From positions 45,594-109,593 of the forward strand of contig JAIPIA010000002.1 in NCBI GenBank assembly GCA_021734945.1: 64,000 nucleotides of DNA, in the 5' to 3' direction. Numbering within the stretch: the first letter of the stretch is position 1; each line of letters starts with the position of its first letter. Positions 1 through 64,000 of the stretch are shown here, in pieces. The notes below the pieces were generated by a model. The model ran no database searches. It was not told where the DNA came from and was given only the letters and a program-made list of their open reading frames with translations. Both the position numbers and the translations under genes were made by a program. Source of the DNA: Minisyncoccota bacterium (GTDB lineage: Bacteria; Patescibacteriota; Minisyncoccia; Phycocordibacterales; CAIZLB01).

Positions 1-73
1 AGTCCAGAAAATCTGGGCACGCCGCGAGCAACTCCGCATCAACCTCGATGCAGCAGTTTCTGCTTTCGGCGAC

Positions 74-493
74 TTGATCTGTGCCTACAACGTAGACGCA
101 GAACAATTCGGAGACAAGATGTCTGCTGAAATGCATCAGAAATACCAGCAGCAATTCAACACGGCGGCCAAGTCGATCAATGAACCCGGCGTCGAATATC
201 AGATCGCGAACAACCTGCTCCGCGGGCTGATTCAGGCAGAATTCCAGGAACAGGCAGTGGAAACCAACACAAAAGTGTTCGGCGTCCGCGAAGGGTTTGC
301 GATTGTTGGACGTCTCCACGACACCCGCAAGGACAACCACTCTCCCTACGACGACTATGCGGAGCATTACAGCAGGCTTCATGCAAGCGCAAAGCCTACA
401 GAAATGCTCCGCATCTTCATCACGTCCCCTTACGGAACAACAGTCCCCGCAGATTTGAAAACTTCACCGGAGACTTCGACTTCCGCAAGCTAG
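74..493 (+). CDS. Hypothetical protein in an atypically GC-rich segment. The reading frame is open back to the window edge (5' end possibly outside the window); an alternative ATG start at 119 has a GGAGA motif upstream.
   Basis: ORF is open from nt 2 with no stop. TTG at 74 and ATG at 119 are in frame. GC by eye about 50% versus about 35% elsewhere. Followed by a strong hairpin terminator. Confidence 0.4.
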   Translation: MICAYNVDAEQFGDKMSAEMHQKYQQQFNTAAKSINEPGVEYQIANNLLRGLIQAEFQEQAVETNTKVFGVREGFAIVGRLHDTRKDNHSPYDDYAEHYSRLHASAKPTEMLRIFITSPYGTTVPADLKTSPETSTSAS

Positions 494-523
494 TTGTTAA
501 AACCGAGCATTCAATTGCATGTA

Positions 524-558
524 AACCGCCACCCAGAAATCTGGGCGGCGGTTTTTCA
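524..558 (+). terminator. Rho-independent terminator (CCGCCACCCAGA ... TCTGGGCGGCGG stem plus T5)
   Basis: 12-bp GC-rich inverted repeat with one mismatch, followed by TTTTT. Confidence 0.7.
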
Positions 559-588
559 TTTCTATAAGCACCTCATAGAATTTCTCAA

Positions 589-951
589 TTACCCTAGCTT
601 GTGAATCGTAATCCCATTTCCTTCTGAATCTTGAATCTGTGCCATTTGGCAATTAGGAAACTTCATTGGTTCTGTTATAAATTTTACATTTGCACTCTTG
701 AGTTTTGCAATAGTCGCATCAAAATCTTCCACTTCAAAAGCAAGAGCTGGTCCCTGACCTGACGGCTCCCATCCATCCATTTTACCGAGACTTAAAGCAG
801 AGTCACCGATGATATATTCTGCCCAACTTTCGTTTGAAGCGTCAAACTCTGGGTTTGGCACAAGTTCAAATATTTCCTCATAAAACTTTTTTGCACGAGC
901 CATGTCTTTTACTGGGTAAGATACAAAGCCAATTGATTTAATATTAGTCAT
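589..951 (-). CDS. VOC / glyoxalase-bleomycin resistance family protein
   Basis: 120 aa, small beta-alpha-beta-beta-beta VOC-like sequence (FVSYPVKDMARAKKFYEEIF...). Family-level call by eye. Confidence 0.6.
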   Translation of the reverse strand: MTNIKSIGFVSYPVKDMARAKKFYEEIFELVPNPEFDASNESWAEYIIGDSALSLGKMDGWEPSGQGPALAFEVEDFDATIAKLKSANVKFITEPMKFPNCQMAQIQDSEGNGITIHKLG

Positions 952-986
952 ACTAAAAGTATATCAAAAAAATCCAACCTTGATAC

Positions 987-3704
987 TTACCTACTAAATA
1001 ATTTTCTCACCTCGTCGACAACAACCACACTCGCAGAAACAGCCACAACCACGAACCATTCATACAGACTCAAAGGCGTTGTTTTTAAAATATATTGTAA
1101 GGGAGCTGAGTACACTGCTAACAACTGTAATATGAGAATAACCACAGTAGACCAGATTAAATATATATTTGAAAATAATGGAATCTTAAATATCGAATGG
1201 TGCTCAGAGCGACAGCTCCATGCATTAAATAATTGGAACATTGCAAGTACAACAAGTGCCATTGTCGTAGCTTTTGCATAATCATCGAGATAAATAACAA
1301 AGACCGCTAATGTTCCCAACATCATAGTGAGTGATGTTATTACTATTCTAAATTGCATTGTTCGAGTAACCAAAGATTTAGTTTTTGAATCTGGTCTCTT
1401 TAATATATTTGAAGTTCCATTTGATGTAATAAAGTTCTGTTCCATTGCAAGTGCAAGTACCAAAAATCCATCAGTAACAAAGTTAAGCCAAATAATTTGA
1501 CTCGGTTGCAAGACTAATGGATACCCAGCAATAAGTGCTCCTACAATTATAAAAACTTCCGCAATACTTGTAGCTAATAAATATGTAATAACTTTTTTAA
1601 TACTGTGATAAATATATCTTCCCTCTTCTATAGCAGAAACTATACTCTTAAAGTTATCGTCCAAAAGAATAATATCAGCAGCTTCCTTAGCTACCTCAGT
1701 ACCTGTTTTACCCATAGCTATACCAAGATCTGCAGCAGCAAGCGAAAGAGCATCATTTACACCATCTCCAGTCATACCGATTACCATTCCAAGTGATCTA
1801 TATAGCTGGACAATTTTAAACTTATGTTCAGGTGTCACTCTGGCAAAGACTGTGACTTTTGGTAGTATCTCTCGGATTTTATCGTCAGTAAGTGAAGCAA
1901 GATCATCACCTGTTAATACAACATCTCCAGTTCTATATATTCCCGCTTTTTTAGCAATAGCTTTTGCTGTCTCAACATAATCTCCAGTAATCATTACGAT
2001 AGTAATACCTGCACCTTGTGCTTTTTGAACAGATTCAAAAATATTTTCACGAAGTGCATCACTAATACCTACCAATCCTACGAATATAAGCTCTGGTACC
2101 CTACCTACTTCTTCAGCATATTTTGGAGGATTCTTTTTGGTTGCGAGCGCAATAACACGAAGACCCTGCCCTGCCATTACCTGTATTGCATTCTCAATTT
2201 GTTCTTTATCACCAATAGTCATACTGCAATGAGTAGACCCTTTTAAATACTGCTCACTGTAACTCAAAATAACTTCTGGGGCCCCTGCTATTGCATAAAA
2301 TGTATCAGTTCCATCTTTGTGAATCACAGCGTGATATTTCGTATTAGAGGAAAACGCGACCTCTGCAAGCAATGGCATCTCACCAACGATCTCATCTTTG
2401 AGAAATCCTAGTTTTTGAGAAAATGCAGTAAGTGCTGATTCAGTTGGATCGCCTGAGACTCTTCTCCAAATCTGTTTAGCTTCATCAAATACAAGTGGTG
2501 AGTTAGAAACTAAAGCAGAAATCTTTCCAAGCATTAAAAGTTCATTATGCAATTTTGCATCTATAGTTGTACCCAAATTATCAGTAATCGTTCCTTTAGG
2601 TTCATATCCAACACCAGACACATCGTACATTGCATTACCTGTAAATACTTGTTGGATCATCATTTGATTCATAGTGAGCGTCCCGGTTTTATCAGTCGCA
2701 ATCACATCAGCATGGCCCAGCGCCTCTACGGCTTGTAGCTTTTTTACGAGTGCGTTTTTCTTACCCATTCTATACACCCCAGCAGCAAGAATTAAAGTTA
2801 CAGTAATCGGTAGTCCTTCCGGAATTGCTGAGACAGACATTGCAATAACTACAGAAATCATAGTTGCGATACTGTAACCCTTGAAGATTCCCACAGTAAA
2901 CGTAAAGGCACCTATTAGGAGCACGAGGATGATTATCCAACTTGATAATTTTTTTATACTTTCTTTAAGTGGAACTTCTGTATTAATAGTAGTGAGTTCT
3001 CCAGAAATATTTCCAATCACAGTATCCATTCCAACAGCAGTAACTACAGCCAAAGCTGAACCATTTTGAATGGTTGTTCCCTTAAAAAGCATGTTTCTTT
3101 GCTTGAAGGATTCAGTTGCCAGCTGTGCAGTCTCTTCAATTTTATCCAAAATCTTTCCAACAGGTTCGGATTCCCCTGTTAATGAAGACTCGTCAACAAG
3201 CAGATTTGTCATCTGTATAAGTCTTGTGTCGGCACCCACTTTATCACCTTCTCGAAGGACTATAATGTCGCCAACAACGAGTTCTGTGTCCGGTATTGAA
3301 TCCTCAATTCCATCTCGAATTACTGTCGATGTAGTTGTGGCAAAGCTTTTTAATGCAGCAAGAGTATCCTCAGCTTTTCCTTCTTGAATAGTACCTACGA
3401 TCGCATTTATAAAAAGCACAGCAAGAATAATGGATGCATCTATATATTCACCAAGAAAATAAACAATAATCGAAGCGACCAACAAAATATAAATAATTGA
3501 ACTTTGAAATTGTCGAAGAAAGATTGTAAATCTAGAGGTTTTAGGAGACTCGGGTAATACATTTGAACCATACTTTTGAGTACGAGCCAATAACTCACTA
3601 CTCGAAAGTCCATGTATTGAAGTCTGAAGGTCAGACATTACAGTCTGTATATCTTTTGTATACGCTTGAAGATAGCGCTCTGTATTATTTGAAATTTGTG
3701 TCAT
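987..3704 (-). CDS. Cation-transporting P-type ATPase (P2-type, Ca2+/Mg2+-like)
   Basis: 905 aa. TGES actuator motif, DKTGTLT phosphorylation motif, TGDGVNDA hinge motif, about 10 TM segments. Confidence 0.9.
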   Translation of the reverse strand: MTQISNNTERYLQAYTKDIQTVMSDLQTSIHGLSSSELLARTQKYGSNVLPESPKTSRFTIFLRQFQSSIIYILLVASIIVYFLGEYIDASIILAVLFINAIVGTIQEGKAEDTLAALKSFATTTSTVIRDGIEDSIPDTELVVGDIIVLREGDKVGADTRLIQMTNLLVDESSLTGESEPVGKILDKIEETAQLATESFKQRNMLFKGTTIQNGSALAVVTAVGMDTVIGNISGELTTINTEVPLKESIKKLSSWIIILVLLIGAFTFTVGIFKGYSIATMISVVIAMSVSAIPEGLPITVTLILAAGVYRMGKKNALVKKLQAVEALGHADVIATDKTGTLTMNQMMIQQVFTGNAMYDVSGVGYEPKGTITDNLGTTIDAKLHNELLMLGKISALVSNSPLVFDEAKQIWRRVSGDPTESALTAFSQKLGFLKDEIVGEMPLLAEVAFSSNTKYHAVIHKDGTDTFYAIAGAPEVILSYSEQYLKGSTHCSMTIGDKEQIENAIQVMAGQGLRVIALATKKNPPKYAEEVGRVPELIFVGLVGISDALRENIFESVQKAQGAGITIVMITGDYVETAKAIAKKAGIYRTGDVVLTGDDLASLTDDKIREILPKVTVFARVTPEHKFKIVQLYRSLGMVIGMTGDGVNDALSLAAADLGIAMGKTGTEVAKEAADIILLDDNFKSIVSAIEEGRYIYHSIKKVITYLLATSIAEVFIIVGALIAGYPLVLQPSQIIWLNFVTDGFLVLALAMEQNFITSNGTSNILKRPDSKTKSLVTRTMQFRIVITSLTMMLGTLAVFVIYLDDYAKATTMALVVLAMFQLFNAWSCRSEHHSIFKIPLFSNIYLIWSTVVILILQLLAVYSAPLQYILKTTPLSLYEWFVVVAVSASVVVVDEVRKLFSR

Positions 3705-3771
3705 TACACTAAATAATACTACATATTTAGATTTATTTTATCTTACCACCCACCACGACTCTAGCTCTGCT

Positions 3772-5748
3772 CTAAATAGAAAGGGCTTCTTCTAGCAAAC
3801 AGGTTCCAAGAACATGCATTTCAAGCATCGGTCTTGTTAGGGCTATATATAGTAAGTCCCGATAAATTTTTTGTTTTTCTTCTTTAAATTGGATGAATTC
3901 AGCTAATGAATTATTTGCTTTAAGAGACGCTTCAACAGTTACTTCAACTTCAGAATATTTTGATGGCAATTTGAACATATCTTTATGTACGCCAACTATA
4001 CAAACAATATCGAACTCTACACCTTGAGCTTCAGGTACAGTAAGAATTCTTAGGTTTTTATAGCTGGCAAGTTTCGAATCTTGTCTCAATTTACTTATGT
4101 AATCTTTATCAAAACTTAACACCCCCACACTTAAAGCTTCTGTCTCTGAACTATTTTTCATTAATAAATCCAAAATATATCTTGACGTTTCGTTTATGTT
4201 TTCTATACCACTCAATTCTCCGTTAGAGTTCTTGAAAACTTTTTCCACAACCTCTGGACCCTCTTTGAGTGAATCTGGGATTGTTACTTTAAAACCCAAA
4301 TTCTCAATATACCTAAGAATTTGTTTAGTATTTCGATATACCTTATAAAGCATAATTTGTCGCTCTGTGGAAATCGTCTCACCAAAATCTTGCCATGTTT
4401 TGACAGTTCCATGATGAATTTTTTGGGACATATCTCCTACATAGATTATTGAGTGAGTTTCTTCCCTCAGGCATGATTTAAAAAGACTCAACTGTTCAGG
4501 TAAATAGTTTTGAAATTCGTCTACTACAACCAGTGAATAATTTAAAACATCTGTGTGAGTATGTCGGACAATTTTTCCAAAACGCATTACTCTATTTGAT
4601 TCAGTCTCTATTTGCAGGCTCTTTTTATGCTTTCTAAATATCATCAATGCAATAGTGGCGTCTATTCTGTCAATCACTCGGTCTTTACTTTGTCTCGCAA
4701 AAGAACTGATCAGCGTTTCCATTCCAGATTTTTCATATAGTTTCTCTAAAGTTTGAAATATATTTTTATTCCACATTATTTCAACTCCATCTATTTTGAG
4801 AGAGCCCTCACTCACCACAATCTTACTTTTCAATATCAATTTTTCCAATTCACATTCAGTATTTTGGACAAAAGTAACTTGTTCCAATTTTAAAATATCA
4901 CCTGCCCACTCAAAAAACGTTGTTATTTTTACATTATTGATTCCAAGTTCAGGAAGTAAATGTGAAAAATATTCCTTTGTACCAGCGTCCTGTACAAATA
5001 CAAGAATTGAGTGACTTGGATACAGTTCAGCGTGTTCAGGTGCTTGTACAAGGTATGCAACACGATGCAAGGCGAGAGTTGTTTTACCAGAACCTGCAGG
5101 TCCTGCGATGGCAAACGGTCCAAAATGTGAAGCACGAATAACATCATCTTGAGCCTTTTCCATTACTTCAACAATTTCAGGTAGCATAAAAGCACCTTTC
5201 TTTAGAGAAAAGTGTTCTTGGTAAATAAGCTCACGAGGATGAGTTAATGACTCATGACTATAAAACATTACATTTCCATCAACAATCATATACTGCTCTT
5301 TTTCGTGTAGAGTAATTTCCTTTATCTTTCCATTTGGAAGTTTGAAAGAGGTTTCTCCGGGATTTGCAAAACGAACGACAGCAATAGGAGCAATCCACGA
5401 GTAGATTCCTTGCTCCGATAATTCATATTTTCCAAAATAAATTTCTTTAACTGCTTGATGTCGTACATCTATAGTTTTGTGTGCAATTGCACATTTGAAG
5501 AAAAATGGAGATTTAGCGATTGATTGCAACTCTTTGTATCGCACTATAGCCTGAGCTCTCAGCATCAACGCATGCTCTCGCTCACCTTTTCTTATACGTG
5601 AAATATCTGCTTCTGATTGAAGTGCTGTCCTACCTACCCTTTCGAGTTCAGAACCAATTACTATTTTTACATTTCCGATTCTCGCTTTTAAATTTTGAAG
5701 TAATTCCTCTTTTGATATGTTCATTTGATTTAGCTCAATGTTACGCAA
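3772..5748 (-). CDS. UvrD/Rep-superfamily (HelD-like) DNA helicase
   Basis: Walker A AGPAGSGKTT, DExx-like VVVDEFQNY, long N-terminal extension as in helicase IV / HelD. Confidence 0.6.
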   Translation of the reverse strand: MRNIELNQMNISKEELLQNLKARIGNVKIVIGSELERVGRTALQSEADISRIRKGEREHALMLRAQAIVRYKELQSIAKSPFFFKCAIAHKTIDVRHQAVKEIYFGKYELSEQGIYSWIAPIAVVRFANPGETSFKLPNGKIKEITLHEKEQYMIVDGNVMFYSHESLTHPRELIYQEHFSLKKGAFMLPEIVEVMEKAQDDVIRASHFGPFAIAGPAGSGKTTLALHRVAYLVQAPEHAELYPSHSILVFVQDAGTKEYFSHLLPELGINNVKITTFFEWAGDILKLEQVTFVQNTECELEKLILKSKIVVSEGSLKIDGVEIMWNKNIFQTLEKLYEKSGMETLISSFARQSKDRVIDRIDATIALMIFRKHKKSLQIETESNRVMRFGKIVRHTHTDVLNYSLVVVDEFQNYLPEQLSLFKSCLREETHSIIYVGDMSQKIHHGTVKTWQDFGETISTERQIMLYKVYRNTKQILRYIENLGFKVTIPDSLKEGPEVVEKVFKNSNGELSGIENINETSRYILDLLMKNSSETEALSVGVLSFDKDYISKLRQDSKLASYKNLRILTVPEAQGVEFDIVCIVGVHKDMFKLPSKYSEVEVTVEASLKANNSLAEFIQFKEEKQKIYRDLLYIALTRPMLEMHVLGTCLLEEALSI

Positions 5749-5887
5749 TTATGCATGTATATAAATAATGATATATCGTGACCCAGTAGGGCTCATGATA
5801 ATTTTATTTATTTAATTTGAGTAGAGTCGCTTCCTGCAGGATAGCAGTCTCACGGAAACCGATGCAAAATCAATATGAGGAAATCTG

Positions 5888-6292
5888 TTACTTGGCAGTA
5901 TAACCTAGAAGTTTTTGTATAGCAACCACGGACGGACCCTTGATTACCTCTTCATGGTCAACTTCAAATAGCTTCAACAATCTCTCCAAACCCTCTTCTG
6001 TCTCAGACTTGAACTCAATAGTAAAATAGCCATTTTCTACATCTTCGAGGTCTATACCATCTTCTCCTATAAAATATTGCCAACCCTTTCTGGAAAAATC
6101 GTATGAGAAATCAAACGTGTCAGCATAATTTTTATTTATAAAATCTCTAGCCTCTTCCTCTGAATCAAACTGCTCTTTTACTGGGATTATGGATTGTTTA
6201 CCAACCCCTTTGAGCTCTGTATTTTTAATAGCAACAATGTATTGTTTTTCATTCCAAATATTTATAGGAACATGTCGAAGTCTCAAAAACAC
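5888..6292 (-). CDS. Hypothetical protein (GTG start)
   Basis: 134-aa ORF. The upstream in-frame extension contains no canonical start codon. Confidence 0.35.
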   Translation of the reverse strand: MFLRLRHVPINIWNEKQYIVAIKNTELKGVGKQSIIPVKEQFDSEEEARDFINKNYADTFDFSYDFSRKGWQYFIGEDGIDLEDVENGYFTIEFKSETEEGLERLLKLFEVDHEEVIKGPSVVAIQKLLGYTAK

Positions 6293-6464
6293 TTCACCTA
6301 TAGTAAGTGACGGGTCTTTGGGTGCGTAAATGTAATCTCGTATATCATACTCACCTTTAAATTCAGCCTGCTGTTCTACGAGAATCTTTTTAGCTTTATC
6401 TAGACTTTTTGTAAATATTCATGCGTCGTACATTTACCAAAGTGTATCAAACAAGAGAGCAAAG

Positions 6465-6498
6465 AAAAAGCCCAGACACCATAGTCTGGACTTTTTCT
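6465..6498 (-). terminator. Hairpin terminator (CCAGAC...GTCTGG plus T-run), bidirectional in appearance
   Basis: Inverted repeat followed by TTTTT. Lies downstream of the SWIB-domain gene. Confidence 0.55.
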
Positions 6499-6548
6499 TA
6501 AATACCCTTTCAAGGATGGATATTTACTGACTACTATCTTTTGGAATA

Positions 6549-6806
6549 TTAACTAAGCTGCTTTGAAACGAGACTTGTGAGCTCGAACATTGTAACTTCT
6601 TTCTTTCCTGCGAAAATCTTAGCGAGCTTTTCATCAGCAAAAATGTTTCGCTTGTTCTTTGGGTTCTGTAGATCTTTTGACTTGATATAATCCCAGATCT
6701 TTTTAACTACTTCTCCTCGTGGGTATGGACCCTTTCCGATAATGTCCGCTAAGTCCGCACTGAGGTTCATTGGTTTCATTAAAGCTGCGTTTACCTTCTT
6801 TGCCAT
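6549..6806 (-). CDS. SWIB/MDM2-domain protein
   Basis: 85 aa. Strong resemblance to the SWIB domain consensus (LSADLADIIGKGPYPRGEVVKKIWDYIKSKDLQNPKNKRNIFADEKLAKIFAGKKEVTMFELTSLVSKQL). Confidence 0.7.
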   Translation of the reverse strand: MAKKVNAALMKPMNLSADLADIIGKGPYPRGEVVKKIWDYIKSKDLQNPKNKRNIFADEKLAKIFAGKKEVTMFELTSLVSKQLS

Positions 6807-7004
6807 ATATTTGTTTTATTATGTCTATTTAATGTATAACACTGTATCCATAGTTTCTTAGTATAAACTTAGGGTGGTCAATTTGTAGATATACTGCAAA
6901 TACTCCCTAATTTATCCCCAAACGAAACTTACCTAGGTATTCTACCATTTATATAGTTTTATGCCTAGGTAGGTCAGTGTTCCGTCCGAAAATGAATATC
7001 AGGA

Positions 7005-7400
7005 TTAGTCTTCTATTTCTCTCCATTGACCATTCTCGAACTCAGCAACATTTGATTTAGGACCTCCGCATGCACGACCATCCTTACCATAATAAGTAAT
7101 ATCAATACCTGTGCCAGCACGTTGAAATCCACCAGAATGTACACCGTCTCGAACATATGTATATTCATTTGTATCTCCAACTGATTCTCCTAAGACAGTT
7201 ACTTCGAGGGCGTACAAGCCCTTCTCATCAGACTCTTCAATAGTAATACTTATTTCCTTACCTTCAGTAGCCTCTTGCCTACTAGATAGTTTTCTAATAA
7301 TACTTCCAATAAGTCCAAAAACCTCTTCTGTTGTCGGAATTTTTTCAGGCCCTGCTTCGTGTGGATTAGACATAAATACAAGTATATCAGATGCCGTCAT
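7005..7400 (-). CDS. Hypothetical protein
   Basis: 131-aa ORF, no recognisable motif. Confidence 0.35.
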   Translation of the reverse strand: MTASDILVFMSNPHEAGPEKIPTTEEVFGLIGSIIRKLSSRQEATEGKEISITIEESDEKGLYALEVTVLGESVGDTNEYTYVRDGVHSGGFQRAGTGIDITYYGKDGRACGGPKSNVAEFENGQWREIED

Positions 7401-7425
7401 CAGAACTCATACTATCCCTTCGCGT

Positions 7426-8031
7426 CTATATCTTCCCCTCCGCCTGCCACACCTTCACAGACTCTACTGGGTGCACAAGCATGAGTACATTAAGAGTAAG
7501 GTTATCTCTCACCCAAAACAAACATCCAACCTCAAACGCCACAATTAACAATATAGTCATCCAAACTTTTGCATATCGAGCGATTATAAATCCTACAATA
7601 ACCATACCAATGTCACTTACGGAATTCAAAACACTGTCTCCAACGTATCCTTGTGCAATAGTCGCCTCTCTATATCGGTTGATGATGATTGGTGAATTTT
7701 CAAGAAGTTCCCAACCAGCTTCAAGTAAGATTGCTCCAAGGTATCTATACTTCATGACAAATCGTGGCAGGTTAAACTTCACAGCAATCAACCATAGAAA
7801 ACCATAAAAAAGCATCCCGTGAATAATATGTGAAAATGAGTAAGCATCAGCAACTCGCTGAGAATTTTCACTACCCCATATATCTCCATCCCACCAACCG
7901 AATTTGCCATCAGGGCCTAGGAGTGACCTTCCTGTTGAAAGCTCAATGAGTCCAGTGGCTCCACAGACTATAATAGTACTGATAATAACAAAACGGTGTT
8001 TCTTGAGAAATAATTTGATTGTTTCTAACAT
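7426..8031 (-). CDS. Integral membrane protein (possibly DUF2585-like)
   Basis: 201 aa, multiple hydrophobic helices. The family guess is weak. Confidence 0.4.
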   Translation of the reverse strand: MLETIKLFLKKHRFVIISTIIVCGATGLIELSTGRSLLGPDGKFGWWDGDIWGSENSQRVADAYSFSHIIHGMLFYGFLWLIAVKFNLPRFVMKYRYLGAILLEAGWELLENSPIIINRYREATIAQGYVGDSVLNSVSDIGMVIVGFIIARYAKVWMTILLIVAFEVGCLFWVRDNLTLNVLMLVHPVESVKVWQAEGKI

Positions 8032-8297
8032 GTATTAATTATACCAGACAAGTCAGAAGTAAATCCTTAATAAACCCTAATTATTTGATTTATTTCAACC
8101 TTCATATATTCTTCACAATTATAGGTAGATAATGTGTATACTCTTACTAATAACCTACGGAACAGCCACGCAGGTCGAGCCAAATAGGACGGAGGCTCGA
8201 CACGATTCCGCAGAATCGGACATCGTGCAGTGCCAAGCACCAACTTGAGGTTCGTACCGAGTATGACCTTGCTAGGTCACATAATTTACAAAATCAT

Positions 8298-8960
8298 ATG
8301 AAAATACTCATTGTGGAAGATGAAATAAAGTTAAATAAAGCACTTGCTGTAGGTCTGCAGAACCATGGCTATGCTGTTGAATCAGCATTTGATGGAGAAG
8401 AGGGTGAGAAACTCGCCCGTATCAACACGTACGACTTAATATTGCTCGACGTTATGATGCCTAAACGAGATGGAGTTGAGGTATGCAAAAATCTGCGTAA
8501 AGCTGGCAAAACTACGCCTATACTTATGCTAACTGCCAAAGATGCAATCGAAGACCGAGTCAATGGACTCGATGCTGGCGCAGATGATTATCTCATTAAA
8601 CCGTTTGCTTTTGAGGAACTCATCGCTCGCGTTCGCACCCTATTTAGACGAGCACCACTCACATCAACTGATGTGCTTGAATTGGATGATCTTCATCTCG
8701 ACACAAGAACACAGCGAGTTACAATAAGTACAAAAGAAGTAGAACTTACTCTTCGTGAATATGCACTGCTCGAATATTTTTTGAGAAATAAAGATACAGT
8801 ACTTACACGTGGAGACCTACTTGAACATGTATGGGATATCAACTATGATTCACTCAGTAATGTAGTCGATGTACACCTTAAAAATCTAAGAAAAAAATTA
8901 CCGAAAAAATATGCATCGAGAATCAAAACAATTTGGGGTAAAGGCTACAAACTCGTTTAA
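8298..8960 (+). CDS. OmpR-family two-component response regulator
   Basis: Receiver domain (LLDVMMPKRDG, phospho-Asp context) plus winged-helix C-terminus (TLREYALLEYFLRN...GYKL). Confidence 0.9.
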   Translation: MKILIVEDEIKLNKALAVGLQNHGYAVESAFDGEEGEKLARINTYDLILLDVMMPKRDGVEVCKNLRKAGKTTPILMLTAKDAIEDRVNGLDAGADDYLIKPFAFEELIARVRTLFRRAPLTSTDVLELDDLHLDTRTQRVTISTKEVELTLREYALLEYFLRNKDTVLTRGDLLEHVWDINYDSLSNVVDVHLKNLRKKLPKKYASRIKTIWGKGYKLV

Positions 8961-10101
8961 AAGGAGTTTTAACCAATCCCTCTTAAAGTTATCCTTTTTA
9001 TATGGAACAATATTAGTAGCCATACTTTTTATTTCTGGCTTAGTAACGTTCGATGAATTTTCGAGTAGAATCGGCAGACGATTTAAAGATGTCCCACCGA
9101 CTATTACTATCCAACTTCCAAACGGTGACCGCATTGTAAATAGACCTACAGGAGTAAGTTCACAACAATTCTCAGTGAGTACAAGTGGCATACAGTTTTT
9201 TGCAACACAGACAAGCGGGCAATTTCCGTTAAGGGCGGTGCCTGAGAGAAACAGAGGTCAATTGCCGACAGCTGAGGATATTCGAAACGACCTTATTGCA
9301 GCTCTTATATTTGTAAATGGAATACTACTTTTAGTTGCAAGTGTTGCAAGTTATTGGCTTGCACGTAGCACTCTCCGTCCAATACGCGACTCGTATGAAA
9401 GACAACGACGCTTTTTAGGAGATGCTTCACACGAACTGCGTACACCACTCAGCATCTTACAAATCGAGCTCGAAAACGAAATGCATAATGCAGATGAAAA
9501 ACAAAAAGAGCAAATCACTAGTAAGCTTGAAGAAGTTAGACGTATGAGTAAACTTGTAGGAGATCTTTTGACGATATCAAGACTCGATGAAGACAAACAG
9601 ACTAGACCGAATCAAAAGAAAAATATTGATACCAAAAAATTTGGAGAACTGGTGGGCAGTATAACTGACCGTCTATCTACGCTAGCAAAGTCACACAATG
9701 TAACTCTGACACTTCACAACAAGATTTCCGAACAAAGTAAGCTACTAATTCCACTTGATGAGGAACTCTTTACTCACGCGATCACAAATTTAATTCAAAA
9801 TGCAATCTTTTACAATAAAAAAGATGGAACAGTTGATGTCACTATAATCGATGAGAGTAAAAAAATTAGTATTGAAATTAAAGATTCAGGTATAGGTATA
9901 AGTAAGGAAGATCTAGAAAAGATATTCGACCGCTTTTATCAAGCAGACAAAAGTCGTACTAGAAAAAATACGCCAAATGAAGGTAGTGGTCTTGGACTAT
10001 CTATCGCAAAATCTGCCTTACTCTATATGGGTGGAAATCTCGAAATCAAAAGTGAGCTCAATATTGGCACGACAGTTCAAGTTAAAATTAAGACCGTCTA
10101 A
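8911..10101 (+). CDS. Sensor histidine kinase (HisKA plus HATPase_c)
   Basis: H-box ASHELRTPLSIL. N/G boxes (NLIQNAIFYN, GSGLGLSIAKS). N-terminal TM segment. Overlaps the response regulator gene by 50 bp, so the true start may be downstream. Confidence 0.85.
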   Translation: MHRESKQFGVKATNSFKRSFNQSLLKLSFLYGTILVAILFISGLVTFDEFSSRIGRRFKDVPPTITIQLPNGDRIVNRPTGVSSQQFSVSTSGIQFFATQTSGQFPLRAVPERNRGQLPTAEDIRNDLIAALIFVNGILLLVASVASYWLARSTLRPIRDSYERQRRFLGDASHELRTPLSILQIELENEMHNADEKQKEQITSKLEEVRRMSKLVGDLLTISRLDEDKQTRPNQKKNIDTKKFGELVGSITDRLSTLAKSHNVTLTLHNKISEQSKLLIPLDEELFTHAITNLIQNAIFYNKKDGTVDVTIIDESKKISIEIKDSGIGISKEDLEKIFDRFYQADKSRTRKNTPNEGSGLGLSIAKSALLYMGGNLEIKSELNIGTTVQVKIKTV

Positions 10102-10306
10102 CTTCATTGCTTGTATTTCAAATTAAGCGCCTCACCTTCACAGTTAATTCATAATCAATTTACTATACTCTACTTACAGTCTACATATGAGATTGTAAAT
10201 TACTCATTAACGTACATATAGAAATTTGTTCAAACCAAACTGTGAAATACGATATTTTAAAATATCTTAAAAATCGCAGTTTAGTTTACGCAGTTTCACA
10301 AATAAA

Positions 10307-10870
10307 ATGAAAATGAATTTATCAAATATGTCTAAGAAATCTAAAACTATTGCAGCTACCGCCTTTATACTCGGTGTAGCAGCTGTTGGCGCCGGCACTG
10401 TTTCAAGTACAGCCTTTGCTGATACAACTACAGAAACAAATCCTCGAGCAACACATATTACCAATCTCGTAACAGCACTCTCTCAAAGATTCAATCTAAA
10501 TTCTGCTGATGTCCAAACTGTAATTAATACGGTCATGGCAACAGAAAAGACTGAAATGGATGCTAATCGATCACAGAACTTAGCTACCCGACTAGCCAAA
10601 GCAGTAACAGATGGAAAAATAACACAAGCACAGTCAAACCTCATAACAGCTAAAGTCCAGGAAAACAAAACTTTTATGGACAGTCTAGCGGGTAAGACTG
10701 CAGCCGAAAAAAAAGCAGCAATGCAAACATATCACGAAGCAATGACGAAGTGGGCGACCGACAATAATATTCCAAAAGGATTTATCCTTGGACCTCAAAT
10801 GGGTATAGGAGGAAAGGGTCACAGCAACTTCAAAGGGATGAATGGTGAAAAAGGTTTAGGAAATAAATAG
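10307..10870 (+). CDS. Secreted hypothetical protein (signal peptide)
   Basis: N-terminal signal peptide MSKKSKTIAATAFILGVAAVGAGTVSSTAFA. Confidence 0.5.
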   Translation: MKMNLSNMSKKSKTIAATAFILGVAAVGAGTVSSTAFADTTTETNPRATHITNLVTALSQRFNLNSADVQTVINTVMATEKTEMDANRSQNLATRLAKAVTDGKITQAQSNLITAKVQENKTFMDSLAGKTAAEKKAAMQTYHEAMTKWATDNNIPKGFILGPQMGIGGKGHSNFKGMNGEKGLGNK

Positions 10871-10929
10871 CATTGGAAATTCCCACAAAGGATATTGTGA
10901 AATGAGCTGTTAATTAAATATGTAATAGT

Positions 10930-10959
10930 AAAAAACCCTGTTGTGAGCAGGGTTTTTTA
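10930..10959. terminator. Bidirectional hairpin terminator (AACCCTG ttgtgag CAGGGTT flanked by A- and T-runs)
   Basis: Perfect 7-bp stem with A6 upstream and T6 downstream. Sits between convergent genes. Confidence 0.7.
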
Positions 10960-10985
10960 CTATCTTAAATTAGAACTTACTTTTA

Positions 10986-11360
10986 TCACTTACTACTATT
11001 AAAGAGTTTCAACTTCTCAAATCTAGAAAGTCTCTTTACTTCCGCTTCCCTCTTCCGTGATTCACTGAGAGTCTTGAATGTCTCGTGATATACCAAACTC
11101 ACTGGTCGTCGAATCTTTGTGTAATGAGCACCTTGCTTAGAAGTATTATGTTGTACAAGACGCTTTTCGAGATTGTTAGTTGCACCAACATACAAAGTTT
11201 CATCAGCGCATTTTAAAATATATGTGAAATAAACCTCAATCAGTAACTTTTTACGTACACCTGCACGCGCCTTTAATCCCTCATATGTTTTCAATCCCGC
11301 ACGTGATTCTAATCTTGCGCGTACCTTTAATTTAGATTTTTCTTTGTCTTTCTTTGGCAT
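10986..11360 (-). CDS. GIY-YIG nuclease superfamily protein (UPF0213-like) with basic N-terminal tail
   Basis: YILKCADETLYVGATNNLEKRLVQHN GIY-YIG core. Confidence 0.65.
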   Translation of the reverse strand: MPKKDKEKSKLKVRARLESRAGLKTYEGLKARAGVRKKLLIEVYFTYILKCADETLYVGATNNLEKRLVQHNTSKQGAHYTKIRRPVSLVYHETFKTLSESRKREAEVKRLSRFEKLKLFNSSK

Positions 11361-11607
11361 CTTTAAATAAAGTTTTAAATATTTTCTCTAACATTACGGG
11401 GTTTAACTTATGCTCATCGGCAAGGATTTTAATTTTCGCAAGAATTTCTTTTTCTCTCTGTGGCTGATGTATTGGAACTTTATTTTCCTTTTTATATAAA
11501 CCCACTAATGGCATCAAAGACTGTCTCTTTGAGATTAGCTCAATAATTTTCATATCAAAATTATTTATCTTTTGTCTAAGGTTTTGGATATCTATTTTTC
11601 TTTTCAT
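11332..11607 (-). CDS. Chorismate mutase (AroQ class, monofunctional)
   Basis: 91 aa with the AroQ pattern R..I..ID..I..L...R......G..K......P...P.RE..IL. Confidence 0.65.
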   Translation of the reverse strand: MKRKIDIQNLRQKINNFDMKIIELISKRQSLMPLVGLYKKENKVPIHQPQREKEILAKIKILADEHKLNPVMLEKIFKTLFKDAKERQRKI

Positions 11608-11686
11608 ACATTATAATTTTAAAAACCTTATTTTACAATTTAGCGAATCTTATTTTATAATTATACCATTCTTAGATTTTTAATAT

Positions 11687-12364
11687 CTATTTTATAAGGA
11701 TATCTTTCTGACCGGGTCTTTTCAGCACTAACTCTACTTCAGGAACTTCAAGTTCCAAATTCCCTACTATTTTTTCCGCGACACTTTCAACTGACATAAA
11801 TTCGTCTATATTCTCTGGTGGTTGTTCATCAAATAAACCAGTTTTTATACCTCCAGGATAGACACCAACAATTTGTACACCTGAGCCCTTGAGCTCATCC
11901 CTAACGGCATTTGTCAGCCCTCGCAGTGCATACTTGCTAGACACATATATTGAACCACTTGAACCATTCATTCCATCAAAGGCAGTAGTAGAAATTATAT
12001 TCATTATCGTACCACTCCCACTTGGTTTCATGAATTTTAGGGCAGACCGTATTCCATACATAGTACCAAATACATTTACCTGAAAAAGCTTATTTGCTTT
12101 CTCCATACTAGTATTTTCAATATTTTCACGTGGAAGCCATATACCTGCATTATTTATCCAAACGTCTATTCTGCCAAACTTGGAAAAGACATCTTCTGCA
12201 ACACGCTGGAGATCCGACTCTTTTGTTACGTCAGCTTGATGCGAAGCACCAGCTATATCGCATATAACAACATGAGCCTCTTTCTCAATCAAAATATTAG
12301 CCACTGCTTTCCCTAAGCCGCCCGCTCCACCCGTTATTACTATTACTTTGTCTTTGAGGTTCAT
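11687..12364 (-). CDS. SDR-family oxidoreductase
   Basis: TGGAGGLG Rossmann motif, NNAG, YxxxK catalytic context. Confidence 0.85.
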   Translation of the reverse strand: MNLKDKVIVITGGAGGLGKAVANILIEKEAHVVICDIAGASHQADVTKESDLQRVAEDVFSKFGRIDVWINNAGIWLPRENIENTSMEKANKLFQVNVFGTMYGIRSALKFMKPSGSGTIMNIISTTAFDGMNGSSGSIYVSSKYALRGLTNAVRDELKGSGVQIVGVYPGGIKTGLFDEQPPENIDEFMSVESVAEKIVGNLELEVPEVELVLKRPGQKDILIK

Positions 12365-12502
12365 ATTGAAATAAAATGGACAGCTTTTTTATTGAACAAA
12401 GCCTCAGCAATCTGACTTCTACCAACATTCCCACGACATAAAAATAGTATTTGTTTCATAGTGGGATTATAGCATTTAATGTAGACATCAACAGCCTCAC
12501 AC

Positions 12503-12536
12503 AAAAGACGCACCCTTATGCAAGATGCGTCTTTTA
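12503..12536. terminator. Hairpin terminator (GACGCA ... TGCGTC flanked by A4 and T4)
   Basis: Inverted repeat with flanking A/T runs. Confidence 0.5.
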
Positions 12537-12560
12537 TACTGTAACTTATACACCTCTGCT

Positions 12561-12869
12561 CTATATCAGTGGTGGATTCTGTATAAGAGTTCCGTCTATC
12601 AATGCTTTGTGAAAATTTGCATTTTCATCCTCGAGTTGCTTATTTCTTTTTTTAAGCTGTGCAAACTCAGTACGTGTCTTAACTATCTCTGGAATACTTA
12701 AGAGAACTGAAACCAGAAATCCAGCAATAAGTGCCAATATTAATATCAGCGCTAATGATCCTTCTATTTGCCAAACTAAGAAGTTTAGACTCACAGAAAT
12801 CATATTTTGTAGAGCGAATATAACAGTAAGTGCGCCGATGAGCAGTCCAAGAATTAGGAATAAAAACAT
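12561..12869 (-). CDS. LapA/DUF1049-like small membrane protein (two TM plus coiled coil)
   Basis: 102 aa. Two hydrophobic helices, then a QLKKRNKQLEDENANFHKAL coiled-coil tail. Confidence 0.45.
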   Translation of the reverse strand: MFLFLILGLLIGALTVIFALQNMISVSLNFLVWQIEGSLALILILALIAGFLVSVLLSIPEIVKTRTEFAQLKKRNKQLEDENANFHKALIDGTLIQNPPLI

Positions 12870-12900
12870 GATAATAATTTATAGTAATCTTTTAATGTAT

Positions 12901-14025
12901 CTACTTTGTTTTGAAAGAAACTACTGACCCTACAACAGTTCCATATTCATTTCGTGACACCATTCTATAATAATACTTTGTATTTCTTCGAAGGTCTGTA
13001 ACATCTGCCTTTATTCCTATAGCCGCTTCATCACCTTTCATAAATTGATTTGGTGTCACTGTACCTATTATTCCACCAAGCAATGAATCATCACTGTATT
13101 CAAACCAATATGTTGTATCTCCTCCATTTGGATCTAGGCGCCCATTCATAGTGACTGAAGATGTAGAAATATTTGTTGGATTATTTGTCTTGATAATTGG
13201 AGAATTTGAATTAGCAGGACCTGATGTTGTAAAACTACTTAATGTCCCATTCACAGTTCCAAATTGATTTTGTGCATTTATTCTATAGTAGTATTTTGTC
13301 AAAGGATTCAAGCCGGAAATAGCCCCAGTCACCGATGTCGAAACTTGATTGCCAGCTATGTATCCAAATGTTGTTACATTACCCAAGGATGTTCTCTCTC
13401 CATATTCAAACCACCATGTTGTCTGACTACCATTTGAATTTATTTTTCCATTAAGATTTGCACTTGAACGTTCCACATTTGTTGAACTTGTTGTTTGTAC
13501 ACTTGGAGCCTTACCTGGAACTGCTGGCGTATCGTTTGTAGTAAATGATCTTACTTCGCCTCTAGTGATACCCTCACTGTTCTGTGCATTTAGACGAAAA
13601 TAGTACTGAGTATTTGTTTTAAGCCCGGTAATGTTTAAAGGCGCCGCAATAGGAGTATATCCTGCTCCCACATCTTGCTTACTTGTATGATTAAAAATTG
13701 AAGTCGTAGGCCCGTAATCAAACCAATACGAAGTTTGTGCACCATTAGGTGTCACCTTACCTGAAACGAGCGCTGTCGAATTTGAAATAACCGCTTCAGT
13801 ATTTGTTTGAACACTTGGTGCACTCACAGCACGAGCTGGAGTTGGTGTGTTTGCTGTTGACGAAGATTGATTATCTGTAGTGTTTAAATTTGTATTTGCA
13901 GGCACAGTAGAAGAAGCGTTCTGATCTGTCTGAGGTACACCTGATCCATTATTTTTAAAAGCCATATACCCCAAAACTAATACAAGGACTGCAACTACTA
14001 CACTTATAGTTATATTTTTATTCAT
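12901..14025 (-). CDS. Secreted/anchored protein with three tandem Fn3-like repeat domains
   Basis: N-terminal TM/signal. Three repeats of about 90 aa, each with TxYWFEYG ... YYYR(I/M)xAQN ... G ... SFTT. Confidence 0.6.
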   Translation of the reverse strand: MNKNITISVVVAVLVLVLGYMAFKNNGSGVPQTDQNASSTVPANTNLNTTDNQSSSTANTPTPARAVSAPSVQTNTEAVISNSTALVSGKVTPNGAQTSYWFDYGPTTSIFNHTSKQDVGAGYTPIAAPLNITGLKTNTQYYFRLNAQNSEGITRGEVRSFTTNDTPAVPGKAPSVQTTSSTNVERSSANLNGKINSNGSQTTWWFEYGERTSLGNVTTFGYIAGNQVSTSVTGAISGLNPLTKYYYRINAQNQFGTVNGTLSSFTTSGPANSNSPIIKTNNPTNISTSSVTMNGRLDPNGGDTTYWFEYSDDSLLGGIIGTVTPNQFMKGDEAAIGIKADVTDLRRNTKYYYRMVSRNEYGTVVGSVVSFKTK

Positions 14026-14129
14026 GCACTACTAGACGCCCGACATGAGTTATTCTTACCAAAAACAAAGATTCTATACAGCTTTTCAATACTCAGCGAG
14101 GCAGCATGTTATCTTTATGTGTACTTCCT

Positions 14130-14939
14130 CTACTTAATACGTGTAAATGAGTTTACCCCACCACGCTCCATATATATGAGTTCAAGACTTTCAGGAGTGA
14201 TTTTTGTAACTTTAAAATCAAGTACACTCTCTTTATCTGTAGAATCTGTCAATTGAACATAGATAGCATCTTTTTCTAGAGGAAATGAAACTTTCAAAGG
14301 TTTTTCACTCGTAAAGACATTCCAATTCCCACTTGTCACAAGTTTCCCATCATAATAATCACTCACCCCACCTGTCTTTGTAAATTCACGTACAAATTTT
14401 GTATCTTGTATACTTTGCCACTTGCCAACAAGACTTTCAGAAACTAATAACGAAACATCAGGTTTAACAAATGAACCTCCATTTGTTGCAAATCCAGCAC
14501 CACCCTCACCTGCATCACCAAAATTCATTGGTGCATTATTTGCATCTACTGGCTGAGAACATGTAGTTGTCTTTTTATTTGCTTTAGATGTTACAGACAC
14601 CTCTTCTCCTGCAAAGACATATACATAATAAGCATCTTCAAATCGTTGACCCAAACCATTTACACGTGGAAGAGTTCTCGCGATATTTCCATTTACAATA
14701 ATATTAACTTTGGAATCGTCTGGAAACTCTGCGATAAAATGTGTCTTGTCTACACATGAAAAAGATGCCCCTAGAACCTGTGTATTGTTCTGAGTATTTG
14801 TACCTGTACTTTGAGCTGTGCTACTCGCAATATTTGCTTCTCCTTTTACGATACCGTTTTTTACTCCTTTATAATAAGAAAAGGCGCCAACAATAATCAG
14901 AAGTACCCCTAAAAGCACAATAGTTGTTTTTGTATTCAT
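14130..14939 (-). CDS. Membrane-anchored hypothetical protein
   Basis: N-terminal TM helix, Thr/Asn-rich linker, no catalytic motif. Confidence 0.4.
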   Translation of the reverse strand: MNTKTTIVLLGVLLIIVGAFSYYKGVKNGIVKGEANIASSTAQSTGTNTQNNTQVLGASFSCVDKTHFIAEFPDDSKVNIIVNGNIARTLPRVNGLGQRFEDAYYVYVFAGEEVSVTSKANKKTTTCSQPVDANNAPMNFGDAGEGGAGFATNGGSFVKPDVSLLVSESLVGKWQSIQDTKFVREFTKTGGVSDYYDGKLVTSGNWNVFTSEKPLKVSFPLEKDAIYVQLTDSTDKESVLDFKVTKITPESLELIYMERGGVNSFTRIK

Positions 14940-14957
14940 AATACTAGTAGTATAAAA

Positions 14958-15434
14958 CTAAATCTGGTTAAATGCATCCTCAAGGTCCTTAATCACAAGC
15001 TTCTTCATTTTCAACATTGCCTGCTGTACTTTACCAGCTTTCTCTCTATCAGAATCACCCATGAGTCGCCCGAGAGCTGTCGGTACAACTTGCCATGAGA
15101 CACCAAACTTATCTTTGAGCCAACCACACTGTTCAGATTCAGGAACTGCCGATAAACTATTCCAATAATGGTCAACTTCCTCTTGTGTATCACAACTGAT
15201 CACAAAAGAAATAGATTCATTAAACTTTTGAAATGGACCCGCAGTCATGAGAGTAAATTCCTGATTAAAAATTTGGATAGTAAATATTTCAACAGTACCT
15301 GATGGAGTATCATCGAGTTTTGATTCGTCTTCAATTTTTGCGTTTTCACCAAACACTGAAAGATAAAATTTTGCAGCCTCTCGCGCCCCTGTTTCAAACC
15401 AAAGAAATGGTGTAATTTTTTGTGTGTTTTTCAT
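14958..15434 (-). CDS. VOC-family protein, PhnB-like (3-demethylubiquinone-9 3-methyltransferase domain)
   Basis: ITPFLWFETGAREAAKFYLSVF N-terminal signature of the PhnB-like VOC family. Confidence 0.65.
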   Translation of the reverse strand: MKNTQKITPFLWFETGAREAAKFYLSVFGENAKIEDESKLDDTPSGTVEIFTIQIFNQEFTLMTAGPFQKFNESISFVISCDTQEEVDHYWNSLSAVPESEQCGWLKDKFGVSWQVVPTALGRLMGDSDREKAGKVQQAMLKMKKLVIKDLEDAFNQI

Positions 15435-15489
15435 ACCCTGTGATTATACCATCTGAAACAAAATGTGAATGGGACGAAAATATAAATAA

Positions 15490-15536
15490 AAAAAACGCCA
15501 TCACGCACGAAGCAATGATGGGGTTTGGTTTTTTTG
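15490..15536. terminator. Hairpin (CCATCA ... TGATGG) flanked by A8 and a T-rich run; terminator-like on both strands
   Basis: 6-bp stem with a 13-nt loop, then GGTTTGGTTTTTTT. Confidence 0.45.
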
Positions 15537-15596
15537 CACTGGTTAAGGGTGCGGGGGGGGGTGATGAGTAAAAGTAGGCGAACTAAATTCACATCA

Positions 15597-15622
15597 TCTG
15601 CTGCTGTTGCTGTTGCTGAGCA
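15597..15622. repeat. (CTG/TTG)n trinucleotide microsatellite (CAG/CAA on the minus strand)
   Basis: catCTGCTGCTGTTGCTGTTGCTGagc. Would encode poly-Q in the minus-strand ORF 15589..16068. Confidence 0.6.
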
Positions 15623-16231
15623 GACGTTTGACAGTGACCACGATATGAACCACTTTTAAGGAGTACTTTTGCTTTCGCGGCAGTATCTACCTTAGTTGTG
15701 TGATGCAATCCTGCTGGTACATACCCTAGAGGGCAGTGACCGTAAGAACAGTCACGCGAGCTTCTGAAACGACCTGATGATTGCGAGGACCAGTTAAGAA
15801 TCACCGGAATCGCGCGGGCAGGTGTCACAGAAGGTTTCCCGTGACTATGCGCGGCAGGGTCTGCCACTTGATGGAGGGTTGAGATTAGACAAAACATTTT
15901 GAAGGTCTGGGGGGGTTGGGATTCTGAATTCGGATTAAAAGCTAAGCCTAACTTTCTCTCTGAGAAAGAACTAACACCGTGTTCACACGAAAACGGAAAT
16001 ATCAAAATAACACATTTCCCTGTTTTTAGCAAAGATTTTAGCAATAAATCGTCACAGTTAGACGCCACTGATGCGTATATGAATACATTGACAAATATCT
16101 ATAAGTGTATTATCGTAATACACAGTTCTTTTCAAATAATACCCCTACGCACTCATGTGTATAAGGTGTTCATATGGAAGAACAATCAACAACACCAACA
16201 ACATCATCACTACCTACCCCCCCACAATCCT

Positions 16232-16783
16232 ATGAAAACGACCCCAAGCAAGACCACCCTTCTCATCATCCTCGCAATCTCTCTCATCCTCTGCCTCTTC
16301 GGCGGGGATGTCACAGCTGGAGATATCAACACCGGCGCCAACAGCGGCGAGACGAGTTACATGATGAGTACCCTGACGCGTAAAGAGGTTATCCAAAAGA
16401 TTGCCCGCTGCCTGTCTGACAAAAAAGTGAGTGCCAAACTGAAAAATTGGCAACACAAAGAGGCGACCAAAAGTCTCAACATCGAATACTACGAGTGTAC
16501 GCTGTTCATGGAGGAAAAGACTGTAACTGTTCAGTACCTCCCACCACAGGATGGAGTGTCCGCTTCAATGACATTTTTTGTCACACAAAAGGACATTGAC
16601 CGTTGGTCAGTGTCAGTAAACACGGACGGCAACCTCCGCAGTGGAGTTGGCAAAGAGAAGGAGAAGACAATGATCCTCGATCAAGGACCAGTTGGTGCAG
16701 AGAACTTCGAATATTGGGCTCACAAAGGTGACCCCATGATCAATTCAGTCTTCACCAAACACCTCGAACCTATGTCAAAATAA
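16232..16783 (+). CDS. Secreted hypothetical protein. Likely true start at MKTTPSKTTLLIILAISLILCLFGG, not the longer 15899 ORF.
   Basis: A clear signal peptide begins at the internal Met. The upstream in-frame extension is low-complexity and GC-rich. A C7 tract lies 8 nt upstream of the ATG. Confidence 0.5.
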   Translation: MKTTPSKTTLLIILAISLILCLFGGDVTAGDINTGANSGETSYMMSTLTRKEVIQKIARCLSDKKVSAKLKNWQHKEATKSLNIEYYECTLFMEEKTVTVQYLPPQDGVSASMTFFVTQKDIDRWSVSVNTDGNLRSGVGKEKEKTMILDQGPVGAENFEYWAHKGDPMINSVFTKHLEPMSK

Positions 16784-16788
16784 GTTCA

Positions 16789-16836
16789 ACACGCGTATCT
16801 CTCGGTTCAATCCCTAGAGCTCTACGCGTTTTTTGT
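16789..16836 (+). terminator. Hairpin terminator (ACGCGTA ... TACGCGT plus T6)
   Basis: 7-bp outer stem with inner pairing, followed by TTTTTT. Confidence 0.55.
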
Positions 16837-16909
16837 TTATTCGAGTTTCTCGCTCAGACCTAGTATTTTAAAATGACACTAAATAAATATCCACAATAAA
16901 TATCCACAC

Positions 16910-17215
16910 TTACTTCCCTGCCATATTCATACCTTCAACACATTTACATGCATCATTGAATCCACCGAGATTTTCAACATCAGTGAATCCGAGCTTTCGG
17001 AAAATTACGCAAGCCATAGATGACCTTCCTCCAGAGGCACAGTGAAGTTTAAGAGGAGTATCTAATGTGACATCAGAATAATTTTCTCCAAGTCTATCAG
17101 TGACTTGTTGAGATGTTGCAGAATTTTCTTGCAAATCTCCAAGAGGGAAATTGATTGCGCCTTTGATGTGTGATTCTTGATATTCTTCTGGGGTGCGTAC
17201 GTCAATAATGATCAT
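16910..17215 (-). CDS. Rhodanese-domain sulfurtransferase
   Basis: CASGGRS active-site loop, single rhodanese domain of about 100 aa. Confidence 0.8.
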   Translation of the reverse strand: MIIIDVRTPEEYQESHIKGAINFPLGDLQENSATSQQVTDRLGENYSDVTLDTPLKLHCASGGRSSMACVIFRKLGFTDVENLGGFNDACKCVEGMNMAGK

Positions 17216-17238
17216 AAAAAAAATTAATATGTGTTTCT

Positions 17239-19962
17239 CTATTTTAATCCGGCGACAACACCTCTCGTGATAGGTCCAAAGTATCCTATCGCTGGCGTAA
17301 TGTTGTGCGCCTTTTGGAAATTGATAACAGCTTTTTGTGTGAGTGAACCAAAAAGATTTGTTTCGTTACCTACTGAACCAGGTCCTGTTTGAGTTAATAC
17401 GTTTCCATGCATATTGAGATACACTTGGAGCGCTTTAACATCGTCACCTGTCATACCTTTTTTGAGGTCTCTTGGGAATATATAAGTCTCTGCCATACTA
17501 CCAGTGGTAGAAACAGTACTCGATGCATTTGATGCAAATGCTATTGTTTGGGTAACCGTACTACTTTGACCCTGACTCAAAACTTGGTTTTGGTTACTTG
17601 AATCATACAAGCAGATAGCTTGATTATTGAGTACATTAGATTGATAGTTTATAGCTTTTGGATCTGCACAGCCATAGGTTTGAGTTGATATCTGGAATGA
17701 AGGAAGACCACCTGGCCCTTGCCCGAACAATGCAAATACTGAGAAACTTGGTGTTGTACAAGTAATACTATTAGCTGCTGTATCTACAAAACAAGTATCG
17801 AGACGTGACCATACACTATCATGATAATGATACAGCCAGAGAGTTGATTCATCTAACCCTACAATATCCTCATCTGAATATGTATAAGTAATAGTTACTG
17901 GCGCATCAAAAGAATCGAGAAGTGTTGTTTCATTTATAAAAGCCTTTACATCGAATACAGTAGACCCCACTCCATTGTAAGGTGTTTGTGAATTTGGAGG
18001 CACCCCGAGCGTATCAAGTGTAGTCGTAGCTGCTAATGCATGGATTTGTATGACAACAGAACTTGATGTTGAAGTAAAGTTATTTGGTGTAATTACACCA
18101 AACGTAGAGCTCGCTTGTGCAAGTGTTGTAGTAGCAGATGAACTTACGTTGATCGAAGATGTAGTCACTTGAGATGGTGTAGAACTTCCCGCACAGCCTG
18201 TCGTCATAAATGTTTGATCAGATGAAGTGGCTGTATTTGATGAATCATCTGAAGAGACAACCGCAAAGTGATATGACGAGCATGCAATAAGATTAGAAAG
18301 TGCAACTGTATGAGAAAGAACAAATGGAGAAATATCTACCACATGAGTACTTGTACTATACGAACTTGTTGGACCATAACTAACAATACTTGAGGCAAGC
18401 TCGTCAGTTGTCCATGTAATTGTAGATGTAGTTGAAGCTGTTGAAGTTGATATGTTGGTAATAACTGGAGGTGTGACATCGGCAGCGGTAACTATAGTGA
18501 CATTTTTTGCTGCAACTGTTGGAAGCGAGTTTGAAGTTCCGAACTCAGCAACATACCCAGTTAGGTTTACTCCTGAACATGGTAAATCATTCCATCTTCC
18601 ACTTCCAGAATAGTACTGCGCACAATCCTCATTACTACCACTGTCATTTGGTTCACCACTGTTCCAATTTGCATAATATTCACCTACTGCATGTCCTCCA
18701 CCAGAACTAGTCCAAAATGATACACCTGACTCAGGTCCTGCTTTCCATTTCCAATCGCCTTCCGTTATGCTATCACTCGCACCAATCCACCCATCAGCTG
18801 TAAGACGTTCAGAAATAAAAGCATTCTCTGCTGATGATGTAATAGTCGCAAGGTATCCACTAACGCCATACGCAGTTTGATTTGGTGCTGCAGCTAGGGC
18901 ATTATTCCACGTACCTGTTGAAGTAATAAATTTATATATGTGTCCATTATCAGGGAAAAATACCTCTCCAGAATTTACAAGTGAAACTTCGAGAGTGTCT
19001 GTACCTACTGATGTTGGTGTATACACGAGTGATGCAAGTGCATTATTAATATTCGTAATACTTCCACTGAAATACAATGTCGAACCAGTCTGTGAACCTG
19101 TAAACGTTAAACCTGTTGTTGTACTCATAGAGAGACTACCATTTGATACTAAAAGTTTAACTGGAGTAGACGTTGTTGCATTTCCTTCTATTTGCAAATC
19201 TGTAATAGGAAGTGCTGTACTTGGTCGAGTGCTTAGACTACTTGTGCCAACAAGAGTGAGAGGTGTCGGCACTAAACTCGTATATGTAATATCATCAACA
19301 TAATCTGTACCAACAGCTGCGCCATAACCAGCAGTATACTGTGTGAGACCTGAGGTATAAGTACTATCTGTTGTGGTAGCAATATGCGTCCATGTAGTTC
19401 CATCATTTGAATAATCAAAACCCTGCTGATTACCTACTACTGTTGCTTTATAATATCGTGGACCTGCCTTAGCTAGACTTCCACTATAGAGTGATGTAAA
19501 TCCTGACGAAGTAACTGACCAAATATAAACACTATTTGTTTCATACACTTGAAATAGATATCCGAGCCGTGCACTTTCGTGAGATGCAAGGTTTGTTCCA
19601 GTAGACTGTGCGCGCAAAATGAAACCATCATGCCCTGTTGCCGATGAATATTCTTCTTTCCATGTGACTGAATAGTCAGTAGTAGACGCAAATGAATCAA
19701 ATATAATACCCGCCACTTCACCAGTTTTAGATGTAGCTCTGAGTGCGTTACTAAAAGTAGTACTACTAGCAACTGCAAATGCACCACCTGTTACAGTAGT
19801 GTTAGCAGGCTGACTTCCGAGAGTATCAGATGAGAAGTTGTATATAGTAGATGCATACGTCAACACTGGCAATGCAAACAATGCAAACACAAACAGAGTA
19901 GATAAAGAGGTAATGTTAATACCCAAAAGACGAAAGACTAGTTTCTTCATAATTAGAATCAA
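17239..19962 (-). CDS. Large secreted multidomain surface protein: C-type lectin-like domain, Fn3-like domain, C-terminal PG_binding_1 domain
   Basis: CTLD signature WIGASD..EGDWKW...W..GEPND....EDCA......GRWNDLPC. C-terminal FPRDLKKGMTGDDVKALQVYLN...GYFGPITR peptidoglycan-binding repeat. Confidence 0.7.
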   Translation of the reverse strand: MILIMKKLVFRLLGINITSLSTLFVFALFALPVLTYASTIYNFSSDTLGSQPANTTVTGGAFAVASSTTFSNALRATSKTGEVAGIIFDSFASTTDYSVTWKEEYSSATGHDGFILRAQSTGTNLASHESARLGYLFQVYETNSVYIWSVTSSGFTSLYSGSLAKAGPRYYKATVVGNQQGFDYSNDGTTWTHIATTTDSTYTSGLTQYTAGYGAAVGTDYVDDITYTSLVPTPLTLVGTSSLSTRPSTALPITDLQIEGNATTSTPVKLLVSNGSLSMSTTTGLTFTGSQTGSTLYFSGSITNINNALASLVYTPTSVGTDTLEVSLVNSGEVFFPDNGHIYKFITSTGTWNNALAAAPNQTAYGVSGYLATITSSAENAFISERLTADGWIGASDSITEGDWKWKAGPESGVSFWTSSGGGHAVGEYYANWNSGEPNDSGSNEDCAQYYSGSGRWNDLPCSGVNLTGYVAEFGTSNSLPTVAAKNVTIVTAADVTPPVITNISTSTASTTSTITWTTDELASSIVSYGPTSSYSTSTHVVDISPFVLSHTVALSNLIACSSYHFAVVSSDDSSNTATSSDQTFMTTGCAGSSTPSQVTTSSINVSSSATTTLAQASSTFGVITPNNFTSTSSSVVIQIHALAATTTLDTLGVPPNSQTPYNGVGSTVFDVKAFINETTLLDSFDAPVTITYTYSDEDIVGLDESTLWLYHYHDSVWSRLDTCFVDTAANSITCTTPSFSVFALFGQGPGGLPSFQISTQTYGCADPKAINYQSNVLNNQAICLYDSSNQNQVLSQGQSSTVTQTIAFASNASSTVSTTGSMAETYIFPRDLKKGMTGDDVKALQVYLNMHGNVLTQTGPGSVGNETNLFGSLTQKAVINFQKAHNITPAIGYFGPITRGVVAGLK

Positions 19963-20152
19963 TTATACTATACAAAGTATTTTGAAGCTGATATTTGGGT
20001 GTGTATAAAGGAAACTAAGAGACGTTTAAAACTAGAACAATTTACCCCCAATTAGTGGTTTCGTTTTACCAATACGTATATCTAATTTTAAAAAATCATC
20101 TATTGTTGCCATGTTTTTTTGCTTAACAACTTTCTAACAGAATACTAATTAA

Positions 20153-20836
20153 CTATATAACCCTGAACGTAAATACGTAATTTTTATCCAAGATTGATGT
20201 TCTTGATTTTTGCTGAGGCTGAACTTCAACAAGAGAAACTGTTGAACCTCGGAAACTTATACTTGAACCTGAAGTGATTTCAACATCTTCACTTACATTG
20301 TTTTTCACAAGGTGCACCATTATCTTTGCTTCACCAGCCCATACACATGTTACGTCTGATGGACATCGACTATCAGAAACTACTTTTATTGGTGTTATAT
20401 ATACTCCACCGATAATTATAGTCTGGTTAAGAGCAGCTGATGTTTGGATGTAAGGATTACCTGTTGTATTACCAGAAGTAGAGCCACCTGGGCACGCAGA
20501 AAATTCACAACTTGGACCACTTCGCCCTACAGCAGATCCGTCAGGACAGATTCGTGCGTCCATTGTACATGCAGTCACTGATGGTGTTGTTGGGTTACTT
20601 GGTGTTTGAGATGTCTGATTCGATCCTGTTGAAGGGTTTGTTGAATTTTTTATAGGTTTTGAAGATGTGACTCCAGCGCCGTTTGAGCTATTTGTTGTCT
20701 CTGTTGATGTGGCCTGCATTTCTCCAGAATTATCTAGATTTTCAGTGTTCTTTCGTGAAGAGTTCCATGATAGACCAAGCACTAGGAGAACGATGACTAC
20801 AATTACAGAGATGATGATATTTTTATTGTTTTTCAT
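20153..20836 (-). CDS. Secreted Ser/Thr-rich, Cys-containing hypothetical protein
   Basis: N-terminal TM/signal, low-complexity S/T/N/P region, cluster of 6 Cys. Confidence 0.4.
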   Translation of the reverse strand: MKNNKNIIISVIVVIVLLVLGLSWNSSRKNTENLDNSGEMQATSTETTNSSNGAGVTSSKPIKNSTNPSTGSNQTSQTPSNPTTPSVTACTMDARICPDGSAVGRSGPSCEFSACPGGSTSGNTTGNPYIQTSAALNQTIIIGGVYITPIKVVSDSRCPSDVTCVWAGEAKIMVHLVKNNVSEDVEITSGSSISFRGSTVSLVEVQPQQKSRTSILDKNYVFTFRVI

Positions 20837-21014
20837 TGGTTTTATTTTTAAGAAATCTCTAGGGCTAAAATCTAGCCTTATCTAAGCTGTTATTTTTATC
20901 TTATATACTGACTATTGGATTAATGTCTAAATAATACATCTTTTGGCTAGAAAAACATAGCTAGCACTTTTATGTTAAAAGAAGTCTAAAGTTATTATAT
21001 TCCCCTGTCCACCT

Positions 21015-21275
21015 GTGTTCGACGCAAACGATATGGAAACAACTAACAAATTTAATACTCTATTGGATCAATATAACAAAGTATTATTTGAAGAAGCTGC
21101 TTATGCGAATAAAAATAGTAGCGCGGATATCGGTGCAATCATGGCTGTTATTGATACAAAATCTGTATATGAAAAGCTCATAACATCAGGAACAATTTTT
21201 CATGATGCAGATGGGTTGCACCTAAATGAACTTGGATATGATGTGATGCTTGAGGAGTTGGTGAAGGTGGTTTAG
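21015..21275 (+). pseudogene. Probable C-terminal remnant of an SGNH/GDSL hydrolase
   Basis: Ends with the DGLHLNELGYDVM block typical of the SGNH hydrolase C-terminus (catalytic D..H). No N-terminal GDS block. Only 86 aa. Confidence 0.35.
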
Positions 21276-21302
21276 CAAGAGTCTATTTAAAATTTTTGAG
21301 AT

Positions 21303-21836
21303 CTATTTTAAACCCAATTTATCCTTAATAGACACAAGGTTAAACATATCTTTATTTTTTATATGGACGATAGATAAGTTTGAACTTCTTGCAACATCAT
21401 CAACAAATATATCCCTTTCGATTCTATCTTGCCTATCATGAGTTACATCATCTAGCTCTATTATAAGTAGTGGATTGAAATATGGTTTACTGAATATTAC
21501 AAAATCTACCTTCTTCTTATTTATTTTATTATTATAAGTCTTGAACAAATGCTCATTCTTTTTAACCTCCACGAGAGCACTCAATACAACCTGTGGAACA
21601 ATGTAGAAATTATTGTTAATAAGAACTTCAAGTTGTTGATAGAATACCCATTCAGCCTTTGTCATTAAATATTTTTTCTTCACATAAGGCAATATTTCTT
21701 GCGCAGGCAAAGCTTTCTCAACATCAACATGGGAGATTTTTACCGAAACCTTTGCGTATGAGACTAGCGCAACAAAAACAAATAAAGCGAAAATAATTAT
21801 AGGTAAAAATGTAGACATATCTTGATTATACAACAA
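21303..21836 (-). CDS. DUF2726-domain protein (restriction-endonuclease-like fold) with N-terminal TM
   Basis: LMTKAEWVFYQQLEVL ... KVDFVIFSK ... PLLIIELDDVTHDRQDRIERDIFVD matches the DUF2726 pattern. Confidence 0.55.
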   Translation of the reverse strand: MLYNQDMSTFLPIIIFALFVFVALVSYAKVSVKISHVDVEKALPAQEILPYVKKKYLMTKAEWVFYQQLEVLINNNFYIVPQVVLSALVEVKKNEHLFKTYNNKINKKKVDFVIFSKPYFNPLLIIELDDVTHDRQDRIERDIFVDDVARSSNLSIVHIKNKDMFNLVSIKDKLGLK

Positions 21837-22506
21837 ACCCTAACTCCCCTAATCTCGCCAAAGCTTTTTCCATGAAATAAATCCAATGGTCGTTATCTTT
21901 ATTCTCATTGCGAGCATTCATATCAGCGAGTAGTTCATCGGCACTTACCCATACGAGAGAAAATGTTTCGTGTTCTTCGAGTTCAACAGGATGTACGTCA
22001 GCGCTTTTGAGAATTATCAAAAGACATGTTGCGTGAGCTACGCGATTCACATTTCGCAAACTGTTGTGATAATGAGTGAGTGCTTGGCCAATAACTTCAA
22101 TTTGTGCGAAATCATAGAGACCACTCTCCTCTCGCACTTCTCGGAGTATTCCTTCCATGATGTCCTCATCTGCACTTACACCGCCTGAGAATAGTCGAAG
22201 TGCGCCGTTTGAGGATGTAGACGCCGGTTTTGATGTCGTGTTAGTAGGTGCAGTGTTTTGTGTGTCAGGCAATATAGTGCTTTGTGTAGGTGCTGGATCT
22301 TCTGGTGCTACGGACATAGGTGCAGTAGCGAGCGCAATTATAGGCGCGACTTTGTGATATTGTTTGCCAACCGCAAAAAGTTTTGTAGCAGGATCATACA
22401 CAATTCCACAACCACCATCACGTCGCTCTTCGTTTTCGCGTGGTGTGCCGAATTCTTTTATTGAGGGGTTTTGGATTTGAGACATATTATTTATTAGGAT
22501 TTTCAA
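21826..22506 (-). CDS. NUDIX hydrolase with a Pro/Thr/Ala-rich insertion of about 50 aa
   Basis: Nudix box GGVSADEDIMEGILREVREESGL. Start overlaps the upstream gene by 20 bp and the stop overlaps the downstream gene by 11 bp. Confidence 0.7.
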   Translation of the reverse strand: MKILINNMSQIQNPSIKEFGTPRENEERRDGGCGIVYDPATKLFAVGKQYHKVAPIIALATAPMSVAPEDPAPTQSTILPDTQNTAPTNTTSKPASTSSNGALRLFSGGVSADEDIMEGILREVREESGLYDFAQIEVIGQALTHYHNSLRNVNRVAHATCLLIILKSADVHPVELEEHETFSLVWVSADELLADMNARNENKDNDHWIYFMEKALARLGELGFVV

Positions 22507-23170
22507 TTATTAACTTTCTCCATCCCATTATGTTTGTCAAAATTGTATCTTTACATTTTTCAATATCTTTGTATTCACCATCGTATGGTAACCGTGCAAA
22601 ACCTTTAAACTCGTCTTTTTTAAGACTCAGTATTCTATCTTCTAAAACAACAACAATATTTTCATTATCTTCGTAAGCAGTACATACAATTGCCGTTTGA
22701 ATACCAGAAACTTTCTTAATTCCGAATTGTTGCAAAAAATTTATTTGATCTTCATTGGCAATAATTGATACGAGTTTTGGTCTTGCCCCACCAAAATAGC
22801 TGTGGTTAGCAGGAAATAGATAAATTGAAAAAACATAAACAAAAAATATAGAGACTACAATGGTACAAAGAAATCTAATAAAATTAGAAATCTCTCCTTT
22901 TTCTGCAAATATAGGAGATATTGTGATATGGAAAAATTTTAATAATCCATTTATAATTTCAATTATCAACTTCGCAAAACCATATAGTCCTATGTAAGTC
23001 AGAATAAAGCATGTGCCAGTAAGTATATAAATTCCTTGAAATAAATTTGGAGTAACCCCAAGAAACTGCAGATATATATTCCATACAAAAAATCCTAGAC
23101 CATATGCAGAGGTTGCATATATAGCTAATGACTTACCTATTAATTCAATCTTTTTCTCTATATTTGCCAT
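22487..23170 (-). CDS. Polytopic membrane protein, hypothetical
   Basis: 227 aa with 5-6 hydrophobic helices. Immediately downstream of hsdR. Confidence 0.4.
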   Translation of the reverse strand: MANIEKKIELIGKSLAIYATSAYGLGFFVWNIYLQFLGVTPNLFQGIYILTGTCFILTYIGLYGFAKLIIEIINGLLKFFHITISPIFAEKGEISNFIRFLCTIVVSIFFVYVFSIYLFPANHSYFGGARPKLVSIIANEDQINFLQQFGIKKVSGIQTAIVCTAYEDNENIVVVLEDRILSLKKDEFKGFARLPYDGEYKDIEKCKDTILTNIMGWRKLIIENPNK

Positions 23171-23219
23171 GTATTTAGATATAATAATATAGAAATAGAG
23201 TTTTTACACAAGATATGCT

Positions 23220-26200
23220 CTAAGCCCTCTCAACAGCAAACAACTCAGCCTGCTCAAGGACTGTCTCAGTAGCAGACTCTTGAAAATCTGGCGGGTAACC
23301 ATACTGATTTAGTAGTCTTTTTACCATTACACGCATACGTGCACGCGCTGATTCTCGAACGCTCCAATCTATAGTGGCGTTTTCCTGTACTTTTCCGACC
23401 AAGATTCGGGCGAGTTCTTTTAACTTGTCGTCACCAAGCACTTTCTCAGCACTTTCATTTTGAGCAAGTGCATCATAAAATGCAATCTCATCCTTAGATA
23501 GACCTAGTAAATCCCCTCTTTTATCAGCTTCTTTGATATCTTTTGCAAGTTTAATCAACTCTTCGATAACTTGTGCCGCAGTTAGCAAGTTGTTTTGATA
23601 TCTTTTAATAGCTGCGTGCAACATTTCTGAGAACTTTCTTGCTTGCACTGCGTTCATTTTACTTCTACCACGAAGCTCATCGTTCAAAATCTTCTTTAAA
23701 AGTTCAAGACTAATATTCTGGTGTTTCATCGTTCGTATTTCTTCCAAGAATTCTTCTGACAAAATAGAAATATCAGGTTTCTTGATTCCTGCAGCATCAA
23801 AGATATCTACCACTCCATGCGACACTACCGCCTTATCCACAATCTGTCGGATAGTCGATTCAACATCTATATCTCGTGAACCACCATCGCTTGCCAACTT
23901 TATCAATCGAGCTTTTACCGCTTGGAAAAATGCTACTTCTTCTCGAATAGCAATAGCTCTTGGGTTTGGCATTGCTAATGCAAAAAGCTTTGAGAGTGCT
24001 ATTACCTCTTTTATAAATCTTTCTTTTCGATTATCACCAGCACGTACATCAAGCAAAAACTCTTCTGTTTCAAGAATGGCTCGAAGCTTTGTCTGCGCAT
24101 CATTGATTAGCACTACTTCTTTTGGTGTAGATCCCTTTATATAGTCGTATGAAAGGCCATCTAAGATACCGTATATCGTTTCCAGTTTACCGAGCATATG
24201 TGGTACGACGTCAGTATTTTGTTCAGTGACCATCTCACCTTTTCCTCCACTCTCTGTGTATACAGCAAGAGCCTCTTTCAGGTCTGATGCGATACCAATA
24301 TAATCAACAATCAATCCTCCCGGCTTATCCTTAAATACTCGATTCACTCTCGCAATTGCCTGCATGAGGTTTGCACCCTGCATCGGCTTATCAATATACA
24401 TAGTGTGCATGCATGGCACATCAAAACCCGTGAGCCACATGTCTCGAACAATCACCAACTTGAGTTCGTCTTTTGTGTCTTTAAATCTATTTGCCAAATC
24501 CTTACGATCATCTTTAGTTGTATGATGCGGCTGAAACTCTACAGGATCAGAGGAAGTCGCAGTCATTACAACTTTGAGCGCCCCACCAGTTTTTGCATCA
24601 CTATGCCATTCTGGTTTGAGTGCAATAATCGCATTGTATAGATCTACCGCAATACGTCGACTCATAGCAACAATCATTGCTTTTCCATCAAAAGCTTCCT
24701 GTCGAGCTTCAAAGTGAGTGACGATGTCTTGTGCAATGTCAGCAACACGTGCACCATGTCCGACTACCGCTTCAAGCTGTGCCCATTTTGCTTTGGCTTT
24801 TTCGCTCACAGTAGATTCTTCGCTTTCTAATATTTCATCTACAGTTCTATCTAGCTGTGCTTTCGCTCCTTCATTGAACTCAAGCTTTACCAGTCTTGAT
24901 TCATAACTAATAGGCACCGTTGCACCATCCTCTACCGCCGCTTTAATGTCATACACATCAACATATTCACCAAAAACATTTCTAGTATTCGCATCTTCTT
25001 TCTCAATAGGTGTTCCAGTGAATCCAAGGAATGATGCATTCGGTAATGCATCACGAACATACTTTGCAAATCCATAACTTACATATGCTCCACCCTCATT
25101 TTCACGCACTCTCGCAGTAAATCCATACTGTGAACGGTGTGCTTCATCAGCCATTACTATAATATTTGAACGATCTGAAAGTGCCTCATATTCCACCTCA
25201 CCTTCCATCAATGAAAATTTCTGTATTGTTGTAAATATTACTCCACCTCCATTTGTAGCCAAAAGTTTTCGGAGATCTGCCCGATCTTGTGCCTGCACAG
25301 GGTCTTGTCGAAGTAAATCTTTTGCACCAGCAAATGTATCAAAAAGTTGTTGATCGAGATCATTTCTATCTGTAAGAACTACGATGGTTGGATTGTTAAG
25401 TTGCTGAACAATTTTTCCAGCATAAAACACCATAGACAGTGACTTTCCTGATCCTTGAGTGTGCCATACTACTCCAGCTCGTTTATCACTCCTTATCGCT
25501 TGTATAGTTGAATTGATGGCTTTTTGTACTGCAAAATACTGATGGTATGCAGCTGTCTTTTTGATAGTCTTCATTTCAAGTGATCCATCAGAAAGTGTTT
25601 TCTTTTCAACTTCAAAGACAGTGAAATTTCGAATGAGATCAAGTAACACTTGCGGATGAAGCATACCTTGTACAAGTGTTTCAATTTGTGGAGTTGTTCG
25701 ATTTGCATCACGAGTACCATTGATAGACTTCCATGCTAAGAATCGATCGAATCCACTTGTAATAGTTCCTGTACGCGCATCAAGTCCATCTGAAATAACT
25801 AACAATCCATTGTATGCAAATAAATCTGGAATAGCTTTTTGGTAGTTTGTGAGCTGGGTAAATGCCTTATGAACAGTTGCCTCTTCATTCTTTGCGTCTT
25901 TGAGTTCTATGACCGCAAGTGGTAATCCATTCACAAAAAGTACAACATCAGGAATCTTATCTCGTTCCAGTCCTTTTATATAAAATTGATTTGTAGAAAT
26001 GAGGTCATTCTCAAGAAAATCATTCCACTCAATAATCTGGACATCCTTACCTCTCATGTGACCATCTTCGAGCACTTCTACTTTTACACCTTCGACAAGT
26101 AGCTTGTGCATAGCTCGGTTGTTCTCTACGACGTTGTCAGTCAATGATGCAGTACGGAGTATTTCATTGACCGCAAATATGCAAACATCCTGCGATAGGT

Positions 26201-26363
26201 TTGGATTAAGATTGGTCACAGCAGACATAAGGCGATCCTTGAGAACTACCTGCGATAGATCTGGACGTTCTGGCTCTAATGCTTCAGGACTTACATAAAC
26301 AAAGCCGACTTTTCCAAGAAGTTCGAGTGTAAGCTGTTCAATTGAGGATTCGTTGAGGGGCAT
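23220..26363 (-). CDS. hsdR: Type I restriction enzyme R subunit
   Basis: 1047 aa. HsdR N-terminal domain, SF2 helicase motifs ([15 protein letters not shown]), C-terminal domain. Confidence 0.95.
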
Positions 26364-26488
26364 GTGTGTATGTGGTCAGAGTACCACACTTTTTGTAGAG
26401 GTGGAAGGTTTGAATTTTTTACCTCTCCATGCAAATTAGATTTAATATTCTTAATCTCAAAATTTGAACAGCTAAACAATATACTAAA

Positions 26489-26761
26489 TTACCAATTTCT
26501 TTTGAAATGCCAACTCTCAAAATTCTTATATTCAAACTCCTTATAATCAATAGGATTAAATAGTTCGTTAGACACGATAACAGATGAAACATCCCTCAAG
26601 AAAGTTTTTTTAGCGTGCATTCCTTCTGGGCTATCTACTGATACATAATAAATTGAATATCCATTAAAACCATCATCCGGATTTTCTCCACAATCTAGCG
26701 GTATACATTTCCGTGCCTTAGAATTACCATCTTTGTCTGTAATTATTAGCCCTAGAATCAT
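26489..26761 (-). CDS. Small hypothetical protein between hsdS and hsdR
   Basis: 90-aa ORF with no motif recognised. Position suggests co-transcription. Confidence 0.3.
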   Translation of the reverse strand: MILGLIITDKDGNSKARKCIPLDCGENPDDGFNGYSIYYVSVDSPEGMHAKKTFLRDVSSVIVSNELFNPIDYKEFEYKNFESWHFKRNW

Positions 26762-26824
26762 TTTTTATTAATTCCATTTTTAAATTCTTGTTTTAATTGT
26801 TCTTGATTTTGCATTTTAAATTAA

Positions 26825-27997
26825 TTAACTTGTAAATATAACACCTAATAATTTATCTCTCAGTCTTGACAGTGTCTGAATTTCTAAAAAATTATTGAAA
26901 ACTTTTTCATCTGTAGAAATGATAATTTGATTAAATCCTTCCTGAATTTCTCTAGATGGAACAATGACTTTAATATTCCTGAAATCATCCTTATTAATTG
27001 AACCAAACACCGTACCGCCTGCTTCAAATTTTTGAATATCTGATTGAGTATTTTTCATCATGTAGAAACAGAAAGATTTGAGATCTGAAGATACACCAGC
27101 AACACCTCGACCAAGACAGCATACTTCGGTTGCTTGATTTATATCACCGACAGGGGCCCTTACACTAACCAATACATCAAACCTATTCGCGGTCCTTTTT
27201 GGCTCAGTCGTATAGAGACGAACAGATGGAAAACGATTACCGAAATCAGTACGACCTTGATAGAAAATAATTCCTTCTCCATCTTCATTATAACTTTCAC
27301 CAGATGGTGACTGTCCCATAGTAATCTTAAATAACTCGCCCAACTTTCCAAGCCCCCACCCTTCCGGCAAACCGTTCACTATCTCCACATCCTCGTGTCC
27401 ATGGAATCGAAAATTGACAAACCACTCCTGAAACAAAGTCTGTGCCATTTTCTCAAGAGTTGTATTCTCACGACGAAGAAGTTCAATTTTATCGTCGAGG
27501 GAGCAGAGGATCGAAGCTATTTCCTTTTGTTCTTCTATGAGGGGAAGTCTAAATTGTTTATTTGCTAATATGTCTGTTTGTACACGCTGTCTCCCTGATG
27601 TCCCCGTCATAGATCTAATTGCAATGTTTCGGAAAAAAGGAGAAATTATAAAGTAATAAATAAATTTCGAATCACTTACATGCTCTTTTTCACGAAAGAC
27701 AAGATATTCAGTTGAGCCGAAGCCAACCTGATCATTCTCAAGAAAATCGACAAAAGCAGTCTTACCATTTTCTAGACATGGAGTAATACGAGCCATCAAT
27801 GTATCTCTATTTTTAAACTTTTGCCCTCCATTAAATTCTTTAAGCTCAAAGCTTGAAACCTGTCTTGTGAATGGATTGATTTTTTCCATCGGTAGATATG
27901 GAGCTATATTTTTTTTGGGAATTTTTTCAATTGGATTGATTTGCAAAAAACTTGAGAGCCTTATATCTTTCCAATTCTCACGTGATGATATGTTCAT
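26825..27997 (-). CDS. hsdS: Type I restriction-modification specificity subunit
   Basis: 390 aa. Two target-recognition domains separated by conserved coiled-coil repeats (LPLIEEQKEIASIL..LDDKIELL). Confidence 0.85.
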   Translation of the reverse strand: MNISSRENWKDIRLSSFLQINPIEKIPKKNIAPYLPMEKINPFTRQVSSFELKEFNGGQKFKNRDTLMARITPCLENGKTAFVDFLENDQVGFGSTEYLVFREKEHVSDSKFIYYFIISPFFRNIAIRSMTGTSGRQRVQTDILANKQFRLPLIEEQKEIASILCSLDDKIELLRRENTTLEKMAQTLFQEWFVNFRFHGHEDVEIVNGLPEGWGLGKLGELFKITMGQSPSGESYNEDGEGIIFYQGRTDFGNRFPSVRLYTTEPKRTANRFDVLVSVRAPVGDINQATEVCCLGRGVAGVSSDLKSFCFYMMKNTQSDIQKFEAGGTVFGSINKDDFRNIKVIVPSREIQEGFNQIIISTDEKVFNNFLEIQTLSRLRDKLLGVIFTS

Positions 27998-28001
27998 AAT
28001 A

Positions 28002-28568
28002 TTATTCAGAAGTTATTTTATAGATACCCTGCCCGATTGAATATAAACAAAAAAGCACCGTAGCAGTTATTATAAATAGAACAGTTTCCTTGCAAAAAAT
28101 ATGATTTGAAAACGCAAGCGAAATAATACAAACACTTATCACACAAAAATTAAAGATTAAAATAAACTTTAATTTTCCTAAAATATCGGACTTTTTATTT
28201 ATATGTTCTCTGTATAAATTCTCAGTGAAAAAATCAATGGAATAGTTTATTAGAGTATCACTCCGTACGGTGCTCTGAATACCAACTCTAGAGGGATCAT
28301 TGGTTTTAATCTTTACTAATTCAGAAAACTTTCTTAAAATCTTCGAATCAGGCATTGTGTATAAAACCCCTAGACTAATCGGTTCATAATCTTTTGTATT
28401 AGCTGCAGCATAAGAATATAATTTTATAACCGCTAATCTTGTCTCAGATAGTATTTTCTCAAAATCTTGTATCTTCCAAACCACAAAAACGGCAAATAAT
28501 CCCGCGAGCGCGGCAAGGACTTGAGCTGATGTACTTAATGTATAAAACCAAATATTATTAAAATCCAT
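28002..28568 (-). CDS. Membrane protein of unknown function inside the type I R-M operon
   Basis: 188 aa. TM helix at the N-terminus and two at the C-terminus. 4-bp gaps to both neighbours. Confidence 0.4.
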   Translation of the reverse strand: MDFNNIWFYTLSTSAQVLAALAGLFAVFVVWKIQDFEKILSETRLAVIKLYSYAAANTKDYEPISLGVLYTMPDSKILRKFSELVKIKTNDPSRVGIQSTVRSDTLINYSIDFFTENLYREHINKKSDILGKLKFILIFNFCVISVCIISLAFSNHIFCKETVLFIITATVLFCLYSIGQGIYKITSE

Positions 28569-28572
28569 ATAT

Positions 28573-28767
28573 TTATTTCTTCTTCACCCCATACTTCGGT
28601 TCAGTCTCTCTATCTGCAAGTTCCTTACCTGACCAACGACCAATTCGCACCTTACAATCATTACAAAGTATTTCGCTGACTCCATCGTACGCATCAGGAG
28701 TACCTGGCACATACTGCACCATTATAATATTTTCACTTTTACATTTTTTACAAGTTTGTTTTTCCAT
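28573..28767 (-). CDS. Small zinc-ribbon protein (CxxC ... CxxC)
   Basis: 64 aa with CKKCKS and CNDCKV pairs. Confidence 0.45.
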   Translation of the reverse strand: MEKQTCKKCKSENIIMVQYVPGTPDAYDGVSEILCNDCKVRIGRWSGKELADRETEPKYGVKKK

Positions 28768-28775
28768 AAAATATA

Positions 28776-29390
28776 TTAGGAATTAATTTTTAATAATCGT
28801 AACTGCTCGACTAGCAGATATACCGTTGTGAATGGATCTCGCTTGAGAGGTGACTCTGTTCCATCTTTAGTATACTGTTTTTCCAAATTCTTAGCATTAC
28901 GCATTGCATCAAATTCTCGCCCCTTCACCAGAGAATACATGTCGATATTTTTCTCATATTTTCGACCGATATGCTTGGTGAGTTTCCCTGCAAATGCATC
29001 ACGGCCAAGTGATGTTTGTAAAAATTCGAAGTGGAGAATAAACCACAACTCAAAGCATTCATTAGAATACGCTACCTGTATACCATTATCTCGTGCCAAC
29101 CGTATTGAACGATCAAAATGCTCGTGATCATCCCGATCAAAGACAACCCACCATTCTGTTTCAAAAGTGGATTTGTGATTTGAACTTTCAGCATCCTTTT
29201 CTTCCATCACATATTTTACGAGTGACTGGGTACTTCGACTCGTCGGATGAATCTGAATATCAATCTGTGTTAAACCCAACTCATCCTTAATAGCTCCAAA
29301 ATAATTAGGTTCAGTTTTTTCTCCTTCAGTATAGATACGAATAACCTTTTTAGGTTTCAAATTACTTGGTTTTCGCGGGAACCTATTCAT
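28776..29390 (-). CDS. RloB-like (AbiLii-type, Toprim-like) protein
   Basis: IRIYTEGEKTEPNYF N-terminal signature plus WWVVFDRDDHEHF and AYSNECFELWFILHF blocks characteristic of RloB. Confidence 0.8.
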   Translation of the reverse strand: MNRFPRKPSNLKPKKVIRIYTEGEKTEPNYFGAIKDELGLTQIDIQIHPTSRSTQSLVKYVMEEKDAESSNHKSTFETEWWVVFDRDDHEHFDRSIRLARDNGIQVAYSNECFELWFILHFEFLQTSLGRDAFAGKLTKHIGRKYEKNIDMYSLVKGREFDAMRNAKNLEKQYTKDGTESPLKRDPFTTVYLLVEQLRLLKINS

Positions 29391-29392
29391 GC

Positions 29393-30640
29393 TTATTTTA
29401 GAACTGAACGGATAAATGGTAATGCTCCGAATCGACCTTCGAGATACTTTTTTGAAAACTCAGTATCATTTCGTATATCAAACTCTCCAAGAGAAAAGAG
29501 CTTACTACCATCAAACTCATCTTTCTCTGTGAACCAAAATTGATCTTTTATAAAATCATCCTTGTATGACAAAAGGCTCGTATCGTGTGTTGTTACGATA
29601 AGTTGTGCACCATTTTTATTCATTTCTTCTGACTCAAAGAGATCTATTATAAACTTGGTTAATTTAGGGTGGAGACTATTATCGAATTCATCAACAATCA
29701 TAATCTTACCGTTTTGGAGAGTATCTATGACTGGACCAAGTACAGAGACAAACTTTTGTGTACCAGTAGATTCCTTATCGAAAGGAACCTCGAATGACCC
29801 CGTCACCTTATGGTCATCATCATGAACTGGATGCTCAAAAAAGAGCATGTTACTTTTTTGTTTTGTAGCTGAAGCAGAGAACTCACCAAAATTATTTTTA
29901 ACATTAATTGCAGGACGTTCTACTTCCTCTGATCTTCCATTAATAATACAAAAATCTGCATGTTTGAGATACGTCAGGATTTGCTCTTTATATACAAGAT
30001 CAGTAGCAAATTTCTTAGCAGTAAAATCTTGATAGGTTTGGTAAGCAACACCAGATATAATATTCAAGCCGTCCCTAATTGCATTAAGAATAGATAAAGA
30101 CATCTGATCGTTCCATTGTGCAGCTACCGAGAGAAATAAAGTCTCCTTGCGCATCTTTTTTACGAGATCCTTATCAATGCTTTTATCCAAAACGATATCC
30201 TGTCCATTTCTCACAAAGAGCTCTTCTGTATTTCCATTTGCTAAAACCTTTACAAAAGACTCTTCAACAATATGATCTTTTACAAATGAAAAGAAATATA
30301 GATAGGTACCGTCATATTTGCCGTCAATAGAAAATGTGAACCAAAAAGATGTAGGTTTCTTTTGTGTAGTAGCTGATCCCGAAAATGGAGTATACGGCAA
30401 CTCCGCATCCACAGGATTATTTGAAGAAAGCATAATCCCGTTTTTCATAATAGTAAGAGCCTCCAGAATAGTAGTCTTTCCTGAAGCATTCGGACCATAA
30501 ATGAAAGAGGTTTTGAGTAGATTTTCACCGTTACTTTCAAAGGTATGGCGGTCGTTTTTTCGAGCAACCATTGAAAAAGTAGCCTTATTTTTAAAGGTTT
30601 TAAAGTTTTCGAGAGAGAATTCAATAAGTGAAATTTGCAT
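29393..30640 (-). CDS. AAA_21/ABC-like ATPase (RloA / AbiLi-type)
   Basis: Walker A GPNASGKTT, Walker B IMIVDEFDNSLHP, QLIVTTHD. A 3-bp gap to the RloB gene. Confidence 0.8.
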   Translation of the reverse strand: MQISLIEFSLENFKTFKNKATFSMVARKNDRHTFESNGENLLKTSFIYGPNASGKTTILEALTIMKNGIMLSSNNPVDAELPYTPFSGSATTQKKPTSFWFTFSIDGKYDGTYLYFFSFVKDHIVEESFVKVLANGNTEELFVRNGQDIVLDKSIDKDLVKKMRKETLFLSVAAQWNDQMSLSILNAIRDGLNIISGVAYQTYQDFTAKKFATDLVYKEQILTYLKHADFCIINGRSEEVERPAINVKNNFGEFSASATKQKSNMLFFEHPVHDDDHKVTGSFEVPFDKESTGTQKFVSVLGPVIDTLQNGKIMIVDEFDNSLHPKLTKFIIDLFESEEMNKNGAQLIVTTHDTSLLSYKDDFIKDQFWFTEKDEFDGSKLFSLGEFDIRNDTEFSKKYLEGRFGALPFIRSVLK

Positions 30641-30853
30641 ATATTTTGCTATTTATTTCTTTAATTACTCTTAAAGTATACATATTTGAAACAAATTTGC
30701 AAGTTTTTTACATATTTTAATTATTTAACATTATCCAAAACTCTCATTTAACATCGATTCCATTTGACCCTTATAAAATAAGGATTAAATAGAATTATGT
30801 AAAAATATTATCTATCACGACTCCAATATCAATTAATATCAGATAGTATTAGA

Positions 30854-32431
30854 TTACAACTCAATCCCCACCTTCGCCAGCTGCTTCTTTATTTCCTCAT
30901 TCAACCTCACCTCCTCAGCCATCTGTTCCTTGAGCTCTGCTGTCAATTTTGCCATCTTTTCTTCAAATGGAACACCATCGTCTATAGCATCTGTGATACC
31001 AACGTATCGTCCCGGAGTAAGCACATAGTTATGCTTTTGAATATCAGCTATTGTTGCAGATTTTGAAAACCCTTTTTTGTCTTCATAGGCACCACCTGTT
31101 CGCCATTCGTGATATACCTTTGCAATCATTGCCACATCATTATCTTCAGGATCAATTGAGCCATCAGAAAATTCTCGATGTGTTCTGTCAGCCATAAATC
31201 CAACTTCTGATGCATCAATAAACAACACCTCATCTGCTTTTTTACGATCAGTGTTTCCTACTCTCTTTCTTGATAAAAACCAAATACACGCTGGAATACC
31301 CGTATTGTAAAAAAGTTGTTTTGGAAGCATTACAATACAATCAACAAGATTTGCATCGACAAGCGCTTTTCGAATATCCCCTTCTCCACTTGATTGTGAT
31401 GAAAGTGAACCATTTGCAAGTACTGTTGCCATTATACCGTTTGGCGACAAGTGATACAGCATGTGCTGAATCCATGCAAAGTTAGCATTACCTGTTGGCG
31501 GTTTACCATATTTCCATCGAGGATCATTTTGTAGTAGTTCACCACTCCAATCAGAGATGTTGAATGGTGGATTCGCGAGGATATAGTCCGCTTTTAGATC
31601 TTTGTGTTCATCTTTAAGAAACGATCCTTCTGTATTCCATTTAATACCTGTACCATCAATTCCTCGAATCGCCATATTCATACGTGCAAGTCGGTATGTC
31701 GTCTGATTACTTTCTTGTCCATACACCGCAATATCATCTACACGACCAGAATGTGCTGTAACGAATTTTTCAGACATAATAAACATTCCTCCAGAACCAC
31801 AGCACGGGTCATAGATTCGCCCTTTGTACGGTTCAATCATTTCTACCATCAGTTTTACAATTGATTTCGGAGTATAGAACTGTCCTCCTTTTTTACCTTC
31901 TGCATTTGCAAATTCTCCTAAGAAATATTCATATACACGACCAAGTAAATCTTTTGCTTTTGAAGCAGTATCGCCAAGTGAAATATTGCCGATCAAATCG
32001 ATCAATCCACCAAGAGAATTTTTATCAAGATTTGGTCGAGCAAATACTTTTGGAAGGATCCCCTTAAGCTCTGGGTTTAGTTTTTCGATATGTTCCATCG
32101 CCATGTCGAGATCTTCACCAATAGTAGGAAGTTTGGCTCGTCCATGGAGATAGCTCCATCGTGCCTCCTTTGGTACATAAAACACATGTTCAGCACGATA
32201 TTCATCAATGTCTTCAGGATTAGCCCCTTGTGATTTTTGATCTGAAAGTTTCTGATAGAGTTCCTCAAATGAATCTGATATGTATTTTAAAAATACAAGA
32301 CCAAGAGCTACATTTTTATATTCTGCAGCATCAATGTTTTTACGTAATTTATCAGCAGCTTTAAAAAGCTGTTTTTCGAAGGGTTCTGTTTTGTTTCCAA
32401 CTGTTTTACCCCCGGCCGGACGATCTTTCAT
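30854..32431 (-). CDS. hsdM: Type I restriction-modification N6-adenine DNA methyltransferase subunit
   Basis: HsdM N-terminal domain. AdoMet motif DPCCGSGGM. Catalytic LANPPFN. Confidence 0.95.
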
Positions 32432-32479
32432 ATTGCTACCATGGTAACATTTTTTGAGGCAAAGATGAATCTACAACCC

Positions 32480-33031
32480 CTACACCTCAAACTCATGTAT
32501 CGAAACATTCCCGAAGCCCTTAATCTTGTGGTCTGGATACAAAGCATACAGCGTTCGCAGTACTCCACCATGTGTCACAACGAGCGGCCGCGAGTTACTG
32601 TGATTCGTAGTCAAATGATTGATAAAATCTTGAATTCGAGCTCGAGTTTCTTCTTCAGTTTCACCTCCATAAGGACTAAAGTCAAATCCTGTAGAAGTAT
32701 TCCAAATTGAATGATTTAGGCCTCCTTCAGTTATTTGATTCACTTCGTCCCATGTTTTATTTGAAAGTGCCCCGAATTCCCTTTCTAAAACTCCATCATG
32801 ATGGGATACAGACAAATCTCTCAATTTTGCAAATTCACGAGCAGTTTGTGAAGCTCTTTTAAGTGGTGATGCGAATACCATATCGTATTCAAGATTAGGG
32901 AAATTAGAAGAAGCAACTCGGACCACTTCAGATAGACCCTCTTCACTGAGTGGTTCATCATTAGAGCGACTCATTATTCGACCAAGCTTATTAGACGCAG
33001 TGGCGCCATGTCGTACAAATATAATTTTCAT
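32480..33031 (-). CDS. Histidine phosphatase (phosphoglycerate mutase-like) family protein
   Basis: IIFVRHGATASN RHG motif. Second His in VVTHGGVLR. Confidence 0.8.
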   Translation of the reverse strand: MKIIFVRHGATASNKLGRIMSRSNDEPLSEEGLSEVVRVASSNFPNLEYDMVFASPLKRASQTAREFAKLRDLSVSHHDGVLEREFGALSNKTWDEVNQITEGGLNHSIWNTSTGFDFSPYGGETEEETRARIQDFINHLTTNHSNSRPLVVTHGGVLRTLYALYPDHKIKGFGNVSIHEFEV

Positions 33032-33206
33032 GTAGTCGCTATTATATCAAAAATATTTTTAATTCTAAAAGACCCTCACCCTCTTTTAACGCATCGTGTG
33101 CCCCCAAACAAAAAACCCCGGCGAACCGAGGCTCTTTGTGGAGAGTAGGGTTCGTCGAGGCGGATATAGTGTATTGGAGACAATCGGATGACAACGATCA
33201 AATAGA

Positions 33207-33572
33207 TTATTCTTCTTTGATCAAATCACTGAGCGTACCTTCTGACAACATTGATCCTTCCGCTGAAATGCCATAACCGCAACGCAAAACGTACGAAAAC
33301 GCAGCGGCAAGACAGGCAGGATTTACACATGACCTAATTTCAAACATAACACGATCTAACCTACCGTCTTTAACAACAAACACTGCCAAGTTCGTCCGGC
33401 AATTAAAACAATTAATTGGCAGATTTCCATCCTTCGGCATATCCACGATTCGAATATCAATTCCCTTAGCAGTTTCCCGATCATTCATGAATCCATACAT
33501 ATAAAAAGAGAGGTTGAAGTTGATGTGACGGTTATAGTTAGCAAAATGCCAAATTAGAGCATTTACCAACAC
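33207..33572 (-). CDS. Hypothetical protein
   Basis: 121-aa ORF, Cys-containing, no motif recognised. Confidence 0.3.
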   Translation of the reverse strand: MLVNALIWHFANYNRHINFNLSFYMYGFMNDRETAKGIDIRIVDMPKDGNLPINCFNCRTNLAVFVVKDGRLDRVMFEIRSCVNPACLAAAFSYVLRCGYGISAEGSMLSEGTLSDLIKEE

Positions 33573-33681
33573 TTAGATTTCAAAAGCAGCTATTAAGCCA
33601 CAAACTGTATTTAGTCAGTATCCTAGCACAAGGCACGTTCTAGTAAAGCCTTAAAATATAAACCTCAAACCCACACACTCC

Positions 33682-34461
33682 TTACTGCTCCTCTTCTTTT
33701 TCCTTCAAATGTTTCGCATATTTTCTAAGATCCTCGCCTTGATCAATATAACTTTGTCGTTTTAGCCGCATTGCAATATCCTCCATTTCCTCAGGAGAGA
33801 GAAGATTAATTTCAGCTTGTTCAGAATGAGCATGATATCTCAAAAACTCACGGGCAAAATTTTTATATACATCTAAATCATACGCCTCAAGTATTTTTCT
33901 TGAAATATCTCTAAAGACTTCAGGTGACTCAGGCATCACATGACTATGAATCATCTTATAGAGAAGTGAGAGAGAATTTTCATCATTACGCTGAATATGA
34001 TTCCCGAGTGATCGGTATAATGAATTAAAAAAACCTTCTGGTATATTTCCCATATATTTGATACGAGAGAATAATGCACCAAATGTTTGCATCATACCTT
34101 CTGCGATATGATCATCTGCATGATATTTCCTGAGCATTAATTTATATTCTTCATCACTCATGTCTGGACGCTCATGCATAGAAGGAGGTTCAACAGGTTC
34201 ATATCCAGGAGTTTTAAAATAACCAATTTCACCCAACTTTTCTACACAATCAATAACAGCTTCATAATCTTCCATATCAAGTTCTTGACGGATAGTACCT
34301 CCATTTTGGGCTGCCTCAGCTGCAGCGTATATCTTTGTTTTAAGATTAGCTGCTATTTCTTCTAGTTTATCGTTCAATAATGTTCTCTCAAACAGATTCG
34401 GATCTTGCGAAAGCGATTCCGGTGTACCAATTTGTGGATATGATAATGCTTCTGGATTCAT
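33682..34461 (-). CDS. Hypothetical protein
   Basis: 259-aa acidic ORF with good coding statistics. No motif recognised. Confidence 0.4.
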   Translation of the reverse strand: MNPEALSYPQIGTPESLSQDPNLFERTLLNDKLEEIAANLKTKIYAAAEAAQNGGTIRQELDMEDYEAVIDCVEKLGEIGYFKTPGYEPVEPPSMHERPDMSDEEYKLMLRKYHADDHIAEGMMQTFGALFSRIKYMGNIPEGFFNSLYRSLGNHIQRNDENSLSLLYKMIHSHVMPESPEVFRDISRKILEAYDLDVYKNFAREFLRYHAHSEQAEINLLSPEEMEDIAMRLKRQSYIDQGEDLRKYAKHLKEKEEEQ

Positions 34462-34513
34462 GGTTTCTTTTTTTATTTACAAGATTTGTTTTATTTAACC
34501 TCATTTTATTGGA

Positions 34514-34930
34514 TTAAATAGTATTAAGGAATTTTCGCAGTATATCAGCAACATCATTAATAGTACTATATTCAGCAACTTTTATGTACGCATTACCTAC
34601 CAACATAGCCGATAGCTTCTTTTCAGCCGTTGTTCTTCTAAGACACAGTACTGATTTATTCATACTCTGTGCTTGCCCTATTTCATACCCAACACCGAGA
34701 CTTGGAGTACTCACTTCCGCAACCACAACATCTGATTCTCGTACCCACTGCATATCACGCTCGTATATATAGGAATCGCTAACTATTGTCTCACCTACAT
34801 TTGAAAGTGACTTATCACCGATATGTTCAGTCAGTACAGTGCCAAAATTGCTGAGTATTTTAATAAACTCTAGGTACAGTTCTTGATCTTCACGCCCTCC
34901 CCTTATTGATCCTGCAAAGTAAATTTTCAT
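34514..34930 (-). CDS. 2'-deoxynucleoside 5'-phosphate N-hydrolase / nucleoside 2-deoxyribosyltransferase-like protein (DNPH1/Rcl family)
   Basis: MKIYFAGSIRGGREDQELYLEFIKILSNFGTVLTEH closely follows the DNPH1 N-terminal consensus. Confidence 0.7.
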   Translation of the reverse strand: MKIYFAGSIRGGREDQELYLEFIKILSNFGTVLTEHIGDKSLSNVGETIVSDSYIYERDMQWVRESDVVVAEVSTPSLGVGYEIGQAQSMNKSVLCLRRTTAEKKLSAMLVGNAYIKVAEYSTINDVADILRKFLNTI

Positions 34931-34992
34931 AAATTTGATTATTTAATTAGTTTGATGATTGATGCGTTAGTGTTATACCTTCCTCGCAATTT

Positions 34993-35625
34993 TTATTGCA
35001 CCATTTTTCTCTTCGCACAAAAACATTCTTTCTCATGATCATTCACCATACCTATAGCCTGCATGTATGCAAAACAAATAGTTGCACCAACGAATTTAAA
35101 ACCACGTTTCAACAAATCCTTACTCATCACTGCACTTATCGCAATAGCTTCGTAACGACGTGTATGAGAAATAATTTTTCCATTTGAAAAACTCCAGATA
35201 TAGGCATCGAAGGCTCCGCTAAAACTGTTGAGATCATCCTCGTTTTTGCTCGCCATTTTATTTACCTTAGCAGCCGCTTTCTGTGCCGCAAGAATAGTCA
35301 AATACGCTTTTGCATTTCCTACAACTGCTTTTATTTTCAAACGATTTCGAATAATCCCGTCATTGTTCATAAGCTCTGCCTGCATCTCCTCTGTAAACTT
35401 CACTAACTTTTTTGCATCAAAGTTTTTGAAAGCTTTGCGATACGCATCCCTCTTTTTCAAAACCGTGAGCCAACTGAGACCTGCTTGAGCACCCTCAAGA
35501 TTGAGCATTTCGAAAAGCATTTGATCATCGTGAACGGGCACTCCCCATTCTTCATCATGGTACGTTGTGAGAAGCTCATGCGTATCAGCCCAAGGACAGC
35601 GTTTTTTTGTGAGAGGTTTTTTCAT
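34993..35625 (-). CDS. tag: DNA-3-methyladenine glycosylase I
   Basis: RCPWA ... YHDEEWGVP ... LEGAQAGLSW motifs and C-terminal Cys/His cluster. Confidence 0.8.
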   Translation of the reverse strand: MKKPLTKKRCPWADTHELLTTYHDEEWGVPVHDDQMLFEMLNLEGAQAGLSWLTVLKKRDAYRKAFKNFDAKKLVKFTEEMQAELMNNDGIIRNRLKIKAVVGNAKAYLTILAAQKAAAKVNKMASKNEDDLNSFSGAFDAYIWSFSNGKIISHTRRYEAIAISAVMSKDLLKRGFKFVGATICFAYMQAIGMVNDHEKECFCAKRKMVQ

Positions 35626-35676
35626 AGCTTAGATTAAAATCAGAACGACATGCTCTATAGTATACCTCTCAGTTTA

Positions 35677-36996
35677 CTATAGATTTGCAACTGCACGACT
35701 CATTGGACCAAAGAAACCACTTGCCGGCAAACTATGAGTACGTTGGAATTTCATAACTGCTGCTTTTGTAGCTCTTCCAAAATACCCATTAGGAGTAGCT
35801 GCTAAAAATCCTTGTGCAGCAAGCAACCTCTGCAACATTAGAACATCAGGATTCTCATCTTTATATCTCATATCTCTTAGGAATGCTTTTTGATTAACAG
35901 ATGTCTCATTTGTTGAAATATATGGATTTACAGTCGAAGTTGCAGAGCTTATAACTGGAGTACTGGAACTTGAAAACCCGACGGTAGCTCCAACAACAGC
36001 AATAGTAGATGTAGAAGTTGTAGCAACAACTAATATAGGAGATGTTGTTGAAGAGACTAGTACACTTATTGGAGTACTTAAAGGTAAGCCACTCGAATCA
36101 ACTCTTGTTACAGCAGGAAGCAATTCTGGATCAATACTATATATTGTTTCTTCACCACATTTTTTTGAATATGTAATTCTACCTCTTTTTTCCAAAACAG
36201 TACTACACCCATTAAACTCTTCTGGCACTCCTGGACCGGCTCCACCATCAGCAATAGTTAGAATTTCCTCTGGAGTAAGTGAGCGATTATACAATCGTGC
36301 TTCATCAATATATCCATGGAAATACCTACCTATAGCATCTCTACCAATAAATAGATTGTAACTTGTAACTGCCCCAACACCGATGTTAGCAGTACCTGCA
36401 GCAACACCATTAATATAAAAACTTGTAACACCTGACTCGATAGTAAAGTTTACGAGTGTCCACTCATTTGGTTGAACAGTAGTACCAGTACTGTATCCGG
36501 CCGAACTACCATTCCAAAGACCTAAGCGTCCATCACCCTTTAGGATAAGTCGATAATTTGGAGTATCACCGCCAGGCGCGTTACTCTTATCAAAAATAAC
36601 ATTGTCTTCCGCGCTTGTTCCATCCCAGTAAATCCAAGCCATCGCAGTGAGAGAAGAACTAATATCAAGAGAATTATTATCAGGAACACTCACACCTGTT
36701 CCACTCGTACCATCAAAAAGTAAACTGTATGGATTTGATGCTGAAATAGGGGCAACCCGTACATTACTATACGTAACGCCACTTCCAGTCAGAGTACCGT
36801 TGTTACCGTAGGCACTACTATCTGTAGCTGTCGTACCAGTACCCTCATTAAATTTCCAATATCCAACCAAATCTTCTGCCGCACGTACTTTCTGAGCTGG
36901 GAGAACGAAACCGATAGCTAAACTTATAATAAGAATCGAGGGTAAAAATTTTACCATCCACACCACATGTATTTTTAAAAAATTCATAATTATCAA
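35677..36996 (-). CDS. Secreted LamG/concanavalin-like domain protein with C-terminal PG_binding_1 domain
   Basis: Signal/TM at the N-terminus. LamG-like block (YFHGYIDEARLYNRSLTPEEI). C-terminal peptidoglycan-binding repeat (LQRLLAAQGFL...GYFGRATKAAVMKFQ). Confidence 0.65.
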   Translation of the reverse strand: MIIMNFLKIHVVWMVKFLPSILIISLAIGFVLPAQKVRAAEDLVGYWKFNEGTGTTATDSSAYGNNGTLTGSGVTYSNVRVAPISASNPYSLLFDGTSGTGVSVPDNNSLDISSSLTAMAWIYWDGTSAEDNVIFDKSNAPGGDTPNYRLILKGDGRLGLWNGSSAGYSTGTTVQPNEWTLVNFTIESGVTSFYINGVAAGTANIGVGAVTSYNLFIGRDAIGRYFHGYIDEARLYNRSLTPEEILTIADGGAGPGVPEEFNGCSTVLEKRGRITYSKKCGEETIYSIDPELLPAVTRVDSSGLPLSTPISVLVSSTTSPILVVATTSTSTIAVVGATVGFSSSSTPVISSATSTVNPYISTNETSVNQKAFLRDMRYKDENPDVLMLQRLLAAQGFLAATPNGYFGRATKAAVMKFQRTHSLPASGFFGPMSRAVANL

Positions 36997-37109
36997 AATT
37001 ATATCAATATAAAATCAAACAAACAAACACAGACTGTTTATAGTCTGTGTTTGTGGTATCTATTTAAATTCCTTCAGAAATTTTACTTAATTTTTCTGTC
37101 GAATTTTTA

Positions 37110-37616
37110 CTACTGCTGCGCGTACCACGCCTTCTGCCAAGCTTTCATCTGTGCAATCTCTTTTGTCTGTGCAGAGATAATTCCCTGTGCAAGGTCTTTG
37201 AGTTCCTGATGTTTAGATGTACTTACAACAAAGTTAGCCATATCTATAGCACCCTGGTGGTGAACAATCATTTCAGAAAGAAAAGCCTGATCAAGTGTAT
37301 CTCCAGTCTTACCCTGAAGACCTGCGTTCATACTTGTCATCATGTCAGCCATATTCATACTTCCACCGTTACCCATCATTTGGCCACTTGGCATCATGTG
37401 AGCACCTGCCTGACCACCTCTACTACCTGCACCATTTTCTCCGTTCATCATTTTGTTTGAATTGCCGTATTGCGCGTATTGAGCAGAATCTCCACGATTA
37501 CTTCTTTCCATTCCAAATCGTCCACTTCTATCTCCTCTGCCTCCAACAGCTGCACCAATAACAAGTCCGATAATGAGAATACCTACTCCAAAAGCTATCA
37601 TTTTCTTTTTTTCCAT
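37110..37616 (-). CDS. DUF305 (ferritin-like) domain protein with N-terminal TM and Gly/Met-rich region
   Basis: FLSEMIVHHQGAIDMA and ISAQTKEIAQMKAW blocks of DUF305. Met-rich low-complexity segment upstream. Confidence 0.6.
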   Translation of the reverse strand: MEKKKMIAFGVGILIIGLVIGAAVGGRGDRSGRFGMERSNRGDSAQYAQYGNSNKMMNGENGAGSRGGQAGAHMMPSGQMMGNGGSMNMADMMTSMNAGLQGKTGDTLDQAFLSEMIVHHQGAIDMANFVVSTSKHQELKDLAQGIISAQTKEIAQMKAWQKAWYAQQ

Positions 37617-37737
37617 ATATTTATTTAAATATTATTTGCACAATTTAGTATACACCTAATATATATGAGCGGAGATGAAGGAATTATGAAGGAATTTTGA
37701 GAACACTATGCTACGAAATTTGTCTTTTTAAAACTAC

Positions 37738-38079
37738 TTAACTTGCGAGTTTACCGCCCCACTTTTTTACTTTTGCTTCTACTGTTACTGATTTTACTAG
37801 ACTATGAGATGCTTCTTTTTCTTCAGCAGTCATTGATTGATCACGTATTGCAAGCGCCTGAATTGCTTTGTTTACAACACGAGCGTCTATAGGTGGCATG
37901 AACTTTGCAATCTCTTTTACAGGAGCATCGGGGTGGAATTTAATAAAATCATGAAGCTCAATAAGCGCCTCTACTTCACGCGCAAGTTTCTGCTCTTCAG
38001 CAAGGTCTATAACCTGTGCTGCACCTCCGTGAGCATTTGAGTGGAATGGATTTTCAATTGATGGGATGATGCGGTTCAT
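37738..38079 (-). CDS. Hypothetical protein
   Basis: 113-aa ORF. Confidence 0.3.
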   Translation of the reverse strand: MNRIIPSIENPFHSNAHGGAAQVIDLAEEQKLAREVEALIELHDFIKFHPDAPVKEIAKFMPPIDARVVNKAIQALAIRDQSMTAEEKEASHSLVKSVTVEAKVKKWGGKLAS

Positions 38080-38206
38080 AAAAAGTGGGTGTTTGGCTAT
38101 AAATTAGTTTTGATTATGAGTTAGTATATCAAAAGTTCTCTTTCTTTGAGTAGTGCCTCAAATATCCAACGTGTATCCTTTAGATACTCGATACACACAC
38201 TTTGTT

Positions 38207-38719
38207 CTATTTTACTTCTTCGTAGAACTTAACCACTTTGTACTCCTTCCAAATAAAGTACATAACCACTAAATCAAAAATCGTAAGAGCAACTATAAAT
38301 GGAGAATGGTCTGCAGCTATCTGATAAAACTGATACGACACAAACATACCTAATATAACAAGTGATGTTGGGTATGCCCACAGCTGATTTTTAAGAAGGC
38401 CTACAATGAGGAATATTTTTACTAAGCCTCTACTTAAAAGGTACACAGCGATAAATACACTACCCGCAGTAACAAGCTGATCTGTAGCTGGACCGACGAT
38501 AGATATAAAATGAGTTGCGATAAAATCCCCCGGCTCCTCCACGAGCTCTTTCTCTGCAATTTGTAGAAAAAAGTTTCCAACAGAGGCAACAGGTACAATC
38601 AATACAAGAGTACCAACCACAACTTCAGCAAGAGAAATAGCACCTTTTATAAAAATACTCCAAAAGAAATATGTACGAATATTTTGTTCTTCTTTTTTTG
38701 TGAGGTGGTGTTGATTCAT
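38207..38719 (-). CDS. Membrane protein (possibly DUF2127-like)
   Basis: 170 aa with 4 predicted TM helices. Family guess is weak. Confidence 0.4.
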   Translation of the reverse strand: MNQHHLTKKEEQNIRTYFFWSIFIKGAISLAEVVVGTLVLIVPVASVGNFFLQIAEKELVEEPGDFIATHFISIVGPATDQLVTAGSVFIAVYLLSRGLVKIFLIVGLLKNQLWAYPTSLVILGMFVSYQFYQIAADHSPFIVALTIFDLVVMYFIWKEYKVVKFYEEVK

Positions 38720-38733
38720 ATTTTATTTATATA

Positions 38734-39495
38734 TTAGACGACAACTTTCTCAAACACCGTAATCAACCTCAGCGAAGTAGTTTTATCATACACACTATGT
38801 ACATCATAGTCTCCGAAAGTATTTTTAAGTTTCCATTCAGGACCTAGATACTGTTCTAACTGCTCGATTGTAAGATACTGTTCTGACTCACCATCATCAA
38901 TAAGTTCCATTAGTCCTGTTTCTTTGTTTAATACTTCATATACATATGTCGTAGTCTTGAGATTATTCTCATTTAAATTCCAATTACGAGTAATTTTCAT
39001 TTTATGAGTATCGTCTTCACCTTCATAGACCTTAGAGAAGCTTTGAGAATATCTGTAAAAATTTGCCTGATCGAGAATAATAATATTATTGATGTGAGTG
39101 CTTAGCTGTTTATAAAAATCTTGCTGCTTATCTGTATCTAAAATATATGACAACGTAGACCACATACATACTCCAACATCATAGTTTTTATCCAAATCAA
39201 TATTTTCAAATGAACTGTGAATCGTCTTAATGTTTAGATATGTTTCTTTAACAATCTTGAGAGCTGATTCAGACTGATCAAGCAACGTAACATCAAATCC
39301 ATGTGCACTAAGTAGCTTTGAATGAGTACCGACTCCCCCTCCTAAATCAATAATTGTCTCAGTTTTTTTATTTGATGACTTCAATACATCTAGCAAGAAG
39401 TTAAATTCTCTTTCCTCACTTCCTTTTATACCCAAACATGTATCACGCCAAAGTTTATAGAGATACGCGTGACTTTCAAATATTCTAGTACTCAT
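38734..39495 (-). CDS. Class I SAM-dependent methyltransferase
   Basis: Motif I IIDLGGGVGTHS, acidic motif II. Confidence 0.7.
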   Translation of the reverse strand: MSTRIFESHAYLYKLWRDTCLGIKGSEEREFNFLLDVLKSSNKKTETIIDLGGGVGTHSKLLSAHGFDVTLLDQSESALKIVKETYLNIKTIHSSFENIDLDKNYDVGVCMWSTLSYILDTDKQQDFYKQLSTHINNIIILDQANFYRYSQSFSKVYEGEDDTHKMKITRNWNLNENNLKTTTYVYEVLNKETGLMELIDDGESEQYLTIEQLEQYLGPEWKLKNTFGDYDVHSVYDKTTSLRLITVFEKVVV

Positions 39496-40489
39496 AATTT
39501 GCAGTTTTTAAAAGATTGATAAATTTTTGGACATGTTCCGTTGTGCCAATTGTCACCCTCATCATTCCACTATCGATAATCTTTGCAATGACTGCATCCT
39601 CATCTGAAAGAGTTTCTTCTACTTGCTTCTGATATTTTGCATCAAATGAAACAAGGACAAAATTTGATTTAGATCTATAAGGAGTAAAATACTTTGAACC
39701 AGAAAGCTCACTTATGAGCATATCTCTGTCTTTTGAAATAGTTTCCGCAATATTTTTGTAATAATCTTCCGAGTTTAAAGCTGCTACAGCAACTTCTTCG
39801 AGAATACGACTAAAACCTAAATACTGATGTTGCCAATTTAAATACTCGAGTACTAGGATACCGCAAATACCAAAACCAATACGTAATCCAGCCAATCCAT
39901 AGAGTTTAGAGAAACTTCGAAGCAGCATTAGGTTTGGATATTTTGAAACGAGAGATACAAAGCCAACCTGATTATATTCATTATCAAAACCCCAATAAGC
40001 CTCATCTAGAACTACTATAGTTTTACTCTCAATATTTTTTAAAATTTCTTCGAGCTCTGCAACAGTGAGAGTATTACCAGTAGGGTTATTAGGTGAAGCT
40101 AAAAGTATCAACTTTGGAGAATATTTTTTATATTCACTTAAAATTAAATCTGTAGCATATGAATATTCTCCGTTTACAATTTGAAAATCGAATGAGTGGA
40201 CACTATTTCCTCGGGTGTCCAGATATTTTTTATAAAATGTATAAGAAGGATTTGGAATTAAAACGGAGTCATCTTCACTAAGCTTCTCAAAGAGAATTTT
40301 AAGCAAGTCCTCCCCTCCATTTCCAAGTATGATTTGATTCTCTGGAAAGTTAAATTTATCAGACAATCTCTTTCTCAGGAGCGAATTAAAATAACCATCA
40401 GCATACTGATTTACATGCTCAAGTTCAAAGTTTTGCAGCACTTCGAGACATTCTAGCGATGGACCATAGAGTTGTTCGTTTCGATTCAT
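39485..40489 (-). CDS. Class I/II PLP-dependent aminotransferase (HisC-like)
   Basis: SFSKLYGLAGLRIGFG lysine-containing PLP motif. About 334 aa. Confidence 0.8.
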   Translation of the reverse strand: MNRNEQLYGPSLECLEVLQNFELEHVNQYADGYFNSLLRKRLSDKFNFPENQIILGNGGEDLLKILFEKLSEDDSVLIPNPSYTFYKKYLDTRGNSVHSFDFQIVNGEYSYATDLILSEYKKYSPKLILLASPNNPTGNTLTVAELEEILKNIESKTIVVLDEAYWGFDNEYNQVGFVSLVSKYPNLMLLRSFSKLYGLAGLRIGFGICGILVLEYLNWQHQYLGFSRILEEVAVAALNSEDYYKNIAETISKDRDMLISELSGSKYFTPYRSKSNFVLVSFDAKYQKQVEETLSDEDAVIAKIIDSGMMRVTIGTTEHVQKFINLLKTANYEY

Positions 40490-40540
40490 TAGTGCAATTT
40501 ATAACACGATTTCCCTAGTCTTTCAATACCGACATATCTT

Positions 40541-41314
40541 CTAATTATTTAATATCTGCAACATTTCAGAGTGATTAACTCCCAGAGTTGCAACACATTC
40601 TGGATTGAATACATCAAATTCTTCCCCTTTGAAATTTGTCACTGTACCTCCAGCTTCTTGAACAAGAAGACTTCCTGCCGCTAGATCCCAAGGTTTATCA
40701 ACTCTATCTATCACAATATTGGCCCGACCAAGTGCAAGGTAGACCATACTCGTACAAGCTGAATTGATTATTCGAATGCTTGTAGATGCAGAGGCGTTTT
40801 TAAATTTTTCCAAAATAGCTAAATCAGTTTTATCCAAATAAGTTTCAAACAGCATCGACGTTTGTGAATTTTGATATGTCTCTGAATTCCGTTCAACTTT
40901 TTTGCCATTCACAAAAAGCCCCTCTCCTTTTATCGCTGATAAAGTTATATTTTCAAACGGAAGATTAATTACACCAAGCAGAACTTTGCCGTTTTGCACG
41001 AGAGCAATTTGCACAGCAAAAAATGGAATCTTCTTAGAATAATTTGTAGTGCCATCCAGGGGATCAACTATCCACATGTATTCTGACTTATCAATTTTAG
41101 ATAAACCACTCTCTTCACTGAGAATAGAATAGTCAGGTGTTTCACTCTTTAAAATATCAAGAATTATTTTCTCACTTTCAAGATCTACCTTAGTAACAAT
41201 ACTTTTATCCAATTTAAATTGAATATCATTATCAGCACCATACTGTTCCATTATTATCTTAGAACTTTTAGATGCAGCGTCTTCGGCAATTTTTAGGAGA
41301 GTTTGGAGGTTCAT
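40541..41314 (-). CDS. Inositol monophosphatase family protein
   Basis: WIVDPLDGTTNY metal-binding motif. WDLAAG C-terminal motif. Confidence 0.85.
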   Translation of the reverse strand: MNLQTLLKIAEDAASKSSKIIMEQYGADNDIQFKLDKSIVTKVDLESEKIILDILKSETPDYSILSEESGLSKIDKSEYMWIVDPLDGTTNYSKKIPFFAVQIALVQNGKVLLGVINLPFENITLSAIKGEGLFVNGKKVERNSETYQNSQTSMLFETYLDKTDLAILEKFKNASASTSIRIINSACTSMVYLALGRANIVIDRVDKPWDLAAGSLLVQEAGGTVTNFKGEEFDVFNPECVATLGVNHSEMLQILNN

Positions 41315-41341
41315 AATGCAAGCATTTTAGCATAGGGTAAA

Positions 41342-41395
41342 CAAAAAGCCCCGAGTCACACCGGAGCTTAATGCTCGAGTGTGCCGGAGCACTCT
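41342..41395 (-). terminator. GC-rich imperfect hairpin followed, on the minus strand, by CTTTTTGTTT
   Basis: CACACCGGAGC ... GCTCGAGTGTG pairing, T-run on the minus strand. Downstream of the 41443..42138 gene. Confidence 0.45.
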
Positions 41396-41442
41396 CTCCT
41401 AACATATACCGACGACCAGAATCAGGTCTTCAGTTGGACCCT

Positions 41443-42138
41443 TCACTGTGGGAGATGTTCAGTGTGGATCGTGATCATTTGAATCATACCAATGAAATCC
41501 ATGTCTTCAGGAGGTGTTGCACCAGCTGCTTGTTCGGCATGATTATCAATTTGTGCCGCAGCCGTCATGCAGCCCAGATAAGACCTGCGTCGATAACCAT
41601 CGAGACCTAAATTTTGAGACACAAAGATGGAATGAGCTTGATACTTCATAATAGTATTCATCTGCACACCGAATGCCCCCAAAGCTCCAAATGGAACTTC
41701 CTTCAATTTTTCACCATACTTTCTTTGTAGCATTCTACGCAAGGCAAAACCGATTGCACCCCAGCCCCAAACAAGTGCACGAAGATTAATTTCCTCGAGA
41801 CTAAAACCAACTGTCGTTGCTACAGTTTCAATAACTGTTGGACGTATCACGAAGTAATGCGTCCAGTTCTGATTACCTAGAGGCTTATTGTCGAAGACTG
41901 CAATCGTGCCACATACAGGGACATAATCGATCGCAGCTCCCCAAGCATGTTCTTGGGAATTAAAGTAAAGAGTATTGCTCCATGCGATACGGATTTGCTG
42001 ACCCGGGAAGATCATATTGAATAGCGTCTCAATGTTCAAAATCACAAACTCCTTGAACCACTCGTGATTCTCGAGTTTGATAGGTTGATACTGCGCGCAA
42101 AGGGACTTGAGCGCCGGACTAAGTTGTTCGGGTTTCAT
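41443..42138 (-). CDS. Hypothetical protein (GC-elevated gene with CA-rich leader)
   Basis: 231-aa ORF. Local GC is visibly higher than in neighbours. No motif recognised. Confidence 0.4.
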   Translation of the reverse strand: MKPEQLSPALKSLCAQYQPIKLENHEWFKEFVILNIETLFNMIFPGQQIRIAWSNTLYFNSQEHAWGAAIDYVPVCGTIAVFDNKPLGNQNWTHYFVIRPTVIETVATTVGFSLEEINLRALVWGWGAIGFALRRMLQRKYGEKLKEVPFGALGAFGVQMNTIMKYQAHSIFVSQNLGLDGYRRRSYLGCMTAAAQIDNHAEQAAGATPPEDMDFIGMIQMITIHTEHLPQ

Positions 42139-42410
42139 AGAGTTTTCAGGTTGTTGGTTGGATTGCGGGTTGTTTTCGGATTTCTCCGTTTTTTGCTGGT
42201 TGTTTGCGGTTGAAATTGGTTTTATGTGGAATATGTAGGAAAAGAGTTGTAAAAGATCATCGCACTCGACGTATACACGGCAAGCTATGTAGATTTTATT
42301 GAAATTTCTCTGCCGAGAAAATACTATGATAATGGGGTTTTGTCAATAGATATGTGCAAATTGTAATGGCGGTTCTTAATAGTATGAATCTCCTAACTCC
42401 ACTAATTAGA

Positions 42411-43172
42411 TTAATTTTTCCACAACATAGAAAATATCTGCCTATAGAAATCTGCCACGGTTTTGTCACGGACAACTATCACCTCCCTCTTCTTATGAAT
42501 GATAGTCTTTGTTAAATCACCACAAATCTCAATCGAAATACGAGGAGAAAAAAGTTGATGTGATATTTTTTGTCTCTTGAATCCATATTTTTTATCATCT
42601 TCAATAAAAGGTGCATCATAAGAATTAGAAGGAGTTAAAAGTTTCATTGTAAATCCCAACTTGTATAGATCACGAAAATGTTCTGGGTATTCACTGCCTA
42701 CTTTGAGGTCTTTGCTTACAGCCGCATAAAAAGCCACAATTTCTTTATCCTTCTCAATACTTCGAAGTCCGTAAGAAAGCCCTTGAGCTAAAGCCCCTTT
42801 ACCTTTAAATACAATAGTATCCGTGTCTGGATGAGAAAGCTTTGGAAGTAAAGTAAGAAGATTTCTCATATTTTCGTTACTCTTACTTTGAAACTCCTGA
42901 ATAAATTCATGAGGATCTTTTGCAACAAAAACTTGCTTCTTCGCATGAGGAACAACAAGAACAAGTCCTCTTTTTCGTAGCTCTTCCATAATTACATAAA
43001 CTGTTGGACGTTTCACTCCAGATTCCTTTGCAATTTGATATGAAGTTGCCTCACCCAATTTATAAAGGGCAATATAAATGGATGCCTCTTTTTCATTGAG
43101 ACCTAAAGCAACAAGGCTTTGAGTTAGTTTATTCATTACTCCACATACTACTTTCTTTATATAAATAGTCAA
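42411..43172 (-). CDS. TrmB-family transcriptional regulator (possible alternative start at 43133)
   Basis: N-terminal winged HTH LGLNEKEASIYIALYKLGEATSYQIAKESGVKRPTVYVIMEELRKRGLV. Divergent from the downstream + strand operon. Confidence 0.7.
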   Translation of the reverse strand: MTIYIKKVVCGVMNKLTQSLVALGLNEKEASIYIALYKLGEATSYQIAKESGVKRPTVYVIMEELRKRGLVLVVPHAKKQVFVAKDPHEFIQEFQSKSNENMRNLLTLLPKLSHPDTDTIVFKGKGALAQGLSYGLRSIEKDKEIVAFYAAVSKDLKVGSEYPEHFRDLYKLGFTMKLLTPSNSYDAPFIEDDKKYGFKRQKISHQLFSPRISIEICGDLTKTIIHKKREVIVVRDKTVADFYRQIFSMLWKN

Positions 43173-43265
43173 TATTTATGACTACTTTTTATAATTTTCA
43201 ACCGTCCTTACATTGCAAGCTTTTATAGAATCTGCACTGAATATGCAAGACGAAAAGTACCTTAC

Positions 43266-43931
43266 GTGTTTTTATTGAATCAGAAAAGTACATTAACAAC
43301 GAAACCAAATACTATGACTAACCTACTTGAAAAACTCACTAAGGAGAATATCAGAGATCTTCTTGATCCAAAATTAGGAGCAATCACAGTGCCTATTAAC
43401 GCAGATTGCTTCGTTGAGATTCAGAAAGCATTTACAAAGTTCAATCAACAATTCACAAAAGCTGCATCAAATCCACCCAAGACACTAGTTTCGAACTACA
43501 GCTTTGCCTGCTTAGATATAACAAGACAAGACAGTGTAGCAAAATGCTTTATAGATTTCGCTAAGCAGTTAGCGAGTGAACTCAACGATGAAATTAATCG
43601 TCACTTCAATTTGTCAGAACAAATCGAGTTTGATGATTTATATTTTACGCGTTATGACGTATCTGAAATGGGCGTCGGCCCGCACAGAGACGTAAACTGT
43701 AAAAATTTTGTAGTCGTATTAGTCCTTGAGGGATCAGCACCATTTTATGTCTGTGAGGATAAAGAAATAGCTGGGAAAAAAAGTGTTTCGGCAAAGTTGG
43801 GCCAAATAATGATTATGAGAGCTCGAAACTTTCTCGATCTACCAGCTCCCCTACACTATGTTGGCGCAATTAAAAGTTCACCAATGTTGCAGTTTGGAAT
43901 GAGGCAATACATCAACAAACCAAATCACTAA
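43266..43931 (+). CDS. Putative 2OG-Fe(II) oxygenase-like (DSBH) protein, paralog 1
   Basis: HxD ... H triad (PHRD ... LHYVG) and RQ about 15 aa after the distal His. Paralogous to the next gene. Confidence 0.45.
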   Translation: MFLLNQKSTLTTKPNTMTNLLEKLTKENIRDLLDPKLGAITVPINADCFVEIQKAFTKFNQQFTKAASNPPKTLVSNYSFACLDITRQDSVAKCFIDFAKQLASELNDEINRHFNLSEQIEFDDLYFTRYDVSEMGVGPHRDVNCKNFVVVLVLEGSAPFYVCEDKEIAGKKSVSAKLGQIMIMRARNFLDLPAPLHYVGAIKSSPMLQFGMRQYINKPNH

Positions 43932-43946
43932 AGAGGAAACAAAATT

Positions 43947-44645
43947 ATGGAAGAACATATATCAAAATTAAGATTTGATCTGACAGCCAGCAACGTCGAA
44001 GAGTTACTCAATCCGAATCAAGGAGTGACTGTTATAAAGCCGCAAGGCGATATTGCAAAACTTTTGGAAGAACTAAGAAAACAAGCTCCAACTTTCAATT
44101 TTGTAAACTCACTTGCTGTCACAACAACAAACGTCAAACAGAACTTCAAGGCATTTGGAGACTTTCAAGATGGTGACATCTGGACTCAACTTGGGAAAGT
44201 AGTATCCGGTACACTACGAGACGGGTTTGAAAAATTAGGATACGCAGATGTGTTTCAGCAACCGTTAGCACTCGATGACCTAACACTTCAATACTATCCT
44301 CAAAGTAAACCTGAAGATTTGTTTGCATTGTCGCCCCACAGAGATCAGAGTGGTTTTATCAATCTAGTAGTAGTTTTCTTGGTTTATGGTCCGTCTGCTT
44401 TCTTTATTTGCAAAGACAGAGAGGGTACGACACCTATTGAGCCACAAGAAATTCAATCAAATCCTGGGGATATAGTGGTGATGCGTGCAGGAGGATTCAA
44501 TAAAGATACTTCTCTTCGACCGTGTCACTTTGTTGGTAGAGTTGAAAATTCGGAAGGACGACTAACTCTGGCGCTTCGGCAAATAACAGACGACAAGACA
44601 AAATTGCAAAAACTCGAATGCTTCTTTGATCAAAAGTTCGCTTAG
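43947..44645 (+). CDS. Putative 2OG-Fe(II) oxygenase-like (DSBH) protein, paralog 2
   Basis: PHRD ... CHFVG ... RQ with the same spacing as paralog 1. Conserved blocks (VVV.LV.G..F..C.D.E, G.I..MRA..F). Confidence 0.45.
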   Translation: MEEHISKLRFDLTASNVEELLNPNQGVTVIKPQGDIAKLLEELRKQAPTFNFVNSLAVTTTNVKQNFKAFGDFQDGDIWTQLGKVVSGTLRDGFEKLGYADVFQQPLALDDLTLQYYPQSKPEDLFALSPHRDQSGFINLVVVFLVYGPSAFFICKDREGTTPIEPQEIQSNPGDIVVMRAGGFNKDTSLRPCHFVGRVENSEGRLTLALRQITDDKTKLQKLECFFDQKFA

Positions 44646-44684
44646 CAAAAGTTCGCTCGCGGATAGTATGTTAAAGGCTAGTTA

Positions 44685-44722
44685 GGAAGAGGTGTTACTA
44701 GCAACAGCACCTCTTCTTTTCA
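44685..44722 (+). terminator. Rho-independent terminator (GAAGAGGTG ... CACCTCTTC plus T4)
   Basis: Perfect 9-bp inverted repeat followed by TTTT, between paralog 2 and folE. Confidence 0.7.
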
Positions 44723-44748
44723 TATTATTAATTTATAAGACCCACACT

Positions 44749-45378
44749 ATGAATACAAGAAATAAAAACATAAAACCGTCTAAATTTGTATTACCTAAAA
44801 AAAATAATGTATCTTCTTATGAATATGAGTTATCAGGAAATATAAGAAACATAATCCAACATTTAGGTGAAGATGCTAATCGTGAGGGTCTTGTAAAAAC
44901 TCCTGAACGATATGCAAAAGCCTTACTCTATCTAACCTCGGGATATAGAAATGAAAAATCAGTACTGGAAGATTGTGCAAATGCAATCTTTGATGAAAAA
45001 GTAACGTCAGTTGTAGCTGTAAATAATATTGAATTTCATAGTTTGTGTGAACATCATTTACTCCCCTTCTATGGACACGTCAGCATCGCCTTTCTACCAG
45101 ATAAAAACGGTAAAATTTTAGGTCTAAGTAAATTTGCTCGACTTGTAGATGTATATAGTCGCCGACTACAGGTTCAAGAGCGCCTGATACAAGACATCAT
45201 GAGTGCCACCTGGAAATTACTCAAACCACAAGGTATTGCGATTCGTATTGAGGCACAGCACATGTGCATGATGATACGAGGTGTCGAAAAACAATTTTCA
45301 AAAACTGCAACGTACTCGTATAGAGGTCAATCAAAATTCGAACAAACAATCAAAGGAGAATTAAAGTATGAAAAATAA
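44749..45378 (+). CDS. folE: GTP cyclohydrolase I
   Basis: LVKTPERYAKALLYLTSGY, CEHHLLPF, QVQERLIQDI motifs. Start chosen at the ATG after the terminator hairpin (the longer 44692 ORF would include the terminator). Confidence 0.85.
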   Translation: MNTRNKNIKPSKFVLPKKNNVSSYEYELSGNIRNIIQHLGEDANREGLVKTPERYAKALLYLTSGYRNEKSVLEDCANAIFDEKVTSVVAVNNIEFHSLCEHHLLPFYGHVSIAFLPDKNGKILGLSKFARLVDVYSRRLQVQERLIQDIMSATWKLLKPQGIAIRIEAQHMCMMIRGVEKQFSKTATYSYRGQSKFEQTIKGELKYEK

Positions 45379-46177
45379 AATGCCAAAAATTGTCGGGGTG
45401 CTCAATATTTCACCTGAAAGCGCTAATAATAAAGCTATAACGACTGAAGACATCATTGAGCGAATGAGAAATATGGTTAATCATGGTGCTGATGTCATTG
45501 ATGTCGGCGCCCAATCAAGTCGCCCAGGAGTAGATCAGATTTCTCTAGAAGAAGAAACTAGTCGATTAAAAGGAGTGGTCTTGAAAATTAAAAAAGAGTT
45601 TCCTTTTGTTCAAATATCAATCGACACGACGAGACATGAAATAGTCCAGCTAGCTTTGGATGAAGGTGTAACAATCGTAAATGATATTTCAGGCGGAAGA
45701 TTCGATGAACACATTCTTGAAAAAGTTACTCAATGCAATGCACAATATGTTTTAATGCATTCTCAGGGTTTATTTTCTGAAATGCACAAAAAATATGAAT
45801 ACGTCGATGTAGTAACTGAAATCACAAATTATTTCAGCCAGCGGATTAAGGTTTGTCTTGAAGCTGGTATAAAAAACGATAATATAATTCTTGATCCAGG
45901 AATCGGCTTCTCTAAATCAGGGGACCAGAATCTAGATATAATAAGAAGGCTTAGTGAATTTAAAGAACTTGGTTTTCCTCTCTACATTGGACTATCTCGC
46001 AAGAGATTCATTGGTACAATAATTGGTGACGCCTCCAGTGATCCAAGCGCTCGTGATAATGCAACTACTGTATTCCATACGCTTTGTATCCAGCAAGGCG
46101 TCGACTACATACGTACTCACAATGTTAAGACACTAAAAGAATGCACTCAAGTACTTGAATCTATACAGCAAAGCTAG
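45368..46177 (+). CDS. folP: Dihydropteroate synthase
   Basis: Pterin-binding fold with ISIDTT, NDISGG, ILDPGIGFSK, GLSRKRFIG motifs. Overlaps the folE stop by 11 bp. Confidence 0.85.
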   Translation: MKNKMPKIVGVLNISPESANNKAITTEDIIERMRNMVNHGADVIDVGAQSSRPGVDQISLEEETSRLKGVVLKIKKEFPFVQISIDTTRHEIVQLALDEGVTIVNDISGGRFDEHILEKVTQCNAQYVLMHSQGLFSEMHKKYEYVDVVTEITNYFSQRIKVCLEAGIKNDNIILDPGIGFSKSGDQNLDIIRRLSEFKELGFPLYIGLSRKRFIGTIIGDASSDPSARDNATTVFHTLCIQQGVDYIRTHNVKTLKECTQVLESIQQS

Positions 46178-46203
46178 ACTAGTTGAACTGATCATTTGCA
46201 ACC

Positions 46204-46242
46204 AAAAACCTACCCACAGAGTAATCTGTTGGTAGGTTTTAT
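46204..46242. terminator. Bidirectional hairpin terminator (AACCTACCCACAG ... CTGTTGGTAGGTT)
   Basis: 12-bp stem with one mismatch, A5 upstream and T4 downstream. Confidence 0.65.
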
Positions 46243-46270
46243 TCCTTTAGTATTTAGCTACAATCCTGAA

Positions 46271-46723
46271 CTAAACAAACAAACTAGTTACAAACCCAAC
46301 CAAAACAAGAATCACGAGATTTGAAAGTATGTCTGAAAAGAATTTCTTCCAAGCGAGCTTACTGTCACAGTCACTACTCCAAAGTATTGCTGAACCAATA
46401 ATAGGCACCATAAAACAAAACCAATTGAGAACTATAAACCAAATAGCTGTTCCAAAAGGTACACCGTTCTCAGCGCTGAGTGTGATTATAAAGACTACGG
46501 CAAAAGCCGTAAGAAAAGAAAGTATCATTTGACCTAAGTACATTTTCCACATTTTTGGTTTTGCTTCCAGCATTTTTTTCTGCTGTTCTTCAGGTGATAA
46601 TTTATCAAAACCTAGTGCCTGCATATGTATCTTTCCCATTGGAGTCATTGGTGAATACCAGAACGTACCAACTACAGCCGCTATTACTGCACCAAGTATT
46701 GAAAGTAAAATTATTGTTGTCAT
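46271..46723 (-). CDS. Small membrane protein (possibly DUF1761-like)
   Basis: 150 aa with 4 TM helices. The family guess is weak. Confidence 0.4.
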   Translation of the reverse strand: MTTIILLSILGAVIAAVVGTFWYSPMTPMGKIHMQALGFDKLSPEEQQKKMLEAKPKMWKMYLGQMILSFLTAFAVVFIITLSAENGVPFGTAIWFIVLNWFCFMVPIIGSAILWSSDCDSKLAWKKFFSDILSNLVILVLVGFVTSLFV

Positions 46724-46794
46724 GTTTGTATTTTTATTTTAGCTAATTATATTAATTAGATCTTTCCAATATTATATCACGATAAAGCCCCACC

Positions 46795-49287
46795 TTAACT
46801 CCTCTTTGCAAGATAATTACTATAAAAATATTTTTTAGCAATTTCTACAACTACGAGATACACACCTACAATTCCCGCAATACATACCAAGTACTTGAAT
46901 GGGATAGTTGTAAATCCAAAGATATTTCCAACAGCAGTTAGTGCTATATACCACGCAACAACTACAGCCCCGACTGATGCGAGAGTTACAAGAGGATGTG
47001 CCCATTTAGCACTGAAAATACTTCTCTGAGTTCTTATAATAAAGATAACGAGAGTTTGTGTTGCAAATGATTCAATAAACCAACCTGTTTGGAATGAACT
47101 TCCTGTAAGAGAAAATATCTTATACAACACAAAGAATGTGAGAAAGTCGAATACTGAACTTATACTTCCAAATACAATCATAAACTTTTTAATAAACCCA
47201 AGATCCCACGGCTTTGGCTTATTCAAAATTTCTTCATCTACATTATCGAACGTGAGTGCAAACTGAGAACTTTCATAGAGTAAGTTATTGAGAAGAAGCT
47301 GTACTGGTAACATTGGTAAGAATGGTAAGAACATAGAAGCACCAGTCATTGAAAACATATTTCCAAAGTTTGAGCTGATTGCCATATTTATATACTTTGT
47401 TGTATTAGCAAATGTCCGACGACCCTCTACTACCCCATCGATAAGTTGCTTGAGACTTTTATTTACAAGAATGATATCTGCCGCTTCCTTCGCTACATCT
47501 ATAGCATTACTCACAGAGATACCTACATCAGCAGTTCGTAGTGACGGTGCATCGTTGATACCATCACCCATATACCCCACAACGTGACTACGTGATTTGA
47601 GCGCTTCAATAATTCTATTTTTCTGCGCTGGAGTTACTCGTGCAAAAATATTTGTTTCCTCTGCTTTATGTGCAAGCTCTTCATCACTCAACGCGTCTAT
47701 CTCTGCACTTTCCAACATTTTTATAGAAGTGAAACCTACTTCCGTCGCAACCTTCTCAGCAATTATTCCATGATCACCCGTTACGATTTTTATAGTAATA
47801 CCACGTCGAACAAGTTCATCGAGCACCTCCTTTACATCTTGTTTAGGCGGATCGATAAAAGCAATAAAACCTCGAAACTCGAGATTCTTCTCATCAACGG
47901 GAGTATATCTATCTTTGTTTTCAGTCATCTCTCGCGATGCCACAGCCAACACTCGATATCCTGACTCGGCGAGTTCGGTAAACAAAGCCATAGCTTTTAT
48001 TTTTTGTTCAACAGTTAAAGTTGTCACTTCCAACATTTGCTCAGGAGCACCTTTTGAAATGAGGATATGTTTTGGTTCGTTGGTTAGGCCAGCGTCTGTA
48101 TCTTTATTTGCGTCAGCATCGTCCGTAAACTCTGCCACAATACTATTTCGTCGTCGCTCAAAGTCAAAAGGAATCTCATCAAATTTTTTAAAATTTTCAT
48201 CCTGTAAATTTCGATACTCTACTATTGCTTCATCAAGAGGACTCTTTGTACCAGTATGATAATAACTTGTGAGATATGCTAATTTAAAAACCTCATCAGA
48301 TTCTATATTGTTGAGGTCGACACATCGTACAAGCGCGATTCTATCTTCCGTTAATGTGCCAGTTTTATCAGTACAAAGTATATCCATACTTCCAAATGAT
48401 TCGATAGCAGAAAGTTTTTTTACAATAACTCCCATCTTTGCCATTTTAATAGACGCTTTGGAAACATTGAGTGCAATAATCATTGGTAACAACTCTGGTG
48501 TAAGTCCTACTGCAAGCGCCAAAGAAAATACAAGTGATTCTAGGATGTCATGTTTCAATAATGCATTTACAAGAAATACGAAAACTGTCATCACGATCAC
48601 TACTCGAGTAATCAAAATACTAAAATCTTTTATTCCTCTTTCAAATTCATTTGGTTGTTCTTTTTTGGCGAGCAGTGCTACAATATCAAAAAATTTTGTT
48701 CGAACTCCAGTGTTCACGACCTCAATAGTCGCACTACCTGTTACTACCCCACTACCGAGGTATACCTCTGCTGCATCTATTTTCTCAACTGGAAAAGATT
48801 CTCCAGTAAGCGAAGATTCATTCACAAAGAAATCACTTGAAGCGAGGACCTTGCCATCGGCTGGTACTATGTTTCCCGCTTCTAATCTCACGATATCCCC
48901 TGGCACAATATATTCAACAGCCATAGCAATTTCTTTTCCATCGCGAATCACTATTGCTTTTGGTTGAATTTGAAGAGCAAGCTTCTCTGCTGACTTTTGA
49001 GATTTATATGAAACAACAAAGTTAATTATTGAACTAATAATTATGATTGCAATTATCAAAACAGAACTTACATATGAACCAGAAAAAAATGAAATAGCAG
49101 AGGCGCACAGGAGCATTATCACCAGTGGGTTTTTGAACTCTTCGAAAAAGGTTGATACTGCTGACTGTCGCCGCATTTCTACAAATGTATTGAGACCATA
49201 AGCGGCCTGACGCTTTTCAGCTTCTATAGTTGTGAGACCGTTTGATATAAGACCATTTACCGCATATACGGTTGGACTGTTTTTCAT
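46795..49287 (-). CDS. mgtA: Mg2+-importing P-type ATPase (MgtA-like, P3B)
   Basis: NESSLTGESFPVEK, CTDKTGTLTEDRI, MGDGINDAPSLRTADVGISV. About 830 aa with 10 TM. N-terminus resembles MgtA. Confidence 0.8.
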   Translation of the reverse strand: MKNSPTVYAVNGLISNGLTTIEAEKRQAAYGLNTFVEMRRQSAVSTFFEEFKNPLVIMLLCASAISFFSGSYVSSVLIIAIIIISSIINFVVSYKSQKSAEKLALQIQPKAIVIRDGKEIAMAVEYIVPGDIVRLEAGNIVPADGKVLASSDFFVNESSLTGESFPVEKIDAAEVYLGSGVVTGSATIEVVNTGVRTKFFDIVALLAKKEQPNEFERGIKDFSILITRVVIVMTVFVFLVNALLKHDILESLVFSLALAVGLTPELLPMIIALNVSKASIKMAKMGVIVKKLSAIESFGSMDILCTDKTGTLTEDRIALVRCVDLNNIESDEVFKLAYLTSYYHTGTKSPLDEAIVEYRNLQDENFKKFDEIPFDFERRRNSIVAEFTDDADANKDTDAGLTNEPKHILISKGAPEQMLEVTTLTVEQKIKAMALFTELAESGYRVLAVASREMTENKDRYTPVDEKNLEFRGFIAFIDPPKQDVKEVLDELVRRGITIKIVTGDHGIIAEKVATEVGFTSIKMLESAEIDALSDEELAHKAEETNIFARVTPAQKNRIIEALKSRSHVVGYMGDGINDAPSLRTADVGISVSNAIDVAKEAADIILVNKSLKQLIDGVVEGRRTFANTTKYINMAISSNFGNMFSMTGASMFLPFLPMLPVQLLLNNLLYESSQFALTFDNVDEEILNKPKPWDLGFIKKFMIVFGSISSVFDFLTFFVLYKIFSLTGSSFQTGWFIESFATQTLVIFIIRTQRSIFSAKWAHPLVTLASVGAVVVAWYIALTAVGNIFGFTTIPFKYLVCIAGIVGVYLVVVEIAKKYFYSNYLAKRS

Positions 49288-49329
49288 TTACTGTATTATA
49301 GCTATTTTTGTGTAAACAACATACTTATC

Positions 49330-49368
49330 TAAAAAGCAGAAGAGGTGACCTTGTAAGGGCCACCTCCG
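49330..49368 (-). terminator. Hairpin terminator (GAGGTGACC ... GGCCACCTC) with T-run on the minus strand
   Basis: 8-9 bp stem. A5 on + is T5 on the minus strand. Confidence 0.55.
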
Positions 49369-49425
49369 TGGAAAACGTTCTTTGTAGAGACAAGACTCAT
49401 CTCCGATGTTCATAGTGCACATAGA

Positions 49426-49924
49426 TCAAATCTTGATTATCGAGAACTTGCACCTATTTTTATGGAGGAATTCGACGACCCATTCCAAAAAGAATTGTGA
49501 CAAGCCGGAGCCACGGTTGATGACATTCATCATCACAGGTTCTCCAATGATGCGGATTTCATTTTGACCCTCCACAGGGCTGAATCGAAGACACATAGTG
49601 TCAGCATTCACAAATTTCATCTCCTCAGTGACTTTGATGCCAAAGAAATCAATGTCGACCCAGAGCCTTGGGTTTCCATCAATCTGAATAAGTTCAAGCT
49701 TATCCAAGTCTCGGATCTGTTCGGCAAGTTGTTCTCCGCGTGATACGAAGAAGACTATCGTGCACTCACTGACAACTTTCTCGGCATTCACTACTTCCAA
49801 CCCTGATTCCTCTTCTCTACACCCCCCCTTCCATAAGGATGCAGTGTTGCTCGTCCTTTGCAAGAAGAGCATACAAAGAGCATGCAAACTCGCCTTTTCC
49901 CACAATTCCTATCTTTATGTTCAT
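49426..49924 (-). CDS. Hypothetical protein with a Rossmann-like N-terminus, interrupted by a frameshift at a G7/C7 homopolymer (49822-49828)
   Basis: The ATG at 49924 gives MNIKIGIVGKGEFACSLYALLAKDEQHCILMEGG and then stops just after the homopolymer. The long ORF 49426..49905 continues in the adjacent frame. Removing one G restores a single ORF of about 166 aa. Confidence 0.4.
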
Positions 49925-50015
49925 TGAGATTTTTCCTTTCTCGGTTGTTCAATTGTGTATCTGTCTTATACTATCTTCTGGTAAAATACATCACAATTTG
50001 AGGTTGGTCAATTGG

Positions 50016-50456
50016 TTACTTTGAAGCAAAATACTCCTCTATTCTCCTCACTCCATCTTTATCTTTTTTTCTTGGTGAATATAAAAGAAATGCCAACAAG
50101 TCCTCTAAACGCAAGAATGGAATTCCATCAAAAAATTCAGCTCTCTTTATGAGCTCGGTGGTATCTGGTTGAAACGCACCCCAATGAAGATTTGTAAATG
50201 CCTCATTTGATCCATTTGTAATTGCCTTACAGAAAAAAGTTCTCCAAAAAATCCACTTCCTCTTCCAGCCCTGTTTCTTCAATTCTAAGTACAAATCTGG
50301 CGTAACTAAGACATCGACATCTTTTGCTTTTCGGATGCCGTGAATTTCCAAAACCCCACTACCAAACACACAATATTTTCCTACAGGTAGATTAAGTACT
50401 TTTACTCGAGAAACTATGTCCATGGAGAAAGTATAGCAGTTTTGGAAATGCACCAC
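50016..50456 (-). CDS. Pol-beta-superfamily nucleotidyltransferase (ANT/Lnu-like)
   Basis: FGSGVLEIHGIRKAKDVDVLV = GS ... DxD nucleotidyltransferase motif. 146 aa. Confidence 0.5.
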   Translation of the reverse strand: MVHFQNCYTFSMDIVSRVKVLNLPVGKYCVFGSGVLEIHGIRKAKDVDVLVTPDLYLELKKQGWKRKWIFWRTFFCKAITNGSNEAFTNLHWGAFQPDTTELIKRAEFFDGIPFLRLEDLLAFLLYSPRKKDKDGVRRIEEYFASK

Positions 50457-50500
50457 TAATAATATTAAACATAAGCACAGATGAGATATTTTCCACTAAA

Positions 50501-51226
50501 CTATTCAGCTCTGACGTATACTTCAGCCTCTTTTGAAATGATCGTCTCAAGAATCCTCTTTGCTACAATTTCAGCGGAATCAGTTGGTGGTAATTCTGCA
50601 AAAAATGCTGCCATAACTTTTTTTGTTTCATCATCAGCTATGAGATTAGATCCAAAATTTGTATCTGTAAGATCAGGGTGCACCAAACTTACTAAAATAT
50701 TATCTTTCTTTAATTCTTCTCGCGCAGTTAGCGAAATGCAATTGAGTGCATATTTTGTAGATGCGTAGGCTGACATATATGGAATTATTTCTTTTGAAGC
50801 AACCGAACTAATATTGATAATTTGTCCGCCACCTCGTGATCTCATAACAGGAATTACTTCTTGCATCGCAGCAAGTGTACCTACAACATTAAGGTCAATT
50901 ATCTTTCTAAAATCTGCTATGTCGATAGTCTCAACTGATGCATTAAGACCTTGCGCAGCATTATTTATTAAGATATCAATTCTTCCAAACTTACTGACAA
51001 CTTCTTGAATCATTTTCTTAATTGCAACAATGTCTCTCATGTCTGCAGTTATAGGAAATGAATTAGGTATTTTTGCAGACGCGTCATTTAAGTCTTTTTC
51101 AGTTCGTGCTACCAGAACTACTATTGCACCTTCCTTTGAAAGTAAATGAGAAGTAGCTAAGCCAATACCCTGTGTTGCTCCTGTAACAATTATTACTTTG
51201 TTTTGTAGTGTATTTTGATTATTCAT
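50501..51226 (-). CDS. SDR-family oxidoreductase
   Basis: TGATQGIG, NNAA, S...YxxxK. Confidence 0.85.
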   Translation of the reverse strand: MNNQNTLQNKVIIVTGATQGIGLATSHLLSKEGAIVVLVARTEKDLNDASAKIPNSFPITADMRDIVAIKKMIQEVVSKFGRIDILINNAAQGLNASVETIDIADFRKIIDLNVVGTLAAMQEVIPVMRSRGGGQIINISSVASKEIIPYMSAYASTKYALNCISLTAREELKKDNILVSLVHPDLTDTNFGSNLIADDETKKVMAAFFAELPPTDSAEIVAKRILETIISKEAEVYVRAE

Positions 51227-51369
51227 GAGTATTTAAAAGTTTAGAAATTGTTACTAATATGACTATTAGATTACATATTAGCTTAACAGAAATCGTCTTC
51301 ATAAATGCAGTATGTCTGTGGATAGTCTTAGGACTTGCCCAACATATAAGCATATGCTAATATGTAAGC

Positions 51370-51624
51370 ATGGCACGCAATATTATATATAAAGCATTCG
51401 CGAATGAGCAGCGACTCAAACTACTCAAATGTCTGTCTGAGTCTCAAAACGTTACTGAACTTCAAAAGCACTGCCCTTTTAGCCAGTCTGCTCTATCCCA
51501 ACATTTAAAAGTATTAAGAGACTCAGGCTTGGTACAAACAAATAAACAAGGTAAACAGATTGTATATAGTGTCACGAACAAAGAAGTTATAAAGATTGCT
51601 ACCCTATTACTCAATTTTAAATAG
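51370..51624 (+). CDS. ArsR/SmtB-family transcriptional regulator
   Basis: 84-aa winged HTH (ANEQRLKLLKCLSESQNVTELQKHCPFSQSALSQHLKVLRDSGLV). Confidence 0.75.
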   Translation: MARNIIYKAFANEQRLKLLKCLSESQNVTELQKHCPFSQSALSQHLKVLRDSGLVQTNKQGKQIVYSVTNKEVIKIATLLLNFK

Positions 51625-51666
51625 CCTCAGCGTAAATAATATTAAACATAAATAAAATTTAAATAT

Positions 51667-51924
51667 ATGACTACAAATAAACTTACAGATAAAAAAGTAA
51701 TTATTTATTCAACTCCAACATGTCCCTACTGTGTATATGCCAAAGATTTTTTCAAGGATAAAGGTGTGGCATTTGAAGATGTAGATGTATCTGCCAACTA
51801 TGCTCGAGCTACAGAAATGGTACAAAAAAGTGGGCAGATGGGAGTTCCTGTAATAGACATAGAAGGGCAAATAATTGTTGGTTTCCAACCTGAATTATTT
51901 GAAAAACTCATTTCACAAAAATAA
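51667..51924 (+). CDS. Glutaredoxin/NrdH-like thioredoxin-fold protein
   Basis: CPYC active site and GVPVIDIEGQIIVGF cis-Pro region. Confidence 0.75.
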   Translation: MTTNKLTDKKVIIYSTPTCPYCVYAKDFFKDKGVAFEDVDVSANYARATEMVQKSGQMGVPVIDIEGQIIVGFQPELFEKLISQK

Positions 51925-51927
51925 TCT

Positions 51928-52641
51928 ATGAAATATACAAATACAAGTGCAAAGATAATTATACTAAGTCTTCTTGGAGTTATTGCGGTATCAGCTCTTG
52001 TGGTCTTGTTGCAGAAAAACCTCGCACCTATTGCGCCCACAGATGCATTCTCAAATGCGACTCCGAACATATCCAAGAATACTGAAAGTGGACAGCCCTC
52101 TAACTCAACAACACTTACCGAGCAAGAAAAGGCTGGTATTATCCAAATGCGTGAAGAGGAAAAACTTGCTCGAGATGTATATACAACCCTTGGTAATATT
52201 TGGGGTACTCCAATATTTCAAAACATAGCATCATCTGAACAGACACATACAGATGCTGTAAAAACTCTACTCACACAATACAACATTGAGGATCCTGTAC
52301 GTAATAACACAATAGGTGTGTTTACTTCCCCTATTATCCAAGACTTATACGACAAACTCACTACTCGTGGAAAAACATCTCTAAGAGAAGCACTTGTTGT
52401 AGGTGCATTGATTGAAGATCTCGATATACGAGACTTGGACACACTTATAGATCAGACCAATAAATCAGATATTTTGACTGTATATAGCAATCTCCAAAAA
52501 GGATCACGAAACCACATGCGATCTTTCGTGAGAAACATAGAAGCAAATGGAGGTACATATACACCGAGTTATATCAGTCAATCTGAATACGACTCAATAT
52601 TAAACAGTTCTCAGGAGCGAGGTGGACAGTTTGGTAGATAG
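51928..52641 (+). CDS. DUF2202 (ferritin-like superfamily) protein with N-terminal TM/signal
   Basis: MREEEKLARDVY, SSEQTHTDA, ALVVGALIEDLDIRDL, GSRNHMRSF blocks of DUF2202. Confidence 0.6.
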   Translation: MKYTNTSAKIIILSLLGVIAVSALVVLLQKNLAPIAPTDAFSNATPNISKNTESGQPSNSTTLTEQEKAGIIQMREEEKLARDVYTTLGNIWGTPIFQNIASSEQTHTDAVKTLLTQYNIEDPVRNNTIGVFTSPIIQDLYDKLTTRGKTSLREALVVGALIEDLDIRDLDTLIDQTNKSDILTVYSNLQKGSRNHMRSFVRNIEANGGTYTPSYISQSEYDSILNSSQERGGQFGR

Positions 52642-52651
52642 GCTTGATTTA

Positions 52652-53092
52652 TTATTTTCTATATTCTTCCCTAATCTCCATCCACATTCGCCCCATATGG
52701 TTCAAACCTTCCCCATGTTCCCCGTCATCCCAAAAGCCATCACCAGGTGGACCAGATACTATATGTTTTACTATCTTCAAATCACCCGAGTCTAGCAATG
52801 CTTTACGAACGTCTTCGTGCTGAGCGACTTTCATCTCCATTAATTCTTTCATTATCTTCAACTTATATTCCTCACTTTTGAACTCAGGAATTTGCAGATG
52901 CTTATATTTAGTAGATATTTCCCATGCTTTAACAGCACTAGTAGCACCCCGTATTTCTTCGATGATATTTATGTCTGTATATCTTTTGCACTGATAAGCA
53001 TGTTCGAGTGTTGGAAATATAACACCATCTATCTCAAGTGCGTGTCCCGTGTATGGAGAAAAGTATGTGTAAAAAATTTCTAGTGGGAGCAT
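52652..53092 (-). CDS. NADAR-domain protein (YbiA-like)
   Basis: FYTYFSPYTGHALEIDGVIFPTLEHAYQCKRY ... GDGFWDDGEHGEGLNHMGRMWMEIR matches the NADAR consensus. Confidence 0.7.
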   Translation of the reverse strand: MLPLEIFYTYFSPYTGHALEIDGVIFPTLEHAYQCKRYTDINIIEEIRGATSAVKAWEISTKYKHLQIPEFKSEEYKLKIMKELMEMKVAQHEDVRKALLDSGDLKIVKHIVSGPPGDGFWDDGEHGEGLNHMGRMWMEIREEYRK

Positions 53093-53126
53093 ATTTGAAG
53101 TATAGCAAAATTAGATCACTTAAAAA

Positions 53127-53585
53127 TCATGTAAGACTCAGACTTTTAAATACCTCACTTGGTACTATATATTTATCAAGCTCATTTACATTATCTTCTA
53201 AAACCAAAACCTCCTCTCCAAAATCGAAATTGTGATGTGCCCTAGTCATTACATCCTTAACATGAGGACCACATTCCTCACGAACTTGAACAGTTACAGG
53301 AATCATCTTTATTCCATGTTTATGAAACAGTTGTATTCTATGATTACCTGATTCAAGACGAAATTTTCTGTTCTTTATTCCTATTCTCATAATAAAGGGT
53401 TCGTGTAACCCTTCGTCACAAATATTTTTCCAGAGAGTATCTAGATCGACAACTTCACCATTCATTAGATCAGTAACAGGCAGCACATCAGCACCACGAT
53501 ATTTCCAAACCCATTCAGTTGGTATCAACTCAATTTTACCATGCATGTATAGTTCAGTATTTTTCCAAAGTTCTTTTATGTACAT
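53127..53585 (-). CDS. Hypothetical protein, weak ParB/Srx-like nuclease-domain resemblance
   Basis: ESGNHRIQLF block only. Low confidence. Confidence 0.3.
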   Translation of the reverse strand: MYIKELWKNTELYMHGKIELIPTEWVWKYRGADVLPVTDLMNGEVVDLDTLWKNICDEGLHEPFIMRIGIKNRKFRLESGNHRIQLFHKHGIKMIPVTVQVREECGPHVKDVMTRAHHNFDFGEEVLVLEDNVNELDKYIVPSEVFKSLSLT

Positions 53586-53603
53586 ATATTATATAAAATT
53601 TAT

Positions 53604-54248
53604 TTAAACTAGAAAGTCATTAAAGCTCTTGATTATATTTTTATACCCCTCCCTCTCCACAATATTCCAAGCTTCTTTGTATGCAAGTTTAACCTCACAC
53701 TTTTCTATGTCCGCCGCAAGACGATCGGGTCTACCCAATACATCTAGATAAATTTCTTTATGAATAGCATGCACGAGAATATGATTTGAAACAGCAGGAT
53801 CTTCAATTTCTGGATAATTCTTTTTGCACCAGATACCACCATTTTTATCCTGTTTATTATCAGTTAATAATCGATGAATTAACTCGTGGGTCAGCACATC
53901 CACAAAAGCTTCTCCTTCAATTTTAATACTAATTACAACAGGATCACTAAAAGCACGATGCCAACCACCTACGAGATACACATCGATTGAATTTTGAAAA
54001 AAAGTGAGTCCTGTTATTTGTTGTAATGCATTAAGTATTTGTGTCTCTTCCTTTTGCCAAGATTCCTTTCTTGCACGCATTGCATCAAGCATTTCTATTC
54101 TACTTGGTGCTTTTGAATCTTTATACTCTTCGATTCTATTTATGTATGAGTAAAGAACATTGTCGATAAATCTACCACTCAAAATTCGTATTTCAGGCAT
54201 CGATATTTTAGGTGTTGATATTTTAGGTTTTTTATTAAAATTGAACAT
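53604..54248 (-). CDS. Hypothetical protein with HExxH motif (putative metallopeptidase-like)
   Basis: THELIHRL. No other family signature recognised. Confidence 0.35.
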   Translation of the reverse strand: MFNFNKKPKISTPKISMPEIRILSGRFIDNVLYSYINRIEEYKDSKAPSRIEMLDAMRARKESWQKEETQILNALQQITGLTFFQNSIDVYLVGGWHRAFSDPVVISIKIEGEAFVDVLTHELIHRLLTDNKQDKNGGIWCKKNYPEIEDPAVSNHILVHAIHKEIYLDVLGRPDRLAADIEKCEVKLAYKEAWNIVEREGYKNIIKSFNDFLV

Positions 54249-54275
54249 GAATTTAATATTAGATACAAAGAAGAA

Positions 54276-54755
54276 TTAAAATGTAAGTCCCGACACCACA
54301 ACCTCAGGATAGGCTTCAGTGTATTTTTCACCATGTGCACCATAGTACGCAACAGTACGTTCTAAAAAATTAACTTCATATCCAACAACACCCGCTTTCC
54401 ATGTGGCATTTAGAAATTCGGGAAATGTACTCTGCCCCGCCTGATCAGTACGAAGTGCCTTTATGAGCGCTTCTTCATTAAAATTAGGGACCTCGGCCAT
54501 TCCTGACACAAGTGGTGTACCTTGATGTACAAGCTCAGCGTTTTTAAAGACATACATACTTTGAGCACTTGGAAGTGTCCATATATTTTTCTCTACACCT
54601 GCCTGACGTAAGCACTCTGCGAGAAATGGAAAACCACCGACTTGAGGTCGATGTGCCATGGCGAATTGCATTGCAGTTTGTAGTTTCTCTTGTGCGTTAT
54701 TATTTTCCTGTGTCCCATTACTATTACTTCCCTGCGTATTATTCATACTGCGCAT
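54276..54755 (-). CDS. DUF1398-family protein
   Basis: GGFPFLAECLRQAGV ... ALRTDQAGQSTFPEFL ... YYGAHGEKYTE pattern of DUF1398. Confidence 0.6.
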   Translation of the reverse strand: MRSMNNTQGSNSNGTQENNNAQEKLQTAMQFAMAHRPQVGGFPFLAECLRQAGVEKNIWTLPSAQSMYVFKNAELVHQGTPLVSGMAEVPNFNEEALIKALRTDQAGQSTFPEFLNATWKAGVVGYEVNFLERTVAYYGAHGEKYTEAYPEVVVSGLTF

Positions 54756-54766
54756 TTTAGCATATT

Positions 54767-54964
54767 TTACTGACTCATTCTATTGATTCGATGATATAAC
54801 CAATATGTAAATAAAAACACGGCAAATATGATTGCAGCGAGCACAACGACTATCAAAAGATTTGGACCTTCTGGATCATTAACAAAGAAGAATACCGTCC
54901 GAGAACACACGAGAGATATTGCACCTAAAATTAGAAGTGTTTTATTTTTTGGTTTCTGATTCAT
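54767..54964 (-). CDS. Small membrane protein
   Basis: 65 aa with two hydrophobic helices. Confidence 0.3.
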   Translation of the reverse strand: MNQKPKNKTLLILGAISLVCSRTVFFFVNDPEGPNLLIVVVLAAIIFAVFLFTYWLYHRINRMSQ

Positions 54965-54972
54965 GTGTGTTT

Positions 54973-55083
54973 TTAAATTAGACTTTGAATTAATTTCATC
55001 TTCTCGACACTTTCTATAACTTTATTCAAAAGTGTCGATTTACCACTCTTAGGCACGCCTGTTATAAGGATATTCTTTTTCAT
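54973..55083 (-). pseudogene. N-terminal fragment (36 aa) of a P-loop kinase
   Basis: MKKNILITGVPKSGKSTLLNKV then stop. Paralogous to the N-terminus of the adjacent disrupted kinase gene. Confidence 0.35.
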
Positions 55084-55095
55084 AACTTAAGTATA

Positions 55096-55636
55096 TCAAA
55101 CCAACGCACCCAAATCTCTTAAAATAATATCTGCATTTTTCCTAATGTCTACCTTACCCAAATCAAGAACTCGAGTTGATGGATAATCATTCTCTTTAAA
55201 AATTTTTGCTTTTTTATCCAAATCTTCCTGAGAAATTGCAGGCTTATTAAGTTTTAAAGTACGTTCTTGTACTCGCGCTGCGAGAGTCTCTTCATCGGCT
55301 TCCAATCGATATACAAAGAAACTAGCTTTATGAGCAGAAGCAATTTTCTCAAGTACTCCTATATCTTTTCTACTCATTCCTTGAGCGACTATTACAATGA
55401 TGCCGTTTTTCAAATATTCATCTGTCATCGAGTTAATTACTCTCTCGCTTACAAGCTGGTGGGAAGAGATATCTCTAAATTCAGAAATAAAGCGCTTAAT
55501 ACGATCAATCCCTATGTAAGCAGTATTTGCAAGCAGTATTTGATATCTCACTACCAAGTAGATCACCAAGAGTACTTTTTCCAACCCCTTGTCTTCCGTA
55601 AAGAACGATGAGAGAAATATTCTTTAGTTTATGCAT
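55096..55636 (-). pseudogene. P-loop kinase (AAA_33-like) gene disrupted by a 13-bp tandem duplication
   Basis: N-terminal frame gives MHKLKNISLIVLYGRQGVGKSTLGDLLGSEISNTAC then a stop. The rest continues in another frame (YIGIDRIKRF...). The tandem copies TAAGCAGTATTTG / CAAGCAGTATTTG lie at about 55520-55545. Removing one copy restores a single ORF of about 177 aa. Confidence 0.6.
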
Positions 55637-55677
55637 GACTTAAGTATATCAAATTGACACGTCTCGGTACTGTTCTT

Positions 55678-56853
55678 TTATATACTAGTCGCACCCATTA
55701 AAAAGCCCCTCGTGATAGGGCCAAAATATCCCCGTGCTGGCGCAAGGCCGTTTACAGCTTGATATTTAGCAAGTGCATTTTTTGTTTTTTGTCCAAAGTA
55801 TGTGGTTTCTTTACCTAGTGATCCAGCTCCTATCACTGATATCGGAAAGTGTGCAATATTTAAATACTTTTGTAATTCCTTGACGTCATTGTTGTCGTCG
55901 CCAACTCTAAGATCTTTTGTAAAAAAGTAAATGGAAGTAGATCCTGTGGTGGTTGAAAATATATCTGTAATCGGCGTGATGGAAGTCAAACCGATAGAAG
56001 AATAGGTTGTTGTACTTGCCGTAGTGTTTGTCGTTGTGTTTATTTGCGTACTGGTTGTTGTACTTACTTCTGTGCTAACTACCAGACTCACAGGAGTGCC
56101 TGATTCTGTGTTAGTAGTAAGAGTCGAAGTCGCTATCGTTGGCCCTGTGTAATACGAAGTAATTACTCCACATTTGTTTATTTCGACATAATATCCAACT
56201 ATATTCGTAATCGTACTGCACCCACCTAGAGACACCTCTTCTCTTCCGATTGTGAGCGATGCGTCATCTATCGAAGCTCCAAAGTGTCCAGACCAAAACA
56301 AAGTATCCATTCCTTTAATCTCAAAATATACATATCGAATTCCAGCACCATATTCAGTAAATGTATGTGAAATTTTCTGCCATTCACCTGTTGTGTTTTG
56401 TTGTCCAGAATCATATGTAGCCACATCATTGTGATTTTCATCTCGAAGTATTACTTTAAAGTCATATATACCGCTACCGCTTATTACCCAGACACTTGCA
56501 GTTATATCTGGCTCAGCGTCTAACGTAGTAGTTGAAAAGTCATTATCAAGAAGGTCGATTTCTTGACTGAGAGTACCCCAATCGTATGAAGTGGTTACAT
56601 GGTATTCCCCCGAGTGCCCTCCTCCATTTATTCTTACACAGCTATTGTAATCATCATTTCCATATATGACAGCGTTTGCTGGACAGTTACCTGTAACAGT
56701 CCAACTAGTTGTGTCACCTGTTTCAAATCCAGGATTGGAGATCAAGTTTGTCAGAGCGTCTGCACGCTGTGCAAACATTGCCATACACATACTTGCTGTA
56801 ATAATACTTATTTTGATTACAGATACACTGGAGTAATATTTAGATATATTCAT
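55678..56853 (-). CDS. Secreted CBM-like domain protein with C-terminal PG_binding_1 domain
   Basis: Signal peptide. LISNPGFETGDTTSW carbohydrate-binding-module-like start. C-terminal VKELQKYLN ... GYFGPITRGF peptidoglycan-binding repeat. Confidence 0.6.
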   Translation of the reverse strand: MNISKYYSSVSVIKISIITASMCMAMFAQRADALTNLISNPGFETGDTTSWTVTGNCPANAVIYGNDDYNSCVRINGGGHSGEYHVTTSYDWGTLSQEIDLLDNDFSTTTLDAEPDITASVWVISGSGIYDFKVILRDENHNDVATYDSGQQNTTGEWQKISHTFTEYGAGIRYVYFEIKGMDTLFWSGHFGASIDDASLTIGREEVSLGGCSTITNIVGYYVEINKCGVITSYYTGPTIATSTLTTNTESGTPVSLVVSTEVSTTTSTQINTTTNTTASTTTYSSIGLTSITPITDIFSTTTGSTSIYFFTKDLRVGDDNNDVKELQKYLNIAHFPISVIGAGSLGKETTYFGQKTKNALAKYQAVNGLAPARGYFGPITRGFLMGATSI

Positions 56854-56910
56854 TGTTACTAGAATTATATCTGATAAATTGAAAAAAATATTTTGTGTGT
56901 GTATATATAA

Positions 56911-58209
56911 CTAGTGAGGATATCGATTCAGAATCATGGAGAATTTTTGTATCAATATCCTCTTTATACTACGCAGTTGGGGATACGTATCACCTACTCT
57001 ACGCATACCCAATCTACACAGATACATACACACCGCACAAAAGAGTTTTCTATCGTATATGGGTATATAGTGCCATCTCCCCTTACTGTTCATAACCCAA
57101 GGTAACATTCCGAGGAATATATCTTTTATAGTCCCATTCATAAGAAGATTACTTATAGTACGGTGAAAATGCCAAACAGGTACTCCTTGTCCACTCGCAC
57201 GAAGTACTGAAGTTGGCAACAGGGATGAGCATTCAGATGAATTTCCATGAGTATTAGAATCTATATATGTTTTAATTGCTTCCGAAAAATCAATGCCTGC
57301 ATGTCTTGTCAAAGAGAACCAAATATTTGGTCGCATATCTGCTTCAATAAAGTACAACTCCTTAGATGAAGTATCTTGTATAAAAGTTATATTATAGAAT
57401 CCATCAAAATTAAAAGTGTGGCCAATAGTGTGTAATATATCCTCTACATCTGGGTCGTGTTTATATATACGTCCAGCAGAGACATTAAACTCCCCTCCAG
57501 TGGTAGAAGTAATGCGAGAACAAGCACAGGCAAGGAGAGTTCCTTTTTGAAAGAGAGCTTCGCATGATACATTGTCACCCTTGATATATGCTTGCAAAAC
57601 TATGTTCTGCTCTGAGTTTATATTCTTCTCTATTTTTTTTCTCTGTATATCGCAAAGTACACGAAACACATCCTCATGAGAATGACAAAGAAAAACACCT
57701 TCGCCTCCACTACTTCGATCAACCTTTACAACAATAGGAAGTTTAATTTCTTCCATACCTTTTCCTATAATTTTTTCTATACTTTTATCTTTATCCTGTT
57801 TTATGTATTCATCTACCGATACAATCGTATAGGATGGTGTCAATATTCCATGGGCAAAACATATCTTTGAGAATTCAGCTTTAGATGTTGCAAGCAATCG
57901 AGCTTCATCGCTTGTACATTGAACCTTATTCCAAACAGCATCATTTACTAATCTAACTGCTTCATCCTCGGTTAACACAATCCAATCGTAAGTCTGTTTC
58001 TCTGCACAAGCAATAAGTCCGCTCACATATGCATTTTGATCACCAACAGGCGCTTCGTACCAGGTATGGTGATATACGTTTTTGCGTAGCCAAGAATTTT
58101 TGGCGCAATAGACGTCTACTATACAACCAGCGCGATGAAATAAAAAAGGGATTTCGGCTGAAATATCAGGCTGACGATAATCTGATAATAGGACGCGAGG
58201 TTTATACAT
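56911..58209 (-). CDS. ATP-grasp domain protein
   Basis: PIVVKVDRSSGGEGVFLCHSHEDV and LQAYIKGDNVSCEALF blocks typical of ATP-grasp ligases. Confidence 0.6.
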   Translation of the reverse strand: MYKPRVLLSDYRQPDISAEIPFLFHRAGCIVDVYCAKNSWLRKNVYHHTWYEAPVGDQNAYVSGLIACAEKQTYDWIVLTEDEAVRLVNDAVWNKVQCTSDEARLLATSKAEFSKICFAHGILTPSYTIVSVDEYIKQDKDKSIEKIIGKGMEEIKLPIVVKVDRSSGGEGVFLCHSHEDVFRVLCDIQRKKIEKNINSEQNIVLQAYIKGDNVSCEALFQKGTLLACACSRITSTTGGEFNVSAGRIYKHDPDVEDILHTIGHTFNFDGFYNITFIQDTSSKELYFIEADMRPNIWFSLTRHAGIDFSEAIKTYIDSNTHGNSSECSSLLPTSVLRASGQGVPVWHFHRTISNLLMNGTIKDIFLGMLPWVMNSKGRWHYIPIYDRKLFCAVCMYLCRLGMRRVGDTYPQLRSIKRILIQKFSMILNRYPH

Positions 58210-59395
58210 TGAAATAAGCTTTGTATTTTAAATATATAAAACGCGGTAAAGCACCAACATGTGGTAATCTCCAAGCTGAACTTAAAAATACGGGAAACTT
58301 TTTTATCTTTTCAAACCATGTTCCAACGGCTTCAAACTTCCAATACCTATACCAGAGTGCTGGAAAATTTCCCAAAAGCAAAAGCTGATTTGCAACACGG
58401 CTTTTGTGCTCTCGTCGAGAAGCACGAGAAACAGGTGTTGCATATAATTGATCAAGGAAAGTCTGAGGGAAAAATATACTGAACCGTGCTGAGAGGTACA
58501 TACATGCTTGCTGGACATCTACGACTCTATTCATGCGTACAGCAGATTCGAGCACTGCACTCCAATCCATATTCCCCATTCTCATTATCCAAATAGCATC
58601 AATAACCCACCGAAATGGACGCCATGAATTATTACCCGCGCCATGAGATATGACATGTACAAACATAGATTCAAAAGACATGCGTTTTATCTCAGCTAGT
58701 GGCTTCTGCAACACAGTTTCAAGCGGGCAAGTTTTTTCCCAAGTATATATATCAGCTTCGTGAAGTGCTGGAATATTTTTTAGAAAAAATAGATCAAAAG
58801 TTGAAACAGTATTAGCGGTATGAAATATATGCCAATGCAATTCGATTGTTACATCAGGTTCTTTTTTGAAACCAAATGAATGAACAACAGCACCAAAACT
58901 CATAGTGTCGACACCTGATACAAGTATAGTATCAATCGGTTTCCATCCGAGCTCTTTCAGTATTGATATCGTTTTTTGCACATCGTCAGGATGAACCAGT
59001 ACATCTCCATCTGCCAAAAAGCGAGCTCCTGCATCTTTGTATATAGATTCAAGTAAAGCCAGCCCTTTGAGTAGCACGATCGGTATATGCACTTCTGCAC
59101 AACGTGTACTCAATATATGAACCTCATTGAGCAAGATCTGATTTTTGACCCACGCTATCTTATACACACCTGAGACACGATTTGATAGCGGATCTACTAT
59201 CTGCAGTTGTGAAAGTCTCTTATGCAAAAGTGGGAGTAGACCCAAAGTAGCGTGATCAATATCATCAAAAATTGTTTCGTTTTTCCATTTCTCAAATCTA
59301 TTTGCAAAAACATCGTCAGGACAAATAAGGACATCAATAAATTTTTCTTCTATTGGATTCGGGAAACTCTTTGGATATGTTATATGTCGTGTCAT
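58202..59395 (-). CDS. Nucleotidyltransferase-family protein (NTP_transf_5-like)
   Basis: HIPIVLLKGLALLESIYKDAGARFLADGDVLVHPDDVQKTISILKELGW matches the family consensus. Overlaps the upstream gene by 8 bp. Confidence 0.6.
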   Translation of the reverse strand: MTRHITYPKSFPNPIEEKFIDVLICPDDVFANRFEKWKNETIFDDIDHATLGLLPLLHKRLSQLQIVDPLSNRVSGVYKIAWVKNQILLNEVHILSTRCAEVHIPIVLLKGLALLESIYKDAGARFLADGDVLVHPDDVQKTISILKELGWKPIDTILVSGVDTMSFGAVVHSFGFKKEPDVTIELHWHIFHTANTVSTFDLFFLKNIPALHEADIYTWEKTCPLETVLQKPLAEIKRMSFESMFVHVISHGAGNNSWRPFRWVIDAIWIMRMGNMDWSAVLESAVRMNRVVDVQQACMYLSARFSIFFPQTFLDQLYATPVSRASRREHKSRVANQLLLLGNFPALWYRYWKFEAVGTWFEKIKKFPVFLSSAWRLPHVGALPRFIYLKYKAYFNV

Positions 59396-59420
59396 ATGTG
59401 CGGTGTGTTATGTAATGCGT

Positions 59421-60125
59421 TTATATATCAAGTTTTTTTCTCTTTCGATCAAGCGCTTCCTTTACAATTCTCACATAATCAATACGTGACATTCTGTCTC
59501 GAACTCCTGTATTCGTATCATGAATGCGTCGATCTAAATATACATCACTCAGCATATCAAATGAGAGACCCAAAGATTCAGCGCGCGCGAGCCAGTCGAC
59601 AAATTCACCAACACGCCATCGTGAATCAAATAACCCAACACGATCAAAAGAATTTCTTTTCATCAATACTGTAGGTGGTATCTGTCCCGGAAGAGGGTCT
59701 GCTGGGCAAAGACGCTGAGATTTTACATCATCAGAAAGCTCTGGACTGAGAAAGCATTGGACATATGTAAAAGATACGTCGATATGTGGATATTCAGTCA
59801 ATTGTTTAATTTGCCGACTGAGTTTGTGTTTACGCCACATATCATCAGCATCCATAAAAGCGATATATTCCCCTCGTGCAACCTGTATACCAGCATTACG
59901 TGCTCCAGCTATTCCTAGATTGACAGGGCTATCTATAACAGTAACCTTGTCACCAAAAGACTGTACTATTTTCAGAGTACCATCTGTTGATCCATCATTA
60001 ATACAAATAAGCTCAAGAGATACATCATCTTGAGACAGAACACTTCCTATTGCCTCAGCAATATATTTTTCTGCATTATATGCAGGCATAATGACACTGA
60101 CGAGTGATGGTATTAAGTTACTCAT
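59421..60125 (-). CDS. Family 2 glycosyltransferase
   Basis: VSVIMPAYNAEKYI ... NDGSTDGT ... FMDADD (DxD). Confidence 0.8.
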   Translation of the reverse strand: MSNLIPSLVSVIMPAYNAEKYIAEAIGSVLSQDDVSLELICINDGSTDGTLKIVQSFGDKVTVIDSPVNLGIAGARNAGIQVARGEYIAFMDADDMWRKHKLSRQIKQLTEYPHIDVSFTYVQCFLSPELSDDVKSQRLCPADPLPGQIPPTVLMKRNSFDRVGLFDSRWRVGEFVDWLARAESLGLSFDMLSDVYLDRRIHDTNTGVRDRMSRIDYVRIVKEALDRKRKKLDI

Positions 60126-61825
60126 ACTATTTTACGTATAGTTATTTGTTTTTCTGAATTATGGAAAGGTATACATTCATATACATAGTCAAGGCACGGT
60201 ATGAGTCTTTTATCATGAGTAACCACAACAATTGTTAAACCTCGTACATGAACATTTTTGAGTATCCTCTCAGTTGTCTCCAAACTTAAGTGATTATTTG
60301 GTTCGTCAAGCACCACTATCTTTGGTCGACAAAGTAGTGTGCGCGCCAGTGCAATACGCTGTCTTTGTCCTCCAGACAATTTTACACCTCTCTCTCCAAT
60401 CTGTGTATCATATCCATGGCTCAAACTGGTAATAAATGTATGCGCTTCACACAGTATACACGCATCTACAATATCCTCTTCAGATATGTTATCAAGACCA
60501 TAGAGTAAATTTTCCCGAATAGTACCATGGAACATAGTCGGATCTTGAAGTAGTACACCAATATGTTTCCTGTATGTATGCATATCGATCTCTCGAAGAT
60601 CTATACCATCGGCTTGTATTTCTCCTTGCATTGGTTCATAGAGACCCATCATCAAATGTATCAGCGTAGATTTGCCGGAACCTGACCCACCGTAGATTCC
60701 TATTGATTTCCCTCGCTGTATCTCTAGATTGATATCTTTGAGCATAAAAGTATCACCGTACCCAAAACATACCTGTTTAAATATGATAGATGTTGAAATA
60801 TCGACTATCTTATTTCCCTTCTTATCAAATTCAACGGATTTCATAAGTGGATACAATGTGTACAAAGATTCGTACCCCTCTATGAGTACAGGTAGTGATC
60901 CAAGTGCATTTCTCGCATTATTACTAAGCAGCATCAACGCTGCATAGAATGCTAATAACTCTCCAAGCGTTCCAGAGCCATGTATAACTTGAATACCTCC
61001 CACAAGTAAACTAACAATACCAGTCAACATAAGAAGGTTTTGGTTCAATAGATTTTGAACTGTATTAATCCATGACATTGCATGACTCGAGTGACGGAGT
61101 TGTTCTATGAGTTGTTCTTGTTTTGTTAATTCATAAGTTGTTGCACCTGAGACGTGTATATGATCATTTAATTTTAGAAATTTTGATATGCCTCTACTGA
61201 ACGCTACAAAATCATCGTGAAATATTCTTGTACGTTTCTGTGAAATAGCACCGATATAGTGCCCAATCGGAAACATAAGCGGAAGGAATACCATGGCGAC
61301 TAAAAATAAAAGTGGATTCAAAAATATGAGAAAACAAAACATACCAAATACAATCAAGCTACCTGGAATAAACTGCGTGAGTAATGAATTGGTCATAAAA
61401 TCAATCCTCTCTGAATCCTGTACTAGACGTGAGTGTAATTCGTCAATATCTGCTTCAGTATAAAAACTACGATGTTGATGTATCACTTTGGTAATGAGTG
61501 TTAATCGAATCTTTTTGGTTGTTGTCTTAACAATACTGAGCACGAGATATCGATTCCACGCGAGAGCTATAGCATTCAGAGTAAATAAAACCAAAATCCC
61601 CCCAAGTGATGTAATGAGTCCACGCACGTCTTTACTAGGCAAGATAACATCAAAAACATATTTAAATATTGCCGCGATAGGAATAAGTGAAAATGTCTGC
61701 AATAAAATCAGACCAATACTCAAAGACAATTTACCCAGCATGTCTTTAAAATACTTCATATACCACGCCCACCGAAGACGAACATCTGTTTTTTTGAAAA
61801 ATAATTTTGATAGTAAGAAGTTCAT
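60122..61825 (-). CDS. ABC exporter, fused permease/ATP-binding protein (no peptidase domain)
   Basis: 6-TM N-terminal domain. Walker A GGSGSGKST, signature LSGGQRQRIALAR, Walker B VVLDEPNN. 567 aa. Confidence 0.9.
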   Translation of the reverse strand: MNFLLSKLFFKKTDVRLRWAWYMKYFKDMLGKLSLSIGLILLQTFSLIPIAAIFKYVFDVILPSKDVRGLITSLGGILVLFTLNAIALAWNRYLVLSIVKTTTKKIRLTLITKVIHQHRSFYTEADIDELHSRLVQDSERIDFMTNSLLTQFIPGSLIVFGMFCFLIFLNPLLFLVAMVFLPLMFPIGHYIGAISQKRTRIFHDDFVAFSRGISKFLKLNDHIHVSGATTYELTKQEQLIEQLRHSSHAMSWINTVQNLLNQNLLMLTGIVSLLVGGIQVIHGSGTLGELLAFYAALMLLSNNARNALGSLPVLIEGYESLYTLYPLMKSVEFDKKGNKIVDISTSIIFKQVCFGYGDTFMLKDINLEIQRGKSIGIYGGSGSGKSTLIHLMMGLYEPMQGEIQADGIDLREIDMHTYRKHIGVLLQDPTMFHGTIRENLLYGLDNISEEDIVDACILCEAHTFITSLSHGYDTQIGERGVKLSGGQRQRIALARTLLCRPKIVVLDEPNNHLSLETTERILKNVHVRGLTIVVVTHDKRLIPCLDYVYECIPFHNSEKQITIRKIV

Positions 61826-61843
61826 ATATGTACGTGCTTGTAA

Positions 61844-63010
61844 TTATATAGAGGAAAAGACACTGCTTCGAATAACTTCCGGCACTCTCGAAACGGAACT
61901 CCCTAGCACCAACCGCTTCATCGGTAGACGTTCAATCAGTAATCGAAAGGTACGCAATGTTGCACTCGATGCTAATGGTAACTGAAACAGTGTTGTTGGA
62001 GCAAGCGCAAGAAATGCTTGGACTTTGTGTATTGGTTCAACGTGTGTCATTTCACCAGTCCCAAAAGTGGGCACAAGCACAGCTACCAATTCGGCTGAGA
62101 GCTGTATTTGTTGAGGAAAGAGCGTATTTAGATTCAGGACCATTTTTTGTTCAACACCATCAATCTTAGTTAATAGGCCATTGGAACCATCCTGCACTTC
62201 TAATTCTGGAAAATATTTTAATGCATTAAGTTTTAATTTTGCAGAAGAATATAAACTATACGCACGCGCACCCGTATCATGTACTTCAATGGCAACATAG
62301 TCATCACCAAGATACGTCATTCCCTGCCGAATGCATTCCATGGATGTAGTTGATTTTCCAGAACCTCCTCTCGCAGTTAATAACGCTGCTTTTTCTCCTA
62401 TGCCGACAACCGCTCCGTGTAGTAGATATATATTATTCTCAGCCAAAAACCAATGGAATATAGTTCGAAGCGGTGCAGCGTCGACCCATGTTGGTAACAC
62501 TTGTACATCTTGGATAAAAAAGTATGCAGTCTTAGTTGAAATATCATAGAGAGAAATACTTTCCTCACCATTTAGATAGACACCGAGAAAATCGTTTCCT
62601 CTGTTCCTCTCAGTATCAACTTCTTGCTGATTGACGTATTCTTCTGAAGACCATGGTGGAGCAACTACCACTCCAGTTCCGGACATGTCCCACACATGAA
62701 CCGTTAGGTCGCAGGCTTGACTACAGACCTGTGTCGCATCCTTGCTATTCGGTATATTCATATGAGAAATATCCAAGTGAGAAATTGCTGGGTGAAGACG
62801 TTCATATAATACCTGTGAATAAAAAAATAATTCGACATTCTTTCCAGCAATACAATACTGTTTTCTTATTTGCTCAGTCTTTTTTTGTAATACAGTTACC
62901 ACCGGCAAAACCACATCTGTTAGATATGTTTTTTTTAGACTGAGAATATTACGCGTCAGTATGTGGTTATGTGGTATAGACATGTTTGTCAGTATCCGAA
63001 CTAGATACAC
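61844..63010 (-). CDS. HPr kinase/phosphorylase C-terminal-domain-like kinase (HprK-like)
   Basis: LHGAVVGIGEKAALLTARGGSGKSTTSMECIRQGMTYLGDD closely parallels the HprK P-loop region. No HprK N-terminal domain. Confidence 0.6.
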   Translation of the reverse strand: MYLVRILTNMSIPHNHILTRNILSLKKTYLTDVVLPVVTVLQKKTEQIRKQYCIAGKNVELFFYSQVLYERLHPAISHLDISHMNIPNSKDATQVCSQACDLTVHVWDMSGTGVVVAPPWSSEEYVNQQEVDTERNRGNDFLGVYLNGEESISLYDISTKTAYFFIQDVQVLPTWVDAAPLRTIFHWFLAENNIYLLHGAVVGIGEKAALLTARGGSGKSTTSMECIRQGMTYLGDDYVAIEVHDTGARAYSLYSSAKLKLNALKYFPELEVQDGSNGLLTKIDGVEQKMVLNLNTLFPQQIQLSAELVAVLVPTFGTGEMTHVEPIHKVQAFLALAPTTLFQLPLASSATLRTFRLLIERLPMKRLVLGSSVSRVPEVIRSSVFSSI

Positions 63011-63719
63011 TAGATACTCGAGACCGTGCGCGCTCTAGTTTTCGACGAAAGGCTCCAAATTGCCCTCCCGCCATACATTCTTTCGAATTTGTCATATTAT
63101 TCTCATGACGACGATATGACAACACTATATCTTTGATAATAGTCTGAGGTAATCCACTTTCTGAAAATCTAATATTCCAATCAAAATCTTCTCCCGATCG
63201 CATAGTCTCATCAAAAAGTCCCACTACTTTGAACGTATCTGCCCGATACAAGCACGCTCCGACTAATGCCTCCATAAACAAACCTTCCGTTCGTTCTACA
63301 ATTTCCTTACTCTGATTATCTCGGAAACGTACGAACTCAACATACCCTCGGGCAAGCATACACGCAGGATCGTTTTGTAAAAGCGGCAGTAATACCTCAA
63401 GATGATTGGATGTCCACATATCATCTGAATCAACAAAACCAATAATTTCACCTTTAGCTCTTTTAATACCAGCATTACGTGCTGATGATGGGCCCTTATT
63501 TTCCTGCTCTATAATTACTATTTGATCTCCATATTCTTTCAAGACTTTCAAGGTACCGTCAGTCGATCCATCATCCACTACAAGTATCTCAAGTTGCGAA
63601 TACTGTTGCCTCAACACTGAATCTATTGCTTCTTTTATATATGATGCACAATTGTATACAGGGATGATTACTGAGATATATGGAATTGAGTCATTATCAC
63701 ATGGAGTTGTATCATTCAT
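62967..63719 (-). CDS. Family 2 glycosyltransferase
   Basis: ISVIIPVYNCASYI ... DDGSTDGT ... FVDSDD. Overlaps the kinase gene start by 44 bp. Confidence 0.8.
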   Translation of the reverse strand: MNDTTPCDNDSIPYISVIIPVYNCASYIKEAIDSVLRQQYSQLEILVVDDGSTDGTLKVLKEYGDQIVIIEQENKGPSSARNAGIKRAKGEIIGFVDSDDMWTSNHLEVLLPLLQNDPACMLARGYVEFVRFRDNQSKEIVERTEGLFMEALVGACLYRADTFKVVGLFDETMRSGEDFDWNIRFSESGLPQTIIKDIVLSYRRHENNMTNSKECMAGGQFGAFRRKLERARSRVSSVSSSDTDKHVYTT

Positions 63720-63737
63720 AACCTTTCGTGTATAGCT

Positions 63738-64000
63738 TTATTTTAATTTTGGCCAGCCAGTTTCATCCACATCATGAATAGGGTCTGCTAATAACATTTC
63801 TTGCATATCTCTGTATATTTCTATCGTAGGTGGAGTAAATATTGGATGATTCTGTGATACCTGTGTGACCTCAACATCTTGAGTACTAGGTTTTGTATCC
63901 AACGGTGCGACTATTTCTGCATCTACTGGCACAATCAATTTTTCAGCGAGGAGGTTATCTATAAATGACCGTACGGCCATCTCTATCTCTTTTTCAGAAA
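63738..64000 (-). CDS. Hypothetical protein. Reading frame stays open to the window edge, so the 5' end may lie outside.
   Basis: No in-frame stop between 63980 and 64000 on the minus strand. Met at 63980 is a possible start. Confidence 0.3.
   Translation of the reverse strand, partial: SEKEIEMAVRSFIDNLLAEKLIVPVDAEIVAPLDTKPSTQDVEVTQVSQNHPIFTPPTIEIYRDMQEMLLADPIHDVDETGWPKLK

Follow-up and report, generated by a model that had tools for sequence, protein, structure and literature searches.

Two small genes wedged between the RloB gene and hsdS of a Type I restriction-modification (R-M) operon, one encoding a 64-aa putative zinc-ribbon protein (here called ZnR) and the other a 188-aa membrane protein (here called X), are not a pair; they are independent passengers of that operon. 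The operon, which carries an AbiL cassette, lies in a 64,000-nucleotide stretch of DNA (the window) whose host is a member of Candidatus Pacebacteria (CPR/Patescibacteria). Proteins identical to X and ZnR have been deposited from a metagenome-assembled genome of that group. ZnR forms the 3' end of a swappable AbiLi-AbiLii-ZnR cassette that occupies a variable slot after hsdM. X is not a member of the cassette; like hsdS it belongs to the backbone of the operon, co-diverging with hsdM and hsdR. Our best explanation as a whole, to which we assign a probability of roughly 0.45, is that the two genes are independent passengers, with X working on its own at the membrane as a protein of defence or exclusion and ZnR being a mobile accessory to modules of the toxin type.

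That Type I operons can harbour embedded genes, and that AbiL can occupy this particular slot, is already known; the X and ZnR families, though undescribed, are in keeping with that theme. Defence in the CPR/Patescibacteria is almost unexplored, and few systems have been recognised in these tiny genomes. X is a CPR-only family (the single exception is given below) found repeatedly at the hsdM-hsdS junction and also next to genes of Type III R-M and toxin-antitoxin systems, HEPN genes, and integrase genes, and ZnR is a small family with members both on uncultivated phage contigs and in defence islands of the CPR. Should X turn out to act in defence or exclusion, or to partner the Type I enzyme at the membrane, it would represent a lineage-specific layer of CPR immunity and would offer a handle on how epibionts police incoming DNA. 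As it stands, X is a guilt-by-association candidate, like many others.

Operon organization and the cassette boundary

The genes of the operon are tightly packed on the minus strand in the order hsdM, a 213-nt spacer, AbiLi, AbiLii/RloB, ZnR, X, hsdS, a 90-aa orphan, and hsdR (Table 1). The Type I assignment follows from the N6_Mtase domain of HsdM, the two Methylase_S domains of HsdS, and the combination of HSDR_N with an SF2 motor in HsdR, and the AbiL assignment follows from an AAA_21-type ATPase gene followed by one for a RloB (Toprim-like) protein. PADLOC's AbiL models comprise AbiLi and AbiLii only, and ZnR matches none of PADLOC's models; to our knowledge, no third component of AbiL has been described.

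Table 1. Coordinates of the operon genes and of the cargo cassette in the window
Feature	Position	Strand	Supporting matches
hsdM, Type I methyltransferase, backbone	30854..32431	-	PF02384 6e-107 + PF12161
AbiLi / RloA-like AAA_21 ATPase	29393..30640	-	PADLOC AbiLi 2e-84; PF13304 1.9e-27
AbiLii / RloB	28776..29390	-	PF13707 1.6e-42; PADLOC AbiLii 2.8e-26
ZnR, 64 aa, C6xxC9 … C35xxC38, last gene of the cassette	28573..28767	-	
X, 188 aa, predicted three-pass membrane protein, backbone	28002..28568	-	
hsdS, two target-recognition domains	26825..27997	-	PF01420 8.1e-26, two stretches
90-aa orphan, second variable slot (hsdS/hsdR)	26489..26761	-	no family match (Pfam, NCBIfam, PADLOC, PHROGs)
hsdR	23220..26363	-	HSDR_N, SWI2_SNF2, T1R_D3-like, T1RH-like_C
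Swappable cargo cassette: 213-nt intergenic + AbiLi + AbiLii/RloB + ZnR	28582..30862	-	blastn vs L027

Much of the initial annotation of this region was borne out. The 64-aa CxxC…CxxC open reading frame and the 188-aa one lie exactly where it had placed them, and the tight packing that it described within an R-M/AbiL operon, all on one strand, is seen in the gaps read off the sequence: ZnR starts 8 nt after the RloB stop, X follows ZnR after 4 nt, and another 4 nt separate X from hsdS. Its calls for the flanking genes agree with the family matches (PF13707 and PADLOC AbiLii for RloB; PF01420 for hsdS). It had also stated that neither protein resembles a known R-M component; Pfam, NCBIfam, and PADLOC returned no family match for X or ZnR, and by these searches neither belongs to a known family of R-M subunits (R, M, or S) or of controllers (C-protein HTH). 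Judged from sequence conservation, both are real genes under purifying selection and not chance open reading frames, because X homologues form 48 clusters and ZnR homologues 16 clusters at 90% identity, the latter with 27 invariant columns, because ZnR also has 11 viral loci in IMG/VR, and because dN/dS was 0.137/1.66 for X (window versus L027) and 0.20/1.37 for ZnR (window versus L015).

The boundary of the cassette emerged from a comparison with two other operons. L027 is an orthologous Type I operon, with 86% identity to the window in hsdM, 80% in hsdR, and 77% in X, and L001 is a more distant orthologue (68%, 56%, and 47%, respectively). DNA homology between the window and L027 (blastn) extends through hsdM (32380-30863), is then lost, and resumes at 28581, 13 nt upstream of the X start codon, from where it covers X and the first part of hsdS (to 27968); it is present again in the hsdS core and in hsdR. 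The breakpoint at 28581/28582 separates ZnR from X, and the 2.3-kb block at 28582-30862 is replaced in L027 by unrelated genes of 118 aa and 120 aa, while the same slot in L001 holds a 207-aa gene. Because homology breaks at 30863 and resumes at 28581, ZnR is assigned to the AbiL cassette and X to the backbone. The DNA of the X-hsdS junction is conserved between the window and L027, and X is steadier in the window's operon lineage than AbiL is and is the older resident of the operon. The hsdS-hsdR slot is variable as well, holding the 90-aa orphan in the window, a PIN_12 gene plus a 277-aa gene in L027, and a gene for a HATPase_c_3 protein in L001. ZnR and X were found together at none of the 34 X loci and none of the 18 ZnR loci. 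The suggestion that the pair is a variable insertion in the hsdM-hsdS spacer was, for the operons compared, right about the slot, which is variable, and about ZnR, which lies on the swapped cassette, but not about X, which lies on the conserved backbone.

Several further observations were made in and around this slot. The alternative cargo of L027 (1692-2048) has a weak match (E=5e-4) to Trypco2, a conflict-system domain. The hsdM-hsdS slot of other CPR Type I operons holds different, unrelated membrane proteins, namely a 158-aa single-pass protein overlapping the hsdS start in L013 (9695-10171) and the 207-aa protein of L001 (7306-7929), which has C-terminal transmembrane (TM) helices. The GC content of the cargo (0.32-0.37) is slightly under that of the hsd genes. 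Imperfect inverted-repeat pairs bracket AbiLi-AbiLii-ZnR-X, at 27988-28022/30772-30806 (71% complementary) and 27939-27954/30700-30715 (88%); they are AT-rich, lie off the boundary derived from L027, and are probably chance matches. Promoter-like sites were no commoner than in shuffled sequence and terminator-like sites marginally commoner, no convincing terminator was found between the operon genes, and there was no Rfam match. The window has no tRNA genes, which could have marked an island edge. Downstream of hsdR, on the same strand (21303-23170), follow a 227-aa multi-TM orphan without matches (22487-23170, 49 nt after hsdR), a NUDIX protein gene (21826-22506), and a DUF2726 protein gene (21303-21836, minus strand), and the island may extend past the R-M operon into these genes.

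The X and ZnR families

Hydropathy gives X hydrophobic segments at residues ~8-31, 133-155, and 160-183, and the AF2 model (pLDDT 89.9) has helices at 3-56, 113-152, and 160-187, in agreement with the one N-terminal and two C-terminal helices originally described. In the model the long TM1 helix extends as far as residue 56 and is followed by a small alpha/beta insert (57-112) and by a return helix that leads from 113 into TM2. From their K/R-rich flanks, residues 32-134 are predicted to be cytoplasmic, and the predicted architecture is one of an N-out TM1 (5-31), a ~100-aa cytoplasmic stalk plus insert (32-132), and TM2 and TM3 (133-183). TM1, NIWFYTLSTSAQVLAALAGLFAVFVVW, has a mean identity of 84% among 27 members versus 25-37% elsewhere in the protein, and over 75 distant members the corresponding values are 53% versus 13-26%. 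Q16 is invariant across those 75, with Y9, S12, and F28 nearly so, and Y9, S12/T13, and Q16 share one helical face, forming a polar stripe. At the DNA level the TM1-coding part (window 28464-28573 versus L001 7996-8102) is 83.6% identical, compared with 65-70% for hsdM. As far as alignments can tell, X combines in an unusual way a TM helix that hardly varies with a cytoplasmic domain that evolves fast. The invariance of TM1 and the recurrence of the hsdM-X-hsdS order are puzzling features worth following.

No specific relative of X emerged from fold or sequence searches. Pfam searches with 75 distant relatives gave scattered sub-threshold matches only (DUF2207_C, DUF6594, DUF2721), and the SLATT families (Pfam SLATT_1-6 and SLATT_fungal) were matched neither by X at E<0.1 nor by any of the 75 relatives at E<0.01; the best viral SLATT fold match (E=0.52, TM-score 0.31) was not significant. 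Rip1 (PDB 9oox) was returned by a profile search of PDB sequences at E=1.5 and 12 bits, which does not amount to a likeness. A pilin-like TM1 was considered and rejected, as X has neither a G|F cleavage motif nor E5 and carries two extra C-terminal TM helices.

A profile search placed the size of the X family at ~780 clusters at 50% identity, with members of ~170-220 aa matched end to end. All hits bearing organism names come from Patescibacteria (Paceibacteria, Saccharibacteria, Peribacteria, and Gracilibacteria) or unclassified bacteria, except one from a Terrimicrobiaceae metagenome-assembled genome. The homologues are all labelled "hypothetical protein" and have no precomputed Pfam domain among the matches listed. 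X is rare and patchy: of 185,579 species genomes, 9 have it, and these are spread across Paceibacteria, Saccharibacteria, and Peribacteria. It was not found in IMG/VR or in cultured phages. Since so few species genomes carry it and these nevertheless belong to distant CPR classes, its distribution indicates the pattern of a horizontally moving accessory gene. The prospect, raised with the initial annotation, that the two genes might be conserved housekeeping genes found outside R-M contexts agrees with the roughly one-half of X contexts that have no R-M genes, but a housekeeping gene would be far less rare and patchy than X.

Of 34 X loci collected, ~19 non-redundant contexts were examined. 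Type I loci with X include the window, L027, L001, L004, and L033; L004 has the order M-X-S with an hsdM only 22% identical, belonging to a different hsdM family, and L033 has hsdM-X. At least three independent Type I lineages thereby have X immediately behind hsdM or in front of hsdS. On a neighbour-joining tree the X genes linked to Type I systems do not group together, so the link of X to the hsdM-hsdS junction was gained or lost several times. L013, a related CPR Type I operon with an hsdM 53% identical, has no X, and X is therefore not required by this Type I enzyme family. Elsewhere X is divergent from a Type III R-M system (L018), lies in an HTH-X-HEPN_AbiU2-helicase/REase array (L032) or an ABC2-X-HEPN array (L035 and L036), precedes a 79-aa gene and then ParE (L010), or precedes a weak Mrr-like gene (L038); an integrase-X arrangement was also seen. 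R-M, HEPN, toxin-antitoxin, or integrase genes adjoin X in ~10 of the 19 contexts. About half of the contexts have no recognisable defence gene, about half or more have no R-M gene, and X stands alone in L018 and L024.

Unremarkable or housekeeping-like neighbourhoods were seen in L029-31, L019, L007, L009/L025, L024, L022, L037, and L039, with neighbours such as P-type ATPase/RimK (L029), RNR (L019), and glyoxalase (L009 and L025), and the synteny of L029-31 is kept over 12 contigs. An all-against-all BLAST of neighbours found no recurrent unannotated partner of X besides the hsd genes. Some neighbours are recorded here as side observations: in L032 (337-1698) an XRE-type HTH gene (4-nt gap) and the HEPN_AbiU2 gene flank X; dnaX (DNA polymerase III gamma/tau) lies within a few kilobases of X in three unrelated loci (L007, L022, and L024); and a ~589-aa thioredoxin-like membrane protein, 50% identical between loci, is encoded near X in L029 and L009, which are otherwise different.

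The ZnR family has the motif EY..P..YDG[IV]SE..C..C..R.GRWSGK.L..GE.E..FG, and its AF2 model, a weak one (pLDDT 67), has three short strands. In bacteria ZnR follows two different Fic genes at 25-26 nt, one adjoining GmrSD and a Type I R-M system and the other a SNF2/DUF4391/methyltransferase cluster; it lies 15 nt after Phd-ParE and upstream of an MvaI/BcnI nuclease gene; and in L017 it lies near RadC and Phd-ParE, behind a Hint-domain gene after a 230-nt gap. The viral loci are on uncultivated phage contigs, in early and DNA-metabolism regions with exonucleases, RusA, regulators, and terminase as neighbours, and none was found in cultured phages or plasmids. The closest described proteins are the uncharacterised phage families PHROG 5602 and 15572, small zinc-ribbon proteins that are like ZnR in their size (~60 aa), their two CxxC knuckles, and their place in gene-dense early phage regions. 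The matches to them, however, are weak (E=7e-4 and 1.4e-3), the ZnR family's own signature, YDG[IV]SE…GRWSGK.L, is undescribed, and some phage members of the ZnR family have no cysteines. Zinc binding may not be the conserved function of the family, because some phage homologues without the cysteines keep the motif. Among these homologues (L049 6001-6165; L043-L045) the first knuckle is CxC or most cysteines are missing, and the YDGISE…GRW motif is kept.

Two identities were tried for ZnR and rejected. A homologue (P0059) carries the JGI name RpoP/RPC12, but the sole Pfam match was zinc_ribbon_6 at E=0.08, under the cut-off, and NCBIfam gave no match. A YgiT/MqsA-type antitoxin has no Pfam or NCBIfam match to recommend it, and ZnR is 64 aa long with no HTH. 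As read from five bacterial contexts only, ZnR is most likely a small accessory or regulator that binds nucleic acid or protein and moves with defence modules of the toxin type, and not a sensor for X.

Possible roles of X and ZnR

We hypothesize, tentatively as regards its function, that X is an autonomous, single-protein, membrane-acting defence or exclusion factor. TM1 with its polar stripe could be the effector or oligomerisation element, either forming a pore or leak or making contact with a conserved CPR membrane machine, and the fast-evolving cytoplasmic domain could be the part that meets components of the invader. X would act alongside the R-M enzyme and not through it, like other genes embedded in Type I operons; the TgvAB genes, for instance, are embedded in such an operon and act as an independent defence system (PMC11411939), and Rip1 combines sensor and pore in a single defence protein (reviewed in PMC13434031). 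A pore-forming or abortive-infection effector would oligomerise in the membrane, depolarise or permeabilise it on a phage trigger, and be toxic when activated; for X the features to go by are the predicted three-TM topology and the conserved polar stripe of TM1. Searches for homology to tested defence proteins (PADLOC; Rip1, at the score given above; Pfam including SLATT) found none.

The Rlo genes of Campylobacter, AbiL/RloAB, and TgvAB of Vibrio cholerae VPI-2 (PMC11411939) are like the window in having extra same-strand genes, co-transcribed, between the hsd genes. In this group of embedded defence genes the cargo varies between orthologous operons, and the slot in the window carries bona fide AbiLi/AbiLii. 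Unlike the embedded genes described so far, X and ZnR have no homology to known ones, and X is steadier than the cargo and occurs also outside R-M loci. The Rip1 sensor-pore, the Sie/Imm-type superinfection-exclusion proteins of phages, and the SLATT 2TM effectors share with X a small size, the combination of TM helices with a soluble portion, and single genes in defence or mobile contexts; in X it is the membrane portion that is conserved and the soluble portion that varies. X differs from them in that it has no sequence or fold match, in its predicted topology of one TM helix, a cytoplasmic domain, and two TM helices, and in being chromosomal and not phage-borne. LdgA and DdgA are Patescibacteria-restricted anti-phage genes obtained by functional metagenomic selection (PMC12366544); compared by description only, they offer a lead, being confined to the CPR, having no recognisable homology or fold, and forming single genes or small systems.

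The housekeeping-like neighbourhoods (L029-31 with their 12 contigs, L019, L009/L025, L024, and L022) invite the explanation that X is an ordinary non-defence membrane protein of the CPR, for example of the envelope or of transport, and that some R-M operons have merely trapped its gene or share a transcript with it. Proteins docking to core membrane machinery typically have a TM helix as strongly conserved as this one, and phage-borne copies of X were not found, both of which accord with such a protein. Against this stand the spread of X over distant CPR classes in only ~9 of the 185,579 species representatives, which points to horizontal transfer of an accessory gene, and the ~10 of 19 contexts with R-M, HEPN, toxin-antitoxin, or integrase genes beside it. 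That X should adjoin hsdS or hsdM by chance in three or more independent lineages would moreover have a probability of ~1e-5, by a rough estimate that assumes ~0.2% of genes to flank an hsd gene, and we regard an ordinary membrane protein as somewhat unlikely. The recurrence at hsd genes could instead mean that the Type I enzyme has acquired X as an accessory subunit specific to the lineage, one that would tether or gate M2S or R2M2S at the cytoplasmic membrane, where foreign DNA enters, a function of possible importance to CPR epibionts importing DNA. X lies 1-8 nt upstream of hsdS in four operons and directly downstream of hsdM in L004 and L033; it is kept while the flanking cargo is swapped, co-diverges with hsdM and hsdR, and recurs at Type I systems with an hsdM only 22% identical; and in the Type I operon of L013 the start of hsdS is overlapped by the gene for another, single-pass membrane protein. 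The ~100-aa cytoplasmic domain would be free for docking, and its stalk might bind HsdS or HsdM. Yet we know of no membrane subunit of a Type I enzyme, more than half of the X contexts have no R-M gene, X can stand alone, and it is absent from L013 with its 53% identical hsdM. The presumed docking part is, in addition, the least conserved part of X and TM1 the most conserved, and we judge such a subunit to be decidedly unlikely. A bolder version, in which X is a fourth, membrane-embedded component of Type I R-M in the CPR that positions or gates the complex at the point of DNA entry, with TM1 docking the DNA-uptake or pilus machinery, would account for why X is kept beside hsdS despite the turnover of cargo and recurs in unrelated Type I lineages; this we rate as a long shot. 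The autonomous membrane-acting factor remains the reading that we prefer for X.

ZnR and X had been proposed in the initial annotation to form one two-gene abortive-infection module, the ribbon acting as a nucleic-acid-binding sensor and the membrane protein as the effector. Their adjacency on the same strand with a 4-nt gap fits such a module, and a ribbon-plus-membrane-effector architecture is common among Abi systems. The proposal did not survive the comparison of loci, however: the two do not co-occur across 52 other loci, the cassette breakpoint falls between them, and ZnR has recurrent partners of its own (Fic and ParE) as well as phage copies, so that a joint module is now very improbable indeed. 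ZnR could alternatively be a functional third component of this AbiL variant and likewise of the Fic and ParE modules, as an antitoxin-like or regulatory partner of the toxin-type protein encoded upstream. It lies directly downstream of a toxin-type gene at 8 nt (RloB), 25-26 nt (Fic), and 15 nt (ParE), and it has moved with AbiLi and AbiLii as one cassette. These upstream partners, a Toprim-like protein, an AMPylase, and a gyrase poison, have, however, no mechanism in common, Phd already serves ParE as its antitoxin, ZnR in L017 stands 230 nt behind a Hint-domain gene, and the phage copies of ZnR are found among replication and recombination genes, with no toxin nearby. We consider a dedicated third component unlikely and favour for ZnR a mobile accessory of toxin-type modules.

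Follow-up and report, generated by a model that had tools for sequence, protein, structure and literature searches.

An intact AbiL/RloAB-type cassette, in which an ABC-type ATPase gene is followed by a gene for an RloB-family protein, is lodged between hsdM and hsdS of a type I restriction-modification (R-M) operon of Candidatus Pacebacteria (Patescibacteria/CPR). Judged from its profiles, motifs and gene order, the pair is intact and an ordinary representative of the known AbiL/RloAB family. We consider it probable (roughly 0.7) that it acts as an autonomous, toxin-antitoxin-like abortive-infection cassette, with an ATPase that would restrain a nuclease, a promoter of its own and probable autoregulation. 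As a defence pair it is routine, since the family is already present in Pfam, PADLOC and NCBI annotation. It is a documented case of an intact AbiL-type module in Patescibacteria/CPR, where close relatives are numerous; the antiviral repertoire of these episymbionts with reduced genomes has received little study. The R-M operon in the window (the whole 64-kb stretch of DNA analysed) is complete, with full-length hsdM, hsdS and hsdR on a common strand according to Pfam and PADLOC profiles. The genes are:

30854..32431, minus strand: hsdM, type I methyltransferase, 525 aa (N6_Mtase E 6e-107, HsdM_N E 1.4e-25, PADLOC MTase_I E 4e-199)
30641..30853, minus strand: AT-rich spacer of 213 bp from hsdM to the ATPase gene, without a terminator-like site on the minus strand
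29393..30640, minus strand: AbiLi/RloA-like ABC-type (AAA_21) ATPase, 415 aa (Pfam AAA_21 E 1.9e-27, AAA_15 E 2.8e-13; PADLOC AbiLi E 2e-84)
28776..29390, minus strand: AbiLii/RloB-family protein, 204 aa, presumed Toprim-type nuclease effector (Pfam RloB E 1.6e-42; PADLOC AbiLii E 2.8e-26)
28573..28767, minus strand: orf64, zinc-ribbon-like protein of 64 aa (C6xxC9...C35xxC38), no family match in profile searches
28002..28568, minus strand: orf188, membrane protein of 188 aa with three transmembrane helices predicted from hydropathy, directly upstream of hsdS
26825..27997, minus strand: hsdS, type I specificity subunit, 390 aa (Methylase_S in two stretches, PADLOC Specificity_I E 3e-80)
23220..26363, minus strand: hsdR, type I restriction subunit, 1047 aa (HSDR_N, SWI2_SNF2, T1RH-like_C, PADLOC REase_I E 0)

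Read along the minus strand, the order is hsdM, 213-bp spacer, ATPase, RloB, orf64, orf188 and hsdS, and the genes are separated by 2 nt (ATPase-RloB), 8 nt (RloB-orf64), 4 nt (orf64-orf188) and 4 nt (orf188-hsdS). An earlier reading of the same DNA, made from the sequence only, had placed the ATPase (30640..29393) and RloB (29390..28776) genes correctly on the minus strand between hsdM and hsdS and had given the exact length of the AT-rich gap at 30641-30853, while its 3-bp gap between ATPase and RloB is 2 nt by our count. The pair is indeed inserted between hsdM and hsdS, but it is not the whole insert, orf64 and orf188 having been overlooked. The larger composite island proposed in the same reading is documented weakly: hsdR is followed by three overlapping genes, coding for a 227-aa protein of unknown family, a NUDIX protein and a DUF2726 protein, and none of these matches any known defence model. 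ARAGORN detected no tRNA gene across the window and, therefore, there is no tRNA-linked island border. A repeat search gave no convincing direct repeats around the insert, and Rfam found no RNA families in 22000-34000 at E <= 0.1. A further open reading frame, orf90 (26761..26489), is practically without homologues and may be no gene.

The ATPase scores 97.6 bits against Pfam AAA_21, for a cut-off of 27, and all its nucleotide-binding motifs are intact:

30496-30473, minus strand: Walker A, GPNASGKT
29773-29756, minus strand: signature-like motif, ESTGTQ
29704-29681, minus strand: Walker B, IMIVDEFD
29605-29582, minus strand: H-loop, QLIVTTHD

Residues G49, N51-K55, E290, S291, G293, T294, D317, E318, H324, Q346 and H352 are conserved in at least 90% of 76 homologues. 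The Walker A, Walker B and QLIVTTHD peptides singled out earlier were recovered at these coordinates. The profile checks suggested in the sequence-only reading were run, and the result that was to count against it, an ATPase of the ABC transporter or SMC family with a partner other than RloB, did not appear, because the ABC-transporter and SMC scores are far under their cut-offs; AAA_21, RloB, AbiLi and AbiLii were all matched. The best transporter model, FtsE, reaches 27.4 bits against a cut-off of 264.85, with other transporter models scoring less, and SMC_N reaches 27.6 bits against 40. Assignment to MADS was likewise rejected (NF047739, 21.8 bits against a cut-off of 420; PADLOC mad3 E 4.5e-12 versus AbiLi E 2e-84). 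Searching public assemblies for the exact ATPase sequence gave no match, and a PDB sequence search with it gave no meaningful match.

Three motifs characterize the RloB protein:

29342-29298, minus strand: IRIYTEGEKTEPNYF with E22/E27, the peptide already quoted in the sequence-only reading
29150-29124, minus strand: WVVFDRDDH with D85xD87
29075-29028, minus strand: VAYSNECFELWFILHF

This protein scores 146.4 bits against Pfam RloB (PF13707; cut-off 31.5), covering profile positions 3-195 of 195, and an identical protein is named 'RloB family protein' by NCBI. With a score so far above the cut-off, and with conservation of the Toprim-type E and DxD residues here and across RloB homologues, its earlier assignment to the RloB family holds. 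RloB has been placed in the Toprim superfamily, with catalytic E and DxD residues (PMC12065111). The label 'Toprim-like' is used here on the strength of motif layout and published analyses, our own fold searches being non-discriminating: a Foldseek comparison of the RloB model with the PDB, which does not discriminate for the Toprim fold, yielded no match at E <= 0.001, a PDB search with the RloB profile yielded no meaningful match, and none of 36 RloB family members scanned with Pfam matched Toprim, OLD or DUF4435 at E <= 10.

By PADLOC and Pfam models, the pair resembles AbiL of Lactococcus lactis and RloA/RloB of Campylobacter in that an ABC/AAA_21 ATPase gene precedes an RloB-family gene. 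No Lactococcus plasmid was among the matches at E <= 1e-3. The two genes are adjacent and in this order in 79 of 80 related loci from many phyla, the 80th being cut by a contig end; this order and the profile matches uphold the AbiL/RloAB identity proposed from the letters. The location within an hsd locus is shared with Campylobacter as well, although the C. jejuni M1 pair lies between hsdR and hsdS and the present one between hsdM and hsdS. What differs from AbiL/RloAB is the uncultured CPR host and the presence of two unrelated small genes in the same slot. PARIS (AriA/AriB) is similar in having a separate ABC ATPase and a Toprim-type effector, where the ATPase is likely a sensor or antitoxin restraining a nuclease, and the site of our pair inside a type I R-M operon makes a conceptual link to anti-restriction sensing. 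However, the PARIS effector carries DUF4435 (PF14491), whereas the effector here is RloB, and DUF4435 is found in 0 of the 36 RloB members scanned. PARIS was thus rejected as an assignment, the ATPase scoring 281 bits with AbiLi versus 98 bits with the generic AriA/AAA_21 model of PADLOC. In OLD class 1 proteins (P2 Old, Ts OLD) and in class 2 or Gabija GajA, the ATPase and Toprim domains are fused, whereas here they are separate genes; the two distinct ORFs and their neighbours (hsdM, orf64, orf188 and hsdS, with no GajB-type helicase partner) led us to discard OLD class 1 and Gabija too. PrrC/EcoprrI is a latent anticodon nuclease inside a type I R-M operon and is comparable in this respect. 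PrrC has its ATPase domain within one polypeptide, together with a nuclease domain different from RloB.

The position of the pair could also mean that it is not autonomous but serves the adjacent type I enzyme as a functional accessory, for instance as a back-up that fires when an anti-restriction protein inhibits the R-M complex, comparable to PrrC with EcoprrI or to the response of PARIS to Ocr. Its place between hsdM and hsdS and its tight downstream coupling to hsdS are consistent with this, as is the identical placement in a related genome (L020), which likewise has the layout hsdM-ATPase-RloB-hsdS and in which RloB and hsdS overlap by 4 nt. The sequence-only reading had appealed to RloA/RloB pairs inside type I R-M operons, and there is precedent, rloA and rloB residing in Campylobacter hsd loci (PMC2928727). 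PARIS, the architectural relative, senses the anti-restriction protein Ocr (PMC11464382). We nevertheless find an accessory role unlikely. The hsd genes occur within 10 kb in only ~5 of the 80 related loci, which makes location in an R-M operon no more than occasional, and the cassette is the sole cargo of very small, mobilizable E. coli plasmids of 3.9 kb. The pair in the window and that in L020 share 59-60% identity, compared with 81% for hsdM and 76% for hsdR, and thus the pair is not simply co-evolving with the enzyme. In addition, a promoter of its own travels with the cassette to every setting. The relevant elements in the spacer are:

30675..30702, minus strand: candidate promoter, with -35 TTGCAA at 30702-30697, a 16-nt spacer and -10 TATACT at 30680-30675, 34 nt upstream of the ATPase ATG
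30698..30712, minus strand: operator-like palindrome TGTAA-AAAAC-TTGCA (TGTAAAAAACTTGCA), overlapping the -35 hexamer

A scan for consensus promoters lists this site, but by itself performs at chance level in such AT-rich DNA (30 sites versus 25.7 expected). The suggestion that the spacer carries its own promoter is backed by comparison: in 10 CPR loci the TTGCAA and TAtAaT hexamers are in register, (near-)invariant and a constant number of nucleotides away from the start of the ATPase gene, within unrelated upstream sequence, and most of these loci are outside any R-M operon. The cassette would accordingly be transcribed from a sigma-70-like promoter of its own in the 213-bp spacer. Since no terminator is seen and the genes that come next are only 2-8 nt apart, this promoter probably also feeds orf64, orf188 and hsdS.

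The palindrome is conserved too. Of 78 loci, 47 have a palindrome of this form ahead of the ATPase gene, compared with 62 of 424 control upstream regions (p = 3e-16), and perfect ones are found in 20 of 78 versus 4 of 424 (p = 4e-14), the loci in both comparisons being not phylogenetically independent. In general terms the element is ~15 bp long, has the form xG-nnn-(A/T)5-nnn-Cx and overlaps the promoter or the transcript start. Its half-sites vary by clade: CPR bacteria have TGTAA/TTGCA; Clostridia, Ignavibacteria and others have TGAGA/TCTCA; streptococci and enterococci have CGAGA/TCTCG; and Calothrix has TGTGA/TCACA. Within the 64-kb window an exact match to TGYAAWWWWNTTRCA is found once, at the palindrome itself, and the operator pattern with one mismatch allowed is not enriched. 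The palindrome over the -35 hexamer is the probable site of autoregulation by a cassette protein, although no DNA-binding domain that could account for this is recognisable in the ATPase or in RloB. We tentatively propose, giving this somewhat less than even odds, that an operator not described before, specific to the cassette and with clade-specific half-sites, is a general feature of AbiL/RloAB. If the proposal is correct, the ATPase, RloB or their complex would be a sequence-specific DNA-binding autorepressor, comparable to those of type II toxin-antitoxin systems, and the regulated promoter would also feed hsdS, the specificity-subunit gene, whose expression would be tied to whatever state the abortive-infection cassette is in. 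The conserved palindrome offers a concrete handle on how AbiL/RloAB systems are restrained.

Such a palindrome also suits the classical autoregulation of type II addiction modules, and the pair might be a mainly selfish toxin-antitoxin unit that stabilises the DNA carrying it, whether an R-M island or a small plasmid, with no part in antiviral defence. In E. coli, an RloB-type protein of Clostridium algidicarnis shows toxicity that its AAA ATPase partner neutralises (PMC10440598), and the occurrence of the cassette on tiny mobilizable plasmids points in the same direction. Yet the founding AbiL of Lactococcus was isolated through its phage-resistance phenotype (PMC13064643) and the architectural relatives PARIS, Gabija and OLD are antiviral (PMC11464382), and addiction and defence are not mutually exclusive. 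A mainly selfish role is improbable in our view.

[quoted passage not shown] On our proposal, the ABC-type ATPase would bind the RloB/AbiLii nuclease and keep it inactive, serving as antitoxin and sensor in one. A phage-derived cue would alter the state of the ATPase, and the nuclease would be freed or activated. Cleavage of a cellular nucleic acid would follow and abort the infection; its most plausible target would be RNA of the translation machinery, as it is in PARIS. A nuclease acting as a DNase on phage or host DNA, as in Gabija/OLD, instead of as an RNase or tRNase, is possible but doubtful: AriB of PARIS, likewise a Toprim protein paired with a separate ABC ATPase, is a tRNA-cleaving enzyme (PMC11464382, PMC12409363), and the RloB family has its own conserved helical region at the C-terminus.

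The two small genes downstream of RloB are co-oriented with the pair, follow one promoter with gaps of 2-8 nt and both belong to real conserved families, as would be expected if the ATPase, RloB, orf64 and orf188 made up a single system of four components, including a membrane effector and a zinc-ribbon adaptor. The comparison of the 80 loci largely refutes this and makes it very improbable: orf64 and orf188 are absent from all 80 related ATPase-RloB loci, and L020, with its similar layout, lacks both. Relatives of orf188 occur without AbiL, and those of orf64 without AbiL or orf188. On their distribution, the two belong to small CPR-only families and are co-oriented hitch-hikers outside the AbiL cassette. 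A comparison of CPR type I R-M operons places varied cargo genes at the hsdM-hsdS and hsdS-hsdR junctions, namely AbiL, a 3-TM protein, a zinc-ribbon protein, HATPase_c_3, SLFN_AlbA_2 and PIN, so that the hsd junctions of CPR are slots filled by different cargo genes; counterparts of the cargo genes of other CPR type I operons were not found in the window. The 16 homologues of orf64 come, where the records are named, from unclassified or CPR-type MAGs and are located after Fic genes or near RadC and Phd/ParE. Nearly all named homologues of orf188 (n = 48) are from Patescibacteria, and in two of six other distinct contexts that were read the gene adjoins hsdS, directly upstream, without AbiL genes. 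Its predicted structure (pLDDT 89) matches only generic long-helix bundles, and its first helix, NIWFYTLSTSAQVLAALAGLFAVFVV, is strongly conserved.

The type I R-M operon of the window is read from the minus strand, as is every long ORF from 32431 to 23220, and its subunits HsdM, HsdS and HsdR are all full-length in profile searches. The sequence-only reading placed an AbiL-like cassette, an ATPase gene (AbiLi/RloA-like) followed by a RloB gene (AbiLii/RloB), between hsdM and hsdS. The cassette is indeed there, and the peptides quoted for it are found where expected, but two further genes, orf64 and orf188, lie in the same slot and had been overlooked. The sole numerical slip concerns the gap between the ATPase and RloB genes, given as 3 bp and measured as 2 nt.

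Genes of the type I operon in the window
32431..30854, minus strand: hsdM, 525 aa; gap to the ATPase gene 213 bp
30640..29393, minus strand: ATPase, 415 aa; gap to the RloB gene 2 nt
29390..28776, minus strand: RloB-family protein, 204 aa; gap to orf64 8 nt
28767..28573, minus strand: orf64, 64 aa; gap to orf188 4 nt
28568..28002, minus strand: orf188, 188 aa; gap to hsdS 4 nt
27997..26825, minus strand: hsdS, 390 aa; gap to orf90 63 nt
26761..26489, minus strand: orf90, 90 aa; gap to hsdR 125 nt
26363..23220, minus strand: hsdR, 1047 aa; last gene listed

Profile searches, the check named for the AbiL/RloAB assignment, bear it out. The ATPase matches PADLOC AbiLi (E 2e-84, 281 bits) and Pfam AAA_21 (E 1.9e-27, 97.6 bits, cut-off 27), as well as AAA_15. 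An ABC transporter (best model FtsE, 27 bits vs a cut-off of 265), an SMC protein (SMC_N, 27.6 vs 40 bits) and MAD3 (21.8 vs 420 bits) were rejected on their scores. The second protein matches Pfam RloB across the full profile (E 1.6e-42) and PADLOC AbiLii (E 2.8e-26). The pair belongs to a known family, of which it is an unremarkable and previously annotated member, found in a new host lineage; the NCBI entry identical to the window RloB, from a Candidatus Pacebacteria MAG, is named 'RloB family protein', and the source is accordingly a genome of the Patescibacteria. In an alignment of 76 ATPases from related loci, at least 90% retain Walker A (G49, N51-A-S-G-K55), the signature-like E290, S291, G293 and T294, Walker B D317 and E318, H324, Q346 and the H-loop H352, and the window ATPase has all of these conserved motif residues. 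Across 36 RloB homologues, E22 is nearly invariant and T26, E27, D85, D87, Y108, N110, E114, H120, Y145 and K147 are invariant. In the AlphaFold model of RloB (pLDDT 90.1, pTM 0.85), E22 lies just past strand 1 and D85xD87 ends strand 3, matching the Toprim layout published for RloB (PMC12065111). Fold and profile searches were little informative here: Foldseek with the model gave no match, and neither Pfam Toprim nor DUF4435 matched RloB even at E <= 10. The view of RloB as a Toprim nuclease is well supported, by motif layout and literature rather than by independent proof here.

The protein collection contains more than 900 RloB relatives, with Patescibacteria (CPR) contributing many. When one genome per species was scanned, 333 encoded RloB relatives emerged, from which 80 loci with 10-kb flanks were kept. 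An AbiLi-like ATPase gene lies directly 5' of RloB in 79 of the 80, the remaining locus being cut by a contig end, and the two genes therefore form a fixed cassette. The initial finding is real, and its interpretation, which the family profiles, intact motifs and gene order support, is essentially right. Embedding in a type I operon, also part of that interpretation, has a precedent in Campylobacter rloA/rloB (PMC2928727), yet is not the rule, since hsd genes occur within 10 kb of only about five of the 80 loci and other copies are on plasmids. The hsdM-ATPase-RloB-hsdS-...-hsdR layout is repeated in only one of these loci, that of Patescibacteria MAG REEB45 (L020), where RloB and hsdS share 4 nt and the gene for a 431-aa coiled-coil protein stands between hsdS and hsdR. 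Identity between the window and this locus is 81% for HsdM and 76% for HsdR, versus 59% for the ATPase and 60% for RloB. RloB relatives are carried by 75 plasmids, including mobilizable E. coli and Klebsiella plasmids of 3.5-3.9 kb whose sole cargo is the ATPase and RloB genes. The cassette is autonomous and mobile.

The 213-bp AT-rich spacer (30641-30853) had been suggested to carry a promoter of its own. A consensus scan yields a candidate there, although such a scan performs at chance level in the AT-rich DNA of the window (30 sites found vs 25.7 expected); the support comes instead from conservation. The 100 nt 5' of the ATPase start can be aligned in 10 CPR loci, most with unrelated upstream genes, and the TTGCA and T-A-A-T columns are invariant and in register, preceded by an invariant TG.AAA. 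This alignment supports a promoter that travels with the cassette.

Regulatory features predicted in the spacer
30702-30697 and 30680-30675, minus strand: candidate cassette promoter (consensus scan), -35 TTGCAA, 16-nt spacer, -10 TATACT
30712-30698, minus strand: conserved imperfect palindrome TGTAAAAAACTTGCA, overlapping the -35 hexamer

Between hsdM and the ATPase gene, the consensus scan lists nothing that resembles a terminator. Since nothing terminates transcription before hsdS, hsdS is probably expressed in part from the cassette promoter.

Among the 78 loci with enough upstream sequence, palindromes of the form xG-nnn-(A/T-rich 5)-nnn-Cx are found repeatedly, in many phyla, no more than 150 nt 5' of the ATPase start. 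Half-sites are clade-specific. CPR loci have TGTAA/TTGCA or TGTAA/TTACA, and often GTAAATAATTTAC as an additional copy immediately 5' of the ATG. TGAGA/TCTCA is shared by Clostridia, Ignavibacteria, Margulisiibacteriota, Verrucomicrobia and Pontiella. Streptococci and an Enterococcus have CGAGA/TCTCG, placed right ahead of GGAGG; Calothrix and a Flammeovirgaceae have TGTGA/TCACA, and Deltaproteobacteria and Haliangium TGCGG/CTGCA. The pattern is missing from the Nostoc group, and in the 3.9-kb E. coli plasmid L093 its place ahead of the ATPase gene is taken by another palindrome, TTTTCGC-N7-GCGAAAA. Against 424 upstream intergenic regions of other genes in the same loci, perfect palindromes are enriched (20/78 vs 4/424, Fisher p 4e-14), as are those with at most one mismatch (47/78 vs 62/424, p 3e-16), with the reservation that loci are not independent samples; shuffles or random windows would give about 0.1-0.3 perfect ones. 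The palindromes overlap the -35 hexamer or occupy the stretch from the -10 hexamer to the ribosome-binding site, positions that fit a DNA operator. Only the ATPase and RloB genes always accompany them; autoregulation by either product or by the two together, as in type II toxin-antitoxin operons, is the most economical reading. Neither protein has an evident DNA-binding domain, and we give this reading roughly one chance in three. Searches of the accessible literature on AbiL and PARIS turned up no operator of this kind, which does not prove it unreported.

AbiL confers abortive-infection-type phage resistance in Lactococcus by a mode of action that is still open (PMC13064643), and a toxic RloB-type protein of C. 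algidicarnis is neutralised by the AAA ATPase that partners it (PMC10440598). PARIS has a related architecture: its ATPase is a sensor that holds a Toprim tRNase and lets it go once the anti-restriction protein Ocr is sensed (PMC11464382, PMC12409363). For the cassette, whose family, intact motifs, fixed gene order and own promoter are shown here, the likely mechanism is that RloB would be restrained by the ATPase, released upon a phage cue, and would then cut RNA or DNA, stopping infection. As the cassette lies within a type I operon, a trigger of the anti-restriction kind is appealing, though unproven.

Orf64 and orf188 are absent from all 80 AbiL loci; they are not AbiL parts but separate hitch-hikers sharing its slot. 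Orf188 has three hydrophobic helices by hydropathy and belongs to a family of 48 proteins, nearly all of them from CPR, whose first helix hardly varies (W7, Y9, S12, T13, Q16, G23). Its AlphaFold model (pLDDT 89) is a long-helix bundle whose structural matches are generic helical bundles only. Orf64 is a CxxC...CxxC zinc-ribbon mini-protein with 16 relatives.

Orf188, orf64 and their relatives
Orf188: window 28002-28568 (minus strand); L001 8001-8570; L003 8001-8576; L006-L009
Orf64: window 28573-28767 (minus strand); L010 8001-8192; L011 4390-4581; L012 899-1093

Orf188 relatives lie directly upstream of hsdS without AbiL genes in two of six other distinct contexts read. The order is hsdM-207aa-orf188-hsdS-HATPase_c_3-hsdR in L001 and MTase-orf188-hsdS in L003/L004; other sites are after an integrase, after a 551-aa protein of no named family, next to ParE and before a RimK-like gene. 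Two orf64 relatives directly follow a Fic gene and one has RadC and Phd/ParE nearby, and orf64 may therefore act in defence or toxin-antitoxin islands, as a small partner or in the manner of an antitoxin. One of the relatives adjoins the heavily 'decorated' type I operon of L011.

CPR type I R-M operons compared
L001 5701-14958
L011 4998-12581
L020 7001-16207
Window 23220-32431

The hsdM-hsdS and hsdS-hsdR junctions of these operons hold differing cargo: a 207-aa protein of no named family with orf188, and HATPase_c_3, in L001; a 124-aa protein, SLFN_AlbA_2 and a 158-aa protein, then a 250-aa protein and PIN_12, with GmrSD_N upstream, in L011; AbiL and the coiled-coil protein in L020. Both junctions act as slots for insertions. 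Orf90 has next to no homologues and may be no gene at all; a search of 1.8 billion representative proteins yielded, apart from orf90 itself, only one 108-aa protein (30% identity) and a short repeated segment of a 1080-aa protein.

A promoter-like TTTGCA-16-TATAAT (28069-28096, minus strand; 10/12 matches) within the 3'-terminal part of orf188, some 70 nt 5' of where hsdS starts, may be an internal hsdS promoter, judged by consensus match only; TTTTTTGCAA, which precedes it, resembles half of the cassette palindrome. One Pontiella MAG contig (L083) carries two ATPase-RloB cassettes, 3806-5780 and 8274-10249, within about 5 kb. Very small ColE1-like mobilizable plasmids of E. coli, Klebsiella and Salmonella (e.g. 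L093, NZ_CP148421.1, 3915 bp) have an ATP-binding protein and RloB as their only cargo. Directly after hsdR, three overlapping ORFs (21303-23170, minus strand) encode a 227-aa protein without a family, a 226-aa NUDIX and a 177-aa DUF2726 protein; no PADLOC model fits any of them, and the trio may be a further defence-type operon.

Follow-up and report, generated by a model that had tools for sequence, protein, structure and literature searches.

What are two adjacent oxygenase-like genes, here called A and B, doing between a divergently transcribed regulator and a folE-folP pair? The question is raised by one part of the window, i.e. the whole 64,000-nt stretch of DNA that was analysed, and it touches one of the best-mapped cofactor pathways, folate biosynthesis, whose dihydropteroate synthase (DHPS) step is an antibiotic target and in which we know of no Fe/2-oxoglutarate (2OG) oxygenase. 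The original prediction offered two answers: that the pair tailors a pterin or 7-deazapurine-type product of the downstream genes, or that it is an unrelated duplicated pair. All of the gene positions that it gave were borne out on the window (Table 1), and the 11-bp overlap of folE and folP is real (45368..45378). The open frame of A in full is 43266..43931. The frame of the regulator reaches a TTG at 43172, although the ATG at 43136 agrees better with the 240-249 aa of its orthologs, and for FolE the ATG at 44749 (209 aa) is more plausible than the listed GTG at 44692, because the latter lies inside a hairpin.

Table 1. Coordinates of genes and sites at the locus, numbered from the first letter of the window
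Feature	Position	Strand	Details
TrmB-family winged-helix regulator	42411..43136	-	ATG 43136 = 241 aa; divergent transcription
Palindrome TAGTCA-N7-TGACTA	43166..43184	.	perfect; overlaps -35 of promoter-like site
Promoter-like site	43166..43195	+	match 10/12
A (ORF1), Fe(II)-oxygenase-fold paralog	43314..43931	+	205 aa from NCBI start
B (ORF2), canonical-looking Fe(II)/2OG oxygenase	43947..44645	+	232 aa
Hairpin, intrinsic terminator or attenuator	44684..44718	+	13-bp stem, 9-nt loop
GTP cyclohydrolase I (FolE type I)	44749..45378	+	TIGR00063, PF01227
Dihydropteroate synthase (FolP)	45368..46177	+	TIGR01496
DUF1761 membrane protein	46271..46723	-	PF08570, E 7.5e-11; convergent with FolP

The proposed paralogy of A and B was confirmed by BLASTP (25% identity over 208 residues, E 1e-12) and by reciprocal phmmer cross-matches in every orthologous locus. 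The PHRD, (L/C)H(Y/F)VG and RQ motifs are found in both proteins and are invariant in 22 orthologs; their spacing, which had been called identical, is only similar (57 residues from His to His in A and 63 in B, and 16 and 17, respectively, from His to the Arg of RQ). The predicted models of both proteins contain the double-stranded beta-helix (DSBH) core that had been proposed, with the triad residues at the end of one strand and inside a later one. The facial triad (H131-x-D133/H194 in B, H124-x-D126/H181 in A) is likewise invariant in the 22 orthologs, and the pattern Y, HxD, R, H and R..RQ is near-invariant across 169 family members. In addition to the triad, B has Y117, R180, R205-x-T207 and R211-Q212, and its R205-x-S/T and R211 recur in almost all relatives. 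Besides its triad A keeps R197-Q198, equivalent to R211-Q212, and has Met or Val in place of the 2OG salt-bridge Arg; across the A subfamily Met, Val or Phe occupies the position of B R205 and R197 alone is retained.

The roles of these residues can be read by comparison with AlkB, in which Y122, R204, R210 and the motif RxNxTxR have been described (PMC8058185), and with which the Tyr and the R-x5-R-Q of the A/B family align in register. The distal Arg of the original prediction, that of RQ, matches AlkB R210; the canonical salt-bridge residue is AlkB R204, whose equivalent is R205 in B and is lost in A. B would be the catalytic 2OG oxygenase, one that binds Fe via H131/D133/H194 and 2OG via Y117, R205 and R211, whereas A, with the Fe triad kept and the R204-like Arg lost, would be a partner subunit or use a different co-substrate.

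No characterised family had come to mind for the pair, and this held: Pfam, NCBIfam and PDB sequence searches gave no above-threshold match. PF03171 (2OG-FeII_Oxy) scored 15.6 bits against B (cut-off 23, E 0.02) and did not match A in the Pfam search, and no relative of known structure was found in the PDB at E<=1 even with a 55-sequence profile. AlkB itself (PF13532; E. coli AlkB) differs in several respects: the hhalign probability is just 8.5%, three of the 55 family members match at sub-threshold level (E ~2e-4), the Asn of RxNxTxR is absent, the distal His and the Arg are 17 residues apart as opposed to 11 in the A/B family, and the AlkB context is ada/alkB repair rather than folate biosynthesis. 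Prolyl-4-hydroxylase/PHD-type enzymes (6t8m, 6f0w, 4iw3) resemble the family in structure only (8-16% sequence identity); none of A, B and the 55 relatives has a P4Hc-type Pfam match, and these enzymes have a single last-strand Arg or Lys where the A/B family has two arginines and, as neighbours and fusion partners, small-molecule pterin enzymes. From the paralogous 2OG-oxygenase heterodimer TlxI/TlxJ (PDB 7vbq) the pair differs in that A retains its metal triad and one lineage here carries B without A. The structural neighbours include small-molecule enzymes that act on phosphorylated nucleoside-like substrates (PasI and PolD). On these models A and B are paralogous members of an unannotated clade with the predicted Fe(II)/2OG-oxygenase fold, a domain that forms >600 clusters at 50% identity.

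Both downstream genes encode what had been predicted. FolE is a GTP cyclohydrolase I (TIGR00063, 198.4 bits, cut-off 181.6; PF01227, E 2e-60), its CEHH and later Cys being readable in the translation, and the DHPS-like gene is folP (TIGR01496, 271 bits, cut-off 162.6). N22, D96, N115, D185, S219-R220-K221, R255 and H257 of FolP (E. coli numbering) are invariant in the alignment with E. coli FolP, and this equivalog-level DHPS with intact catalytic residues argues against a 7-deazapurine or queuosine product. Neither the scanned ORFs of the window nor the related loci contain queD, queE or queC, and a queuosine role was rejected. Loop 1 of FolP, by contrast with E. coli, is degenerate (SPESANNKA vs TPDSFSDGG), so that the SFSDGG motif is missing from the window protein; in the five FolP orthologs from loci with both A and B, the Phe position is occupied by A, E, L, F or Q, and DG is replaced by NN. 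The loop-1 Phe of DHPS helps to form the pABA pocket.

The order TrmB-A-B-FolE-FolP recurs in five loci with wholly different flanks, and one lineage has the variant TrmB-B-FolE, without A; B lies immediately upstream of FolE in six loci. Other arrangements join the domain to folate enzymes directly: TrmB-FolP-DSBH-FolB in Saccharibacteria, TrmB-FolB-DSBH fusion-FolP, and a DHPS-DSBH fusion followed by FolB and a separate HPPK gene. About 15 of the 80 best loci of a metagenome scan are FolB-DSBH fusions, which far outnumber DHPS fusions and in which E43, Y75, E95 and K120 of the FolB domain are invariant. DHPS was the commonest family (4) among 89 immediate neighbours, followed by HPPK (2), and an HPPK or HPPK-DHPS fusion adjoins stand-alone family members. 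A majority of the distant stand-alone members, however, lack any neighbouring fol gene, and the family may thus have begun with a different substrate. A scan of GTDB species representatives returned no locus for the B subfamily and two for the Saccharibacteria-type alignment, and in a broad-profile homolog search FolB and DHPS words dominated, with few additions.

Multifunctional folate enzymes are known as FolB-FolK (SulD), HPPK-DHPS and FolB-FolK-FolP (Fol1). The DSBH domain fills the same slots, at the C-terminal side of FolB, joined to DHPS, or in a gene between those for FolP and FolB, but is not itself HPPK, which has a gene of its own behind the DHPS-DSBH fusion. The idea that the domain stands in for FolB, FolK, FolE or FolP was rejected because it co-occurs with each. 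Elsewhere in the window phmmer found no FolB or HPPK, nor did Pfam among the ORFs scanned; about a dozen further ORFs look from their sequences like restriction-modification, two-component and surface proteins. A wider tie to the aminotransferase and methyltransferase genes upstream was rejected as they are not kept in orthologous loci; those beside a distant member in locus L011 encode proteins unrelated to the window's.

The divergent regulator belongs to the TrmB family as predicted, with PF01978 on its N-terminal winged helix (residues 22-87, E 2e-16, 59.9 bits, cut-off 25.6). Outside these residues there is no Pfam match to the C-terminal sugar-binding domain of archaeal TrmB, and against the TrmB equivalogs of NCBIfam the protein reaches no more than 26-33 bits, where the cut-offs are 500-650. 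It is the best-conserved gene of the module (orthologs 370-408 bits vs 527 for self) and is found beside every fol/DSBH module examined. The palindrome of Table 1 is the sole zero-mismatch match to its pattern in the window. By chance a 12-base pattern should turn up fewer than once in a window of this length, so the argument for it rests on recurrence: the palindrome forms the invariant block when seven intergenic regions are aligned, and it is present in full on both strands in the TrmB-operon spacer of L001-L006, L008, L014, L015 and L017, with L007 giving a one-strand match only (second half TGACGT). It is probably the operator, and TrmB would bind it over the A-B promoter.

The "strong terminator" that had been placed after B is a hairpin followed by a short and interrupted T run (TTCATATT); the 3' arm of the stem ends in CTTCTT. 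A simple hairpin scan skipped this element because its loop is >8 nt. A hairpin with a U-tract stands at the same place, with different sequences, in L001, L003, L004, L006 and L007. The idea of a riboswitch, whether in the B-folE gap or in the 5' region, was rejected because Rfam gave no credible match at E<=1 (a single unrelated viral element, E 0.18, was sub-threshold); the element between B and folE is a plain hairpin and U-tract. A terminator-like hairpin between A-B and folE-folP is what would be expected if the oxygenase pair were a chance neighbour. However, it lies only ~10-30 nt from the folE ATG, which leaves little space for a separate promoter, and it would instead throttle read-through into folE-folP. 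Five loci whose flanks have nothing in common share the five-gene order; this, together with the fusions to FolB and DHPS and the common operator, contradicts chance adjacency, and the unrelated-pair alternative is effectively refuted.

Synteny in unrelated flanks, the common operator and the fusions together point to a real link to folE-folP, as the first of the two original answers implied, and we put the probability that the A/B family is functionally part of the folate/pterin pathway at about 85%. A prolyl-hydroxylase- or AlkB-like oxygenase whose substrate is protein, RNA or DNA, and which is co-regulated or fused for a reason other than shared chemistry (e.g. as an O2 or 2OG sensor for control of the fused enzyme), is very unlikely: unless there is a common pathway, it is hard to account for independent fusions to two folate enzymes, adjacency to two more and an operator that divergent modules share, and no Pfam P4Hc or AlkB model matches at threshold.

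The fusions and fol neighbours suggest an undescribed oxygen-dependent step in making or recycling folate. The mechanism that we favour, which is speculative and somewhat unlikely, is hydroxylation of C9 (the carbon on pterin C6) in a pterin/folate-type molecule; it is predicted because all of the fused or adjacent partners bind 7,8-dihydropterin and because of the AlkB-like motifs. On an unusable pteroate or folate, C9 hydroxylation would equal N-dealkylation and would free pABA or pABA-Glu together with a pterin aldehyde; DHPS would then re-join the arylamine to freshly made pterin. We know of no enzymatic precedent for deliberate folate cleavage, and on functional dihydrofolate cleavage would be futile. 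We give a little less than even odds to the whole proposal, in which the clade belongs specifically to a DHPS-centred folate module under TrmB control and carries out this C9 chemistry. More broadly, the oxygenase may supply DHPS with the arylamine half of folate, a possibility that we put forward tentatively. It would do so as a third pABA synthase, one independent of chorismate, or by the release of pABA(-Glu) from unusable folates, and in CPR bacteria a TrmB-type regulator and an operator of its own would accompany it.

De novo synthesis of pABA, O2-dependent and independent of both chorismate and PabABC, has a precedent in a fol operon in CADD (CT610) of Chlamydia, and the shikimate pathway is usually missing from CPR bacteria. 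DSBH and DHPS form the invariant core of the TrmB modules, and the DSBH domain co-occurs with all four pterin-branch enzymes, which leaves the arylamine branch as the obvious gap; no pabA, pabB or pabC, and no folC or folA, occurs in any module with annotated genes. DHPS is also a sporadic trait in Saccharibacteria (PMC6031116). Such a synthase is nevertheless unlikely, as no plausible reaction is known by which a 2OG oxygenase could turn a common metabolite into pABA in one step, and the predominant fusion partner, FolB, is unrelated to pABA. A gene for chorismate mutase (11332..11607) in the window suggests that chorismate may be at hand, and many members have molybdopterin oxidoreductases and nitrite/sulphite reductase as contig neighbours, which suggests metabolically complete hosts. 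CADD, as an O2-dependent metalloenzyme in the folate operon of a reduced genome without pabABC, has the role proposed here, but is a helical heme-oxygenase-like di-metal protein without need of 2OG and has no sequence or fold relation to the DSBH family of A and B.

Action within the pterin branch, on dihydroneopterin or a hydroxymethyl-dihydropterin intermediate, would suit the commonest architecture, the FolB-DSBH fusion with its seemingly intact FolB domain, as well as the position of B next to FolE, the dihydropterin binding of the partners and the substrates of PasI and PolD. Candidate reactions are a FolQ-like, AtsK-style oxidative removal of triphosphate, side-chain oxidation or epimerisation, and synthesis of a tailored pterin. 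We regard this as doubtful, since the canonical route from GTP to dihydropteroate has no oxidative step, oxidised HMDP or dihydroneopterin would be aldehydes or ketones unusable by DHPS, the DHPS here retains its pyrophosphate-binding residues, and a hydrolytic step is not expected to use up O2 and 2OG.

Fusion to FolB and DHPS and co-regulation with FolE and FolP imply a missing piece of the pathway, which could be a new way to obtain a DHPS substrate, salvage or repair chemistry, or the synthesis of a novel pterin. Our literature searches returned nothing relevant on a 2OG oxygenase tied to FolB, FolP or pABA, or on folate synthesis in Patescibacteria. If the link is true, a previously unrecognised enzyme of folate metabolism would explain the sporadic folate autonomy of ultra-small CPR bacteria (Pacebacteria, Saccharibacteria), and an unannotated domain would gain a name.

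The DUF1761 protein is a possible accessory to the module, although the association is weak: no module other than this locus and L012 has such a gene, and in L012 it lies two genes upstream of a FolB-DSBH fusion.

The gene layout of the original prediction, i.e. two adjacent oxygenase-like genes (A and B) between a divergently transcribed TrmB-type regulator and folE-folP, was borne out with minor corrections by ORF listing and family scans, including the 11-bp overlap of the FolE (GTP cyclohydrolase I) and FolP (DHPS) genes; its interpretation was supported in part. In the databases A and B match exactly K9M11_02385 and K9M11_02390, annotated as hypothetical proteins in a MAG of Candidatus Pacebacteria (CPR). 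As predicted, A and B are paralogs (25% identity, BLASTP E 1e-12, Foldseek concordant), and both contain PHRD, (L/C)H(Y/F)VG and RQ, although the spacing of these motifs is similar (57 vs 63 and 16 vs 17 residues) and not identical as had been claimed.

Features of the folate module and of the remainder of the window
Feature	Position	Strand	Evidence or detail
TrmB-type HTH regulator	42411..43136/43172	-	PF01978, E 2e-16
A	43266..43931; 205 aa from ATG 43314 (NCBI annotation)	+	database entry
B	43947..44645, 232 aa	+	database entry
FolE	start most plausibly ATG 44749	+	TIGR00063, 198 bits vs cut-off 182
FolP	45368..46177	+	TIGR01496, 271 bits vs cut-off 163
Palindrome TAGTCA-N7-TGACTA	43166..43184		sole exact match within 64 kb
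Hairpin, then short T run	44684..44718		13 bp, between B and folE
DUF1761 membrane protein	46271..46723	-	directly after FolP
Type II chorismate mutase	11332..11607	-	CM_2, 91 aa, E 6e-21
Short-chain dehydrogenase and GIY-YIG protein	11687..12364 and 10986..11360	-	neighbours of chorismate mutase
Type I restriction-modification-like system	23220..32431	-	appearance of amino-acid sequences
231-aa ORF	41443..42138	-	
Nucleoside 2-deoxyribosyltransferase, methyladenine glycosylase, NADAR-domain protein	34514..35625 and 52652..53092	-	

The order TrmB(-), A, B, FolE, FolP recurred on four other contigs whose flanking genes differ completely, and one lineage carried the variant TrmB, B, FolE. Three other module types were found, i.e. 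TrmB, DHPS-DSBH fusion, FolB, HPPK (FolK; L009 and L018), TrmB, FolB-DSBH fusion, FolP (L015), where DSBH is the double-stranded beta-helix domain of the A/B family, and TrmB, FolP, DSBH, FolB, present at L014 and in a Candidatus Saccharibacteria MAG (L017); DHPS is unusual among Saccharibacteria (PMC6031116). Genomes with the module include the K9M11 Pacebacteria MAG, GCA_040384245.1, JGI 3300020125 (contig Ga0210606_10238134), Saccharibacteria CAYXWO01 and MAG GFS_9019. Among 55 diverse relatives the domain was fused to an N-terminal FolB in 11 and to an N-terminal DHPS in 2. The fused FolB domains have an invariant Glu/Tyr/Glu/Lys set, with the spacing of the catalytic tetrad of S. aureus aldolase. 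A metagenome scan gave 239 relatives, the best 80 of which included about 15 FolB fusions, with stand-alone genes adjoining FolP (3 loci), HPPK (1) or an HPPK-DHPS fusion (1). Synteny, fusions, alternative module types and metagenome neighbours thus establish a real link between the family and folate genes, and there is good support for placing it in the folate/pterin pathway (probability about 0.85). Of the 89 genes immediately adjacent in these 80 loci, Pfam assigned more to DHPS (4) than to any other family, and 2 to HPPK, the remainder being heterogeneous. A fol neighbour is absent from many distant members. That these proteins hydroxylate a macromolecule is improbable, and that they lie beside folE-folP by chance very improbable indeed. 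Substitution of the DSBH domain for FolE, FolB, FolK or FolP was ruled out, because it co-occurs with each of the four.

Ten residues were invariant in 22/22 orthologs (B numbering: Y117, H131, D133, G148, R180, P192, H194, V196, R211 and Q212). Authentic E. coli AlkB gave a statistically weak match to the family profile (E 0.004, probability 8.5%), which pairs Y117/Y122, H131-x-D133/H131-x-D133, H194/H187 and R205...R211-Q/R204...R210-Q; the aligned AlkB residues are ligands of Fe and of the 2OG 5-carboxylate (PMC8058185). With Fe/2OG-type residues present in the AlkB register, B looks like a competent 2OG oxygenase. R205-x-S/T occurs in B and nearly all wider relatives, whereas position 205 is Met, Val or Phe in the A subfamily. 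A retains the predicted metal triad but has no salt-bridge arginine. It might serve as a partner subunit in the manner of the TlxI/TlxJ heterodimer, or might use another co-substrate. In the variant locus (L007, 7100..9380) the A gene is missing and B has an N-terminal extension of ∼25 residues, so A is either dispensable or encoded elsewhere in that lineage.

For B, PF03171 scored below threshold in Pfam; A had no Pfam match, no NCBIfam model covers the domain, and no sequence relative was found in the PDB even with a 55-sequence profile. Close orthologs were scarce, B having 12 clusters and A 10 in a set of 5.8 billion sequences; an exhaustive profile search widened the family to 618 clusters at E<=1e-3 (312 at E<=1e-10), whose members are mostly ∼200 aa long. 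A full-text literature search found no description of such an oxygenase family. We place the A/B family inside the 2OG-oxygenase superfamily, as a variant whose pathway association is new and testable.

Its reaction, unlike its pathway, is not well supported. Since every partner binds a 7,8-dihydropterin and the motifs resemble those of AlkB, our preferred reaction is the hydroxylation, on a pterin or folate, of the carbon joined to C6. With a pteroate- or folate-type substrate the outcome would be an N-dealkylation freeing pABA(-Glu), which DHPS could then couple to newly made pterin, a scheme that we advance tentatively. The catalytic, pterin-binding and pyrophosphate-binding residues of the window DHPS are conserved, so the enzyme should still use hydroxymethyl-dihydropterin pyrophosphate. 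In characterised DHPS, loops 1 and 2 both contribute to the form of the pABA pocket. In an alignment with E. coli FolP (TPDSFSDGG), loop 1 was degenerate in all five A+B-type modules (SPESANNKA, SHESENNSA, SPESLNNAA, SPESFNNKT and SPESQNNQA), with Phe replaced in most and DGG changed to NNx; other DSBH-linked DHPS keep the Phe. In one DHPS-DSBH fusion (L009, 8001..9623) loop 2 reads TNHK where others have (S/T)RP(G/D/L), and the equivalents of Arg63-Pro64 are gone. The loop-1 changes may reflect an altered arylamine pocket. Two main rivals are each rather doubtful: a de novo pABA synthase, with a role like that of Chlamydia CADD, and an oxidative step of the pterin branch.

Pfam scans of most window ORFs found no FolB, HPPK, FolC, DHFR, PabABC or Que genes, and FolB and HPPK queries from related loci had no phmmer match in the window; the proposed 7-deazapurine/queuosine product thus found no support there. 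The stand-alone chorismate mutase is unexpected for a CPR genome and bears on the availability of chorismate, hence on classical pABA synthesis. At L014 a Mur-ligase-family protein (427 aa, Mur_ligase_M + Mur_ligase_C, 3810..5093) lies ∼2 kb upstream of the module; candidate identities for it are FolC and a cell-wall Mur ligase.

Of all the genes in the module, the regulator is conserved best. Seven TrmB-A spacers share an invariant block with the palindrome, which in the window overlaps the -35 of a promoter-like site. The full palindrome was also present in TrmB-operon spacers of L014, L015 and L017, whose gene orders differ; L007 has one half-site altered, and the palindrome was not found in the very AT-rich TrmB spacer of L009. 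At the site of the strong terminator predicted after B lies the 13-bp hairpin with its short T run. Five orthologous loci have a hairpin and U-tract of differing sequence at the same position, ∼10-30 nt from the folE ATG, so near that a separate promoter would hardly fit; we therefore read the hairpin, which matches no Rfam family, as a partial terminator that may set the A-B to FolE-FolP ratio.

The DUF1761 protein after FolP has a counterpart at L012 (6265..6690; phmmer E 1e-8 to 1e-11), which lies beside an MFS transporter and two genes upstream of a FolB-DSBH fusion; the protein may be a transporter-like accessory, or its position may be coincidental. The 231-aa ORF between an inositol-monophosphatase-family gene and TrmB had no Pfam or NCBIfam match and no counterpart beside TrmB at orthologous loci. 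The restriction-modification-like system comprises a 1047-aa HsdR-like helicase plus HsdS-like and HsdM-like proteins; several unrelated small ORFs break it up, one of them for an ATPase-like protein of 415 aa. The deoxyribosyltransferase, glycosylase and NADAR-domain genes serve nucleotide salvage and repair, and such genes are typical of reduced genomes.

Follow-up and report, generated by a model that had tools for sequence, protein, structure and literature searches.

A widespread RiPP-like gene cassette built around a PqqD-tail protein, an HprK/PEPCK-fold kinase and GT2 glycosyltransferases

HprK-like kinases, NTP_transf_5 proteins and MsbA-like exporters are the documented set of the pseudomycoidin and linear polyphosphorylated peptide (LPP; Popov et al., Nat Commun 2026) clusters (PMC6993621, PMC13381572). 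PsmK and PsmN place a hexose on a phospho-Ser of a lasso peptide, with PsmN required for the hexose (PMC6993621), and LppK polyphosphorylates a linear RRE-bound peptide (PMC13381572). For the HprK-like RiPP kinases characterised so far, the acceptor is Ser, LppK having rejected Thr and Tyr, and the RREs of lasso and LPP systems bind the motif [Y/W]xxPx[L/V/I/F/A]; LPP and paeninodin clusters sit within capsule loci, and LPP have been reported as restricted to Bacillota (PMC13381572). Here, we describe a widespread, previously uncharacterised RiPP-like cassette, for which paeninodin-type lasso tailoring (PsmK/PsmN) and LPP are the closest known systems. We give a probability of roughly 0.55 to the reading that it is a RiPP-like system in which one protein combines an RRE with its own leader and core, and the tail carries a phospho-/glycosyl decoration.

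The DNA analysed belongs to a Candidatus Pacebacteria (Patescibacteria) MAG. This window of 64,000 nucleotides covers a seven-gene, possibly eight-gene, operon minus its 5' end (Table 1). A preliminary description had listed six overlapping or abutting minus-strand genes (ATP-grasp, NTP_transf_5, GT2, ABC half-transporter, HprK-like kinase and GT2), and we recovered all six ORFs at the same coordinates, together with the 8-bp ATP-grasp/NTP_transf_5 overlap (58202-58209) and the 4-bp overlap of GT2 'a' with the ABC exporter (60122-60125). The 44-bp overlap given for GT2 'b' and the kinase holds with the longest GTG start only (61844-63010, 388 aa); the database protein P0001, 100% identical to the kinase, starts at ATG 62983, which leaves 17 bp. 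The remaining junctions of the six-gene run are gaps of 18-25 bp, and the edge ORF is present as described, open at the window end. The same order and strand are kept in dozens of unrelated genomes, so the arrangement is not due to chance.

Table 1 Features of the operon in the window, from its first gene to its possible last
Feature	Coordinates	Strand	Basis or remark
PqqD-tail gene, incomplete 3' part	63738..64000 (continues beyond 64000)	-	reading frame; operon's first gene
34-aa conserved tail IFTPPTIEIYRDMQEMLLADPIHDVDETGWPKLK	63741..63842	-	tail-only search, position statistics, codon comparison
GT2 glycosyltransferase 'b', 250 aa	62967..63719	-	Pfam Glycos_transf_2 1.5e-38
HprK/PEPCK-fold P-loop kinase-like, 379 aa	61844..62983	-	ATG 62983; ORF reaches GTG 63010
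ABC exporter half-transporter, TMD + NBD, 567 aa	60122..61825	-	Pfam ABC_membrane, ABC_tran
GT2 glycosyltransferase 'a', 234 aa	59421..60125	-	Pfam Glycos_transf_2 2e-36
NTP_transf_5 nucleotidyltransferase-fold protein, 397 aa	58202..59395	-	Pfam PF14907 1.3e-31
ATP-grasp ligase-like, 432 aa	56911..58209	-	several weak Pfam matches, best GARS_A 3.5e-5
FBA/CBM-like carbohydrate-binding + PG_binding_1 protein, 391 aa	55678..56853	-	possible last gene; Pfam FBA 6e-22, PG_binding_1 6e-9, CBM_4_9 8e-5

The edge ORF covers the last 86 aa of a protein of ~160 aa (160 aa in its near-identical relative P0171), namely the end of an RRE, a variable linker and a conserved tail. It supplies the PqqD-like RRE that had been sought beyond the window. 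Full-length homologues, 120-160 aa long, give Pfam PqqD matches of 1e-8 to 4e-17, and the top NCBIfam match of the RRE is lasso_PqqD_Bac. The RRE profile (A2) favours lasso B1 proteins (TbiB1, E 8e-13; lasso PqqD chaperone 9x90, 1e-12) over 9x8z (1e-6), a structure annotated merely 'PqqD family protein' that we presume to be LppB. The AF2 model (pLDDT 88.7) has TbiB1-leader complexes as its best Foldseek matches (TM 0.90), and in sequence and predicted fold the RRE is closest to lasso B1 proteins. The LppB aspartate that hydrogen-bonds the leader Tyr is, from our reading of the alignment, apparently not conserved. The RRE of LPP systems is discrete, whereas the one described here is fused to a leader-like and core-like tail.

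The tail consists of a leader-like motif, [FY]xxPx[LIV], followed by YxDMQEMLLADPIHDVDxxGWPKLK, of which the acidic and hydrophobic DMQEMLLADPIHDVDxxGWP(K/R) is the putative core. A search with the tail alone returned 1,188 cluster representatives, the match falling almost always at the very C-terminal end of a protein of 120-160 aa, and each locus has a single occurrence of the motif DP[IV]H..GWP, invariably within the cassette's PqqD ORF. Among 191 members, the aromatic position of the leader-like motif is F (69%) or Y (17%), Pro is found in 98% and L/I/V follows, with spacing identical to that of the motif that RREs of lasso and LPP systems recognise. The cassette thereby resembles LPP in its leader motif ([Y/W]xxPx[aliphatic]), as it does in having no macrolactam cyclase and many associated glycosyltransferase genes. 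Between the window and the close relative L053, the tail shows 0 non-synonymous and 7 synonymous changes and the 52 codons before it 13 and 3; the tail is under purifying selection. AF2 confidently places residues 101-120, which include the leader-like motif (pLDDT 94 and 86; beta strand 110-113), and gives the final 17 residues a pLDDT of 58 and 50. This confidence and secondary structure suggest that the protein's own tail is docked in the leader groove of the RRE. No tail position holds a conserved Ser/Thr in the 191-member statistics, whereas LPP systems have a separate precursor of 35-200 aa (YxxPxVLxHQxIxFETxxS) with a Ser acceptor. Given that the characterised kinases act on Ser, the acceptor of this kinase may be a sugar or another group. 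The tail-search matches included no stand-alone tail, so nothing there proves precursor behaviour; the one short match examined lies at the edge of a contig, and most of the rest look like truncated PqqD proteins.

The kinase matches Hpr_kinase_C weakly (5e-5, under the gathering score) and HprK_rel_A at 5e-7, its homologues carry the Pfam label ScmC (PF27840), and its invariant residues include GGSGKSTT and DDY. HprK structures align with it around the P-loop only, and the best match of its AF2 model (pLDDT 86.6) is PEPCK (E 7e-11). The HprK N-terminal domain is absent, as had been claimed, but the predicted model contains a different N-terminal domain of ~170 aa and as a whole approximates the two-domain PEPCK fold. 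That the model is nearer to PEPCK, a small-molecule kinase, than to HprK counts against the main reading. Natural fusions, both of GT2 with kinase (~600 aa; P0021, P0082, P0083, P0089 and P0106) and of PqqD-tail with kinase in a single ORF (L030), suggest a physical complex.

Several of these observations would also suit a PqqD-tail protein that is no substrate but acts as a chaperone or scaffold, its tail serving for docking or auto-inhibition and recruiting the kinase-GT2 complex. The real substrate would then be a peptide or protein encoded elsewhere, or a non-peptide molecule. The tail has no conserved acceptor and is more conserved than a typical variable RiPP core, the fusions fit a structural role, and no release step is encoded; with no protease conserved in the related cassettes, peptide release is left without explanation. 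However, no further conserved small ORF and no gene for a candidate substrate appears in 51 loci, and a leader supplied in trans would have to compete if the protein's own tail fills the RRE groove, as AF2 suggests. Among cofactor-like RiPPs, moreover, PqqA and MftA are examples with highly conserved cores. We regard an adaptor role as unlikely.

Among the other genes, GT2 'b' sits between the PqqD-tail and kinase genes, as it does in L001, L002, L005, L049 and L051, and GT2 'a' has a 55% identical orthologue at the same position in L001. The NTP_transf_5 protein holds a GDxD stretch (ADGDVLV), is kept in at least 33 related loci and is likened to PsmN/LppN by the common label 'uncharacterised nucleotidyltransferase'. 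The ABC half-transporter has no peptidase domain by Pfam content, in agreement with the preliminary description, and its NCBIfam matches are to generic type-1 exporters, all under cut-off. Its gene occurs in ~13 of 48 related cassettes and is missing from minimal ones, which counts against the main reading. The ATP-grasp protein, whose Pfam matches all fall under the gathering score and whose NCBIfam matches are weak too, is a lineage-specific accessory and not a conserved member of the cassette: the gene is absent from L001-L048, homologues directly follow NTP_transf_5 in L054 and L055/L056 (91% and 48% identity), and remoter ones (36-41%) stand alone. The possible last gene lies 57 bp downstream of it; the equivalent position in L054 encodes a Lectin_C + Big_5 + fn3 + PG_binding_1 protein.

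A tblastn comparison of the window proteins with 48 kinase-anchored loci, drawn from more than 10 phyla, showed the PqqD-tail, kinase, one to six GT2 and NTP_transf_5 genes together on one strand. The cassette occurs in Patescibacteria, Proteobacteria, Bacteroidota, Chloroflexota, Actinomycetota, Cyanobacteria, Planctomycetota and other phyla, a multi-phylum distribution unlike that reported for LPP, and L049, L050 and L051 are minimal five-gene versions. Its genes could instead make and export a surface oligo-/polysaccharide or phosphoglycan, with the PqqD protein as a regulatory accessory, an envelope-glycopolymer alternative already raised in the preliminary description. Related loci have up to six tandem GT2s and GT4, sulfotransferase, SDR, GFO/IDH/MocA and SMP-30 accessories, the top-scoring models for the window GT2s are of the TuaG/EpsE type (all far under cut-off), a lectin-like PG-binding protein adjoins the cassette, and the capsule-locus setting of LPP and paeninodin clusters points the same way. 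However, a Pfam census of 112 flanking ORFs from 45 loci revealed no polyprenyl-phosphate priming transferase, Wzx/Wzy or Wzm/Wzt among families matched by at least two ORFs, and hence we do not favour this alternative. The minimal cassettes, moreover, lack any transporter, and the first gene, present without exception and under the strongest constraint, encodes a peptide-recognition domain with a leader motif; a glycopolymer locus seems quite improbable, and the presence of sugar and sulfate tailoring families without envelope-polymer machinery counts for a decoration.

A true lasso-peptide cluster, with cyclase, B2 peptidase and short precursor just past position 64000 and only tailoring and export genes in the window, would suit the lasso-B1-like RRE and a kinase, NTP_transf_5 protein and ABC exporter typical of paeninodin-type clusters, but it is extremely improbable on the evidence of related loci, in which the operon begins with the PqqD-tail gene (51 loci), the genes upstream of L001, L049 and L051 are unrelated or on the opposite strand, the 935 bp upstream in a near-identical relative contain nothing but a membrane ORF of 85 aa and a phosphatase fragment of 58 aa, and the census (families matched by at least two ORFs) has no Asn-synthase-like or transglutaminase-like family, the leader-like motif lying already within the RRE protein. 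Lasso clusters depend on a cyclase (C), on a B2 peptidase and on a precursor encoded separately, and none of these, which the preliminary description had sought upstream, was found in the related cassettes. Of the proposed kinase-associated RiPP/lasso tailoring cluster, the RiPP-like character stands, with the paeninodin-type kinase/nucleotidyltransferase module as nearest relative, and the lasso cluster itself does not. Signal-peptidase families are likewise missing from the census families matched by at least two ORFs, and the cassette has no peptidase where LPP systems have a SipW-like signal peptidase.

Two further systems invite comparison. SynChlorMet (Scm) and HPr-rel-A (TIGR04248/04249, TIGR04352/04353) also combine a protein of the PqqD family with an HprK-related P-loop protein, but ScmC, ScmD and HprK_rel_A scores are 14-36 bits against family cut-offs of 125-200, and the radical-SAM enzymes of Scm cassettes are absent here. 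Glycocins resemble the cassette in that a GT2-fold enzyme (SunS/GccA-type) is proposed to glycosylate a ribosomal peptide, but the window GT2s reach 31-33 bits with the SunS model (cut-off 350), and the separate precursors, thioredoxin-like proteins and C39-peptidase ABC exporters of glycocin clusters are not seen. Canonical GT2 genes are obligatory core members of the cassette, unlike in LPP or in paeninodin/pseudomycoidin-type lasso clusters. It resembles the latter in combining a kinase (there PadeK/PsmK) with a nucleotidyltransferase (there PsmN), and the PsmN-dependent hexose on phosphate is the best functional precedent for a kinase and nucleotidyltransferase acting with sugars (PMC6993621).

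We infer that the tail of the PqqD-tail protein is the substrate of a RiPP-like system, probably decorated by the kinase and the sugar-adding and nucleotidyl-transfer enzymes encoded alongside. The RRE domain would bind the tail of its own chain or that of another copy of the protein, so that the flexible end is offered to the HprK/PEPCK-fold kinase in complex with the adjacent GT2. A sugar decoration, phosphate-linked and/or glycosidic, would then be assembled on an acceptor residue of the tail by the kinase, the GT2s and the NTP_transf_5 enzyme, and the tail may later be released. For the window genome, the ATP-grasp ligase may contribute a lineage-specific step and the MsbA/McjD-like ABC exporter would carry the product out, and in other genomes sulfotransferases, GT4s and sugar oxidoreductases may vary the decoration.

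The minus-strand cassette at 56911-64000 opens with a protein in which a peptide-recognition element (RRE) of the PqqD type is joined to a highly conserved C-terminal tail (hereafter PqqD-tail), an architecture for which we found no prior description in the literature searched. Its frame, open at 64000, stops at 63738 with ...IFTPPTIEIYRDMQEMLLADPIHDVDETGWPKLK, and the 63738-64000 fragment alone matched no Pfam or NCBIfam family. Its homologues are proteins of 120-160 aa (P0171, a near-identical relative, has 160 aa) that begin with a PqqD domain of ~90 residues (Pfam, up to 4e-17) and for which the top NCBIfam model is lasso_PqqD_Bac (lasso peptide PqqD chaperone), at 56 bits against a cut-off of 80. 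Against solved structures, the family profile matches TbiB1 (8e-13), the lasso PqqD chaperone 9x90 (1e-12), the 'PqqD family protein' 9x8z (1e-6) and TfuB1 (5e-6). The AlphaFold2 model of the homologue P0121 (pLDDT 88.7) has its best PDB matches in TbiB1 and another B1 protein, both solved as leader-peptide complexes, with a TM-score of 0.90 for TbiB1 when normalised to the target. The PqqD-like RRE that the preliminary description proposed to look for beyond 64000 is therefore present, in the edge frame itself.

Six minus-strand ORFs follow, for which ORF, Pfam and NCBIfam checks returned the same positions and domain assignments as the preliminary description, including an exporter without a peptidase domain. 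The 8-bp and 4-bp overlaps are exact, and the 44-bp overlap holds with the longest GTG start of the kinase gene but shrinks to 17 bp with the ATG at 62983, where the identical database protein P0001 begins. Promoter and terminator scans gave counts near those of shuffled sequence. Neither GT2 protein qualifies as the SunS-family peptide glycosyltransferase of a glycocin cluster: they score 31.6 and 32.6 bits against the model TIGR04195, for which the cut-off is 350. An anti-phage defence identity was ruled out, since no PADLOC model was matched by the cassette proteins apart from generic ABC ATPase matches.

Features of the window in and directly after the cassette
Feature	Position	Strand	Details
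PqqD-tail, conserved tail	63741-63842	minus
GT2	62967-63719	minus	250 aa; 1.5e-38
Kinase-like	61844-63010	minus	388 aa; Hpr_kinase_C 5e-5, HprK_rel_A 5e-7, both well under cut-off
ABC half-transporter	60122-61825	minus	567 aa; ABC_membrane and ABC_tran only
GT2	59421-60125	minus	234 aa; 2e-36
NTP_transf_5	58202-59395	minus	397 aa; 1.3e-31
ATP-grasp	56911-58209	minus	432 aa; weak matches, under Pfam gathering scores
FBA (F-box-associated)/CBM-like carbohydrate-binding and PG_binding_1	55678-56853	minus	Probably secreted; directly after cassette

The PqqD-tail protein runs from the RRE domain through a variable linker into the tail. Across 191 members, numbered from the Asp-Pro, the tail carries F (69%) or Y (17%) at -18, P (98%) at -15, L (52%), I (32%) or V (8%) at -13, Y (85%) or F (13%) at -10, D (98%), M (91%) and Q (84%) at -8, -7 and -6, and L (93% and 94%) at -3 and -2; from position 0 it reads DP[IV]H[DE], four residues and GWP, with K or R within four residues past GWP in 88%. 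Between the window and its close relative L053, the 34 tail codons differ by no non-synonymous and 7 synonymous changes, whereas the 52 codons preceding the tail differ by 13 non-synonymous and 3 synonymous changes, which indicates strong constraint on the tail at the protein level. When the 37-residue tail was searched among 1.84 billion cluster representatives, 1,188 proteins matched with E <= 0.001, and almost all are 120-160 aa long and carry the match at their very C-terminal end; an exact 45-mer of the tail gene had no match in JGI metagenomes. Several matches of 40-90 aa were at first promising as stand-alone peptides and hence as proof of a split precursor, but were rejected because P0268 starts 38 nt from its contig end and most others look like truncated PqqD.

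The tail element [FY]xxPx[LIV] matches in spacing and composition the motif [Y/W]xxPx[L/V/I/F/A] bound by lasso and LPP (linear polyphosphorylated peptide) recognition elements (PMC13381572). In the P0121 model, the segment 101-120, which contains the motif, is modelled at pLDDT 94 and 86 and forms a beta strand at 110-113, and the last 17 residues have values of 58 and 50. From this pattern of model confidence we read that the motif would dock on the protein's own RRE domain and that the tail end would stay free. None of the tail positions is a conserved Ser or Thr among the 191 members, and Tyr at -10 was rejected as an obligatory acceptor, given its replacement by F in 13%. The Asp-Pro of the tail is invariant and precedes [IV]-His. 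Bonds of this kind self-cleave in GDPH-type and FrpC-type modules; speculatively, the tail Asp-Pro could be a site of self-cleavage, of protease-free release or of cross-linking.

A kinase profile built from 21 homologues and run on one-genome-per-species contigs recovered at least 48 loci, from Patescibacteria, Alpha-, Beta-, Gamma- and Deltaproteobacteria, Bacteroidota, Chloroflexota, Actinomycetota, Acidobacteriota, Cyanobacteria, Planctomycetota, Gemmatimonadota and others. For the 48 loci, tblastn and all-ORF clustering agree on a set of PqqD-tail, the kinase, one to six GT2 proteins of ~230 aa and NTP_transf_5 that lie together on one strand, and the ABC exporter is found in ~13 of the loci. 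The DP[IV]H..GWP motif was found in 38 of 51 loci, once per locus and in each case within the cassette's PqqD ORF; in several of the other loci no more than ~300 nt separate the kinase from the start of the contig, which leaves the gene upstream of it off the contig. Three minimal cassettes (L049, L050 and L051) keep the gene order of the window with five members, PqqD-tail, GT2, kinase, GT2 and NTP_transf_5; they lack the exporter, and the genes upstream of them are unrelated or on the opposite strand.

GT2 and kinase are fused in five proteins of ~600 aa with the GT2 part N-terminal (P0021, P0082, P0083, P0089 and P0106), an arrangement that mirrors the GT2-then-kinase order and overlap in the window. 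In a Pirellulales MAG (L030, ~9460-11000) the PqqD-tail frame runs stop-free into the kinase for 700 aa from stop to stop, which is either a natural RRE-tail-kinase fusion or a sequencing frameshift. Together, the GT2-kinase fusions and this shared ORF suggest that PqqD-tail, GT2 and kinase work as a complex. In a related Patescibacteria MAG (L055, 1508-1876) the place of the PqqD-tail gene and first GT2 is taken by what is left of a truncated GT2 and by a 59-aa ORF resembling AbrB. This locus was ruled out as a cassette lacking PqqD-tail, the GT2 remnant at its 5' end marking it as a decayed copy or an assembly chimera.

A Pfam census covered 112 ORFs flanking the cassette on its own strand at 45 loci; the 25 most frequent families were each matched by at least two ORFs, and the counts were GT1/GT4 and Sulfotransfer_3 (7 each), SDR (6), Sulfotransfer_1 (5), further GT2 (4), and SMP-30 and GFO/IDH/MocA (3 each). 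The Sulfotransfer_3 and Sulfotransfer_1 genes recur in larger cassettes (L006, L008, L011, L017, L021 and L030). The same sulfotransferase Pfam family accompanies some lasso clusters, and the products of the sulfotransferase-bearing lineages may be sulfated.

The kinase family has an invariant GGSGKSTT and DDY, plus conserved Arg, His and Lys residues. Its resemblance to HprK is local: Hpr_kinase_C scores 23 bits on the window kinase against a gathering score of 33.3, with ~50 residues around the P-loop aligned, PDB HprK structures (3e-6) align in sequence at the P-loop region only, and HprK_rel_A gives 29.1 bits for the window kinase and 31-36 bits for homologues against a cut-off of 200. The kinase thus scores below the HprK_rel_A cut-off for the HPr-rel-A system (TIGR04352/TIGR04353), and the full Hpr_kinase_C plus Hpr_kinase_N of HprK/P was not found in it, the N-terminal part of its model being PEPCK-like. 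The best match of that AlphaFold2 model (pLDDT 86.6) is two-domain ATP-dependent PEPCK (E 7e-11, TM ~0.55), with HprK ranking lower. Homologues are labelled PF27840 (ScmC), and a literature search for ScmC/SynChlorMet matched only unrelated acronyms.

The ATP-grasp gene lies directly 3' of NTP_transf_5 in the window, in the relative L054 (91% identical) and in L055/L056 (48% identical), whereas homologues at 36-41% identity are stand-alone and none was found in L001-L051. Being unconserved beyond the window's sub-clade, it was ruled out as a graspetide-like core enzyme; among the operon genes listed by the preliminary description it is a sub-clade accessory and not a core member. On another CPR contig (L057, 8018-11149), a 36%-identical homologue stands head-to-head with a Mur-ligase/DUF218 gene. 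Among the weak matches of the window protein is a model of an archaeal pseudomurein ATP-grasp, and this and the L057 neighbour agree with an ancestral role of the family that may have been in cell-wall peptide synthesis. At the position of the window's carbohydrate-binding gene, L054 (2737-5139) encodes a different, lectin-type protein of 800 aa (Lectin_C, Big_5, fn3 and PG_binding_1); the position is kept while the sugar-binding wall protein encoded there differs, and its role might be to recognise what the cassette makes. Further downstream (50016-54964) the window has unrelated small genes for DUF1398, NADAR and SDR (50501-51226), several ORFs without a family match, and an ArsR-glutaredoxin-DUF2202 trio on the plus strand.

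Two peptide systems come closest to the cassette. In the pathway to pseudomycoidin, the C-terminal Ser receives a phosphate from an HprK-like kinase, and that phosphate is then extended by one or two hexoses, a step that requires PsmN, an 'uncharacterised NTP transferase' (PMC6993621). LPPs, described in 2026 and as reported restricted to Bacillota, derive from a separate precursor with a YxxPxVL... leader that is polyphosphorylated on Ser3, and their kinase LppK accepts Ser only (PMC13381572). By family assignment, the HprK-like kinase, NTP transferase and MsbA-like exporter of the cassette can be likened to LppK, LppN and LppD, and the RRE type, kinase, nucleotidyltransferase, exporter and leader motif are common to the cassette and the lasso and LPP precedents. 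However, LPP systems have a discrete RRE and a separate precursor (YxxPxVLxHQxIxFETxxS) with a Ser acceptor, whereas in the cassette the RRE is fused to the tail, and the tail consensus diverges past the PxL element and lacks any conserved Ser. The cassette also differs from the two precedents by having neither a peptidase nor a cyclase, by its obligatory GT2 genes and by its spread over many phyla. A signal peptidase (SipW-like LppS) was found neither among the window genes nor among census families with at least two ORFs.

We favour, at a probability of about 0.55, a RiPP-like pathway in which the first protein would be a precursor carrying its own recognition element and its tail would be decorated by the cassette enzymes. 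The RRE domain would bind the [FY]xxPx[LIV] element of its tail and the flexible, conserved tail end would be offered to a GT2-kinase complex; the kinase, NTP_transf_5 and the GT2s would then install a phosphate- and/or sugar-based decoration, and the product would be exported by the ABC exporter where one is encoded. The estimate is held at this level by the PEPCK-like overall shape of the kinase model, with which a small molecule or a sugar as acceptor would agree as well, by a tail that has no conserved Ser or Thr when LppK takes Ser only, and by the absence of an encoded release step.

That the first protein acts as an adaptor or pseudo-leader, which would make it an accessory to modification and not its substrate, is unlikely. 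A glycan-only pathway is slightly less likely again. No polyprenyl-phosphate priming transferase, Wzx/Wzy or Wzm/Wzt was among the 25 commonest census families, the window genes include no priming transferase and no Wzm/Wzt-type or dedicated glycan exporter, and the window exporter is a fused type-1 half-transporter.

A true lasso cluster, despite the lasso-type RRE, is very improbable, as both the 935 bp upstream in L053 and the neighbours of the minimal cassettes are without lasso core genes. No asparagine-synthetase-like cyclase (PF00733) was found in window 50000-64000, among families with at least two of the 112 flanking ORFs, or in the called genes of L049-L051, L053 and L055, and no transglutaminase-like B2 leader peptidase (PF13471) in window 50000-64000, L049-L051 or the same census families. 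Nor do related loci hold a separate conserved small ORF that could be a lasso precursor (YxxPxL leader, Thr at -2, acidic core residue 7-9); the [FY]xxPx[LIV] element is present, but within the RRE protein. In the 3.1-kb L053 contig, the 935 bp upstream of the PqqD-tail gene contain nothing but a membrane ORF of 85 aa and a phosphatase-like fragment of 58 aa. Given this and the minimal cassettes, it is unlikely that the window's genome hides lasso core genes there. The link to RiPP/lasso tailoring drawn by the preliminary description stands, and its suggestion of core genes just upstream is left unsupported by L053, the minimal-cassette neighbours and the 45-locus census.

The defining feature of RiPP pathways is that a recognition element binds a precursor peptide separate from it. 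We tentatively propose, as a possibility short of an even chance, a phylum-spanning class of ribosomal peptide or protein modification in which the recognition element is fused to its own leader and core, and in which the near-invariant tail DMQEMLLADPIHDVDxxGWP would carry a phosphate- and/or sugar-based decoration, sulfated in some lineages, made by the HprK/PEPCK-fold kinase, GT2s and NTP_transf_5. A core so strictly conserved across phyla would point to a cofactor-like or signal-like product and not a variable antibiotic. More than 1,000 sequence clusters with the element fused to a leader/core-like tail would, if the proposal is true, change how clusters are searched for, and we expect that precursor-centred genome mining would probably miss the family, given that such tools seek separate short precursor ORFs. 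The cassette also occurs in apparent isolates with strain-designated genomes (Aporhodopirellula rubra CECT 8075, Novosphingobium sediminis NBRC 106119, Anabaena sp. UHCC 0187 and Yoonia rosea), and the minimal cassette, with just five genes, offers a tractable route to NTP_transf_5 chemistry. To our knowledge, paeninodin-type lasso peptides and the 2026 LPP family are the only systems for which the kinase/nucleotidyltransferase module has been described; if true, the proposal would extend it far past Bacillota and into the reduced genomes of Patescibacteria.
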